35,455 nt of DNA from an uncultured bacterium (GTDB lineage Bacteria > Verrucomicrobiota > Kiritimatiellia > RFP12 > UBA1067): the NCBI GenBank assembly GCA_902773015.1, contig CACYCW010000054.1, positions 1 to 35,455 on the forward strand. Reading direction: 5' to 3'. The notes beneath the pieces were generated by a model. It worked only from the letters and a program-made list of their open reading frames with translations, was not told the DNA's origin and did no database searches. Below, piece after piece: positions 1 to 35,455 of the stretch; position 1 is the first letter of the stretch, and each line of letters begins with the position of its first letter. The translations under genes were made by a program, and so were the position numbers.

Positions 1-1
1 C

Positions 2-646
2 ATGACGGCCGAGGACCCGATCGAGTACCACATGGCCGGCATCAACCAGGTGCAGATGCAGAGCGAGATCGGCATGACGTTCGCGCGAGCGCTCCGGGCG
101 TTTCTGCGCCAGGATCCGGACATCATCATGGTCGGCGAGATTCGCGATCGTGAGACGGCCGAGATCGCAATCAATGCGTCACTGACGGGGCACATGGTTT
201 TCTCGACGCTGCACACGAACGATGCGGCGGGTGCGTTTCCACGCCTGATCGACATGGGCGTCGAGCCGTTCCTCATCGCCTCGGCCGTGGCAGGTGTGAT
301 GGGTCAGCGCCTCTGCCGTCGGCTCTGTCCCGACTGCAAGAGGGAGGTACCGCTCGACCGCAAGTACTACAATCTCGACTATCCGCCCGGGAGGGAGACG
401 GTCTTCGAGCCGAACGGCTGTGATCATTGCTCGCGAACGGGCTATCGGGGGCGGCGTGCGCTTTTCGAGGTGCTGGAGGTCGACGAGGAGATCGAGGGTG
501 CGATCGTCCGCCGCGAGAACGCGACGCAGATTCGCAACCTCTCTCTCTCCAAGGGCATGAAGACCTTGCGCGAGGACGGTTGGGCAAAGGTTTTCGCGGG
601 CGTCACCTCGGTGAAGGAGATCCTTCGCGTGACCGAGGAGGGCTAG
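2..646 (+). CDS. Type II secretion / type IV pilus assembly ATPase (GspE/PilB family), C-terminal part; 5' end lies outside the window
   Basis: ORF is open from the window edge. Asp box '[12 protein letters not shown]', His box '[13 protein letters not shown]', and tetracysteine CRRLCPDC...CDHC typical of the GspE/PilB C-terminal domain. Confidence 0.9.
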
Positions 647-668
647 GAGTCGGATTTCTTCGCGGCAC

Positions 669-701
669 CCGACAGCCGTCGATGGCCGTCAACAGCAAAC
701 G
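669..701 (+). repeat. Short 10-bp-phased TCGAyrGC repeat (3 units), member of the intergenic repeat family seen elsewhere in the window
   Basis: ccgacagccg/tcgatggccg/tcaacagcaa, read directly. Lies between the ATPase stop and the galM SD. Confidence 0.5.
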
Positions 702-720
702 AAACTCAAGGAGGGGAAAG

Positions 721-1818
721 ATGACCAAGCCATCATTCGAGATCGCCGATTTCGGTGTGACCAAGTACGGCGAGAAGGCGAGGAAGTTCACGCTGAGGGG
801 CGCCGGCGGTGTCATCCTTGAGGTGAGCGACTACGGCGGAAAGGTCGTGCGTCTCTTCACGCCCGATCGCGACGGCGCGATGAAGGACGTGGTGGTCGGC
901 TTCGACTCGCCCGCCGGATGGGATGACGGCGATCCCTACTGGGGCTGCATCATCGGCCGCTACGGCAACCGCATCGGCGGCGGACGCTTCACGCTTAATG
1001 GTGCCGCCTACCAGCTGCCTGCGCTCAACAACGCGCCGGGCGGCATCGGATGCAACCTGCACGGTGGCGCGCGCGGATGGAACGCCTACGTGTGGGTGGC
1101 GGAGCCGTTCGTGAAGGGGGATGACGTGGGCGTCGTCTTCACTCATGTCTCGCCGGACGGCGATGAGGGCTTCCCGGGCCGTGTTGAGGTCAAGGTCACC
1201 TACACTCTCACCGCGGCGAACGTCTGGCGCGTAGACTATGAGGCCGTGCCGGACAAGGACACGCCGATCAACATAACCCAGCACGTCTACTTCAACTTCA
1301 AGGGTGAGTCCGGCGGGACGATCGAGGATCACGTGATGACGATTGACGCCGACTCCGTGACGCCGACGGATCGCGGGCAGATACCGACGGGTGAGATCCG
1401 CCGCGTTGACGGCACGCCGTTTGACTTCCGTGCCGGGATGCGCATCGGCGAGCGCATCAACGAGCCTGATGAGCAGCTGGAGATCGGCAAGGGCTACGAC
1501 CACAACTGGGTGCTGACGAAGGGCGTGATGGCCGGCGGGCCGGGCGGACTCATCCGTGCCGCAGAGGTGACCTGCCCGCTGAACGGTCGCGCAGTCGAGG
1601 TCTGGACGACTGAACCGTGCCTTCAGGTCTACACGGCAAACTGGGCGAGCTATGACCAGACGGCGAAGGGCGGGGAGCATCTCTCGTTCCGCTGCGGCAT
1701 CGCGCTTGAGACGCAGCACGCACCGGACTCGCCGAACAAGCCTGACTGGCCGACGACGATTGTGTGCGCCGGGGCGACATACCGTTCGACGACGGAGTTC
1801 CGTTTCGGCGTGAGGTAA
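721..1818 (+). CDS. galM: Aldose 1-epimerase (mutarotase)
   Basis: ATG at 721 preceded by AAGGAGG (709-715). Motifs 'GRYGNRI', 'NLHGG', 'GDEGFPG', 'NITQHVYFNF' typical of GalM. The longer 427-start ORF is an unsupported upstream extension. Confidence 0.85.
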   Translation: MTKPSFEIADFGVTKYGEKARKFTLRGAGGVILEVSDYGGKVVRLFTPDRDGAMKDVVVGFDSPAGWDDGDPYWGCIIGRYGNRIGGGRFTLNGAAYQLPALNNAPGGIGCNLHGGARGWNAYVWVAEPFVKGDDVGVVFTHVSPDGDEGFPGRVEVKVTYTLTAANVWRVDYEAVPDKDTPINITQHVYFNFKGESGGTIEDHVMTIDADSVTPTDRGQIPTGEIRRVDGTPFDFRAGMRIGERINEPDEQLEIGKGYDHNWVLTKGVMAGGPGGLIRAAEVTCPLNGRAVEVWTTEPCLQVYTANWASYDQTAKGGEHLSFRCGIALETQHAPDSPNKPDWPTTIVCAGATYRSTTEFRFGVR

Positions 1819-1831
1819 CAGGGCGGACGGG

Positions 1832-2674
1832 ATGGTAGCGCCGCTTTCGAGACTGCTTGTCGTGGCGGGCGCGGGGGACTATCCGCGGCTGGTCGTGGAG
1901 GGTGCCCGTCGCGCGGGTGTCGCCACGGTCGATGTCATTGCGGTGAAGGGTTCCTGCGTACGGGCGACGCGTCAGGCGGCCGACCACGTTTTTCCCTTCG
2001 CCTTGAGCGAGTTCGACCGTGCGATGGAGTGGCTTGAGACGACACGGTATGATGGCGCGATTCTCGCGGGGCAGGTGAGTCCGTTTTCGCTTTTTCGCGG
2101 TCGGCTCGCGCCGACGTTGCGCCAATGGCTCGACGAGATGCCGGTCAAGAACGCGCACACGATCTTCGGCAAACTCATCGCCGAACTCGCGAAGCATGGC
2201 GTGCGGATGCTGCCTGCGAGTTGCTACATGGACGGCAACCTCCCCGGCGTCGGCCAGCTTACGCAGCGCGATCTCACCGATGCGGAACGCGATGACGTGC
2301 GGCGCGGCATCGAGGTCGCGGCGGACGTCGGGCGGCACGACGTCGGGCAGACCGTGCTCGTCAAGTCCGGCATGGTGCTCGCCGTCGAGGCGTTCGAGGG
2401 CACGAACGCGGCGATTCTCCGCGCCGGGCGCCTGAGCCGCGGCTCGGTGCTCTTCAAGGCCGCGCGCGAGGGACATGACTGGCGCTTCGACATACCGGTC
2501 GCGGGGCTGAAGACGCTGAAGACGATGCACCGCGCTGGTGTGACCGCGCTTGCTTTCCAGGCCGGACGCCTCCTGCTCCTCGACCGCGAGGCGTCTGTCG
2601 TCTACGCCGACCGCCATGGCATGGCAGTCGTCGGCATCGACTCGGGGTTGCCGCCCGCACCACTCAGGCCATGA
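1832..2674 (+). CDS. lpxI: UDP-2,3-diacylglucosamine pyrophosphatase LpxI (DUF1009 family)
   Basis: 'GQTVLVKSGMVLAVEAFEGTNAAILRAG' matches the LpxI core. Sits directly upstream of lpxB and overlaps it (ATGA at 2671-2674). Confidence 0.75.
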   Translation: MVAPLSRLLVVAGAGDYPRLVVEGARRAGVATVDVIAVKGSCVRATRQAADHVFPFALSEFDRAMEWLETTRYDGAILAGQVSPFSLFRGRLAPTLRQWLDEMPVKNAHTIFGKLIAELAKHGVRMLPASCYMDGNLPGVGQLTQRDLTDAERDDVRRGIEVAADVGRHDVGQTVLVKSGMVLAVEAFEGTNAAILRAGRLSRGSVLFKAAREGHDWRFDIPVAGLKTLKTMHRAGVTALAFQAGRLLLLDREASVVYADRHGMAVVGIDSGLPPAPLRP

Positions 2675-3915
2675 GGATCCTGCTCCTAGCCGGCGAGGAA
2701 TCGGGTCTCCTGTACGCCGAGCGCATCCGCATCGCAATCCTGGGGATGTGCCCGAGCGCGGAATTCCGCGGTTATGCCGACTACGGGTTTCGAACTGAGG
2801 ATCTGGCAGTGATCGGCATCTTTCCGATACTGCTTCGCCTCTTCTACTTCCTGCGGGTCAAGCGCACGATGGAGCGCGCAATCGATGACTGGCGGCCGGA
2901 TGTCGTCTGCTCGGTCGACTACCCGGGAATGAACCTCAGGCTCACGGCGTACGCGAAGGCGCGCGGCGTCCGTACGGTGCATGTCGTCTGTCCCCAGGTC
3001 TGGGCGTGGAAGAAGGGACGGATACCGAAGATCGAGGCGTCGGTAGACGAGCTGTGCTGCTTCTTTCCGTTCGAGCCTGCGCTGTTCAAGCCGGGTTTCG
3101 CCTCGTTCGTCGGACACCCTCTCGTCGAAGAGATGAGGAAGGAGGCAGGCGAATCGACTGCAGGCGGCAGCGATCGACAGCCGTCGAATGCCTCCGGGGT
3201 CAAGCGGCTGGCGATCCTTCCCGGAAGCCGCATGGGTGAGATCGAGCGGCACCTGCCGATTCTGCTGAGAGTGGTTGCAACGCTTCAGGAGGAGTTCCCC
3301 GATCTTCAGGTCACGATTCCCGCGGCGAGTCCCCGGGCCTACGACAAGATTGTCGCCCTGATGTCGGCGGCCCGGGCCGGTGATCGACGGCTCGCAACGG
3401 CTCGCGACGGCAATAGGCCAGACGACCCTGCGGTCGCCCTCGTTCGCGGTCATGCGCGCGATGCGTTGCGCACCGCCGACGCGGCGGTCGTGGCAAGTGG
3501 AACCGCGACACTCGAGGCGGCTCTCGCGGGATGCCCGACGGTGCTGGTCTATCGCGTGAGCTGGCTCTTTGCGGCAATCCTGAGACGCCTCATCAAGGAC
3601 ATCCGCCATATCGGTCTGGCGAACGTGATTGCCGAGAAGGCCGGCACTCCGTGTCCGATGCCGGAACTTCTGCAGGAGGATTTCACGGATGAGAACGTGC
3701 TCTCGCAGGTTCGGCCCTGGCTGGCGGATTCCGCGGCGAATGCCGCAGCGAGAAGGGCACTGAACGAGACGATGGAGCTTCTGCGCTCCGATGGCGGCGC
3801 GATTGACCGCATCGCCCGTCGTGTTGTTGGGGAGAAAAGCGAACGAGACCCCGAGCCCGCGGGTGTCGCTGGGGCCGACAGGCCATTTTCCGCTGAAAGG
3901 ATGCAGACACGATGA
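2671..3915 (+). CDS. lpxB: Lipid-A-disaccharide synthase
   Basis: N-terminus 'MRILLLAGEESG', 'LPGSRMGEIERHLP', 'ASGTATLEAALAGCPTVLVYR' are typical LpxB (GT19) motifs. Confidence 0.85.
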   Translation: MRILLLAGEESGLLYAERIRIAILGMCPSAEFRGYADYGFRTEDLAVIGIFPILLRLFYFLRVKRTMERAIDDWRPDVVCSVDYPGMNLRLTAYAKARGVRTVHVVCPQVWAWKKGRIPKIEASVDELCCFFPFEPALFKPGFASFVGHPLVEEMRKEAGESTAGGSDRQPSNASGVKRLAILPGSRMGEIERHLPILLRVVATLQEEFPDLQVTIPAASPRAYDKIVALMSAARAGDRRLATARDGNRPDDPAVALVRGHARDALRTADAAVVASGTATLEAALAGCPTVLVYRVSWLFAAILRRLIKDIRHIGLANVIAEKAGTPCPMPELLQEDFTDENVLSQVRPWLADSAANAAARRALNETMELLRSDGGAIDRIARRVVGEKSERDPEPAGVAGADRPFSAERMQTR

Positions 3916-6548
3916 CAGATGAGCAACGTCAGAGAAGGGGGAGCGTCGCGCGGACGCTTCGCTCGATCCGCACACAGTATTCCCTCATGACGGCCTTCTT
4001 CCTGCTGCTTTTGCTGGGCATCTTCTACATCGGCGGGCGCATCGTGCTTGTTCATCTCGTCCGCGAGACCGAGCAGCAGGTGAAGGACGTCGGCCTTGAC
4101 ATCGCGCGACTCGCCTATCGGAATGCCGACCGCATGCGGGACGCGACGGCGGGGCGGGTCGAGCCGTTCGGTCAGCGGCTCGTCGCCGGGCGCGCGGCCG
4201 CCGAGGTGCTCGCCGACGGCAGCGCCCGCGACGTCTCGTTGCTCGTGGGCTACTCGGAAAAGGGCGTGTTTCTCTCTGCCGCGCAGCGCCGCGGCAACGT
4301 GATTGAGCAGCTTGATGTGCAGTCACTTGCACCCTATGCCGATCGCATCTCGGGCTGGATGTCGCACTGGTTGGCCGTGAACGGGTCACGCCCACCTGTC
4401 GGTATCATGCGCCTCCGCGGTGTCACCCATTACATGACGCTCGTCAGGTGCCCCGAGACCGGGATGGGGCTAGTAATCGGAGCGCCGTTCGACATGTCGC
4501 AATTCGCCTCTCAGGTCGGTGAGTCGCACACTGCGTATGACGTGCGGGTGAGGGGAGTGGCAAGTCCGGTCGACGCCTCGGTTCGCCGCGACTCCGCAGC
4601 GTCCGAGACCCCGTTCGGACTCGCCCCCATGCTCTCCGAGGCGCTCAATTTCTATTCGGGCGGATTCTGGAAGGTTGGCACGGAACCGTTCGAGGCCATC
4701 TTCGCGGTGCGGGACATCGCAGGCGGAACGATCTCGACAATTGCCGTCTCGATGCCCCAGGCCTTCGCTCGTGTCACCGGTTCCGCTCTCGGCCGACTGA
4801 CGTTCTTCGTCGCCATGGCGGGCATTTTTCTCATCATTCCGATCTTCTGGCTTCAAGGTCGTCTCTTTCTCAATCCTCTCACGCGCATGACCAAGGAGCT
4901 TCGCTATCTGGCCGAACGTCACGAGGACACAGACTGTCCGCGCATCGAGTGGAGCGGACGCGATGAATTCGCCGTGCTGGCCGAGAGCGTCAATCGGCTT
5001 CTCGAGACGATTGCCGCGCGCACGGTCAGTCTCGGGCAGCTCAAGCTGCGTCAGCGTGCTCTCATCCAGGGCGTCCCGGACGCGCTGGCGGTCTTCGACT
5101 GGCAGGGGCGCCTCGTTTCGCTGACCAAGCAGCCTGAAGGGGTCTTTCCCCTGCCGGGCCTCCGGGTTGACGAGCCGCCGGACGGTTCGGTCTATGGGGC
5201 GGATGGTCTCGCCGCGTTTACCGCCGCGCTCTCGCGAGTCTTCGCCGGCGAAAAAGTCGCCCAGGCGCAACTTTCGCTCGCGGATCCGAAGGAGAAGGCC
5301 AGAAATCGTCATTTCGAGGTGCGGTTGACCAGAATGGATGAACGCTTTGCCCTGGCGATCATCCGTGACGTGACGAATGAGTTCGCCGAGCATGAACTTC
5401 GCCTGGCAGCCGAGCGTCGCGCCCTTGATTTCCTGAAGCGTGAGTCCTTGACTCTTCTTGCCGCCGGCATCGCTCACGACGTCAACAATGTGCTGGCGGT
5501 GATCCTGAGCACGGTCGAGGGTGCTGCGGCATCCGCCGGCGGCAAGGCGGGCGATCCGAGCCTTGCGGCGATTCGCGATGCGGTCAAGCGTGGATCGGCG
5601 ATGACGAAGGAACTGATGACCTTCGCCGGCGAGACCAAGATTGCACTCACTCGCCTCAAGCCGTCGTTCGTCGTCAGGGATGTGCAGATGCTTCTCGAAC
5701 GGGTTGTCGGGAAGAACATCGTCATTTCTTACGAGCTGGCCGATGATGTCCCTGATGTTGATGCCGATCCGAACCAGTTCTGGAAGGTGCTCTTCAACAT
5801 CGTGAAGAACGCGGCCGAGGCAATCGGTTCGCGTCCCGGTCACATCACGATCGCGACGGCGCGTTGCGAGATGTCGGCGGATCTGGCGGCGTCCTTTCGC
5901 TCAGAACACCCGTTGCCCACGGGGCCAGGCACTGTCATTCGCATCACCGACGACGGCCCGGGTGTATCGGTGGACGTGTTGCCGCGTCTTTTCGATCCAT
6001 ACGTGTCGTCGAAATCCCTTGGACGCGGACTTGGGCTCGCGACGGTGCGCACGATCGTCGAGGCGCATGGCGGCGGCATTCGGGTGGCAAGTGAGGTGGA
6101 TCGCGGGACGACTTTCCACATCTTCCTTCCGGCGTCGAGCCTGGAGGCACCCCCCTCGTTGCCGGCCACTTCGGAGGATGGCGTGAAGGAGCCGCTGCCG
6201 ACGGACGTCCTGATCGTGGACAATGACGAGGCGATCCTGAAGACGTGCTCGATTCTGCTGAAGGCGCTGAAGGTCACGCCGCATGTCGCGCGCGACCGTC
6301 ATGAGGCCCTGTCGTTCATTCGCCGTCAGGCCGATCGCGTCGGGGTGATTCTGATGGATGCGCACCTCGGGGAAATCGACACGGTGAGACTCCTGGCGAG
6401 TTTCCGCCTGATTGCGCCGCAGGCGAAGATCGTCCTGTCGTCGGGATCGCGGGAGGAAGACCTGAAGGTGGCCTTCGCAGCCCATCCCTATGATGCATTC
6501 CTCGCCAAGCCCTACACGATTGCTGAACTCAAGGCCACGCTGGGCTGA
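3912..6548 (+). CDS. Hybrid sensor histidine kinase (2 TM + periplasmic sensor, HAMP, PAS-like, HisKA, HATPase, C-terminal receiver)
   Basis: H-box 'AGIAHDVNNVLAVI', N-box 'NIVKNAAEA', G-boxes 'DDGPGV' and 'GRGLGLATV'. Receiver 'VLIVDNDEAIL...ILMDAHL...AKPYT'. Start overlaps the lpxB stop (ATGA). Confidence 0.9.
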   Translation: MTDEQRQRRGSVARTLRSIRTQYSLMTAFFLLLLLGIFYIGGRIVLVHLVRETEQQVKDVGLDIARLAYRNADRMRDATAGRVEPFGQRLVAGRAAAEVLADGSARDVSLLVGYSEKGVFLSAAQRRGNVIEQLDVQSLAPYADRISGWMSHWLAVNGSRPPVGIMRLRGVTHYMTLVRCPETGMGLVIGAPFDMSQFASQVGESHTAYDVRVRGVASPVDASVRRDSAASETPFGLAPMLSEALNFYSGGFWKVGTEPFEAIFAVRDIAGGTISTIAVSMPQAFARVTGSALGRLTFFVAMAGIFLIIPIFWLQGRLFLNPLTRMTKELRYLAERHEDTDCPRIEWSGRDEFAVLAESVNRLLETIAARTVSLGQLKLRQRALIQGVPDALAVFDWQGRLVSLTKQPEGVFPLPGLRVDEPPDGSVYGADGLAAFTAALSRVFAGEKVAQAQLSLADPKEKARNRHFEVRLTRMDERFALAIIRDVTNEFAEHELRLAAERRALDFLKRESLTLLAAGIAHDVNNVLAVILSTVEGAAASAGGKAGDPSLAAIRDAVKRGSAMTKELMTFAGETKIALTRLKPSFVVRDVQMLLERVVGKNIVISYELADDVPDVDADPNQFWKVLFNIVKNAAEAIGSRPGHITIATARCEMSADLAASFRSEHPLPTGPGTVIRITDDGPGVSVDVLPRLFDPYVSSKSLGRGLGLATVRTIVEAHGGGIRVASEVDRGTTFHIFLPASSLEAPPSLPATSEDGVKEPLPTDVLIVDNDEAILKTCSILLKALKVTPHVARDRHEALSFIRRQADRVGVILMDAHLGEIDTVRLLASFRLIAPQAKIVLSSGSREEDLKVAFAAHPYDAFLAKPYTIAELKATLG

Positions 6549-6549
6549 C

Positions 6550-8064
6550 TTACTTGGCGAGCGGTCTCTTTGCGGAGCTCTTCAGATACGGTAGGATGGT
6601 ATCGGCGCAGAGCCGATAACCGTCCGCATCGGGATGCGTGCCGTCCGGAAGCAGATTGATGTCGGGCAGACCCTCCGCATCGGTGAACTTCGCCACGAGA
6701 TCGATGAGGACGACCTTTTCGCCATCGGCCAGCGGGCGGATCAGCTCGTTGATCTTCAGGATCTTCGGCATGATCTCGTCGACGTTCCGGTTCGTTCGGC
6801 GACAATCCCGTTCGCCGCGCCCGTGCGCGACATCACGTGGGAGAATCGAGAAGAGCAACACCTTCGCCTGGGGCTGCTTCCTTCGAACCGCAGCCAGGCA
6901 GGCCCTGATGCCGTTGGCGATGTCCTCGGGCGCGTCCTCCAACACGTTGTTCGTGCCGATCATGATCGTGACAAGGCGAGTGTGGACGCAATCAAGGAAA
7001 CCGCCGTACTCGATGTTCCAGAGGAGATTTTGCGTCTTATCGCCGCCGAACCCGAGGTTGAGGATCCTGTAGCCGTCGAATTTCTCCTTGCGGACGTCAT
7101 TGAACTTCGTCCGTTCGAGGAAGTGGGTGATGGAGTCGCCGAGCCATATGGCATCGTAGTAGTGTTCACTGTTCGCGCAGACCTCTGCGCGCTTGTTGCG
7201 GAGGCGAGGCTCGACTTTCTGCTTGATGTTAGCGAGCCAGTACATCTTCACGTCCGGAAGGGTGGTGCGCGGACCGCTCTTCGGGAGAGCGGTTGGCGCG
7301 GGAGGCGCCGGAGGCTCTGGACGTCTCTTCGTGCGGCCCAGCGCGAAGTCGAGGTAGGGCTTAAGCGACTCGGCCCAGATGGCGTAGCCGGCGGCGCCGG
7401 GATGCAGAAGGTCCTTGGCCATTGACTTCTCGAGGACTCCGTCTGCGGTGAGAAAGCGTGAATTGAAGTCGCACCACAGGGTTCGTTTGCCGTCCGCAAA
7501 CTTGCAGATCACGGAATTGACGACGTCATTGCGCACGCGATTCGGGTCGTTCGTTGTCGCACCGCGCGGAAAGATCGGGTGGAGTACAATTTTCGACTCG
7601 GGATGGTCGCGCGTGAGCCGCCCGAGAACCGACTGGATACCGAGAATCGTGTCGAGCGGCGATTCCTCCACGATGTCATGGTGACCGGTGTTGTTCGTGC
7701 CGATCATGAGGACGAAGATCTTGGGAGAATGGCCGGCGAGCTGATTGTGGTCGAGCCGCCAGAGGATGTGCTCGGTGCGGTCGCCTGAGATGCCGCAGTT
7801 GAGGGCACGGTAGGGTCCTGATGAGAAGTTTGCCTTCCAGACCTCCTTGCCGGCGCTTTCCCAGCCGTGGGTGATCGAGTCGCCAAGGAAGACGATGTCG
7901 TATCGTCCCGTCGCGGCAAGTTCGCGCTTTGCGTCGAAGCGCGGCAGCCACATATTGTGCGTCCAGGGCTTGTCGGGTACGGCTGGCTCGACAGACGGCT
8001 GTCCGAACGAGGTTTCGGCGGCAAGTGCCGCCAACAGCAGAAATCCAATCGACTTTGCGTTCAT
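6550..8064 (-). CDS. Secreted tandem SGNH/GDSL hydrolase (two PAF-acetylhydrolase-like esterase domains)
   Basis: N-terminal signal peptide 'MNAKSIGFLLLAALAAETSFG'. Two GDS blocks ('FLGDSITHGW', 'WLGDSITHF'), each followed by 'G(I/F)(S/G)GD' and 'GTNN', separated by a Pro-rich linker. SD GGAGAAG upstream. Confidence 0.85.
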   Translation of the reverse strand: MNAKSIGFLLLAALAAETSFGQPSVEPAVPDKPWTHNMWLPRFDAKRELAATGRYDIVFLGDSITHGWESAGKEVWKANFSSGPYRALNCGISGDRTEHILWRLDHNQLAGHSPKIFVLMIGTNNTGHHDIVEESPLDTILGIQSVLGRLTRDHPESKIVLHPIFPRGATTNDPNRVRNDVVNSVICKFADGKRTLWCDFNSRFLTADGVLEKSMAKDLLHPGAAGYAIWAESLKPYLDFALGRTKRRPEPPAPPAPTALPKSGPRTTLPDVKMYWLANIKQKVEPRLRNKRAEVCANSEHYYDAIWLGDSITHFLERTKFNDVRKEKFDGYRILNLGFGGDKTQNLLWNIEYGGFLDCVHTRLVTIMIGTNNVLEDAPEDIANGIRACLAAVRRKQPQAKVLLFSILPRDVAHGRGERDCRRTNRNVDEIMPKILKINELIRPLADGEKVVLIDLVAKFTDAEGLPDINLLPDGTHPDADGYRLCADTILPYLKSSAKRPLAK

Positions 8065-8102
8065 CTCATCTTCTCCAGAGTTGGGGTTGACAGATGGATG
8101 GG

Positions 8103-8132
8103 ATTATATCACAAAATCCGACTGAATATCAA
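8103..8132 (-). promoter_or_regulatory. Sigma70-type promoter for the SGNH gene: -35 TTGATA, 18-bp spacer, extended -10 TGATATAAT
   Basis: Reverse complement of 8103-8111 is TGATATAAT, and of 8127-8132 is TTGATA. About 32 nt upstream of the ATG (8064). Confidence 0.6.
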
Positions 8133-8292
8133 ATCAACCGATTCGATGACCGCGACCTTCTCCTTCGCGCGGCTTTCAAGGGTGTTTCATCGTGTCGCTG
8201 TTGCTGTTCCCGCCATCACCAACCTTTTTGATCCACAGTGTCTGTACGGATACTGCTGCACGAATGGATAAGCTCGGGCACTTTTGCAGCCG

Positions 8293-8583
8293 TCAGTTTG
8301 CCTTATCGATTTTCGCGACGAGGTCATTCACCCAAGATATCGCCTCGTCAACAGTGGGCAGAACACCAAGACTTTCCTTTGCCGCAACATAGAGATCATC
8401 CCATCCTTCACCCTTGACAATGAGCGGCGGCCAAGTTTGCTTTTGCCTGTAAGCAAAGAGGCTGCGGCAAGTCGAAAGCGTCTTTGCCTAGTCGATTTTG
8501 GCGTTGTTTATGACAATCTGAAGATCGACGAAATCACGAGCGCGATTCGTGTTGGGAGTGCTGTTACACCATCCGAGGAGGAC
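8293..8583 (-). pseudogene. Possible gene remnant: minus-strand reading frame interrupted by an in-frame TAG (8488-8490)
   Basis: Hand translation gives '...VLLGWCNSTPNTNRARDFVDLQIVINNAKID*AKTLSTCRSLFAYRQKQTWPPLIVKGEGWDDLYVAAKESLGVLPTVDEAISWVNDLVAKIDKAN*'. The second half looks protein-like. No start codon or family recognised. Confidence 0.25.
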
Positions 8584-8589
8584 GACACA

Positions 8590-8763
8590 GTGAATGATAG
8601 CAAAATCGCCGCGAAACTGCGAGCGAACCTGAAGAAATTCTTGGGGGAACTCTCTCCCCATTTTTCCAAGCCGAAACTGGCGTTTCTCGGAGACATGATC
8701 TATGGATTACTGGCAGGAGTCGACGTGAAGCTTTCCGAAAGTTGCTCAAATATTCTCATCTGA
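8590..8763 (+). pseudogene. Possible N-terminal remnant of an IS4/IS701-like transposase (no catalytic domain present)
   Basis: 'LRANLKKFLGELSPHFSKPKLAFLGDMIYGLLAGVDVKLSE' resembles the N-terminal region of IS4/IS701-type transposases. The frame ends after about 55 aa and no DDE domain follows. Lies in the AT-richer island. Confidence 0.3.
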
Positions 8764-9262
8764 AGAACATGGCGGCCATAGTCCTGACCACAGCTCACTT
8801 CTCCATGACGTGGATCGGAAACTCGGACAAACGCGCAATCCTGGCCAAAAGCATTGCCGATGCCTCGCTGAGAATTCACAAACTGCCGGAATTCCATTTC
8901 TATGCAATTGCCGATGGAATCAGAATGCTGCTCTCCAGATGCGGACGGTGGAATGGAATCAACGATGATGACATAACCCCGGAGCATGATCTCTTCCGAT
9001 TCTTCGGCTGCGAATGCGACTGACTCGTACCGTTGTGTTCAGAGCCATAAAAACGCACATCGTCAAAATCACCCCAAATTTTCCTAAAAGTGGTTTTCCA
9101 CTTATCGCAACGTCAAAAAACGCATTCCACCCTTTGTTTATAGGGGTCCGCGCGATTTTGGCCGAAAAAATTGGGGAACCTCGAGGACGCGCATCATTGA
9201 CCGTCTCATAGCCGGGTTGTGTAAAGCCTAGCATATTCTTGCCGGAAAACATAGCACTAATC

Positions 9263-9292
9263 TTGTTTCGCGGCCATCGTCTGTGCTATAAT
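9263..9292 (+). promoter_or_regulatory. Promoter of the DoxX/ETF cluster: -35 TTGTTT, 18-bp spacer, extended -10 TGCTATAAT
   Basis: TGCTATAAT at 9284-9292, 31 nt upstream of the ATG at 9323. Same extended -10 type as the other promoters in the window. Confidence 0.55.
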
Positions 9293-9322
9293 ACGACCAG
9301 CAGGAAGGGAAAGGATTCTGAC

Positions 9323-10780
9323 ATGAGTGACATGGAAGGACGCAGGACAGGTGCAGGCGGTACGCTCCTGGCCGTGGTGCGCATTGCCATCGGCTGGCAC
9401 TTCCTCTACGAGGGGTTGTGGAAGCTCATGCAGGAGAAGGGCTGGAGCTGCGCTTCCTACCTGGATGCGGCGCAGGGCCCGCTGGCGGGGCTCTTCAAGT
9501 GGATGTCCTCGCAGGGGTGGCTCGTCGCGATCGGCGATTACGCGGTGATGATCGGCCTGACGCTCATCGGCATCTCGCTCATCACGGGTGTCCTTGCGCG
9601 CGTGGCGTCGATCTTCGGCATCGCGTTGATGGCGATGTTCTACTGCTGCCAGCCGCCGGAACCGTTTGCAGAGGCGTTCTCAGGTGCGGACGGTCGGTTC
9701 TTCATCCTTGAGCGCAATGCGATCGAGTCCATCGGGCTTCTGCTGATCGCGGTGACGCCGTGCTGGCGCGGCTTCGTGCGGACCCTCCTGCCTGGCATCC
9801 TCGTGCTCGTCGTGTTCGGCGGCGCTTTCTGGCATCAGTGCCGCATCGGTGCGTTCAAGCACGTCGAGGCCGTCACCTCGGCAACCGTCAAGGTGCACAA
9901 GTTCGTCGCGCTCGATGCGCTCAAGAAGCCGTTCACCGACCGGACGACGGTCGGCGGCGTGGAGATCTCGCGTCTCGCCCTCGGCGGCGATCTGATCTCA
10001 GGTCGCTCCCATGCCCGCGATCTCATCTGGACGGACGAGTTCATGCGTCGCTACAATTCGGGTGCCACACTCGAGAGAACCATCCACTACTGCCTCAAGT
10101 GCGGCATCGATACGGTCTTCGCCGAGGCCAACCTTCGCTCCTCCCTGTTCGAGCAGGCGAGGAAGTCCGGCGGTCGGCTCAAGTTCTTCGCGAACTGCGC
10201 CAGCGCCCAGGAGGCGCGCGCGGCGGCGGACGGTGGTGCGCGGAGCGTCTACCTGCGTCCTGAGCTTGCCGACGAACTGGCGAAGAAGGGCGATGCGGAA
10301 GGACTCAAGGCAATCTTCGCCGCGTTCAAGGCGACGGCACTCTCGGTCGGTGTTGGTGCCGAGGACGTGGCGACCGTGAAGTTCTGCGTGGCGAACGGGG
10401 TCGTACCTGACTACTGGGTGCTGGCCTATCATTCGCTCAATTACGCGGCCGCGACGATGAAGCCGCGCTGCAACAACATCTGGTGCGAGGACCCTGTGGC
10501 GGCTGCGGCCTACATGAAGACGCGCAAGGAGCCGTGGGTGGCGATACGCGTGCTCGCGGGCGGGGCGCTCCAGCCTGTTGACGCCTATCACTTCGCGAGG
10601 GACGGTGGTGCGTCGGCAGTGGCCATCGACCTCCTCGACTATCGCATCGTCGAGACGGTGAACGACGCGACGCTGACGCGCGATGAATATCAGAAGAAGA
10701 AGGCGCCGAAAGGCAAGACACCGCCGGGGCCGTCCTCGCCTGCCGCCAAGGGAGCAAAGGGGAAGGAGAAGACGAAGTGA
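9323..10780 (+). CDS. Fusion protein: N-terminal DoxX-family membrane domain (about 5 TM) plus a ~270-aa uncharacterised domain (AKR/TIM-barrel-like?) plus a Lys-rich tail
   Basis: 'RIAIGWHFLYEGLWKL' DoxX-type first helix and further hydrophobic helices. The C-domain is clearly paralogous to the 11253-12272 product (e.g. 'TVKFCVANGVVPDYW' vs 'TVKFCVEHDCIPDFW'; 'EPWVAIRVLAGG' vs 'EPWIAFKVLGAG'). ATG at 9323 chosen over the 9239 alternative start because of the promoter position. Confidence 0.7.
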   Translation: MSDMEGRRTGAGGTLLAVVRIAIGWHFLYEGLWKLMQEKGWSCASYLDAAQGPLAGLFKWMSSQGWLVAIGDYAVMIGLTLIGISLITGVLARVASIFGIALMAMFYCCQPPEPFAEAFSGADGRFFILERNAIESIGLLLIAVTPCWRGFVRTLLPGILVLVVFGGAFWHQCRIGAFKHVEAVTSATVKVHKFVALDALKKPFTDRTTVGGVEISRLALGGDLISGRSHARDLIWTDEFMRRYNSGATLERTIHYCLKCGIDTVFAEANLRSSLFEQARKSGGRLKFFANCASAQEARAAADGGARSVYLRPELADELAKKGDAEGLKAIFAAFKATALSVGVGAEDVATVKFCVANGVVPDYWVLAYHSLNYAAATMKPRCNNIWCEDPVAAAAYMKTRKEPWVAIRVLAGGALQPVDAYHFARDGGASAVAIDLLDYRIVETVNDATLTRDEYQKKKAPKGKTPPGPSSPAAKGAKGKEKTK

Positions 10781-11256
10781 AGATTGCGATTGCGAAATGG
10801 CATCGGCAGGCGTTCGGCGCGGCCGAGAGGGCCTGGGATCCGGTCTGGACGTTGCTGCGTTTCGCGCTCGGCTGGCATCTCGCCTATCTCGGCGTGTGGG
10901 CGCTGACATCCGTGTGGGACTACTCCTGGGTGGGCTGCTTCCGCTGCGCCCACTGGATATTCGGGGATTTCCTGCGGGCGGTCGGGAATTCCGGGGCGAT
11001 GGACGTCGTCGACCTATGCCTGGCGTGGGGGCTGCTGATCGCGGGCATCCTGCTGATGCTCGGTCGGGGCGCACGCATCGGCGCGGTGTTCGGCATCATC
11101 TACCTGCTGCTCATCTACGTGCTCAATCCACCTCACTTCGGGCATACGGGCGAGAGCCATTTCATGTATATCGACCGCAACTTGATCGAGGTGCTGATGC
11201 TGCTTCTCGTGCTGTTTGACAGGCGGAAGGTATGCAAGAAGGAGGTGGAGTCATGA
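10777..11256 (+). CDS. Stand-alone DoxX-family membrane protein (4 TM)
   Basis: 'LLRFALGWHLAYLGVWAL' plus three more hydrophobic helices. GTG start overlaps the upstream stop (GTGA at 10777-10780). Confidence 0.6.
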   Translation: MKIAIAKWHRQAFGAAERAWDPVWTLLRFALGWHLAYLGVWALTSVWDYSWVGCFRCAHWIFGDFLRAVGNSGAMDVVDLCLAWGLLIAGILLMLGRGARIGAVFGIIYLLLIYVLNPPHFGHTGESHFMYIDRNLIEVLMLLLVLFDRRKVCKKEVES

Positions 11257-12272
11257 GCAAGGAGGGAAACCTCAGCCGTCGGGAGCTCATTCTGGGCGGG
11301 GCGTCGCTGGCGGCGCTGGGCGGTGCGGCGGCCTACACCCGCGTGATGCGGAAGAAGGATGTCGTGCGCGCGACCGGCCCGGCGATTTCCGCGTTCCTGC
11401 CGGAGCGCGATCTCGCCGGCCTCGGGCATCCGATCAACCAGTATGCGAAGATCGGCAACGTCACGCTCTCGCGTCTCATCCTCGGCGGCAACATGATCGG
11501 CGGGTGGGCGCATTGCCGCGACATGCGGTTCTACGATCGACTCGTCAAGGCCTACTTCGCCGACGAGAGGATATTTCGCAACTTTCGCATCGCCGAGGAA
11601 TGCGGCGTGAACACCATCCTTACCAATCCGGCGCTGATGCGCGTCATAAACCGCTACTGGCGCGAGGAGGGCGGCAAGATCCAGTTCATCTCCGACTGCG
11701 GCTACCCAGGCGGTGTCATCGCGGGGGCGCGGGTGAGCGTGGAGAACGGCGCCTCGATCGTGTACGCCCATGGTGGCCACTCCGACTCCAATGCGGCGAA
11801 GGGGAACTGGAAGTTCTTCCGCGAATACCTCGATGAGTCGCGCAAGCTGGGCGTTCCCGTGGGCATCGGCTGTCACGCGCTCAAGACGGTGAAGTTCTGC
11901 GTGGAGCACGACTGCATCCCGGACTTCTGGATGAAGACCGTGCATCGCGTCGACTATCCCACGGCGCATCTCGGCGAGGACATCGGCAAGACTTCCGCTG
12001 TCGGCATCGGCGTGTGCGACAACCGGTTCGTGGACACCGATCGACAGGAGGTGTTTGACTACATGGCCACGCGGCCGGAGCCGTGGATCGCCTTCAAGGT
12101 CCTGGGCGCGGGCATCGAGCACCCCAAGGGCGCCTTCCCCGTCTCGTATGACGGCGGGGCAGACTTCATCTGTTGCGGCATGTACGACTACCAGGTCGTT
12201 GATGACGTCAACATCACCAACGAGTACTTCGCGAAAGGACTCCCGAAGCGCCGCCGCGAGTGGCACGGGTAA
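11253..12272 (+). CDS. Tat-signal periplasmic protein, paralog of the C-terminal domain of the 9323-10780 fusion (family not recognised; AKR/TIM-barrel-like pattern)
   Basis: SD AAGGAGGTGGAG, ATG at 11253 overlapping the DoxX stop (ATGA). Twin-arginine 'SRRELILGGASLAALGGAAAY'. 'LSRLILGGNMIGGWAHCRD' and 'ECGVNTILTN' parallel 'ISRLALGGDLISGRSHARD' and 'KCGIDTVFAE' in the fusion. Confidence 0.7.
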   Translation: MSKEGNLSRRELILGGASLAALGGAAAYTRVMRKKDVVRATGPAISAFLPERDLAGLGHPINQYAKIGNVTLSRLILGGNMIGGWAHCRDMRFYDRLVKAYFADERIFRNFRIAEECGVNTILTNPALMRVINRYWREEGGKIQFISDCGYPGGVIAGARVSVENGASIVYAHGGHSDSNAAKGNWKFFREYLDESRKLGVPVGIGCHALKTVKFCVEHDCIPDFWMKTVHRVDYPTAHLGEDIGKTSAVGIGVCDNRFVDTDRQEVFDYMATRPEPWIAFKVLGAGIEHPKGAFPVSYDGGADFICCGMYDYQVVDDVNITNEYFAKGLPKRRREWHG

Positions 12273-12280
12273 GACTGGCC

Positions 12281-13066
12281 ATGACAGTCGTCGTCTGCAT
12301 CAAGCAAGTGCCGGACTCGACGAACGTCCGCATCGACCCGAGGACCAACACCCTCATGCGCGAGGGCGTCGAGTCGATCCTGAATCCATTCGACGCATTC
12401 GCGCTCGAGCAGGGGCTCGCGCTGAAGGACGCGCTCGGCGTGCGCCTCGTGGCGGTTTCGATGGGTCCGCCGCAGGCGGCCGCCGTCCTGCGCGAGGCGC
12501 TTGCCTGCGGTGCTGATGAGGCCTTTCTCGTTTCGTCTCGCGCCTTTGGCGGCGCGGACACGCTCGCGACGAGCTACACGCTTTCGCGGGCGATTCGCAC
12601 CGCCTGCGGCGGGCGCCCCGACCTCGTTCTCTTCGGCAAGCAGGCGATTGACGGCGATACGGCCCAGGTGGGGCCCGGCGTGAGCGAGTTCCTCGACCTG
12701 CCGCTCGTCACCTACGTGAAGGCGCTTTCCGTCACCCCGGACGCCGCCTTTCGCGTGACGACGTCGATGGACGACGGCGAGCACGTGATCGAGGGACGGC
12801 TGCCCGCCGTGATGACGGTTACCAAGGACGCCGCGCCCCCGCGCTTCGCCCCGCTCGCTGGCGCGATGCGCGCGGCAAAGGCGAAGATCACGGTTTTGGA
12901 CGAGAAGGCGATCGCGGCGGATCCCATTCGCATCGGCCTCACCGGCTCCCCGACCAAGGTGGTGACGATCTTCCCGCCGCCGGTGAAGGGCGGAGGTCGC
13001 AAGATCGAGTGGAGGGGTGATGCCGCCGCGCTCGCGCATGAGATTCGGGAGGCGATTCATGGCTGA
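12281..13066 (+). CDS. etfB: Electron transfer flavoprotein, beta subunit
   Basis: 'MTVVVCIKQVPDSTNVRIDPRTNTLMREGV...ILNPFDAFALE' is the canonical EtfB/FixA N-terminus. ATG at 12281 preferred over the upstream GTG. Confidence 0.9.
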   Translation: MTVVVCIKQVPDSTNVRIDPRTNTLMREGVESILNPFDAFALEQGLALKDALGVRLVAVSMGPPQAAAVLREALACGADEAFLVSSRAFGGADTLATSYTLSRAIRTACGGRPDLVLFGKQAIDGDTAQVGPGVSEFLDLPLVTYVKALSVTPDAAFRVTTSMDDGEHVIEGRLPAVMTVTKDAAPPRFAPLAGAMRAAKAKITVLDEKAIAADPIRIGLTGSPTKVVTIFPPPVKGGGRKIEWRGDAAALAHEIREAIHG

Positions 13067-14312
13067 TGCGCCGATTCTCATCGAACGGGCGAAGTGCACG
13101 GGCTGCGGCAAGTGCGTGAATGGCTGTGGCTTCGCTGCGCTTCGGCTTGTCGACGCGCCTGGGGCGAATCGCCTCGGCCGGCTCGCTGAGGTCGACCCGA
13201 GCGCCTGCAAGGCCTGCTCGGCCTGCGTGAAGGCGTGTCCGTTCCATGCGATCGCCGAGACGAAGACCGAGATCCGCGGCACCGAGGGGCTTGAGAGCTA
13301 TCATGACATCTGGGTGTTTTCCGAGCAGACTGCGGGGCGCATTGCCGAGGTCGCCTTCGAGCTGCTTGGCAAGGGACTCGCGCTCAAGGCTCAGCGGGGT
13401 GATGGCTGCCGTCTCTGCGCGGTGCTGCTGGGGAGCGGCGTCACCGCCGCGATGACCGATCCGCTTGTCGCCGCCGGGGCTGATGTCGTCTATGTCGTCG
13501 ACAGTCCCGCACTCGCCGACTATGATGCCGACGTCTACGTCGATGCAGTGGCGAAGCTCGTCGAGCGCCACCACCCCGAGGTGGTCCTTGCCGGTGCGAC
13601 GGCCATCGGCCGTGCGTTCTTCGCCAAGGTGGCGGTGCGCGTGCGCACCGGGCTCACGGCGGACTGCACGGCGCTGCGCATCGAGGAGACGCACAACAAG
13701 GATACCGGTGCGATGCAGATGCTCCTCCACCAGACGCGACCCGCGTTCGGCGGCAACATCATGGCGACCATCATGACGCCGAACCACCGTCCCCAGATGG
13801 CGACCGTGCGTCCGAAGGTCTTCAAGAGGAGGAACGGTTCGGAGAAGGGGCCGGGAGCGAAAGGGGAGGTCCTGCGCGAGGCGCTGGAGCTGATTGCGCC
13901 GCGCACTCGGCTTGTCGAGACCGTGCGTGACCCGGACGCGGTTGACATCGCCGCGGCCGCGGTGCTGGTCGCAGGCGGTCGCGGGCTGAAGGGCGCGGCG
14001 GCGTTCGGCCTTCTTCGCGAGTTGGCGGATCTTCTCGGCGGTGAGGTCGCGGCCTCTCGTGCGGCAGTGGACGCAGGCTGGGCGCCGCAGAGCCGCCAGG
14101 TCGGCCAGACCGGGCGCGCCGTCGTGCCGAAGCTCTACCTCGCCTTCGGCATCTCCGGCGCCATCCAGCATCTCGAGGGCATCCGCGGCGCCGACCGCGT
14201 CATTGCCGTCAACACCGACCCCAATGCGCCGATCTTCGGTGTCGCCGACCTCGGCATCGTCGGGGATGCGACCGAGATCATCCCCGCACTCATCAAGGAG
14301 ATCCGGAAATGA
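13059..14312 (+). CDS. etfA: Electron transfer flavoprotein, alpha subunit, with N-terminal 2x[4Fe-4S] ferredoxin domain
   Basis: Two CxxCxxCxxxCP-type motifs ('CTGCGKCVNGCGF', 'CKACSACVKACPF'), then an EtfA body and C-terminal FAD motif 'LYLAFGISGAIQHLEGI'. ATG overlaps the etfB stop (ATGGCTGA). Confidence 0.85.
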   Translation: MADAPILIERAKCTGCGKCVNGCGFAALRLVDAPGANRLGRLAEVDPSACKACSACVKACPFHAIAETKTEIRGTEGLESYHDIWVFSEQTAGRIAEVAFELLGKGLALKAQRGDGCRLCAVLLGSGVTAAMTDPLVAAGADVVYVVDSPALADYDADVYVDAVAKLVERHHPEVVLAGATAIGRAFFAKVAVRVRTGLTADCTALRIEETHNKDTGAMQMLLHQTRPAFGGNIMATIMTPNHRPQMATVRPKVFKRRNGSEKGPGAKGEVLREALELIAPRTRLVETVRDPDAVDIAAAAVLVAGGRGLKGAAAFGLLRELADLLGGEVAASRAAVDAGWAPQSRQVGQTGRAVVPKLYLAFGISGAIQHLEGIRGADRVIAVNTDPNAPIFGVADLGIVGDATEIIPALIKEIRK

Positions 14313-15910
14313 TCGAGACGGACGTTCTGATCGTGGGCGCGGGCCCGGCCGGTCTCGCCACTGCCATTTCGCTCAAGCGGTGCGGCTTTGCCGGTCGTGT
14401 CGTCGTCATCGACAAGGGATGCGCCGTCGGTAGTCACGTCCTCTCCGGCGCGGTCATGGATCCCGCTGGCTTCCGCGAACTGCTGACGGAGGAGGAGATC
14501 GCGAAGCTGCCCGTCGAGGCGCACGTCAATCGCGAGAGTTTCCGGTTCATCTTCGGCGCCAAGGCCTCGATGCCCATCCCGTGGGTGCCGCCGATGATGC
14601 AGGCGCACGGCTTTCCCGTCGGCTCGCTCACCAAGGTGGCTCGCTACCTCGCCTCGATCGCCGAGCGTCTCGGGGCGGAGGTCTACACCGGTTATGCGGT
14701 GACCGAGCTGATTGAGCGGGACGGCGTCGTCGTCGGGGCGCGCACGGGCGAGAAGGGGCTCGCGGCGGACGGACGACCCAAGTCGAACCATCTCGCGAGC
14801 GAGGAGATTGCCGCGAAGGTGACCGTGCTCGCCGAAGGCGGCGCAGGCGTTCTCACGGATCGTCTCGTGGAGGCGAAGGGCCTTGCCGGGAGACGTCCGC
14901 AGAGCTACGCGATTGCCGTCAAGGAGCTGATCGAACTGGCCGAGCCGGTCGCTGGCTCTGGCGGCACGATCATGCACACCTTCGGCTATCCGGTGAATCT
15001 GTGGACGTATGGCGGCGGTTTCGTCTATCACGTGAGCGACAGCCGCGTGATGGTCGGCTACGCGCTCGGACTCGACTACATAGACGCGACGCTCGATGTG
15101 CATGAGATCTTTCGTCGATACAAGGCGACGGGCGCGGTCGGGCGGCACATCAGCGGCGGCAAGGCCGTCGCCTATGGCGCGAAGGTGATTCCGGAAGGCG
15201 GTTTCTACGCGATGCCGCGTCCGCACGCTCTCGGCGCGCTGATCGTCGGCGACGGGGCGGGGCTGCTCGACGGGCTGCGCATCAAGGGCATCCACATCGC
15301 GATCGAGAGCGGCATCGCGGCGGCGGCGGCGATCGCCGAGACATCCGCCGACGCTGCGGCGGTCGGTGAACGTTATCACGCTCTTCTACGTGCGACGCGC
15401 GGCTATGCCGAGGTGAGACGCGTGAAGAACGTGCATGGCGGCTTCACCCGCGGCGCGCCGTTCGGCGTGGCGATGGCGGGTCTCGCCTGGGCGACCTTCG
15501 GGCGGTTTCCCTTCTGGATGTTCGGCCGTCGTCATCGTGACAGCGAGACGATGCGCGAGCTGCGGCCTGGTGCGCTCGAAGCGGCGGCCCGGTGCGCGGC
15601 GGATCCGGCCATCAGGGCCTTCCCCGATCGGCTGACCGACGTCTTCATGAGCGGCACGCTGCATGAGGAGGACCAGCCGTGCCATCTGCATCTCGTGGAT
15701 CCGGCTCGATGCGAGGCGTGCGAACGCCGCTTCGGGAGCCCCTGCACGCGCTTCTGCCCGGCGGAGGTCTATCGCCGCGACGAGGGCCGGCTGCGCATCG
15801 ACTTCTCGAACTGCCTTCACTGCAAGACCTGCCGCATCAAGTGTCCGCTCGAGAACGTCGAGTGGCGCTTCCCGCAGGGCGGTGACGGTCCGCGCTACAC
15901 GATGATGTGA
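14309..15910 (+). CDS. Electron transfer flavoprotein:quinone oxidoreductase (ETF-QO / FixC-FixX-like, fused 4Fe-4S domain)
   Basis: 'DVLIVGAGPAGLATA' FAD fold. C-terminal 'CPAEVY...CLHCKTCRIKCP...PQGGDGPRY' is typical of ETF-QO. ATGA overlap with etfA. Confidence 0.85.
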   Translation: MIETDVLIVGAGPAGLATAISLKRCGFAGRVVVIDKGCAVGSHVLSGAVMDPAGFRELLTEEEIAKLPVEAHVNRESFRFIFGAKASMPIPWVPPMMQAHGFPVGSLTKVARYLASIAERLGAEVYTGYAVTELIERDGVVVGARTGEKGLAADGRPKSNHLASEEIAAKVTVLAEGGAGVLTDRLVEAKGLAGRRPQSYAIAVKELIELAEPVAGSGGTIMHTFGYPVNLWTYGGGFVYHVSDSRVMVGYALGLDYIDATLDVHEIFRRYKATGAVGRHISGGKAVAYGAKVIPEGGFYAMPRPHALGALIVGDGAGLLDGLRIKGIHIAIESGIAAAAAIAETSADAAAVGERYHALLRATRGYAEVRRVKNVHGGFTRGAPFGVAMAGLAWATFGRFPFWMFGRRHRDSETMRELRPGALEAAARCAADPAIRAFPDRLTDVFMSGTLHEEDQPCHLHLVDPARCEACERRFGSPCTRFCPAEVYRRDEGRLRIDFSNCLHCKTCRIKCPLENVEWRFPQGGDGPRYTMM

Positions 15911-15949
15911 ACCTGCGTCTTGACTGCGGTGGCAGAGGGGAGCGGTTTT

Positions 15950-15958
15950 TGCTATAAT
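15950..15958 (+). promoter_or_regulatory. Extended -10 element TGCTATAAT upstream of the methyltransferase gene
   Basis: TGCTATAAT read at 15950-15958, 10 nt before the ATG at 15969 (so a very short or leaderless mRNA). Only a weak -35 (GTGGCA, 18-bp spacer). Confidence 0.45.
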
Positions 15959-15968
15959 ACCTCCCCAA

Positions 15969-16991
15969 ATGGAATTGACCGAGCAGAGCGCAAGGCGACA
16001 GACGAGAACGCTGTTGGTTGGCTACCGGGCGGCGGATCTCACGCCGCGGCTTCTGGAAGGTGACGTGACGTGTCACGTGCTGGACATCTACCACCGTCAC
16101 GCGATCGAGAAGACCCACCACGCCAAGGTGCTCTGCTCACCCCATCTGCCCGAAGGTCCGTGGGATCTCATCCGCTTTCGAACGGGCCCCGGTCTGATGA
16201 GTGGAGAACTGGCGCTCGATCTCCTGCAGGAGTGCTCAGCCTTCGGATGTCCGGTTGAGCTCGATTATGTCGGCAAGGAGCGTGACCGCAACGACCTCCT
16301 TGCGAAGATCAGGGATGATCCGACGCGGCACCGGAGCTTCAAGGCGGAATGGCCGGCGAGCGTTCCCGGCGGCGAACGGCTCATGTTCACGAGCTACCCG
16401 GGCTGCTTCTGCCACCGTCGCCTAGACGAAGGCGGTCTTGCCCTTGCCGAGGTCGTCTCGCGCGAGCTGCTCGACGACCCGAGGCTGACTGCTCCAGGTC
16501 AAAAGCTCAGGTTGCTCGATATGGGCTGCGGCTGCGGTCTTGTCGGCCTCCTCGTCATTCGCCGCCTTTCAAACTCTACAAACCCTTCGGACCTTTCCCT
16601 TGTGATGGTCGACTCACATGCGAGGGCGGTTGAGGCGGCACGGGAGAACGCCTTGAAGTTTGGGATTGCCGCGGAGGTGATCCTCGCTGACAACGGCTCG
16701 CCGGCTCGAATGGACGGCACGTTCGACGTGTTCGTCGGGAATCCGCCCTACTACAGCGACTATCGCATCGCCGAGGTGTTCCTTGAAACGGCGCGTCGCG
16801 CCCTGAAGCCTGGCGGCATCTGCTACACCGTCGTCAAGAACGCGGCTGGGTTGAAGCCTGTTCAGGAACGCTACTTCCCTCGGGTCGACGTCATTCCCAG
16901 GCGGGGTTATAGCGTCCTGCGAAGCGTGACCCCGGCGACCGACGGCATTCGTTCTCATCGACAGCCGCCGACGGCATTCGGCAGTCATTGA
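15969..16991 (+). CDS. Class I SAM-dependent methyltransferase, RsmC/RlmG-like (rRNA m2G type)
   Basis: 'LLDMGCGCGLVGLLV' SAM motif I and 'FVGNPPYY' motif IV, preceded by 'FTSYPGCFCHRRLDEGG' typical of the MTS small-domain family. Confidence 0.7.
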   Translation: MELTEQSARRQTRTLLVGYRAADLTPRLLEGDVTCHVLDIYHRHAIEKTHHAKVLCSPHLPEGPWDLIRFRTGPGLMSGELALDLLQECSAFGCPVELDYVGKERDRNDLLAKIRDDPTRHRSFKAEWPASVPGGERLMFTSYPGCFCHRRLDEGGLALAEVVSRELLDDPRLTAPGQKLRLLDMGCGCGLVGLLVIRRLSNSTNPSDLSLVMVDSHARAVEAARENALKFGIAAEVILADNGSPARMDGTFDVFVGNPPYYSDYRIAEVFLETARRALKPGGICYTVVKNAAGLKPVQERYFPRVDVIPRRGYSVLRSVTPATDGIRSHRQPPTAFGSH

Positions 16992-16998
16992 TCTCGAA
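16936..16998 (+). repeat. TCGACrGC-family repeat patch with a 13-bp direct repeat CCGACGGCATTCG (16939-16951, 16968-16980)
   Basis: Read directly. Covers the last ~18 codons and the stop of the methyltransferase ORF. Confidence 0.5.
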
Positions 16999-17027
16999 CC
17001 AACCAAAAACCAAGAAACCAGACAGCC

Positions 17028-17762
17028 ATGTTCCGTAACCGTTACCAGATCTGCGAGCTCTTCGGCATTCCGATCTACATCCAGTCCTCGTTCATCTTCC
17101 TGCTGATCCTGTTCGTGATGGACATGGGCTCGTTCAGCTACGGGCTCTCGGTCGCCCTGGTGCTGGCGATCTCGGTGACTCTGCACGAGCTCGCGCACGC
17201 GCTCACCGCGCGGGCGTTCGGCTACCGCACGAACGACATCACGCTCTCGCTGCTCGGCGGCTGCGCCTCGCTCATTGCGCTCCCGCGCAAGGCCTGGCAG
17301 GAACTCCTCACGGCGCTTGCGGGACCGCTCATGAGCTTTGCGATCTCGGGCGTCGCGCTGCTCGTCTCCTTTCTCGTGCCGATTGAGAACCACTATGTCG
17401 CGTTCGTCCTGGCCTATGCCTTTTGGATGAACATCATGCTCGGCGGCTTCAACCTGCTGCCAGGGTTCCCGATGGACGGCGGACGCATATTCCGCTCGGT
17501 GATGCAGGCTTTCTTGTCACGGGCGAAGGCGACGCTGGTGGCGATGTGGGTGGGGCGCGCGTTCGCGATCCTGCTCGCGCTGAGAGGACTCTGGTCAATC
17601 GTGAACGGCGGCAGCTGGGGCTTCATCTCGATCCTGATCGCGTGGATGATCTGGCGCGAGGGGATGCGCGAGTACCAGATGGCGCTCGCGGAAGAGGACT
17701 TCCGTCGATGGACGCAGGACGACTTCAACGCCCGCGTCTCCCCTCCGCCATACGATCGGTGA
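17028..17762 (+). CDS. Site-2 protease family (M50) membrane metalloprotease
   Basis: 'HELAHAL' HExxH inside a TM helix and 'NLLPGFPMDGGR' second metal-ligand motif. Multi-TM. Confidence 0.85.
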   Translation: MFRNRYQICELFGIPIYIQSSFIFLLILFVMDMGSFSYGLSVALVLAISVTLHELAHALTARAFGYRTNDITLSLLGGCASLIALPRKAWQELLTALAGPLMSFAISGVALLVSFLVPIENHYVAFVLAYAFWMNIMLGGFNLLPGFPMDGGRIFRSVMQAFLSRAKATLVAMWVGRAFAILLALRGLWSIVNGGSWGFISILIAWMIWREGMREYQMALAEEDFRRWTQDDFNARVSPPPYDR

Positions 17763-17780
17763 GCGCGCAACGCGCGATTA

Positions 17781-17789
17781 TGATATAAT
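17781..17789 (+). promoter_or_regulatory. Extended -10 element TGATATAAT upstream of prs
   Basis: Read at 17781-17789, 28 nt before the prs ATG. Preceded by the GC palindrome GCGCGcaaCGCGC (17763-17775) just after the M50 stop. Confidence 0.45.
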
Positions 17790-17817
17790 ATGGCGACCGA
17801 TTCGAAAGGAAAGAGCG

Positions 17818-18786
17818 ATGAGCGATAGCAAAGACGATTTCATGGTGTTCTCCGGCACGGCCAACCTGCCGCTTGCGGAGAAGGTGGCGACCTATCTCGG
17901 CCGCCCACTCAACCGAATCGACATCCGCCGTTTCCCTGACGGGGAGACCTTCTGCCAGGTCATCGAAGGCGTCCGAGGCAAGGACGTCTTCGTGATCCAG
18001 TCTGGTTCGCCGGCGCCGAATGAGGCGTACATGGAGCTCTTCATCATCATGGACGCGCTGAAGCGCGGCTCGGCGGCGCGCATCACGGCGGTCATTCCGT
18101 ACTACGGCTACGCCCGTCAGGATCGCAAGGACCAGCCGCGCGTGCCGATCACCGCGCGTCTCATCGCGAACCTCCTGCAGAAGGCCGGCGCCGACCGGGT
18201 GCTGGCGATGGATCTGCACGCCAACCAGATTCAGGGCTTCTTCGACATCCCGCTCGATCATCTCAAGGCCGAGCCGATCATCCTTTCGTACATCCGCGAG
18301 CAGAACTGGGCGAAGCCGGTCGTCGTCTCGCCGGACACGGGTGGCGCGAAGACGGCATACGGCTACAGCCGCAAGCTCGGCTGCGGGCTGGCAATCGTCG
18401 CGAAGCAGCGCACGGGTGACGCGACGGTCGACGCGTTCTCGGTCGTCGGCGACGTGGACGGCTGCGACGTCATCATGATCGACGACATGACCGCCACCGG
18501 CGGCACGCTCTCGGCGGCGGCGAAGATGTGCCGCGAGAACGGCGCGAAGTCGGTGCACGCCTTCGTCTCGCATTTCCCCCTGACCGAGAAAGGGGTTGAT
18601 CGGCTCCTCCACGAGACGGAGCTCGACGAGCTGGTGGTGACGGACACGATCCCGCTTCGTGAGGGATTCGATCCCGCGAAGCTGCCTTTCAAGCTCACCC
18701 GGCTCTCGGTCGCTCCGCTCATCGCCGAGGCGATCAAGCGCACGCACAACAACGAATCGATCAACGACCTGTTCAACCATGAGTGA
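17818..18786 (+). CDS. prs: Ribose-phosphate pyrophosphokinase
   Basis: 'FSGTANLPLAEKVA', 'RFPDGE', 'YYGYARQDRK', 'DLHANQIQGFFDIP', 'VSPDTGG', 'DDMTATGGT'. Confidence 0.95.
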   Translation: MSDSKDDFMVFSGTANLPLAEKVATYLGRPLNRIDIRRFPDGETFCQVIEGVRGKDVFVIQSGSPAPNEAYMELFIIMDALKRGSAARITAVIPYYGYARQDRKDQPRVPITARLIANLLQKAGADRVLAMDLHANQIQGFFDIPLDHLKAEPIILSYIREQNWAKPVVVSPDTGGAKTAYGYSRKLGCGLAIVAKQRTGDATVDAFSVVGDVDGCDVIMIDDMTATGGTLSAAAKMCRENGAKSVHAFVSHFPLTEKGVDRLLHETELDELVVTDTIPLREGFDPAKLPFKLTRLSVAPLIAEAIKRTHNNESINDLFNHE

Positions 18787-18800
18787 GGTTGAGGCGTTGA

Positions 18801-18826
18801 GACGCTGAGGTGTTGAGAGGTTGAAG
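18801..18826 (+). repeat. 26-bp repeat GACGCTGAgGtGTTGAGAGGTTGAaG (copy 1 of 2)
   Basis: 23/26 identical to 21549-21574. Sits in a GTTGAG-rich prs-pth spacer and includes the pth TTG start. Confidence 0.6.
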
Positions 18827-19408
18827 ATTATCGTAGGGCTGGGCAATCCGGGGGCGCAGTACGCGAACACGCCTCACTCGGTCGGTTTTGAGACCGTCGA
18901 TGCGATTGCAACTTCGATTGATGTCGCGTGGGAGGAGAAGCGGCAGTTCAAGTGCCTGATGGCGCGTGGCACTTTCGAGGGGCTGCCGGTGATGCTCGTC
19001 AAGCCCCAGACCTTCATGAACCTCTCGGGCGACTCCGTCGCGCCGGTCGTCCGCTACCACAACGCGACCGCTGCGGATCTGCTGGTCATCCAGGACGACA
19101 TCGACCTGCCGGTCGGGCGGTTGCGCATCCGCAAGAGCGGCTCCTGCGGCGGTCACAACGGCATTCGAAGCATCATCGAGCGGCTGGGCACGACTGCGTT
19201 TGCGCGTCTGAAGCTCGGTGTAGGAAAGGACCGCGCGAATGTGGTCGGGCACGTCCTCGGAAAGTTCGATCCCGAGACTCGGCAAACGATGGATCTCGTC
19301 ATCGCCGAGGCGGTGAAGGCCGCCGCGATGATCATGCGGGATGGCCCTGACGCCGCGATGAACGCCTTCAACTCGCTTGACGCCGCGAAGCCGCCCGAGA
19401 CGCGATGA
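18821..19408 (+). CDS. pth: Peptidyl-tRNA hydrolase (TTG start)
   Basis: Canonical N-terminus 'MKIIVGLGNPG..Y..T.H..G', then 'KPQTFMNLSG' and 'GGHNG'. No in-frame ATG would preserve this N-terminus, so TTG at 18821. Confidence 0.9.
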   Translation: MKIIVGLGNPGAQYANTPHSVGFETVDAIATSIDVAWEEKRQFKCLMARGTFEGLPVMLVKPQTFMNLSGDSVAPVVRYHNATAADLLVIQDDIDLPVGRLRIRKSGSCGGHNGIRSIIERLGTTAFARLKLGVGKDRANVVGHVLGKFDPETRQTMDLVIAEAVKAAAMIMRDGPDAAMNAFNSLDAAKPPETR

Positions 19409-20574
19409 GCGAACTGAACGAGACGCCGCGCGGGAGTCGCATTCACATCGCATTCTTTGGATTGAGGAATGCTGGCAAGTCGACGCTCGTCAATGCCTTC
19501 ACCGGACAGCAGGTCGCGATCGTGAGCGATGTCGCTGGAACGACGACCGATCCCGTCTCGAAGGCGATGGAGATCCTGCCGCTCGGTCCCTGCCTCATCA
19601 CCGACACGGCAGGCCTCGATGACACCGGTGCGCTCGGCCTGCAGCGCGTCGAGAAGTCGCTTGCCGTCCTCGCGACGACGGACATCGCCGTCTGGGTCGC
19701 CGCCGAGGCGGATGAAGCGTCCTCCTCGGAGCGTCGGCTCTTCGACGAGACGTGCCGTCGGCGTGGCGTGACCGTGATCGATTTCCGGCGCGGCGATTCC
19801 GTTGACGCGCTCAAGCGCCGGATTGCCGACGTGAAGCTGGTCGATCGTCAGTCTGGACTCCTCGAGGGGCTCGTGAAGAGGAACGATCGAATTCTATGCA
19901 TCGTGCCGATTGACGAGTCGGCGCCGAAGGGGCGGCTCATCCTGCCGCAGCAGCAGGTGATTCGCGAATGTCTCGACATCGGCGCGATCTGCACGGTATG
20001 CCAGCCGTCCGAACTGCTGGCAGCCGATCGATCGCAATCGACGGCGGTCGACGGACGTCGGCTCAAGCCGACCGACTTTGATCTCGCCATCACCGACTCG
20101 CAGGCCTTTCATCAGATCGCCCCTCTGTTCGAGCGGGGGCCCCGTCTCACGTCTTTCTCGATTCTCTTCGCGCGGCAGAAGGGCGATCTCGCTGAGTGCG
20201 TGAAGGGCCTTGAGGCACTTCGTGAGCTCAAGGACGGCGACATGGTGCTCATCGCCGAGGGCTGCACGCATCATCGGCAGTGCAATGACATCGGCACGGT
20301 GAAGATACCCAAGGCGCTCGGAAAGCTCACGGGGCGTGAACTCCGGTTCGTCTTCTCCAGCGGCAACACCTTCGAGATTCCCGCCAATTCGCGGGTTTCC
20401 CTTGTCGTCCACTGCGGAGGCTGCATGCTGACGCGGCGGGAGGTGCTGAGGCGCATCGCCCTTGCCCGGTCGGCGGGCGTGCCGATCGTGAACTACGGGC
20501 TGCTGCTCGCGGCCGCCAGTGGATTGCACATGAGTATCTCTTCCCCGGAGGTGACGGCACAGTCGGGTTCTTGA
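19405..20574 (+). CDS. hydF: [FeFe]-hydrogenase H-cluster maturation GTPase HydF
   Basis: 'RIHIAFFGLRNAGKSTLVNAFTGQQVAIVSDVAGTTTDPV' G-domain. C-terminal cluster motif C-T-H-x46-H-C-G-G-C (counted by hand). ATGA overlap with pth. Confidence 0.85.
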   Translation: MSELNETPRGSRIHIAFFGLRNAGKSTLVNAFTGQQVAIVSDVAGTTTDPVSKAMEILPLGPCLITDTAGLDDTGALGLQRVEKSLAVLATTDIAVWVAAEADEASSSERRLFDETCRRRGVTVIDFRRGDSVDALKRRIADVKLVDRQSGLLEGLVKRNDRILCIVPIDESAPKGRLILPQQQVIRECLDIGAICTVCQPSELLAADRSQSTAVDGRRLKPTDFDLAITDSQAFHQIAPLFERGPRLTSFSILFARQKGDLAECVKGLEALRELKDGDMVLIAEGCTHHRQCNDIGTVKIPKALGKLTGRELRFVFSSGNTFEIPANSRVSLVVHCGGCMLTRREVLRRIALARSAGVPIVNYGLLLAAASGLHMSISSPEVTAQSGS

Positions 20575-20596
20575 TTGGCTTGTGCGCTTGTGCGGA

Positions 20597-20625
20597 TTGC
20601 GCGCGGGGCGGGGATTTGCTATACT
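20597..20625 (+). promoter_or_regulatory. Promoter: -35 TTGCGC, 17-bp spacer, extended -10 TGCTATACT
   Basis: Read directly, 33 nt before the ATG at 20659. Confidence 0.5.
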
Positions 20626-20658
20626 ATACAAGTCAATATCGGGAGATTTTGCCAAGAC

Positions 20659-21564
20659 ATGAACGCAGAACAGTTGAATTCGAGGTTCGGGGCGCCAGGG
20701 CGAATCGTGTTTCGCGACGGCCTAGCGGGCTATCCGGAGGTGGTCATCGCCTGCCAGTATGGTTCGGCGGCGATTGCCCTCTTGGGGGCGAACGTCCTCT
20801 CGTACCGGCCGACCGGGCATTCGCCGGTCCTGTTCCGGCCCGAGAAGCGCGACCACAACCGCGGCGAGTCGTTCCATGGCGGCATTCCGGTGTGCTGGCC
20901 GCAGTTCGGCAACCGGTTCTCGAAGAACCTGCCGCAGCACGGCTTCGCGCGCAAGCTGGTCTTCGAGGTGCGCGGCACCGAGTATTCCGAGGAGAAGACC
21001 GAGGTGACGCTCGGACTTCGCTCCAATGACGAGACGCGCAAGCTTTGGCCGCATGATTTCGATCTTGAGTACCGGGTGTCCGTCACGATGAAGCTCAATC
21101 TTTCGTTCAAGACGTGCAACACGGGGACGGAGCCGTTCGACTTCAATTGCGGACTGCATCCGTACTTCCTGCTGCGCGAGCGCGATGCGGTGACGGTGCG
21201 GGGGCTCGCCGGCGACAGCTACTTCGACGGTGTCGCGGGCGCTCCGGCGGCGGAGCCGCTCGCGGGCGATTTGCCGCTCACGAGCGAGGTTGACCACATC
21301 TTCGATCTGCCGGAGGAGTCGAAGCACGAGTTCGCGATCATCGATCCCGGTCTTGATCGGGCCATCGCGCTTGTCTCGACGGGCAACCTGAAGACTGTCG
21401 TGTGGAATCCCGGGCAGCGGGGTTCCATCGCCGATCTTGGCCCCGATGACTGGAGACGCTTCGTGTGCGTCGAGCCGGTGAGCGAGTGGCCGGGCGGGCG
21501 CCCCCTTGCGCCGGGCGAGACCTACGAGCTCGTCGCGGCGATTCAGGCGACGCTGAAGGGTTGA
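20659..21564 (+). CDS. D-hexose-6-phosphate mutarotase-like protein (YeaD / aldose-1-epimerase superfamily)
   Basis: 'GGIPVCWPQFG', 'QHGFAR', 'LWPHDF', 'GLHPYF', 'VVWNPG...FVCVEP' follow the YeaD-type pattern. ATG at 20659 lies downstream of the promoter. Confidence 0.75.
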   Translation: MNAEQLNSRFGAPGRIVFRDGLAGYPEVVIACQYGSAAIALLGANVLSYRPTGHSPVLFRPEKRDHNRGESFHGGIPVCWPQFGNRFSKNLPQHGFARKLVFEVRGTEYSEEKTEVTLGLRSNDETRKLWPHDFDLEYRVSVTMKLNLSFKTCNTGTEPFDFNCGLHPYFLLRERDAVTVRGLAGDSYFDGVAGAPAAEPLAGDLPLTSEVDHIFDLPEESKHEFAIIDPGLDRAIALVSTGNLKTVVWNPGQRGSIADLGPDDWRRFVCVEPVSEWPGGRPLAPGETYELVAAIQATLKG

Positions 21565-21574
21565 GAGGTTGAGG
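21549..21574 (+). repeat. 26-bp repeat GACGCTGAaGgGTTGAGAGGTTGAgG (copy 2 of 2)
   Basis: 23/26 identical to 18801-18826. Spans the last codons and stop of the 20659-21564 gene. Confidence 0.6.
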
Positions 21575-21621
21575 TCTCAATCGGCGAGCCGGGGATTTTC
21601 AAGAAGAAAGGGAATGACAAA

Positions 21622-23289
21622 ATGGAGATCAGCAAGGACCTGAAGACATGGTATGCGATTGCGTGCCCCACGACCGGGGTGCGGTTCGATCTGCGCACGC
21701 TGGAGTTGATGGACGCCGACCACGATGGGCGCGTGCGCACGCCGGAGGTCATTGCCGCGCTCGAGTACCTGAAGGGGAAGGGCGTCACGCTCGATGCGCT
21801 CGAGCATCCGTCCGAGGAGGACGCGCAGAAGCTCGAGGACGTCCTGCGCCGCCAGGCGGAGCTCGACCAGGCGGAGCCGTCCGATGCCGAGAAGGCGGCG
21901 ATGGCCGAGTGGGAGGCCGCGGGCAAGGCGCCGGACGTGGCCTTCCTCGGCGAGGCGACGGCGGCGGCTGAGGCGGCGCTCGCGGCTGTCGAGCCGGCGA
22001 TCGATGGCTTCTTCACACCGCCCGAGGACATGCCGCTCGTCACCGAGGAGCCGGACGTTGAGCTGCCGCTCAGGGCACACCTCAACCCGAAGTACCTCGA
22101 GGCGGTCCTCGAATTCGCCGAGAAGTGCGTGAAGCCGATTATCGGCGACGGCAAGGAGACCCTGACGCGCATGGAGTGGAAGGCCATAAAGGCGAAATTC
22201 GCCCCCTATCGAGCGTGGACCCAGGCGAAGCCGGTGATGAGTCCTGGCAGCAAGGACGAGCTCGTGGATGAGGAGCGCCTCCTGCGTTACAAGCTGCACC
22301 TCGGTGAGCTTCTCGAGAACTACGTCTCGATGAAGCGCCTCTACGACGAGGACTCCTATGCCATCTTCCAGACCGGCATCCTGCGCATCGACGGACGCGA
22401 GATGAACCTCTGCTTCCACGTCGACAGCGAGGCGGCGCACTCCGCGCTCGTCGGCAAGTCGAATTGCTGCGTCATCTACCTGAAGCTGACGCGTCCGGCC
22501 GAGAAGGCCGAGCGCCTCATCTGCGCGGTGGTAACGGCCGGCCGGGTGTGGACGCTCTATGTCGGCCGGAACGGCGTCTTCTACGATCGCGACGGTAAGG
22601 ACTGGGAGGCGGTGATCACGAAGGTGGTCGAGAGCCAGGTCTCCCTCATGGAGGCGTTCTGGGCGCCTTGGAAGAAGATCGGCGAGAGCATCGCCGGCCT
22701 TGTGAAGAAGTTCATCGGCGACAAGCAGACGAAGGCGATGACGGACGTGCAGAAGGGCGCCGAGTCGACGCAGGCCGGCGGCGCGGCGATGGCGAGCAGC
22801 GTGGCGGCGATCGGCATCGGCGTCGGCATGATGGGCGCGGCGGCGGCCTCGCTCATCACGGCGATCAAGGGTCTGCATCCGTGGTGGATGTTCTTCGTCG
22901 CGCTCGCGGCGGTCGTGCTGGTCGTATCGCTTCCGAGCATGATTCTCGCCTACTTCAAGCTCAGGCGGCGCGATCTCGGGGCGATCCTGAACGCGAGCGG
23001 CTGGGCGGTGAATCGCGAGATGCGCTTCTCGATGAAACGCGCGCTCGGCTTCACGAAATGCCCCCCGTGCCCCTGCGGCGCGTGGGCGAAATGGGCCGTC
23101 ACGGCGATTGGCCTTGTGGTGATCATCGCGTGGGCGATCTGCAGCTGCTGTTGCTGCCGCGAGAAGTCCGCGTGCGAACAGCGCACGTGCGAGAAGGCGA
23201 AGGCGTGCGAGACGGTGAAGGCCTGTGAGAAGGCGGCGCCTTCCGCCGACGCCGGCAACACGATTCAGGAAAAGAAGGAGGCGAAATGA
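21622..23289 (+). CDS. Uncharacterised 555-aa membrane protein: N-terminal canonical EF-hand loop, large soluble region, C-terminal TM helices and Cys-rich tail
   Basis: EF-hand loop 'DADHDGRVRTPE' (nt 21712-21747) fits DxDxDGxVxxxE. Hydrophobic segments 'AAIGIGVGMMGAAAASLITAI', 'WWMFFVALAAVVLVVSLPSMILAYF', 'WAVTAIGLVVIIAWAI'. Tail 'CSCCCCREKSACEQRTCEKAKACETVKACEK'. Stop overlaps the gspG start. Family not recognised. Confidence 0.7.
   Translation: MEISKDLKTWYAIACPTTGVRFDLRTLELMDADHDGRVRTPEVIAALEYLKGKGVTLDALEHPSEEDAQKLEDVLRRQAELDQAEPSDAEKAAMAEWEAAGKAPDVAFLGEATAAAEAALAAVEPAIDGFFTPPEDMPLVTEEPDVELPLRAHLNPKYLEAVLEFAEKCVKPIIGDGKETLTRMEWKAIKAKFAPYRAWTQAKPVMSPGSKDELVDEERLLRYKLHLGELLENYVSMKRLYDEDSYAIFQTGILRIDGREMNLCFHVDSEAAHSALVGKSNCCVIYLKLTRPAEKAERLICAVVTAGRVWTLYVGRNGVFYDRDGKDWEAVITKVVESQVSLMEAFWAPWKKIGESIAGLVKKFIGDKQTKAMTDVQKGAESTQAGGAAMASSVAAIGIGVGMMGAAAASLITAIKGLHPWWMFFVALAAVVLVVSLPSMILAYFKLRRRDLGAILNASGWAVNREMRFSMKRALGFTKCPPCPCGAWAKWAVTAIGLVVIIAWAICSCCCCREKSACEQRTCEKAKACETVKACEKAAPSADAGNTIQEKKEAK
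23172..23240 (+). repeat. In-frame tandem repeat (one 15-bp plus three 18-bp units) encoding C-E-x-x-K-A repeats
   Basis: tgcgaacagcgcacg / tgcgagaaggcgaaggcg / tgcgagacggtgaaggcc / tgtgagaaggcggcgcct, read directly. Confidence 0.7.
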
Positions 23290-23720
23290 TGAACATGAAG
23301 GAGAACGTCGTTCTGGAGGCCGCGCGGCGTGGCTTCACGCTCGTCGAGCTGCTGGTCGTGGTGGCCATTCTCGGCATTCTCGGCGCAGTCGCCGTCACCA
23401 ACGTGACGGGGCACATCGAGTCGACGCGCAAGACGGCGGCGAAGACGGCCGTGGACAACATCAAGGGCGCGGTGACGACCTGGATGCTGTCGAAGAAGAA
23501 GGCCACGCCGCCGAGCGACCTCAAGGTGCTGGTCGACGCGAGCGGTGATGAGGAGCCGGCGCTGGACGGCGGCGATGGCGCTCTCGTCGACCCGTGGGAC
23601 AGTGACTACAAGATCGAGGTCAAGGGCAAGCGCTTCGTCATCATGTCCGCAGGACCCGACGGCGAGTTCGGCACCGACGACGACATCCGCTCCGACAAGA
23701 TCGAGAAGTCGAAGAAGTGA
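23286..23720 (+). CDS. gspG: Type II secretion major pseudopilin GspG
   Basis: Prepilin signal '...RRG|FTLVELLVVVAILGIL' and C-terminal 'DPWDSDY...SAGPDGEFGTDDDI' GspG signature. SD AAGGAGG upstream. Confidence 0.85.
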   Translation: MMNMKENVVLEAARRGFTLVELLVVVAILGILGAVAVTNVTGHIESTRKTAAKTAVDNIKGAVTTWMLSKKKATPPSDLKVLVDASGDEEPALDGGDGALVDPWDSDYKIEVKGKRFVIMSAGPDGEFGTDDDIRSDKIEKSKK

Positions 23721-23721
23721 T

Positions 23722-24579
23722 GTGAGGCGCGGCTTCACCCTCATCGAGCTCCTGGTGATCGTCACCATCCTCGCGACGATGGTGACGATTGGCGTGGGGG
23801 TCATCAGCTCCGGGCAGGGCGCGGCGCGCGTGAAGGGCGCGGCGCGCGACATCTACGCGGCGATTCGTCATGCACGCTCGACAGCGCTCGTCACCGGGCA
23901 GCCAGCCATCATCACCTACTCGACCGTCGTCGAGGACGGGGAAGTGATGGCGAAGATCGAGGTGCATTCCGCAAAACTCTTCGAGACGCCGACCGACCTT
24001 TCCGCTGTCGAGACGCTGAGCGGAGAGCCCATCAAGGGCGCGGACCGGGAGCTTGTGCACATTGAGAAGGCGGGGGGCGATGCGGTCGACGACACGAAAC
24101 CCCTTGCGGAGGGGAAGAGTCCCGAGGATGGCTCTGCGGGCAAGGGCGAGACGATCGAGGAGATCCTCTTCGCGCCGATCAACGCGGAGATCGTCAAGGG
24201 CATGCGTCTGAAGGCCGTGAAGGGAGACGAACTCGAGTCGTCCGGCGCGACGCCGGTGCGCAAGTCGCGCATCTCCGTCTTCTCCAATGTCGACTACCTC
24301 ATCGGAAAATTCGAGAGCGCGAAGGCCGAGGAGAAGAAGAAGTCGGCGGAAGCCGCCGGGTCCGAGGGCAAGGCGGCCGGCGCGGCGGCCGGCAAGCCGT
24401 CGTCCGGCGAGGAGCCGGGTGAACCGCTCTCCGTCGTGTGGGAGACGAACGGACGCGTCGATCCGCACCAGGTGTGGGTCTATTCGGACGGGCAGAGGCC
24501 CGAGGATGGCCTGCTCATCAAGGTCGACCGCTTCGGCGCGGCCAAGGTGCTGCCGGGCGACGGGAGGGGGGAGGAGTGA
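23722..24579 (+). CDS. Minor pseudopilin, GspH-like (long, with acidic/Lys-Ala-rich insert)
   Basis: GTG start two nt after the gspG stop. 'RRGFTLIELLVIVTILATMV' followed by 'AARDIYAAIRHARSTAL' (GspH/FimT-type). Position after gspG. Confidence 0.65.
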   Translation: MRRGFTLIELLVIVTILATMVTIGVGVISSGQGAARVKGAARDIYAAIRHARSTALVTGQPAIITYSTVVEDGEVMAKIEVHSAKLFETPTDLSAVETLSGEPIKGADRELVHIEKAGGDAVDDTKPLAEGKSPEDGSAGKGETIEEILFAPINAEIVKGMRLKAVKGDELESSGATPVRKSRISVFSNVDYLIGKFESAKAEEKKKSAEAAGSEGKAAGAAAGKPSSGEEPGEPLSVVWETNGRVDPHQVWVYSDGQRPEDGLLIKVDRFGAAKVLPGDGRGEE

Positions 24580-25028
24580 AGAGTGGCTTCACGCTCCTGG
24601 AGGTACTGCTCGCGGCGATCATTCTCGGCGCGGGGCTCGCGGGCATTCTCGTCTCGATGTCCCAGTCGCAGCGCATGATGCTCTCGGCGACGGACTACGA
24701 GACCGCGCAGGAGGTTATGGATCTCGGAGAGATGGCCTATCCGCTCGAGAACGTGAAGGATCCCGATGAGCTTGACGTGCGGGAGACGCGCGCGACGGAG
24801 CTCTGGGACCTCATTTCCGAGGAACGTCTCACGAGCGCGCAGCGGGATAAGTTCCACGGCTACACCTGGGAGCGCGAGGCGCTCAACAAGGATGACCGAG
24901 AGGAGGACATCAAGCGGCTCGGCAACCTCTACACGGTGCGGATCACTGTGACCTGGGGTGATCGCGGCCGCGGCAGCGGCAAGAAGCAGCAGGAGAGCTA
25001 CGTCACCTTCTGGAGGAAGACCGAATGA
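24576..25028 (+). CDS. Minor pseudopilin, GspI-like
   Basis: GTGA overlap with the upstream stop. 'KSGFTLLEVLLAAIILGAGLAG'. Size (150 aa) and gene order. Confidence 0.6.
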   Translation: MKSGFTLLEVLLAAIILGAGLAGILVSMSQSQRMMLSATDYETAQEVMDLGEMAYPLENVKDPDELDVRETRATELWDLISEERLTSAQRDKFHGYTWEREALNKDDREEDIKRLGNLYTVRITVTWGDRGRGSGKKQQESYVTFWRKTE

Positions 25029-25867
25029 GAGGTCGTTCCGCCTTCACCCTCATCGAGCTGCTGCTCGCGACGATGCTCGTCGGCGTGCTGACGACGCTCA
25101 GCGTCCTCACCTTCCAGGCGGTGACACACGGCTGGCAGGTGTCGACCGATTATATGGACAAGATGCAGCGCACGGACTACGCGCTCAACCAGGTGATCAA
25201 CGGCCTGCGCAGCATGTACTACCCCCATGACGGCGAGCAGAACGAGAAGTACGGTTTCTGCCTCACCGACAACGGTGACGGCGAGAACCCGCGCACCTCC
25301 GACGTCATCGAGTGGTCGAAGACGGGGCCAGCGATCGTCGGCACGAAGAATACGATCGCCGACACGGTCCATCGCGTGCAGGTGATGGTGCTGGAGGAGG
25401 GCGACAACGACTACGAGGAGCCCATCCAGAAGACCGGGCTTTACGCTCGCCTGTGCGGCGATGCCGCGCTCATCCCGAAGGACGACAACGACGACACGGA
25501 CTATTCGTTCGGCAATGCGGAGCTCTACCAGCCGGTCCTGATCGCCGATGGCGTCGTCGGCCTGAACTGCAGGGTGTTGAAGAAGCAGGAAGACGCCGAG
25601 GATGGCGCGGTGCGCAACGCGAGCCAGAACGACCGCAAGAAATTCGAGGACGAGTTCGCCGAGTCGAACGCCGTGCCCTACAAGGTCGAACTCACGTTCT
25701 TCATCGAGAAGCCCGACGAGAGCTTCCGCTCGCAGACCGAGCGCGCGCCTATGGTGCGCATCATCCGCATCCCGATTCACGAGCAGTCCCTCGACGGCGC
25801 CGCGCCGCCCTCTGCCGATGGGAAGAAGAACAACGAGGAGAAGAAGGGGGTCAAGCGACGGAAATGA
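25025..25867 (+). CDS. Minor pseudopilin, GspJ-like
   Basis: ATGA overlap. 'RSAFTLIELLLATMLVGVL' prepilin-type N-terminus. Gene order. Lys-rich C-terminal tail. Confidence 0.6.
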   Translation: MRGRSAFTLIELLLATMLVGVLTTLSVLTFQAVTHGWQVSTDYMDKMQRTDYALNQVINGLRSMYYPHDGEQNEKYGFCLTDNGDGENPRTSDVIEWSKTGPAIVGTKNTIADTVHRVQVMVLEEGDNDYEEPIQKTGLYARLCGDAALIPKDDNDDTDYSFGNAELYQPVLIADGVVGLNCRVLKKQEDAEDGAVRNASQNDRKKFEDEFAESNAVPYKVELTFFIEKPDESFRSQTERAPMVRIIRIPIHEQSLDGAAPPSADGKKNNEEKKGVKRRK

Positions 25868-27183
25868 GACGGGGAAGCGTGCTCATCATGGTCCTCTGGA
25901 TCATCGCCGTCCTCGCTGTGATGGTGATGTCCTTCGCCTTCGAGGCCCACCAGCAGGCGGGCATCAACGTCTACATCCGCGAGCGCAACCGCGTCAACCG
26001 CCTCATCGAGCCCGGACGGATCCTCGGCGAGGTGGTGATGCTCGGGTTCAACGAAGCCAAGGAGTGGACTGAGGACGAGAAGGTCGAGGAACTCCTCGAG
26101 GATGACCGGTGGTATCGGGAGAAGCGTGCGCTCAAGTTCGACACGCGCTGCACGATCGGGCCGATCCTGCTTGACGAGGAGGACCCCGAATCCGGCACGG
26201 TGAAGGTCGAGATAGAGCTCGCCAACTCGGGCGCGGAGAACGGCATCAACATCAATGAGCTCTACTCCGGCGGCGACCAAAACTACGCGCTTCGCTGGCA
26301 GATGATCCTCAGGACCGCCGGCATCGACGAGGAACTCGAGGTCGAGGCTCCCGAATCGGACGGACGTGGAACGAAGCGCCACAACCTCATGAACCTGCTC
26401 ATTGCCTCGTGGAACGACTGGCGCGACGATGATGACAACGTCTCCCGCGGTCCGCTCAGCGAGAACGACCCGGAGGACGACGACGGCGCGGAGTCGAAGT
26501 GGTACGAGGAGTGGGATGAGAACATCGAGAAGGAGGCGCGAAGCAAGGAGGAGCGCAATGCCGTGGCCGAGGACCGTCGGCGGCCCCGCAACGGATCGAT
26601 CCCCGACATCAAGGAGCTCGGCTACGTGAGGGGATTCCGAGACTTCCCCTCGATCCTCACCGGCGGCCGGCTCTATGACGGCACGGCGCTTGCGGAAAAA
26701 TTCGACAAGGACAAGGATTCCGAGGACAATCCCCAGCTCACCGGCATCGCCAGCATCTTCGGCACCTCGGGGAGTTCCAAGGTCGTCATCAACCCGCAGA
26801 CGACAATCGATCAGCTCATGACAATTCCGGGCATCTTCCAGAACAGCGGCAATGTCGATGATGACCGCGAGGACAGCCTGGAACTGGCGCAGGCGATCCT
26901 CGACACGCTCAAGGTTAAGCCCGAGGACTATGACGTCGACGAGACACGTGACTGGTGGCCTTACAAGGACTGGGCGGACCTGTGCACGCGCGTTGAGGAC
27001 AACTACAGCGGCAATGTGGAGCTGGGCGAGGAGGCCCAGCAGTACATCGAGTGGCAGCCGAGTGAGACGAGTGTCTTCAAGATGAAGATCATCGGCGAGT
27101 CGATGGGCATGAAGCGTGAGGTCAGCTGCAAGTGCTACATCAAGGACAAGAAGGTCCGCTACCTTGAATGGAGGGAGGATTAG
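25864..27183 (+). CDS. Minor pseudopilin, GspK-like
   Basis: ATGA overlap. 'MRRGSVLIMVLWIIAVLAVMVMSF' (GspK-type N-terminus lacking Glu5). Size about 440 aa, highly acidic middle. The upstream 184 aa of the 25312 ORF overlap gspJ and are rejected. Confidence 0.65.
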   Translation: MRRGSVLIMVLWIIAVLAVMVMSFAFEAHQQAGINVYIRERNRVNRLIEPGRILGEVVMLGFNEAKEWTEDEKVEELLEDDRWYREKRALKFDTRCTIGPILLDEEDPESGTVKVEIELANSGAENGININELYSGGDQNYALRWQMILRTAGIDEELEVEAPESDGRGTKRHNLMNLLIASWNDWRDDDDNVSRGPLSENDPEDDDGAESKWYEEWDENIEKEARSKEERNAVAEDRRRPRNGSIPDIKELGYVRGFRDFPSILTGGRLYDGTALAEKFDKDKDSEDNPQLTGIASIFGTSGSSKVVINPQTTIDQLMTIPGIFQNSGNVDDDREDSLELAQAILDTLKVKPEDYDVDETRDWWPYKDWADLCTRVEDNYSGNVELGEEAQQYIEWQPSETSVFKMKIIGESMGMKREVSCKCYIKDKKVRYLEWRED

Positions 27184-27191
27184 GAGGAAAG

Positions 27192-28088
27192 ATGAAGCTG
27201 ATTGACGGTAAGGCACTGGCCGCGAACCTGCGCGGGGAGATCGCCGCGGGTGTCGCGCGGCTGAAGGAGGAGCGGGGCGTCGTGCCCGGGCTTGCGGTCA
27301 TCCTCGTGGGGGAGAACCCGGCGAGCGTGAGCTACGTGACGGCGAAGGAGAAGGCGTGCGCGGCGGCCGGCATCAGTTCGCGCGAGATCCGGCTGCCCGA
27401 GACGGCGAGCGAGCGCGAGCTGCTCGAATGCATCGAGCGGCAGAATGACGATCCTGCCATCCACGGCATCCTCGTGCAGCTGCCGCTACCGAAGGGGTTT
27501 GACGAGAAGAAAGTGATCGATGCCATCTCACCGGAAAAGGACGTTGACGGCTTTACGCCCGTCAATGTCGGACGCATGATGATCGGCGAGCCGTGCTTCC
27601 TGCCGTGCACGCCGCATGGCATCATCAAGCTCATCGAGTTCGCGGGCATGGACCTTCGCGGGCGGCACGCGGTCGTGATCGGGCGCTCGAACATCGTCGG
27701 CAAGCCGGTTGCGGCGCTCCTCGCTCGTCGGGAGACGAACGCGACGGTGACCCTTTGCCATACCGGTACGCCGAGCATTGCGCGGTTCACGCGCGAGGCG
27801 GATGTAGTCATCGTCGCGGCGGGGCGCCCCGGTACGCTCACCGGTGACATGCTCAAGCCCGGCGCGGTTGTCATCGACGTCGGTGTCAACCGCGTAGCCG
27901 ATGCGACGAGCGCGCGCGGTTACCGACTCGTCGGTGATGCGGATTTCGCCTCGTGCGCCAAGGTCGCCTCGGCGATTACGCCGGTTCCCGGCGGTGTCGG
28001 ACCGATGACGATCACCATGCTGCTCTGGAATACCCTTGAAAGTGCGCGAAATAAAAGTCTCATTTGCCCTATTGACGCACGAGGGTAA
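27192..28088 (+). CDS. folD: Bifunctional methylenetetrahydrofolate dehydrogenase / methenyl-THF cyclohydrolase
   Basis: 'MKLIDGKALA', 'VILVGENPASVSYV..K', 'LVQLPLP', 'DVDGF', 'TPHG', 'GRSNIVGKP', 'PVPGGVGPMT'. SD TAGGAGG. Confidence 0.95.
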   Translation: MKLIDGKALAANLRGEIAAGVARLKEERGVVPGLAVILVGENPASVSYVTAKEKACAAAGISSREIRLPETASERELLECIERQNDDPAIHGILVQLPLPKGFDEKKVIDAISPEKDVDGFTPVNVGRMMIGEPCFLPCTPHGIIKLIEFAGMDLRGRHAVVIGRSNIVGKPVAALLARRETNATVTLCHTGTPSIARFTREADVVIVAAGRPGTLTGDMLKPGAVVIDVGVNRVADATSARGYRLVGDADFASCAKVASAITPVPGGVGPMTITMLLWNTLESARNKSLICPIDARG

Positions 28089-28100
28089 AAATTGATACAA
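28071..28100 (+). promoter_or_regulatory. Promoter of the RRM-protein gene: -35 TTGACG, 18-bp spacer, extended -10 TGATACAAT (inside the folD 3' end)
   Basis: Read directly. Shares CCCTATTGACG and about 77% identity over 35 bp with the trp promoter at 28562-28596. Confidence 0.6.
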
Positions 28101-28172
28101 TTACCACGCTGCTCGGATATGGTGGGCGGGTGTCCACCGGTTCGGGTGCGTAAAAACAGAAGGAAAGCAAAG

Positions 28173-28502
28173 ATGGAAATCTATGTTGGTAACCTCGCGT
28201 ATGCGACGACCGACGAAGGTCTCAGGTCGGCATTCGCCGCCTACGGTGAAGTTACCGCCGTTCGCGTTGTCACCGATCGCATGACCGGTCGCAGCAAGGG
28301 ATTCGGCTTCGTCACGATGCCCGACGCCGCACAGGCGCAGGCGGCGATCGACGCGCTGAACGGACATGAGCTCGATGGACGCACCGTACGCGTCAACGAG
28401 TCGCAGCCCAAGCCCCGCGAGGAGCGCGGCGGCTTCCGTGGCGGCCGTGGCGGCGGTTTTGGTCGCGGTGATCGCGGTCCGCGTCGCGAAACCCGCTGGT
28501 AA
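28173..28502 (+). CDS. RRM-type RNA-binding protein with C-terminal RGG tail
   Basis: RNP2 'IYVGNL' and RNP1 'KGFGFVTM'. Tail 'RGGFRGGRGGGFGRGDRG'. SD-like AGAAGGAAAG upstream. Confidence 0.9.
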   Translation: MEIYVGNLAYATTDEGLRSAFAAYGEVTAVRVVTDRMTGRSKGFGFVTMPDAAQAQAAIDALNGHELDGRTVRVNESQPKPREERGGFRGGRGGGFGRGDRGPRRETRW

Positions 28503-28524
28503 TCGGATTCCGATTCTGCAATTG

Positions 28525-28561
28525 AGACACGATTTGCCTCGGCAGATCGTGTCTTTGGATT
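28525..28561 (+). terminator. Rho-independent terminator after the RRM gene
   Basis: 9-bp perfect stem AGACACGAT(28525-28533)/ATCGTGTCT(28546-28554), 12-nt loop, followed by TTGGATT. Confidence 0.6.
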
Positions 28562-28566
28562 CCCTA

Positions 28567-28596
28567 TTGACGTTGGAAGGGAAAATTTGGTATACT
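28567..28596 (+). promoter_or_regulatory. trp operon promoter: -35 TTGACG, 18-bp spacer, extended -10 TGGTATACT
   Basis: Read directly, about 24 nt upstream of the leader-peptide ATG. Confidence 0.65.
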
Positions 28597-28619
28597 GTGT
28601 GCGTAAAGAGAAAAAAGCA

Positions 28620-28676
28620 ATGAACTTTCTGATGAACGACAACTGGTGGTGGTGCCTGGCTCTTGGAGCGAGGTAG
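28620..28676 (+). CDS. trpL: trp leader peptide MNFLMNDNWWWCLALGAR (three consecutive Trp codons)
   Basis: atg aac ttt ctg atg aac gac aac tgg tgg tgg tgc ctg gct ctt gga gcg agg tag. Lies between the promoter and an intrinsic terminator, upstream of trpE. Confidence 0.75.
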   Translation: MNFLMNDNWWWCLALGAR

Positions 28677-28720
28677 CACCGCCATTGTTGTTTTTCACGC
28701 ACGTGTCAGCGGCCTCGCTT
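28666..28720 (+). promoter_or_regulatory. Putative antiterminator pairing of the trp attenuator
   Basis: GAGCGAGG (28666-28673) can pair with CCUCGCUU (28713-28720; 8 bp including one G-U). That sequesters the left arm of the terminator. An alternative 8-bp stem is GGUGGUGC (28648-28655)/GCACCGCC (28676-28683). Confidence 0.55.
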
Positions 28721-28747
28721 CGGATGAAGCGGGGCCGTTTTGCATTT
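28711..28747 (+). terminator. trp attenuator intrinsic terminator
   Basis: GGCCuCGCUUC-GGAU-GAAGCGgGGCC hairpin (28711-28736) followed by GUUUUGCAUUU. Ends 49 nt before the trpE ATG. Confidence 0.7.
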
Positions 28748-28795
28748 GGCGATTCAGTTATCAGTCAACAACTCAACCACAAGGAGAACAACGAG

Positions 28796-30259
28796 ATGCT
28801 CAAGCAAATGACAGAGGCGGAATATGCGCGGAAGGCATCGCATGGTGGCGTCATCCCCGTTTACCGCGAATACCTGGCCGACATGGACACCCCGGTGTCC
28901 GCATTGGCCTATCTGGATGACGACGAGGACGCGTTCCTCCTCGAAAGCGTGGCGGGCGGTAGTGGCGCGCGCTACTCCTTCCTCGGCGTCGAGCCGCGGG
29001 AGACGCTGATTGCGGACGGCAAGACGGTGCTGTCGCGACAGGCGGGCGGGGCACTCGATTTCGTCGCGTCCGACGGAATCCTCGATGCGCTCAAGTCGCG
29101 CCTCGCCGAGCGCGGCTTCCGCCCCGATCCTGACTTGCCGCCGCTCCAGGGCGGCGCCGCCGGCTACCTCGCCTACGACGCAATCGCCGAGTTCGAGCCG
29201 CGCGTCACCCTCACGCGCGAACCCGGCACGCCCTCGGCTGCATTCATGCTCTCTGAGCACCTGATCGTGTTCGACAACCTCCGCCGCACGGTGACGGTCA
29301 TCGTCGCGGCGGACACGGCGGATCCGGACGGCTACGCCCGCGCCCGCAACAAGATCGACGAGCTTTACGCACGCTTCTTCCGCCGGGAGCGTCCGCTTCC
29401 GCGCCGCCACCGTCCCTCGTCGGGGGAGGAGGGGTTCAAGCCCGAGATGTCCGCCGAGGAGTTCGCCGAGATCGTCGCCCGGTGCAAGATCGACATCCTG
29501 AACGGCGAGTGCATCCAAATCGTGCCCTCGCAGAAATTCACGCGCGAGAGCGATGTTGACGCGGTGTCGCTCTACCGGGCGCTTCGCATGGTGAACCCCT
29601 CGCCCTACAACATCTTCATGAAGCTTGGCGACCGCACGCTGATCGGCTCTTCGCCGGAGGAGCTCGTGAAGCTCGAGGGCCGTCGGGCGACGACGTGTCC
29701 GATCGCCGGGACGCGTCCGCGCGGTGCGACGCCGGAGGCGGACGCGGCGCTCGAGCGCGACTTGAGGGGCGACGTGAAGGAGAACGCCGAGCACGTGATG
29801 CTCGTTGACCTCGGTCGCAACGACCTCGGACGCGTCTGCGCGACTGGGAGCGTGCGCGTCGGCTCGTTCGCCCACGTCGAACGCTACTCGCATGTGATGC
29901 ACCTTGTCTCGGACGTGGAGGGTACGCTCGCTGAGGGGAAGGACGGCTTTGACCTCCTGCGCGCGGCATTCCCGGCCGGCACGCTCACCGGTGCGCCGAA
30001 GGTGAGGGCGATGGAGCTCATCGCCCGCTACGAGAAGTCACCGCGCGGCATCTATGGCGGTGCCGCCGGCTACTTCAGCTACTCCGGCGACATGGACTTC
30101 GCGATCGTGATCCGCACGCTCATCAAGTCGGGGCGGACGCTCACGATGCGCGCAGGGGCCGGAATCGTGGCCGATTCCGATCCGCTCAAGGAATACCAGG
30201 AGACCATCAACAAGTCAAAGGCCGTCTTCGAGGCGGTCAAGTTCGCGGAGGCATTATGA
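28796..30259 (+). CDS. trpE: Anthranilate synthase component I
   Basis: SD AAGGAGA. 'IPVYREYLADMDTPVSA', 'LLESV', 'GYLAYD', 'PSPYNIF', 'GTRPRG', 'EHVMLVDLGRND', 'GAPKVRAMELI', 'GIYGGAAGYF'. Confidence 0.95.
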   Translation: MLKQMTEAEYARKASHGGVIPVYREYLADMDTPVSALAYLDDDEDAFLLESVAGGSGARYSFLGVEPRETLIADGKTVLSRQAGGALDFVASDGILDALKSRLAERGFRPDPDLPPLQGGAAGYLAYDAIAEFEPRVTLTREPGTPSAAFMLSEHLIVFDNLRRTVTVIVAADTADPDGYARARNKIDELYARFFRRERPLPRRHRPSSGEEGFKPEMSAEEFAEIVARCKIDILNGECIQIVPSQKFTRESDVDAVSLYRALRMVNPSPYNIFMKLGDRTLIGSSPEELVKLEGRRATTCPIAGTRPRGATPEADAALERDLRGDVKENAEHVMLVDLGRNDLGRVCATGSVRVGSFAHVERYSHVMHLVSDVEGTLAEGKDGFDLLRAAFPAGTLTGAPKVRAMELIARYEKSPRGIYGGAAGYFSYSGDMDFAIVIRTLIKSGRTLTMRAGAGIVADSDPLKEYQETINKSKAVFEAVKFAEAL

Positions 30260-30897
30260 TCCTGATGATTGACAACTACGATTCGTTCACCTACAACCTT
30301 GTGCAGGCGTTCCGTTCGCTCGGCGCCGAGATGGAGGTCGTGCGCAACGACGCGATCGACGTCGATGGCATCCGCGCGCTCCGGCCCGCCGCACTCGTCC
30401 TCTCGCCAGGTCCGGGCAATCCGGATTCGGCTGGCGTGACGCTCGCGGCGGCGAAGGCGTTCGCGGGGGTGGTGCCGATCTTCGGCGTCTGCCTCGGACA
30501 CCAGTCCGTGGCGCAGGCGTTCGGCGGACGCATTGTGCACGCGCAGCGGCTGATGCACGGCAAAACAAGCGCGATCACACACGACGGGAAGGGTGTCTTT
30601 TCGGGACTTTCCCAGGGGTTCGCGGCGATGCGCTACCATTCGCTCGCTGTCGAGCGCGCGACGCTGCCGGAGTGCTTCGAGATCTCGGCCGAGTCGGAGG
30701 ACGGGGAGATCATGGGACTCCGGCACAGGACGTTCCCGATCGAGACGGTGCAGTACCATCCCGAGTCGATCGGCACGCCCGAGGGTGAACGCCAGCTCGC
30801 CAACTTCTTGAAGATGGTCGGAGGCGATCGCGGGCAAGCGACAGCGGTCGACGGCAATCGTCAGCACTCGGCGGTGGCCGTGAAAGGAGTCCGATGA
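30256..30897 (+). CDS. trpG: Anthranilate synthase component II (glutamine amidotransferase)
   Basis: 'MILMIDNYDSFTYNLVQ', 'SPGPGNP', 'GVCLGHQ', 'VQYHPES'. ATGA overlap with trpE. The C-terminal ~20 aa are encoded by the TCGAC repeat. Confidence 0.95.
   Translation: MILMIDNYDSFTYNLVQAFRSLGAEMEVVRNDAIDVDGIRALRPAALVLSPGPGNPDSAGVTLAAAKAFAGVVPIFGVCLGHQSVAQAFGGRIVHAQRLMHGKTSAITHDGKGVFSGLSQGFAAMRYHSLAVERATLPECFEISAESEDGEIMGLRHRTFPIETVQYHPESIGTPEGERQLANFLKMVGGDRGQATAVDGNRQHSAVAVKGVR
30838..30880 (+). repeat. 10-bp-phased TCGACrGC repeat (4 units) at the trpG 3' end
   Basis: cgacagcgg/tcgacggcaa/tcgtcagcac/tcggcggtgg. Contains the CGACagcgGTCG mini-palindrome. Confidence 0.55.
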
Positions 30898-32639
30898 ACA
30901 CCCGTGAGATATTCGACCGCATCATGTCGGGCGAGATGCCGGCTGATGAGATTAAGACGGTGTTGACGCGCTACCATGAGCGCGGCATCACGCCCGACGA
31001 CCTGATGGCCGCGGCATCCGCGATGCGTGCGGCCGGCGTGAAGGTGCGTTGCGAGAATCCCGACGCGGTCGACATCGTCGGCACCGGCGGCGACTTCGCC
31101 GGCACTTTCAATGTGTCGACGGCGGCGGCCTTCATTGCGTCCGGCGCGGGCGTCACGATCGCCAAGCACGGCAACCGCGCCGCGACTTCGCGCTGCGGCA
31201 CGGCGGACGTCCTCGAGGCGCTCGGCTACGACCTCGGAACGTCGCCCGAGGCAATCGCCGAGGGGATCGCCCGAAACGGCATCGGTTTTCTCTTCGCGCG
31301 CAACCTGCACCCGGCGATGCGTCACGTCGCGTCGGTGCGCAAGGAACTAAAGTTCAAGACGATCTTCAACTACCTCGGGCCGCTCACAAATCCGGCGGGC
31401 GTGCGCCAGCACGTCATCGGCGTCGCGGACGCCTCGATGCTGCGCACCTTCGCCGAGGCGCTCGATAGGCTCGGCTCGCGCGGGGCGCTCATCGTCTGCG
31501 GCAAGGACGGCCTCGACGAGATCTCCACCGAGGGCCTCACCCGGTTCGCCATGCTGCGCGACGGCATTGTGAGCGAGGGCGAGATCGACATCGCGCGCCT
31601 CTGCGGCGAGAGCCATGGCGTCGAGGAGATCGCCGGGGGTGACCCGGAGGAGAACGCAATGATCCTGAAGGGCGTTCTCAACGGCGGACTGCGCGGTGCC
31701 TATCGCATGGCGGCCGTCGTCAACGCGGCGGCGGCGATCTGGGTCGCCGATCGCTCACGCAGTCTCAAGGAGGGGATTGCCGTGGCCGAGAAATCCATCG
31801 ACTCGGGGGCGGCGCTCGCGAAGCTTGAGGCGTTTCTCGGCTCGGGGGGACGCCGTGCGGACGGCGACATCCTCACCGAGCTCGCTTCGCGTCGTCGGGC
31901 GGACGCCGAAAGCGGGTCGCGCGTGAGGGACTTCGCCGCGGCGTTTCGTGGGCCGGGGCTTCACGTGATCGCCGAGCTTAAGAAGGCGAGTCCGTCGAAG
32001 GGGCTCATCCGCCCCGATTTCCGTCCGTCAGAACTCGCGGCGGAGCTCTCCGCCGCAGGCGCGGCGGCTCTCTCGGTGCTCGCCGAGCCGCACAAGTTCC
32101 TCGGCGGCGAGGAGAACGTGCGGCGGGCGCGGGAGGCGACGGAGCTGCCGATCCTCTTCAAGGACTTCGTGACTACCGAGTACCAGGTGCTGCGCGCGCG
32201 CGCCGCCGGGGCGGACGCGGTGCTGCTCATCGCGGCGGTTCTCGACGACGCGGCGCTCGCCAGACTGCTCGCCTGTGTGCGCGGATACGGCATGGAGGCC
32301 CTCGTCGAGACGCATACGGCTGAGGAAATCGACCGCGCGGTGCGGGTTGGCGCGCGGGTCATCGGCGTCAACTGCCGGGACCTTCGCACGTTCCGCACGG
32401 ATCCCTCGATCACGGCGGCACTTCTCGGTCGCATCCCCGCGGACCTCGTGAGGATCGCCGAGAGCGGCATTCGCGGTGCCGACGACCTAAAAGCGCTTCG
32501 CGCCGCCGGAGCCGACGGCTTTCTCATCGGCGAGACGCTCATGCGGGCTGAGCGCCCGGGCGAGGCTCTCGCGCGGCTTCGAGAGGCCGCAGATTCGACA
32601 GCTATCGACGGCGATCGACAGCAATCGAATCGACTGTGA
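30894..32639 (+). CDS. Fusion protein: anthranilate phosphoribosyltransferase (TrpD, aa ~1-335) plus indole-3-glycerol-phosphate synthase (TrpC, aa ~336-581)
   Basis: TrpD: 'VDIVGTGGD', 'NVSTAAAF', 'KHGNRAATSRCGTADVLEALG'. TrpC: 'VIAELKKASPSKGLI', 'LSVLAEPHKFLGG', 'PILFKDF', 'GADAVLLIAAVL', 'ESGI'. One uninterrupted ORF, ATGA overlap with trpG. Confidence 0.9.
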   Translation: MNTREIFDRIMSGEMPADEIKTVLTRYHERGITPDDLMAAASAMRAAGVKVRCENPDAVDIVGTGGDFAGTFNVSTAAAFIASGAGVTIAKHGNRAATSRCGTADVLEALGYDLGTSPEAIAEGIARNGIGFLFARNLHPAMRHVASVRKELKFKTIFNYLGPLTNPAGVRQHVIGVADASMLRTFAEALDRLGSRGALIVCGKDGLDEISTEGLTRFAMLRDGIVSEGEIDIARLCGESHGVEEIAGGDPEENAMILKGVLNGGLRGAYRMAAVVNAAAAIWVADRSRSLKEGIAVAEKSIDSGAALAKLEAFLGSGGRRADGDILTELASRRRADAESGSRVRDFAAAFRGPGLHVIAELKKASPSKGLIRPDFRPSELAAELSAAGAAALSVLAEPHKFLGGEENVRRAREATELPILFKDFVTTEYQVLRARAAGADAVLLIAAVLDDAALARLLACVRGYGMEALVETHTAEEIDRAVRVGARVIGVNCRDLRTFRTDPSITAALLGRIPADLVRIAESGIRGADDLKALRAAGADGFLIGETLMRAERPGEALARLREAADSTAIDGDRQQSNRL

Positions 32640-32677
32640 TCGACGGCAATTGACAGCCGTCGTCGGCAAACGACAAT
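32595..32677 (+). repeat. Largest 10-bp-phased TCGACrGC repeat array (8 full units plus one 5-bp half unit), spanning the trpDC stop and the spacer before trpB
   Basis: Unit starts at 32595, 32605, 32615, 32625, 32630, 32640, 32650, 32660, 32670. Embedded perfect hairpin CGACGGC-aattgaca-GCCGTCG (32641-32662). Confidence 0.65.
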
Positions 32678-32695
32678 TATCCAAAGGAGAAAACA

Positions 32696-33904
32696 ATGAA
32701 TACAGCACTGAAAAGTCATTACGGCATCTACGGCGGCCAGTATGTCGCCGAAACGCTCATGAAACCACTCGCCGACATGGAGGCGGCTTACGCCAAGGCG
32801 AAGGCCGACCCGGAGTTCCAGCGCGAGTTCCACGAGATCCTGTGCGACTACGTGGGGCGCGAGTCACCCCTCACGTGCTGCCGCCGCCTCTCGGCGAGCC
32901 TGGGCGGTGCGCAGATCGTGCTCAAGCGCGAGGACCTCAATCACACCGGCGCACACAAGGTGAACAACACCATCGGGCAGGCGCTTCTCGCGCGGCGGAT
33001 GGGCAAGAGGCGCCTTATCGCCGAGACCGGGGCGGGCATGCACGGCGTCGCGACGGCGACTGTCGCGGCGCTCTTCGGCATACCCTGCGAAGTCTACATG
33101 GGGGCGATCGACGTGAAGCGCCAGGCACCGAATGTCGCGCGCATGGAGATGCTCGGTGCGACCGTGCACGCGGTCTCCGAGGGCAGCGCCACGTTGAAGG
33201 ACGCGATGAACGAGGCGATTCGCGATTGGGTGACGAATTGCGACGACACGTTCTACGTGATCGGCACGGTGGCGGGTCCCCATCCATACCCGGCGATGGT
33301 GCGCGACTTCCAGAGCGTGATCGGCGTCGAGGCGCGGCGACAGTGCCTGGAGAAGTTCGGTCGTCTGCCCGACCAGGCGATCGCCTGCGTCGGCGGCGGC
33401 TCGAACGCGATGGGACTCTTCGAGGGCTTCCTGGACGATCCGTCGGTGCGGCTCGTCGGCGTCGAGGCGGGCGGCAAGGGCCTCGCCACGGGTGAGCATG
33501 CCGCGTCCATCAATGGCGGCCGTCTCGGCGTCCTTCACGGCGCGAAGACGATGCTTTTGCAGACCGACGCAGGACAGATCATCGACACCTATTCCGTCTC
33601 GGCCGGGCTCGACTATCCCGGCGTCGGGCCGGAGCATTGCCTTCTGCACGACACGGGACGCGCCGAGTACTCGGTCATCAACGACGATGAGGCGATTGAG
33701 GCGTTCGACCAGCTCTGCCGCTTCGAGGGAATCATCCCGGCGCTCGAGTCGAGTCATGCGGTCGCCGAGGCGATCAAGCGCGCTCCAACGCTGCCGCCCG
33801 AGACGATCCTGCTCGTCAACCTCTCGGGTCGTGGCGACAAGGATCTCGCAAGCATCGCCGCCTGGAAGGAAAATCACCCGTCGGCCATCGACAGCGGTCG
33901 ATAG
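32696..33904 (+). CDS. trpB: Tryptophan synthase beta chain
   Basis: '[11 protein letters not shown]', '[14 protein letters not shown]', '[11 protein letters not shown]', 'GGGSNAMG', '[13 protein letters not shown]', '[12 protein letters not shown]'. SD AAAGGAGA. Confidence 0.95.
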
Positions 33905-33927
33905 CGATCGACGGCGGTCGAAACAAC
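33887..33927 (+). repeat. 10-bp-phased TCGACrGC repeat (4 units) over the trpB stop
   Basis: tcgacagcgg/tcgatagcga/tcgacggcgg/tcgaaacaac. Perfect hairpin ATCGAC-agcg-GTCGAT (33887-33902). Confidence 0.55.
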
Positions 33928-33958
33928 CGTATCCCATTCGAAACCAGATAAAAACAAA

Positions 33959-34741
33959 ATGAAAACCATGAAACCGACAACCACCCGAATCACCGACTGC
34001 TTCGCTCGCGCGAAGGCGGCGGGGCATCCCGCGTTTGTCGCCTATCTGACGATGGGCTATCCGACGCTCGCGAAGAGCGAGACGGCCATCGAGGAGCTCC
34101 TTGCCGGCGGCGCCGATATCATCGAGCTCGGCGTGCCGTTCTCCGATCCGTTCGCCGACGGAGCTGTCATCCGATCCGCCGCCTACGAAGCGCTTCGCCA
34201 GGAGGTCACGCTCGACGACGTGCTGGCGCTCGCTGCACGCGTCCGCATCAGACATCCCGAGACGCCGCTCGTCGTCTTCTCCTACTACAATCTCATCCTC
34301 TCAAAGGGGCCCGAGACGTTCGCCGCGGCCGCCGCCGAGGCCGGCGTTGACGCCGTGCTCGTCGTCGACCTGCCGCTTGAGGAGCGCGACGAACTTCTCG
34401 ACGTGCTGCGTCCGCATGGCCTCACGCTCGTGCCGCTCATCGCGCCGAACACGCCGATCGAGCGCGTCGTCGCGAGCGCGGAGGGGCTGGAGAACAGCTT
34501 CCTCTACATCATCACCGTGAAGGGGATCACGGGTGCGCGTGCGGAACTGCCGCCGGAACTCACCGCACGGCTGCAGGCGATCCGCGCCGCGGTGAGGGTG
34601 CCCATCGCGGCTGGCTTCGGGGTCTCGACCCGGGCGCAGGCGGCGGAGATCGGGCGTCATGCCGACGGATTCATCGTCGGCTCGGCGCTGGTGAAGCGCC
34701 TCGGCGAGACGGGGTCGCTTGCAGGGGAGCTGCTCGCGTGA
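33959..34741 (+). CDS. trpA: Tryptophan synthase alpha chain
   Basis: 'FVAYLTMGYP', 'ELGVPFSDPFADGAVI', 'FSYYN', 'VVDLPLEE', 'GFGVS'. Confidence 0.9.
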   Translation: MKTMKPTTTRITDCFARAKAAGHPAFVAYLTMGYPTLAKSETAIEELLAGGADIIELGVPFSDPFADGAVIRSAAYEALRQEVTLDDVLALAARVRIRHPETPLVVFSYYNLILSKGPETFAAAAAEAGVDAVLVVDLPLEERDELLDVLRPHGLTLVPLIAPNTPIERVVASAEGLENSFLYIITVKGITGARAELPPELTARLQAIRAAVRVPIAAGFGVSTRAQAAEIGRHADGFIVGSALVKRLGETGSLAGELLA

Positions 34742-35334
34742 CGCGCCGACCGCTCCTCAAGGTCTGCGGCATCAACGATGCCGCTTTCGCCGCGCGCGCC
34801 GCCGCGCTAGGGGTCGACTACCTCGGATTCATCTTCGAGCCGTCCTCCCCGCGCGCGGTGACGCCCGGCTGGGCAAGGGCGACGCGGGCGGCCTTGCCGC
34901 GTTCCGTCACGGTGGTCGGCGTGTTCGTTCACCAGACGGTCGGGGAGATCCGTTCGGTGGTCGACGATGTCGGACTTGATGTCGTGCAACTCCATCGCGC
35001 GGCGACGGATGACGAAATCCGCGCGCTGCAGAAGGCCGGGGTGCGCGTCTGGACGCTTGACGACGGTATCCGGCAGGATGGCGGCGTGGCGGACGGGATT
35101 GTCGTCGACGGACGCGATGGCGCGCGGAGCGGTGGCACGGGACGTCTCGCGGACTGGCCCCGCGCCCATCAGCTGGCCGCACGCGATGTCTTCACGATTC
35201 TCGCGGGCGGACTTGGGGCTGAAAACCTCGCGGCGGCCGCCGAGACCGGGGCCGCCGTTCTGGATGCGAACAGTGCCCTTGAGACCGCGCCGGGCGTCAA
35301 GTCCATCCGGCGGCTCGAGGCGCTAATGCGATAG
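34738..35334 (+). CDS. trpF: Phosphoribosylanthranilate isomerase (GTG start, GTGA overlap with trpA)
   Basis: 'LLKVCGI', 'GVDYLGFIFEPSSPRAV', 'VQLH', 'ILAGGL', 'DANSALETAPGVKS'. Confidence 0.85.
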   Translation: MTRRPLLKVCGINDAAFAARAAALGVDYLGFIFEPSSPRAVTPGWARATRAALPRSVTVVGVFVHQTVGEIRSVVDDVGLDVVQLHRAATDDEIRALQKAGVRVWTLDDGIRQDGGVADGIVVDGRDGARSGGTGRLADWPRAHQLAARDVFTILAGGLGAENLAAAAETGAAVLDANSALETAPGVKSIRRLEALMR

Positions 35335-35382
35335 GGTTCGGGCGAGTGGCCTGGTCGCGCGTTTCCGAGAACTTCACGACCC

Positions 35383-35411
35383 TTGCGTGCGTCGTGGGAA
35401 TGTGCTATACT
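35383..35411 (+). promoter_or_regulatory. Promoter for the next (mostly off-window) gene: -35 TTGCGT, 17-bp spacer, extended -10 TGCTATACT
   Basis: Read directly. An ATG at 35451 preceded by AAAGGAACGAAC may start the next CDS. Confidence 0.45.
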
Positions 35412-35455
35412 GTCCACATTACAGGCATAAGTGATCGTCAAAGGAACGAACATGA

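Follow-up and report, generated by a model that had tools for sequence, protein, structure and literature searches.

The analysed window, i.e. the whole 35,455-nucleotide stretch from a gut Kiritimatiellae genome, carries a three-gene locus (g1, g2 and g3) in which a DoxX membrane domain is combined with a soluble domain that is confidently modelled as a TIM barrel. In the ancestral unit, four DoxX helices of the Sec type are followed by a basic cytoplasmic loop with a twin-arginine motif at its end, then by a fifth helix and the TIM barrel; the window holds two departures from this unit. Sequence comparison identifies g2 and g3 as the products of a recent, derived fission of one ancestral gene between helix 4 and the twin-arginine motif, and g1 as a diverged, fused second copy (paralogue) in which the motif has been lost. 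With slightly less than even confidence, we propose that the three genes specify an enzyme module of two parts, anchored in the membrane and facing the periplasm, most likely quinone-coupled, that would act on a small substrate. The features are as follows.

8065..9322, no strand: 1.26-kb gap 5' of g1, presumed promoter region
9323..10780, + strand: g1, 485 aa, divergent-type DoxX-TIM fusion without twin-arginine motif
9773..9844, + strand: g1 helix 5 (residues 151-174 in the model), preceded by WRGFVRT with no twin-arginine pair
9941..10702, + strand: g1 TIM barrel (residues 207-460), conserved-residue set altered
10703..10777, + strand: g1 C-terminal tail, Lys/Pro/Gly-rich, pLDDT <50 at residues 469-485
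10777..11256, + strand: g2, 159 aa, lone four-helix DoxX, putative Sec-inserted half of the split fusion
11253..12272, + strand: g3, 339 aa, TIM barrel with predicted Tat signal, all family-invariant residues kept
11253..11354, + strand: predicted g3 Tat signal or anchor (residues 1-34), aligning with the RRELL-helix 5 region of the fusions
11442..12227, + strand: g3 barrel core (residues 64-325), secondary structure from the model
12260..13066, + strand: EtfB (Pfam ETF, 3.6e-42)
13017..14312, + strand: EtfA with N-terminal ferredoxin domain, two [4Fe-4S] clusters (Pfam ETF, ETF_alpha, Fer4)
14309..15910, + strand: ETF:quinone oxidoreductase, FixC plus FixX-like (Pfam Fer4_ETF_QO 5e-29, ETFQO_UQ-bd 4.8e-21; NCBIfam FixC, FixX)

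ORF calling on the window places g1, g2 and g3 at these coordinates, all on the + strand. The original prediction described them as chained by GTGA and ATGA overlaps, and both junctions, read directly, are indeed seen in the sequence as AAG-GTGA-AG between g1 and g2 and TC-ATGA-GC between g2 and g3, each with a purine-rich Shine-Dalgarno-like stretch on its 5' side. Since the split three-gene order is kept in independent metagenome-assembled genomes (L005-L007, L013-L015, L017-L019 and L038), an assembly artefact is ruled out. The gap 5' of g1 has a GC content of 0.50 versus approximately 0.63 nearby; ORFs within it gave no Pfam match, and the gap itself no Rfam match.

The architecture first proposed for the genes, namely a DoxX domain of about five transmembrane helices fused to a soluble domain (g1), a separate DoxX (g2) and a soluble-domain paralogue with a twin-arginine signal (g3), is reproduced by profile searches and structural models. 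The g1 protein matches Pfam DoxX with 26.6 bits over residues 16-105 (gathering cut-off 23.6), and its AlphaFold2 model (mean pLDDT 85.6) has long helices at residues 11-35, 65-88, 92-109, 131-144 and 151-174, i.e. the four-helix DoxX core plus an extra fifth helix, followed by a beta/alpha barrel at residues 207-460 and a disordered tail. The Pfam score of g2 alone is slightly under the same cut-off (19.5 bits, E = 1.6e-3), and it is called DoxX because it is homologous to g1 (g1 18-142 versus g2 26-145, 29% identity, E = 5e-14) and to DoxX-positive relatives; Pfam DoxX matches 67 of the 84 family members, and an equivalent 160-aa gene in L005 is 66% identical to g2. The soluble domains of g1 and g3 are also homologous (g1 197-463 versus g3 54-332, 29% identity, E = 2e-43), and the AlphaFold2 model of g3 (pLDDT 89.5) is a (beta/alpha)8 barrel with an N-terminal hairpin.

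The widespread form is a single DoxX-TIM protein of approximately 500 aa with an internal twin-arginine motif ahead of helix 5, and it spans about ten phylum-level groups. g3, for which 1,343 relatives were found, is 70-73% identical to such fusions (P0045 and others). The association with DoxX was expected to recur in other genomes, and the synteny survey located it in 74 of the 80 closest species-level loci, again over about ten phylum-level groups. The fused layout is seen in the close relatives L004 and L016 and in all outgroups, and it is because these and all more distant relatives are fused that the separate g2 and g3 are attributed to fission.

The N-terminus of g3 reads MSKEGNL-SRRELIL, followed by a Gly/Ala/Ser-rich hydrophobic region and the basic stretch TRVMRKK. 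The Tat pattern applied here, an S/T-R-R-x-F/L-L/I-type motif, a moderately hydrophobic region and basic residues after it, is matched as SRRELIL, LGGASLAALGGAAAY and TRVMRKK, with the twin arginines at residues 9-10 (nucleotides 11277-11282). By a crude score, this signal is less hydrophobic in its hydrophobic region (5.4) than the fused relatives (median of 3.0). Pfam TAT_signal gives weak matches in four members of alignment A2 (best E = 0.032) and E = 1.3e-4 in the relative P0331. The motif is kept in 96% of 69 fused relatives, where it lies directly before the final helix and after four DoxX helices, and in 93% of 44 unfused relatives. The loop from helix 4 to the motif in the fusions has a median of 33 residues (minimum of 8) and a median of 8 Lys/Arg residues, and this basic character fits a cytoplasmic helix 4-helix 5 loop. 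The predicted periplasmic placement of the soluble domain, originally proposed from topology, is well supported by the conservation of the motif and by the basic loop.

The approximately 500-aa protein therefore invites comparison with polytopic proteins that are inserted jointly by Sec and Tat, i.e. the actinobacterial Rieske protein, the Sco3746 haem-molybdenum protein, polyferredoxin and the YkuE-type metallophosphoesterase (Tooke et al. 2017, PMC5449189), and from its sequence it looks like one of them. Shared features are the even number of upstream helices, a consensus twin-arginine motif that immediately precedes the last helix, at least 8 loop residues ahead of this helix, positive charges behind it (on average 4.0 Lys/Arg within the 15 residues that follow helix 5) and an outer-face globular domain. 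Low hydrophobicity of the final helix is a further feature of those proteins; however, helix 5 is not clearly below the other helices on the crude scale, as its sum of Hessa-scale values has a median of +3.4, which has the positive sign expected of such a helix, but helices 1 and 3 are higher, and it is the least hydrophobic helix in only 21 of 65 proteins. The present family differs in its DoxX membrane part and in a putatively exported TIM barrel without a recognised cofactor motif, and the unit in the window differs in having its break precisely where the Sec and Tat parts meet. DoxX has 0 occurrences in PMC5449189.

The original prediction could not name a family for the soluble domain, and by sequence, profiles included, we likewise obtained no Pfam, NCBIfam or PDB family match, nor a match to any well-characterised non-redox enzyme family. 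The soluble-domain family comprises 1,246 clusters at 50% identity; its larger part is an unfused branch (7,755 clusters at 90% identity), near whose members DoxX was not detected in the loci examined. According to model and alignment, residues H87, R89, D90, E115, D178, H208, K228, H231, K282, D304 and D312 (g3 numbering) sit at the C-terminal ends of the beta-strands, a pattern of conservation that appears active-site-like. H208 and K282 are 100% conserved in both the fused and unfused groups, and K228 is conserved in 100% and 96%, respectively; K228 lies on strand 6 (DFWMKTVH) and K282 on strand 7 (IAFKVLAAGA) of the g3 model. H173, after strand 4, is near-invariant in the g3-type alignments A1 and A2, is Arg in g1, and is not kept in unfused relatives. 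Pfam, NCBIfam and profile searches found neither a redox cofactor motif nor a known redox family in the barrel, and the conserved His/Asp/Lys set would be compatible with a bound cofactor.

The soluble domain had been described as resembling aldo-keto reductases (AKR, PF00248) or TIM barrels, of which the barrel part stands. AKRs are the top Foldseek neighbours in both libraries (7smi, E = 5.8e-6, TM-score 0.48; viral AKRs in the other), and they share the (beta/alpha)8 barrel, an N-terminal hairpin (strands 64-67 and 70-73) before strand 1, and loosely similar opening motifs (LSRLILGGN and CGVNT). Membership of the AKR superfamily is nevertheless not supported: the TM-score is only about 0.48, and Pfam Aldo_ket_red matches none of the 84 members at E up to 1. 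As judged by motif position only, the strand 2 and strand 3 sites of the Asp and Lys of the AKR catalytic tetrad (Asp-Tyr-Lys-His) hold Thr/Asn and Asp/Gln. Unlike AKRs, moreover, the protein is predicted to be periplasmic and Tat-exported; we know of no free NAD(P)H in the periplasm. With the Tat-exported periplasmic sugar enzymes of PVC and Bacteroidota (Gfo/Idh/MocA and xylose-isomerase-like TIM barrels), the family shares organisms, the predicted export route and genomic settings; however, it has no AP_endonuc_2 or Gfo/Idh/MocA Pfam match, and the DoxX fusion is specific to it.

In the mechanism that we propose, the g3 barrel would be folded in the cytoplasm, with a metal or organic cofactor probably enclosed, before Tat exports it, and Sec would insert the DoxX helices. 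g1, g2 and g3 would form one complex, with the catalytic site on g3 and with g1 as a specialised or non-catalytic partner. Its most likely job would be electron exchange between the DoxX-bound membrane quinone pool and a small periplasmic substrate, probably carbohydrate-derived, and in this genome the complex may use the same quinone pool as the co-transcribed ETF/ETF-QO. A link to quinone would be plausible. DoxDA and the DoxX family (PF07681) have in common with the present proteins a four-helix DoxX membrane domain with an outer-face part and a possible route from a periplasmic substrate to quinone. Unlike DoxDA, however, these proteins have no DoxA domain, DoxD matches just 2 of the 84 members (E = 0.26), the partner is a putatively Tat-exported TIM barrel, and the neighbours are carbohydrate rather than sulfur genes. 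The earlier term 'substrate:quinone oxidoreductase' was drawn from the name DoxX, and to our knowledge the archaeal DoxDA enzyme is the one case in which a quinone role of DoxX is established, with quinone binding or turnover known for few members of the DoxX family. A 2024 paper, in which a mycobacterial DoxX thiol/sulfur case is cited, describes the role of another DoxX homologue as unknown (PMC11252979).

Gene neighbours were surveyed over 88 loci, i.e. the window and 87 fetched loci, and no neighbour family is common to more than 11 of them. The ETF/ETF-QO genes run in the same direction and almost adjoin in the window, L004 and L016, which are only 3 of the 8 informative loci of the clade. 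L062 has a NapC/NirT-type multihaem cytochrome gene upstream of the fusion and a Gfo/Idh/MocA gene downstream. Carbohydrate-type neighbours of the family include GH127, GH123, GH29, CE15, SASA, sugar transporters and Gfo/Idh/MocA; genes of the last type lie less than 6 kb away in 11 loci and directly adjoin in L004 and L062, where they have no Tat signal. In L068 the fusion is directly preceded by a shorter Gfo/Idh/MocA-like gene.

It is quite possible that the barrel is instead a non-redox periplasmic enzyme (hydrolase, lyase, isomerase or Schiff-base aldolase) acting on glycan breakdown products, in which case DoxX would only anchor it or pass substrate or product, and Tat export would be explained by rapid folding or a metal centre. 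Soluble proteins without DoxX make up most of the family, and since DoxX could not be detected close to this larger, unfused branch in the loci examined, the barrel chemistry does not need DoxX. The surrounding genes are mostly for glycoside hydrolases, carbohydrate esterases, sulfatases and sugar transporters, a conserved set rich in His, Asp and Glu would be suitable for binding a metal, and there is precedent for a Tat-dependent metallophosphoesterase family that has membrane helices (PMC5449189). Conserved Lys residues are present where strands 6 and 7 end, as in DERA-type class I aldolases, and by visual comparison rather than scored alignment their invariant motifs resemble DFIKTSTG and GFKPAGG of E. 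coli DERA; DERA structures are also among the Foldseek matches. However, Pfam DeoC (PF01791) gives no match, hhalign against E. coli DERA reaches a probability of only 6.9% with an alignment that stops short of the lysine strands, and no hydrolase, lyase or aldolase Pfam model matches. Furthermore, conservation of a four-helix DoxX across about ten phylum-level groups exceeds the need of a mere anchor, and in some lineages the neighbouring ETF-QO and NapC/NirT genes speak for quinone chemistry.

Less likely, in our view, is that g1 on the one hand and g2 with g3 on the other are independent, parallel isoenzymes for different substrates, each with a separate DoxX part and barrel. The g1-type is well conserved (58-75% identity over its 113 closest relatives and approximately 51% in three more distant ones; 410 relatives, all Kiritimatiellae-type), and its fixed alternative residues, rather than decay, would fit a new specificity. 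These replacements are clade-wide, fall at about 11 positions that are otherwise family-invariant (N80D, E115L, N125E, H208E, K228L, T229A, D256N, K282R, D304A/T, G309D and Q314R in g3 numbering), alter many of the strand-end residues, and include the strictly invariant H208 and K282 as well as K228; the C-terminal RxRxW motif is absent too. The twin-arginine pair before helix 5 is found in 5% of 19 g1-type sequences versus 96% of the standard fusions. In addition, a g3-type gene lies directly downstream of the g1-type gene in all 14 loci that have the latter, whereas the g3-type occurs without it in approximately 64 loci. Pairs of signal-bearing and signal-less paralogues also exist among unfused relatives (L008 and L091), suggesting heteromers with one signal-bearing partner. 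The original reading of the locus as two isoforms is not upheld, as the g1 barrel is altered and the twin-arginine motif of g1 is lost.

Sulfur or thiol redox chemistry, as in the DoxDA thiosulfate:quinone oxidoreductase, the mycobacterial DoxX-SseA complex or MauE, is highly improbable: DoxX-clan proteins are repeatedly tied to sulfur or thiol oxidation, a few members have weak MauE or DoxD Pfam matches, and five g3 cysteines (117, 149, 216, 260 and 307) show 94-98% conservation in the closest fused group, but the pattern varies over diverse fused and unfused representatives (the commonest keeps C216 and C307 only, and all five are missing from nine members), searches of the genes and their neighbours detected no DoxA, rhodanese or thioredoxin-like domain, and the neighbours are carbohydrate rather than sulfur genes.

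A broader joint reading, which we regard as rather doubtful, is that the DoxX-TIM fusions are a further, unreported Sec/Tat-assembled family, that the barrel is a new and very widespread periplasmic enzyme class, some members of which are quinone-coupled, and that the window combines a Sec/Tat split with a catalytic/non-catalytic pair carrying the Tat motif in one partner only. If so, the hosts would be glycan-degrading Kiritimatiellia, Lentisphaerae, Bacteroidales, Planctomycetota, Acidobacteriota and others, and the window would hold two natural variations on the DoxX-TIM unit.

The co-directional ETF/ETF-QO genes directly downstream of g3 were not mentioned in the original prediction. The true start of EtfB is probably the ATG at 12281, nine bases past the g3 stop. 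Only two pointers to EtfABCX-type bifurcation were seen, namely the ferredoxin domain of EtfA and the NCBIfam similarity to the ETF subunits of clostridial acryloyl-CoA reductase.

The ORF listing of the window places three overlapping genes on one strand.

9323-10780, +: g1, 485 aa, DoxX domain fused to a soluble barrel
10777-11256, +: g2, 159 aa, stand-alone DoxX protein
11253-12272, +: g3, 339 aa, barrel with a Tat signal

The overlaps, GTGA between g1 and g2 and ATGA between g2 and g3, were read in the raw sequence, and a purine-rich ribosome-binding stretch precedes each overlapping start codon. Pairwise alignment gives 29% identity between the C-terminal 270 residues of g1 and g3 (E = 2e-43), and again 29% between the N-terminal 125 residues of g1 and g2 (E = 5e-14). 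These ORFs, junctions and paralogies bear out the original prediction of a fused and a split DoxX/soluble-domain module chained by overlaps. The DoxX model of Pfam matches g1 above and g2 slightly below its curated cut-off, and the soluble domain has no match in Pfam or NCBIfam. The DoxX-barrel architecture is real and recurrent, and it is not described in the literature that we searched on DoxX and on ETF of Kiritimatiellae. Named homologues assign the organism to Kiritimatiellae, and the nearest relatives are in genomes from rumen, goat gut and horse gut.

The AlphaFold2 model of g3, built on an 84-sequence alignment (pLDDT 89.5, pTM 0.83), consists of eight beta/alpha units with a beta hairpin in front. 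Foldseek against the PDB returned generic barrels only (TM-score about 0.4-0.5), headed by aldo-keto reductases (AKR; plant L-galactose dehydrogenase, E = 5.8e-6) and followed by DERA aldolases, indole-glycerol-phosphate synthase and IMP dehydrogenase. The full g1 model gave a similar list, again of generic TIM barrels only, and its DoxX part matched no solved structure; the viral structure library, where AKRs also came first with weak matches, added little. Sequence and profile searches of PDB sequences yielded nothing significant for the soluble domain, the best profile matches being short IMPDH-like motifs (E = 0.003-0.02). The earlier description of an AKR-like TIM barrel that could not be named is thus upheld by the model and Foldseek at the level of the fold, but membership of the AKR family fails the Pfam profile test and was rejected. 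A Pfam scan of all 84 aligned members (E <= 1) detected DoxX in 67 and otherwise scattered noise, and the longer members have no informative extra domains. An iron-sulfur cluster or a fixed disulfide set in the barrel was rejected because the cysteine patterns differ among diverse representatives. The barrel family is without a Pfam model, an NCBIfam model, a solved structure or a literature description.

Searched with a profile, 1.84 billion representative proteins yielded at least 1,246 clusters at 50% identity (E <= 1e-3), and 726 at E <= 1e-10. The family takes two forms, DoxX-fused (500-540 aa) and DoxX-less (about 330 aa). Nearly all unfused members have a textbook Tat motif at their start (for example NRRSFLK or SRRQFLK), and nearly all fused members carry an internal xRRELLxxLxxLPxLG directly before the last helix; from these motifs, the barrels appear to be almost always Tat-targeted, across about ten phylum-level groups. 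With unfused members as the seed, a search gave 7,755 clusters at 90% identity, mostly from Planctomycetota, and the source names of unfused relatives, where given, are only 'hypothetical protein' or 'twin-arginine translocation signal domain-containing protein'. The family is abundant and broad, yet unnamed and hidden under generic labels. Many unfused Tat-signal barrels also share a conserved LSLEE[K/Q/R]xLLA immediately downstream of the signal's hydrophobic part, for example the relatives P0259, P0263, P0266, P0273 and P0288 (columns ~33-45 of alignment A3) and the gene at 10703-11710 of locus L011; no comparable sorting or docking motif is known to us.

A scan that covered one genome per species brought up 579 relatives; in the 80 best loci, ORFs were called and scored against the proteins of the window. 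A single ORF with DoxX, twin-arginine motif, helix 5 and barrel occurs in 64 of the 80, a window-like tandem in eight, unfused barrels only in six and an interrupted DoxX-barrel unit in two, numbers that show recurrence and not frequency since the sample is biased to relatives of g3. The fused loci belong to Kiritimatiellia, Lentisphaerae, Bacteroidales, Acidobacteriota, Gemmatimonadales, Calditrichia, KSB1, Planctomycetota, Latescibacterota and Hydrogenedentota. As judged from these comparisons, the fusion is the widespread form and the versions in the window are derived. The tandem of a g1-type followed by a g3-type unit occurs in a single Kiritimatiellae clade only (the window and the fetched loci L004-L007, L013-L019 and L038). 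Within it, the g3-type unit is one ORF of ~500 aa in L004 and L016, and is split elsewhere into a DoxX gene of 145-160 aa and a Tat-barrel gene of ~335-345 aa. All outgroups, and likewise the clade members that are more distant, have the fused unit, and the split therefore represents a recent fission, neither a failed fusion nor a sequencing error.

The fission separates helix 4 from the twin-arginine motif. According to the Tooke et al. model (PMC5449189), this is the boundary of the part that Sec would insert and the part that Tat would handle. After the split, the former helix 5 is less hydrophobic (crude score 5.0-5.7, versus a median of 3.0 in 69 fused relatives), and now looks like an ordinary Tat signal peptide. 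Measured in 65 fusions, the segment that links helix 4 to the twin-arginine motif is 33 residues long at the median (minimum 8), with a median of 8 Lys/Arg. Helix 5 is followed by a mean of four basic residues. A basic loop that carries a Tat motif has to face the cytoplasm, which puts the barrel in the periplasm, in agreement with the original placement of the soluble domain. Presumably, the barrel is exported by Tat in a pre-folded state and DoxX is inserted by Sec. The joint Sec/Tat sequence features of PMC5449189 are present in DoxX-TIM proteins, save for low hydrophobicity of the last helix, which a crude scale could not bring out; DoxX itself is absent from the text of that paper. Nor did this scale support a uniquely weak hydrophobicity of helix 5. 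A more hydrophobic and hence Sec-competent helix 5 in g1 was not supported (Mann-Whitney p = 0.16). If the internal motif works as in Rieske and Sco3746, DoxX-TIM would add a large and broad family to the few proteins known to require both Sec and Tat, and the g2/g3 fission would put the modular model of their assembly to a natural test. In a related locus, L002, tatA and tatC (13372-14612) lie ~4 kb downstream of the DoxX-TIM fusion on the same strand.

To compare the two paralogues, we aligned 69 standard fusions (~500 aa, with four DoxX helices, internal twin-arginine motif, helix 5 and TIM barrel), 55 unfused members and 30 g1-type sequences. In the standard fusions and the unfused members, some 24 positions show little or no variation, namely (g3 numbering) N80, H87, R89, D90, Y101, E115, Y171, D178, H208, D224, K228, T229, H231, Y235, D256, N257, W278, K282, D304, D312, Q314 and the C-terminal R333-x-R335-x-W337. 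On the g3 model they map to the C-terminal strand ends and the loops that follow, where the active sites of TIM barrels lie. All of them are kept in g3. The g1-type clade has the fixed changes N80D, E115L, N125E, H208E (100%), K228L, T229A, D256N, K282R (100%), D304A/T, G309D (100%) and Q314R, and the RxRPW C-terminus of the family is replaced by a disordered tail.

10703-10777: C-terminal tail of g1 (residues 461-485), disordered and Lys/Pro/Gly-rich, KKKAPKGKTPPGPSSPAAKGAKGKEKTK

A twin-arginine pair before helix 5 is found in only 5% of 19 g1-type sequences. The type is well conserved, with 410 relatives mostly at 58-75% identity, and lies directly upstream of a g3-type gene in all 14 of the 14 loci that carry it. 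The fixed changes at invariant positions and the missing motif speak against the two isoforms proposed originally; a split ancestral unit with a degenerate partner is the better description. Pairs of signal-bearing and signal-less paralogues also occur among the unfused relatives, in two loci.

L008, 7001-7993: Tat-signal barrel, 330 aa
L008, 7997-8869: signal-less paralogue, 290 aa
L091, 3341-4315: Tat-signal barrel, 324 aa
L091, 4343-5191: signal-less paralogue, 282 aa

Their arrangement suggests a heterodimer exported on one signal, i.e. 'hitch-hiking'. For the window we infer that g1, g2 and g3 would assemble into a heteromer, the g3 type providing catalysis and the export signal and the g1 type acting as a specialised or non-catalytic partner.

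Directly downstream of g3, three genes for electron-transfer flavoprotein (ETF) functions follow on the same strand.

12281 (probable start), +: EtfB, nine bases after the g3 stop
13017-14312, +: EtfA with an N-terminal ferredoxin domain, two [4Fe-4S] clusters
14309-15910, +: ETF:quinone oxidoreductase (ETF-QO) with quinone-binding and iron-sulfur Pfam domains, resembling a FixC-FixX fusion

Together they could form an electron-bifurcating EtfABCX-type system in an anaerobe. The same gene order, with gaps of 14-18 bases, is found in L004 and L016. A conserved partnership with ETF was rejected, as L004 and L016 alone share the genes with the window, and L005, L013, L014, L018, L038 and all outgroups lack them; their absence from these five other informative clade loci indicates that the link is real but lineage-specific.

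No neighbour is universal among 88 loci (the window and 87 fetched), and the commonest family, Gfo/Idh/MocA, occurs in 11 of the 88 after removal of antisense shadow ORFs. Tightly linked neighbours elsewhere are varied and mostly carbohydrate-related, including GH127, GH123, GH29, a CE15 glucuronyl esterase, a SASA esterase, a LacI regulator with an SSF symporter, and AKR and Gfo/Idh/MocA genes. A leucine-rich-repeat (LRR) protein and a KamA-like radical SAM gene are limited to one clade: in a Kiritimatiellia/Lentisphaerae subclade, the fusion is followed by an LRR lipoprotein of ~290 aa (L002, L020, L021, L023, L024, L026-L028, L030, L031, L039, L044 and L052), with the radical SAM gene nearby in most loci. 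The most redox-like setting among the loci seen is that of L062 (Prolixibacteraceae), a row with 48-base gaps.

L062, 8376-9449: NapC/NirT-type multihaem cytochrome c
L062, 9497-10993: DoxX-TIM
L062, 11041-12264: Gfo/Idh/MocA oxidoreductase

Substrate:quinone oxidoreductase is a reasonable guess at the function, in which the assembly would exchange electrons with quinone. This reading is supported by the persistence of the DoxX domain across about ten phylum-level groups and by the ETF-QO and NapC/NirT genes that adjoin in some lineages, and is weakened by the lack of a detected cofactor signature, the thousands of DoxX-less relatives and the little that is known of the roles of DoxX proteins. 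The main competing reading is that of a glycan-active, non-redox enzyme with DoxX as its anchor, for which an invariant lysine pair on strands 6 and 7 with DERA-like motifs is the best argument; the comparison with the DERA profile lends no support to homology (hhalign probability only 6.9%), and DERA homology was dropped as a claim and retained as a lead. If the barrel is a quinone-linked periplasmic enzyme beside ETF-QO, it would bear on reducing equivalents in the supposedly fermentative glycan degraders among gut Kiritimatiellae, and the poorly understood DoxX family would gain a testable partner.

Upstream of g1, the 1.26 kb at 8065-9322 have a GC content of ~50%, compared with ~63% around, and their ORFs have no Pfam match and the stretch no Rfam match, i.e. 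no recognised riboswitch or RNA. The stretch sits where L004 (AraC regulator, MFS transporter, cytoplasmic Gfo/Idh/MocA dehydrogenase) and L016 (Gfo/Idh/MocA gene) carry their upstream genes, and so may be what is left of a rearrangement or a mobile element. Elsewhere in the window, HydF, the [FeFe] hydrogenase maturase, is encoded at 19405-20574 with no HydE or HydG nearby, two aldose 1-epimerase genes lie at 427-1818 and 20575-21564, and a TrpD-TrpC fusion gene lies at 30894-32639. On either side of a gene at 23545-24579, whose product has a prepilin-type N-terminal methylation motif, lie two long ORFs without a Pfam match, at 21622-23289 (555 aa) and 25312-27183 (623 aa).

Follow-up and report, generated by a model that had tools for sequence, protein, structure and literature searches.

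Gene X, located at 21622–23289 on the + strand of the 35,455-nt stretch of DNA analysed in this study (the window), starts with ATG, encodes 555 aa and, as judged from sequence, belongs as a short form to a large and uncharacterised bacterial family of EF-hand inner-membrane proteins. In the explanation that we favour, which we give about an even chance of being right, it represents a new family of cytoplasm-facing, Ca2+-responsive membrane proteins and became paired with the pseudopilin gene gspG secondarily.

More than 1,240 close homologues of gene X were found. The 583 confirmed genome loci reach Rhodoferax, Sulfuritalea and Limisphaerales at approximately 33% identity over the full length. 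At 50% identity, the homologues form 1,995 clusters at E ≤ 1e-3, of which 707 reach E ≤ 1e-30, and the hosts belong to Kiritimatiellae, Verrucomicrobia, and Betaproteobacteria, with Rhodoferax, Cerasicoccus, and Ruficoccus being cultured carriers. The window protein is a short form, and in the databases all members are annotated as hypothetical or "EF-hand domain-containing". A preliminary description of this DNA suggested that gene X could be a lineage-specific component; clusters numbering approximately 1,995 and spanning PVC bacteria and Betaproteobacteria contradict this.

The EF-hand loop noticed earlier in the 555-aa protein was recovered. DADHDGRVRTPE, a putative Ca2+-binding site, occupies residues 31–42 (21712–21747) and is flanked in the AF2 model by helices 24–30 and 40–52, with a short strand at 37–39 (pLDDT 97–98). 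It fits the 12-residue EF-hand pattern (D/N/S at 1, 3, and 5; Gly at 6; I/L/V at 8; Glu/Asp at 12), for which typical amino-acid frequencies give a rough expectation of approximately 3e-4 random occurrences per 555 aa. When 145 diverged members (approximately 33% mean identity) were compared, the loop was near-invariant, with column counts of 144 for D1, 131 for D3 (plus 11 N), 138 for D5, 134 for G6, 145 for I/V/L8, and 128 for E12 (plus 16 D). Because it is conserved across the family, the loop is considered real, beyond chance, and the near-invariance of the liganding positions across phyla implies strong selection on metal binding. A second loop of the NGDG type was present in 111 of the 145 members (the long forms), and 16 of 60 members matched the EF-hand_7 pair model. 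Weak EF-hand matches, seen in 22 of 60 members, were the sole recurrent kind in Pfam, the lowest E being 1.1e-5 (EF-hand_7), and the family profile retrieved only EF-hand proteins from PDB, the best being 2aao (E 2.9e-4). The window protein itself gave no Pfam EF-hand match at E ≤ 0.1 and has a single loop only; the NGDG loop that would pair with the first has been lost from this short form, and no other second EF-hand was found in it. Unpaired EF-hands are uncommon, and Arg at loop position 9 and Pro at position 11, as in gene X, are unusual for canonical EF-hands.

Following the EF-hand, DSSP of the model showed an all-alpha region (residues 57–240; 21790–22341), acidic at its start and predicted to be cytoplasmic. 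Conservation and model strands then delimit a beta-rich core domain (residues 245–336; 22354–22629), in which the family conservation strings contain FQxGxLxxDxR and VGRNGxFYDRxGxDWxA; when representatives were searched, conservation was highest here (profile positions 205–485). A connecting helix of approximately 40 residues (342–382; 22645–22767), supported by the model and alignments and starting with the conserved SLxEAFWxPxKK, leads to a transmembrane (TM) hairpin (22783–22965), assigned from hydropathy and the model as a Gly/Ala-rich helix (TM1, residues 388–416) and a second helix (TM2, 421–448); the helices in the AF2 model itself span 394–416 and 421–448. The small-residue pattern of TM1 is conserved (A395, G398, G402, and G405), and A395, A396, G398, and G402 are invariant in alignment set A2. 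Next come a basic juxtamembrane segment with 9 K/R (residues 446–483; 22957–23070), predicted to be cytoplasmic and containing the invariant motif KLRxRxLGxxLxAxGWAxN, and, by hydropathy, a third TM helix (approximately 486–512) with a Cys-rich tail (23077–23241), which is variable and dispensable. The C-terminus was in part as described before: three hydrophobic segments (388–415, Gly/Ala-rich; 417–448; 484–514) and CSCCCC (507–512) were observed. The four C-E-x-x-K-A repeats were not, since the CE repeats at 518–540, starting at 518, 523, 529, and 535, fit this form exactly in only two cases. Neither the last TM helix nor the Cys tail is conserved in the family, and the tail is absent from orthologues of 485–487 aa, which include the X gene of L003, a locus with the full operon.

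The AF2 model had a pLDDT of 89.1 and a pTM of 0.76. Foldseek searches of PDB and BFVD gave nothing at E ≤ 1e-3, with a best query TM-score of approximately 0.11–0.12, and the overall fold, as modelled, appears to be without a solved relative in these two databases. Pfam and NCBIfam profile searches assigned no family to the protein, and the earlier remark that a globular region of ~300 aa after the EF loop could not be assigned to a family agrees with the lack of confident matches in Pfam, NCBIfam, PDB, and BFVD. Likewise, Pfam, NCBIfam, Foldseek, and PDB profile searches did not place it confidently in any characterised family of another kind. A cytoplasmic EF-hand is predicted because no signal peptide is present and nine K/R follow TM2; we infer that nearly all of the protein, EF-hand included, faces the cytoplasm, and hydropathy and the model predict no sizeable periplasmic domain.

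Gene X is followed on the + strand by five pseudopilin genes. As read directly, the 555-aa ORF ends inside the start of gspG, its TGA (23287–23289) overlapping the gspG ATG at 23286 (ATGA), with AAGGAGG just upstream. The major pseudopilin gene gspG (23286–23720; 144 aa) encodes a protein whose Pfam matches to N_methyl (33.5 bits) and to T2SSG (34 bits) exceed the cut-off and which aligned over its full length with PulG 5wda (E 1.3e-11), including the C-terminal loop GPDGEFGTDDDI; with 57 bits, it did not reach the NCBIfam equivalog cut-off of 88.85 bits. On the strength of its prepilin motif, T2SSG domain, and C-terminal Ca2+ loop, it is a real GspG. The remaining four are minor pseudopilin genes: a gspH-like gene (23722–24579) with a GTG start 1 nt after the gspG stop at 23720, an N_methyl match, and a GspH match below cut-off (E 1.6e-8); a gspI-like gene (24576–25028; GTGA overlap at 24576) with a prepilin motif and weak XpsI/GspI matches; a gspJ-like gene (25025–25867; ATGA overlap at 25025) with a prepilin motif and weak GspJ matches; and a gspK-like gene (25864–27183; ATGA overlap at 25864). 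For the last, only residues 187–218 of the longer ORF matched NF037980 (E 0.058), no PDB sequence match was obtained, and no GspK likeness was seen past the N-terminal helix. Thus, the chain of overlaps and 1-nt gap reported before was correct at every junction. As to the five identities, that of G is firm, those of H, I, and J are upheld by the prepilin motif and weak matches, and that of K stands on position, size, and a GspK-like N-terminus only.

An aldose 1-epimerase gene (20575–21564, + strand; Pfam E 4.5e-38) lies upstream, and folD (27192–28088, + strand; Pfam and synteny) abuts gspK. The block epimerase-X-G-H-I-J-K-folD is syntenic in L003, L034, L040, L086, L091, and L093. Among the large ORFs scanned in the window, no further type II secretion system (T2SS) genes were found barring a GspE C-terminal fragment (2–646), in agreement with the earlier statement that gspC/D/F/L/M/O are absent from the window and that this fragment is the only other component.

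Gene context was compared across homologues. None of 41 distant loci had pilin genes next to X, and among 48 informative Kiritimatiellae-type loci a pseudopilin adjoined X in approximately 15 and not in approximately 33, indicating that homologues lie mostly away from pseudopilin and T2SS genes, against a general tie. No common neighbour of X was found over 82 loci; a homologue of 80% identity is followed by a GH43 gene and one of 67% identity by gyrB. Because most genomes carry gene X alone, its basic function would be independent of type II secretion. The earlier reading is therefore supported in part only: what persists of the proposed association is a pair retained in one Kiritimatiellae clade, to which the window belongs. 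Including the window, 15 sampled loci have the X-gspG pair; in the X tree, 14 of them fall in one clade, which has just one sampled member without the pair, and the fifteenth, L037, lies outside. H–K were not detected in eight of these loci; the contig of L012 ends too soon to tell, and the remaining seven, for which the sequence suffices, show unrelated flanks that differ between species. A pair that stays together between changing neighbours is what selected co-expression usually produces, so co-expression of X and gspG appears to be selected here, and its survival through rearrangements on both sides suggests that more than passive co-expression is at work; a clade-specific functional link between X and gspG is possible.

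These observations would also suit the recruitment of X in the Kiritimatiellae clade as a dedicated pseudopilus accessory, acting as a Ca2+-dependent regulator, as a membrane holdase for the hydrophobic N-terminal segment of GspG prior to its assembly, or as a stand-in for a missing platform protein of the GspL/M/C type, which we consider rather unlikely. The recurrence of the pair, with both flanks differing between species in seven loci, and the restriction to one clade with a single sampled loss are in its favour, as are the tight coupling by an ATGA overlap in the window and with a 1-nt gap in L086 and the failure to find gspC/L/M in the window. GspG-type pseudopilins need Ca2+, and the window GspG retains the GPDGxxGTDDDI loop. 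However, GspG has its Ca2+ site in the periplasm, whereas the predicted topology sets the EF-hand of X in the cytoplasm, which also speaks against the earlier reading. Moreover, the great majority of the family has no linkage to pilins, the 80%-identical homologue included, linked and unlinked members were not told apart by sequence, and TM3 and the Cys tail are missing from the X protein of a full-operon locus. In L091 and L093, 44–48 nt separate X from G, which shows that translational coupling is not a conserved feature, and folD and the epimerase gene are conserved in the block equally.

Alternatively, adjacency to gspG could be meaningless inherited synteny and the DxDxDG loop a structural metal site or non-binding relic, the activity of X residing in the beta-rich core and being unrelated to calcium signalling; this we regard as unlikely. 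In its favour, the linkage goes back, in the X tree, to what is essentially a single ancestral event. Overlaps of four bases are also seen between unrelated genes throughout the window (lpxI/lpxB, lpxB/histidine kinase, pth/hydF, and trpE/trpG/trpDC), so the X/gspG overlap proves little, and folD, an unrelated gene serving as a control, is attached to gspK as tightly as X to gspG. The stretch from 20400 to 28300 showed no + strand terminator, and many housekeeping genes may share transcripts. The core and TM region, not the N-terminus, are best conserved in the family, and DxDxDG loops are known in many non-sensor contexts. Against this, every liganding position is near-invariant across phyla, and the pair outlasts replacement of both flanks, which would not be expected of neutral synteny over protein identities of 50–79%.

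A fuller scheme, in which the family comprises a widespread and so far unrecognised class of cytoplasmic Ca2+ sensors of a new fold whose EF-hand gates an oligomeric glycine-zipper membrane hairpin, and in which this module has, in one Kiritimatiellae clade, been connected to gspG to place the assembly of the pseudopilus, or secretion, under the control of cytoplasmic Ca2+, seems to us quite improbable. As to the earlier proposal of a T2SS assembly-platform component, gene X gave no Pfam or NCBIfam match to GspC/F/L/M at E ≤ 0.1, no Foldseek PDB fold match at E ≤ 1e-3 (T2SS and type IV pilus proteins were absent from the PDB matches listed), and no conserved association of the family with T2SS genes; a role at the core of the T2SS or in its assembly platform is therefore improbable.

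In the favoured Ca2+-responsive membrane protein, the cytoplasmic alpha/beta body would most likely shift when the EF-hand binds Ca2+, and this movement would be passed through the long helix to the small-residue-rich TM hairpin. The hairpin probably packs into an oligomer and would control a membrane activity, either the passage of ions or solutes or the binding of a partner. The idea of a channel or oligomer derives solely from the small-residue pattern of TM1 and the sub-threshold matches to a holin family. Within the clade that has the pair, X and gspG probably share a transcript, which would tie the expression of X to pseudopilin production.

To our knowledge, few cytoplasmic sensors have been identified in bacterial Ca2+ signalling. 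With approximately 2,000 clusters, selected EF-hand ligands, a confidently predicted fold without a solved relative, and cultured hosts, the family offers a concrete candidate open to testing. The secretion machinery of PVC bacteria is, as far as we know, poorly understood, and the clade-restricted X-gspG pairing provides a natural experiment for asking if these bacteria couple Ca2+ sensing with type II secretion. If the pairing is synteny only, an attractive over-reading of overlapping genes is corrected.

Compared with known systems, gene X resembles GspC/F/L/M in encoding an inner-membrane protein directly upstream of pseudopilin genes, in one clade; it differs in having no sequence or fold similarity to them, no sizeable periplasmic domain, and a family encoded mostly away from T2SS genes. 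With glycine-zipper pore formers and the holin family PF07332 it shares a Gly/Ala-rich TM helix (G398xxxG402xxG405) in a two-helix hairpin. PF07332 matches occurred in 5 of 60 members and, at 13.7 bits, were all far under the gathering score of 28.4 bits and could reflect TM composition; holins lack the predicted 385-residue cytoplasmic domain of X, and no phage context was found for gene X. Likeness to the EF-hand superfamily (calmodulin-like; EF-hand_1/5/6/7) includes loop ligands at 1, 3, 5, and 12, Gly 6, a hydrophobic residue at 8, two helices, and, in long members, a second NGDG loop with weak EF-hand pair model scores. Unlike in that superfamily, the loop is N-terminal in a 555–780-aa membrane protein, the other 85–90% of which has no known relative, and the window protein is single-looped, has Arg 9 and Pro 11, and falls under every Pfam threshold. 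Membrane-anchored EF-hand proteins include EfhP of Pseudomonas aeruginosa, which is small and thought to face the periplasm, and eukaryotic LETM1 and STIM1. Outside the loop, X has no detectable homology to these and differs in domain order, topology, and TM module; in common with them, it has a membrane-tethered EF-hand, the Ca2+ occupancy of which could be read at the membrane.

The window is GC-rich (approximately 64%), and its closest homologues point to a Kiritimatiellae bacterium as the source. The gene under study, X, is an ORF of 555 residues at 21622–23289 and is followed by five prepilin-type genes. The first is gspG (G, 23286–23720), whose ATG shares the sequence ATGA (23286–23289) with the stop codon of X and whose good Shine-Dalgarno sequence sits within the X tail. 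The others are H (23722–24579), with a GTG start and a 1-nt gap after G; I (24576–25028), with a GTGA overlap with H; J (25025–25867), with an ATGA overlap with I; and K (25864–27183), with an ATGA overlap with J. Judged from its sequence, G is a genuine GspG; it scored above the Pfam cut-offs for both N_methyl and T2SSG and could be aligned over its whole length with PulG of Klebsiella (5wda; E = 1.3e-11), the C-terminal GPDGEFGTDDDI loop included. H, I, and J displayed the prepilin motif and weak H/I/J-type matches, and K was named from its position, size, and GspK-like N-terminus only. In itself, the pseudopilin operon is ordinary.

Beyond the pseudopilins, the window contains a single type II secretion system (T2SS) gene, the 3′ portion of a lone gspE (2–646). 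The gspE gene (563 aa, MshEN and T2SSE domains) was also seen, again as a lone gene, at locus L083 (414–2105). At both places gspE is followed by an epimerase gene, lpxI, and lpxB, and no gspF or gspD was found nearby; the T2SS genes of the source organism are therefore scattered.

The preliminary description had proposed for X a Ca2+-binding assembly-platform or regulatory role in a T2SS or pilus-like system. The translational coupling of X to gspG was rejected as a sign of function because it is non-specific. Overlaps of 4 nt also join lpxI/lpxB, lpxB/histidine kinase, pth/hydF, and trpE/trpG/trpD-C in the window; folD (27168/27192–28088) overlaps or abuts gspK, being packed onto it as tightly, and this link is kept in related genomes; and no terminator-like site was found on the + strand from 20400 to 28300. 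With unrelated genes overlapping too, no function can be read from such packing. Among relatives that share the block, the gap between X and G varied from 1 to 48 nt, indicating that the coupling itself is not conserved.

Several other features of the window were recorded. The trpE-trpG-trpDC-trpB run is joined by 4-nt overlaps and includes a fused trpD-trpC (30894–32639; Glycos_transf_3 and IGPS, 581 aa). The hydF gene ([FeFe]-hydrogenase maturase GTPase, 19405–20574) is stand-alone, overlapping pth by 4 nt and lying directly before the epimerase ORF; the window yielded no hydE, hydG, or hydrogenase gene. Positions 13017–15910 hold a gene for an ETF alpha subunit that has a double [4Fe-4S] ferredoxin domain at its N-terminus, and then an ETF-quinone oxidoreductase-like gene; the arrangement is of the FixB/FixC type. 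The 1-kb bin 8001–9000 had a GC content of approximately 50%, versus approximately 64% elsewhere, and falls in a gap (8065–9240) between a GDSL lipase gene and a DoxX-fusion gene; this gap held only short ORFs without family matches and gave no Rfam or tRNA match, as Rfam and tRNA scans of the whole window were empty.

The genomic context of X homologues was compared by tblastn of the window G, H, I, J, K, epimerase, and FolD proteins against 82 loci, which was relied on because a crude ORF caller picked antisense ORFs in the GC-rich DNA. The full block, epimerase-X-G-H-I-J-K-folD, was present in three genomes by tblastn and in three more by contig look-ups. X followed by gspG alone was observed at eight further Kiritimatiellae loci, in one of which (L012) the contig stops too early for H–K to be assessed. 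Some 33 other Kiritimatiellae-type loci had no adjacent pilin, one of them encoding a protein with 80% identity to the window X; genes downstream of X at these loci included gyrB, GH43, amidophosphoribosyltransferase-like, and glutamyl-tRNA synthetase-like genes. An adjacent pilin was found at none of 41 distant loci, where the X homologue typically stands alone between unrelated genes. At two Verrucomicrobia loci, a prepilin-motif gene lies on the opposite strand approximately 4 kb from the X homologue (L087, 12207–13025, minus strand; L088, 727–1581, minus strand); Verrucomicrobia have very many such genes, so this proximity is probably due to chance. All-against-all comparison of the neighbours at the 82 loci revealed no partner gene common to the family. 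The aldose 1-epimerase gene (20575–21564) was seen beside X at roughly the same frequency as gspG, lying upstream of X in the window's group and directly downstream in seven more diverged Kiritimatiellae (L026, L039, L041, L042, L047, L048, and L049). A second epimerase paralogue is located at 427–1818 of the window.

Neighbour joining placed every gspG-linked X gene but that of locus L037 in one clade, which had one unlinked member, indicating that the linkage arose essentially once. Within this clade the flanks vary from species to species, and the conserved unit is the X-gspG pair, not the operon. Retention of the pair amid differing flanks moderately supports selected co-expression in the linked clade, and X is probably co-transcribed with gspG in the window's clade. 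It is unlikely that the pairing reflects passive synteny with an EF loop that is only structural. The folD gene, which ends the pseudopilin block in every full-block genome (L003, L034, L040, L086, L091, and L093), clearly shows how an unrelated gene can be fixed to a secretion operon.

With X as query, more than 1,240 proteins were obtained (65–100% identity among the matches listed), none having a Pfam domain or informative name. Scanning of species-representative genomes confirmed 583 loci, which extend to Rhodoferax, Sulfuritalea, Rhodocyclaceae, Ferrovaceae, and Limisphaerales with 31–39% identity along virtually the whole protein. When 1.84 billion representatives were searched exhaustively with a profile, 1,995 clusters were recovered at E ≤ 1e-3 and 707 at E ≤ 1e-30; the majority have 700–780 residues. 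Cultured carriers included Cerasicoccus and Ruficoccus; UniRef gives two of these proteins the name "EF-hand domain-containing protein", all other names being "hypothetical". X and two distant relatives gave only sub-threshold EF-hand and holin matches against Pfam, NCBIfam, PADLOC, and PHROGs; the weak Pfam matches recurring in the family were to EF-hand models only (22 of 60 members; best E = 1.1e-5, EF-hand_7). Literature searching on the family found nothing. Neither Pfam, NCBIfam, and PDB nor the literature searched describes the X family.

The sequence features previously described for X were accurate on re-reading: the EF loop DADHDGRVRTPE (residues 31–42), hydrophobic segments at 388–415, 417–448, and 484–514, and CSCCCC at 507–512. 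Four CE repeats are present as well, although only two of the four match C-E-x-x-K-A exactly. Conservation was counted in 145 sequences that average approximately 33% identity to X. Almost no variation was seen in the EF loop, with D at position 1 (144/145), position 3 (131, plus 11 N), and position 5 (138), G at position 6 (134), I/V/L at position 8 (145), R at position 9 (135), and E at position 12 (128, plus 16 D). Other conserved blocks were a beta-rich core with the motifs FQxGxLxxDxR and VGRNGxFYDRxGxDWxA, SLxEAFWxPxKK, a Gly/Ala-rich TM helix with A395, G398, G402, and G405, and a basic motif, KLRxRxLGxxLxAxGWAxN. The window X is a short form lacking approximately 25 N-terminal residues relative to the family; a second NGDG loop, found in 111 of the 145 members, lies in a segment missing from it. 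The third hydrophobic segment (TM3) is present in most members; the Cys-rich tail is not. Close orthologues of 485–487 aa stop right after the basic juxtamembrane motif, without TM3 and the tail, and one of them (P0051, L003 8001–9464) lies inside a full pseudopilin block. The tail was rejected as a metal site or T2SS-specific feature, being unconserved and missing from this full-operon orthologue.

AlphaFold modelling gave a pLDDT of 50.7 with 21 close sequences, and of 89.1 (pTM 0.76) with 145 diverse sequences, 124 diverged representatives having been added. The model displayed a helix-loop-helix EF-hand (24–52), an all-alpha region (57–240), an eight-strand domain (245–336), a 40-residue helix (342–382), a TM hairpin (394–416 and 421–448), and a final TM helix (486–519). 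Foldseek against PDB and BFVD found no match at E ≤ 1e-3, the best query-normalised TM-score being approximately 0.11–0.12. Noise-level matches were to Tudor domains, Kir channels, and XaxB; Kir-like and XaxB-like folds were rejected as noise (probability ≤0.44 for alignments longer than approximately 100 columns, TM-score ≤0.12). PDB sequence searches with the 21- and 145-sequence profiles returned EF-hand loops or proteins only (best E = 2.9e-4). Outside the EF-hand, X has no recognisable relative.

X has no signal peptide, its N-terminal domain spans 385 residues, and nine K/R follow TM2, from which a cytoplasmic position of the EF-hand and core is predicted; only the short loop IKGLHP, plus the C-terminal tail where present, would lie outside the cytoplasm. 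Because GspG has its Ca2+ site in the periplasm, the predicted cytoplasmic EF-hand of X cannot serve that site directly. That X is a dedicated pseudopilus accessory in the window's clade, where it is paired with gspG, is doubtful, with no homology, family-wide association, or suitable topology in its favour, and the T2SS story for X is weak.

X is best read as an inner-membrane protein that faces the cytoplasm, is predicted to bind Ca2+, and belongs to a new family, with a basic role independent of the T2SS. The alpha/beta body and then the long helix may pass Ca2+ occupancy of the EF-hand on to the TM hairpin, which is rich in small residues, probably oligomerises, and would control a membrane activity. 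Among possible cytoplasmic Ca2+ sensors of bacteria, the family offers a concrete candidate. It joins a known motif, the EF-hand, to an unknown membrane module; the known kind to which X is assigned is that of membrane-tethered EF-hand proteins.
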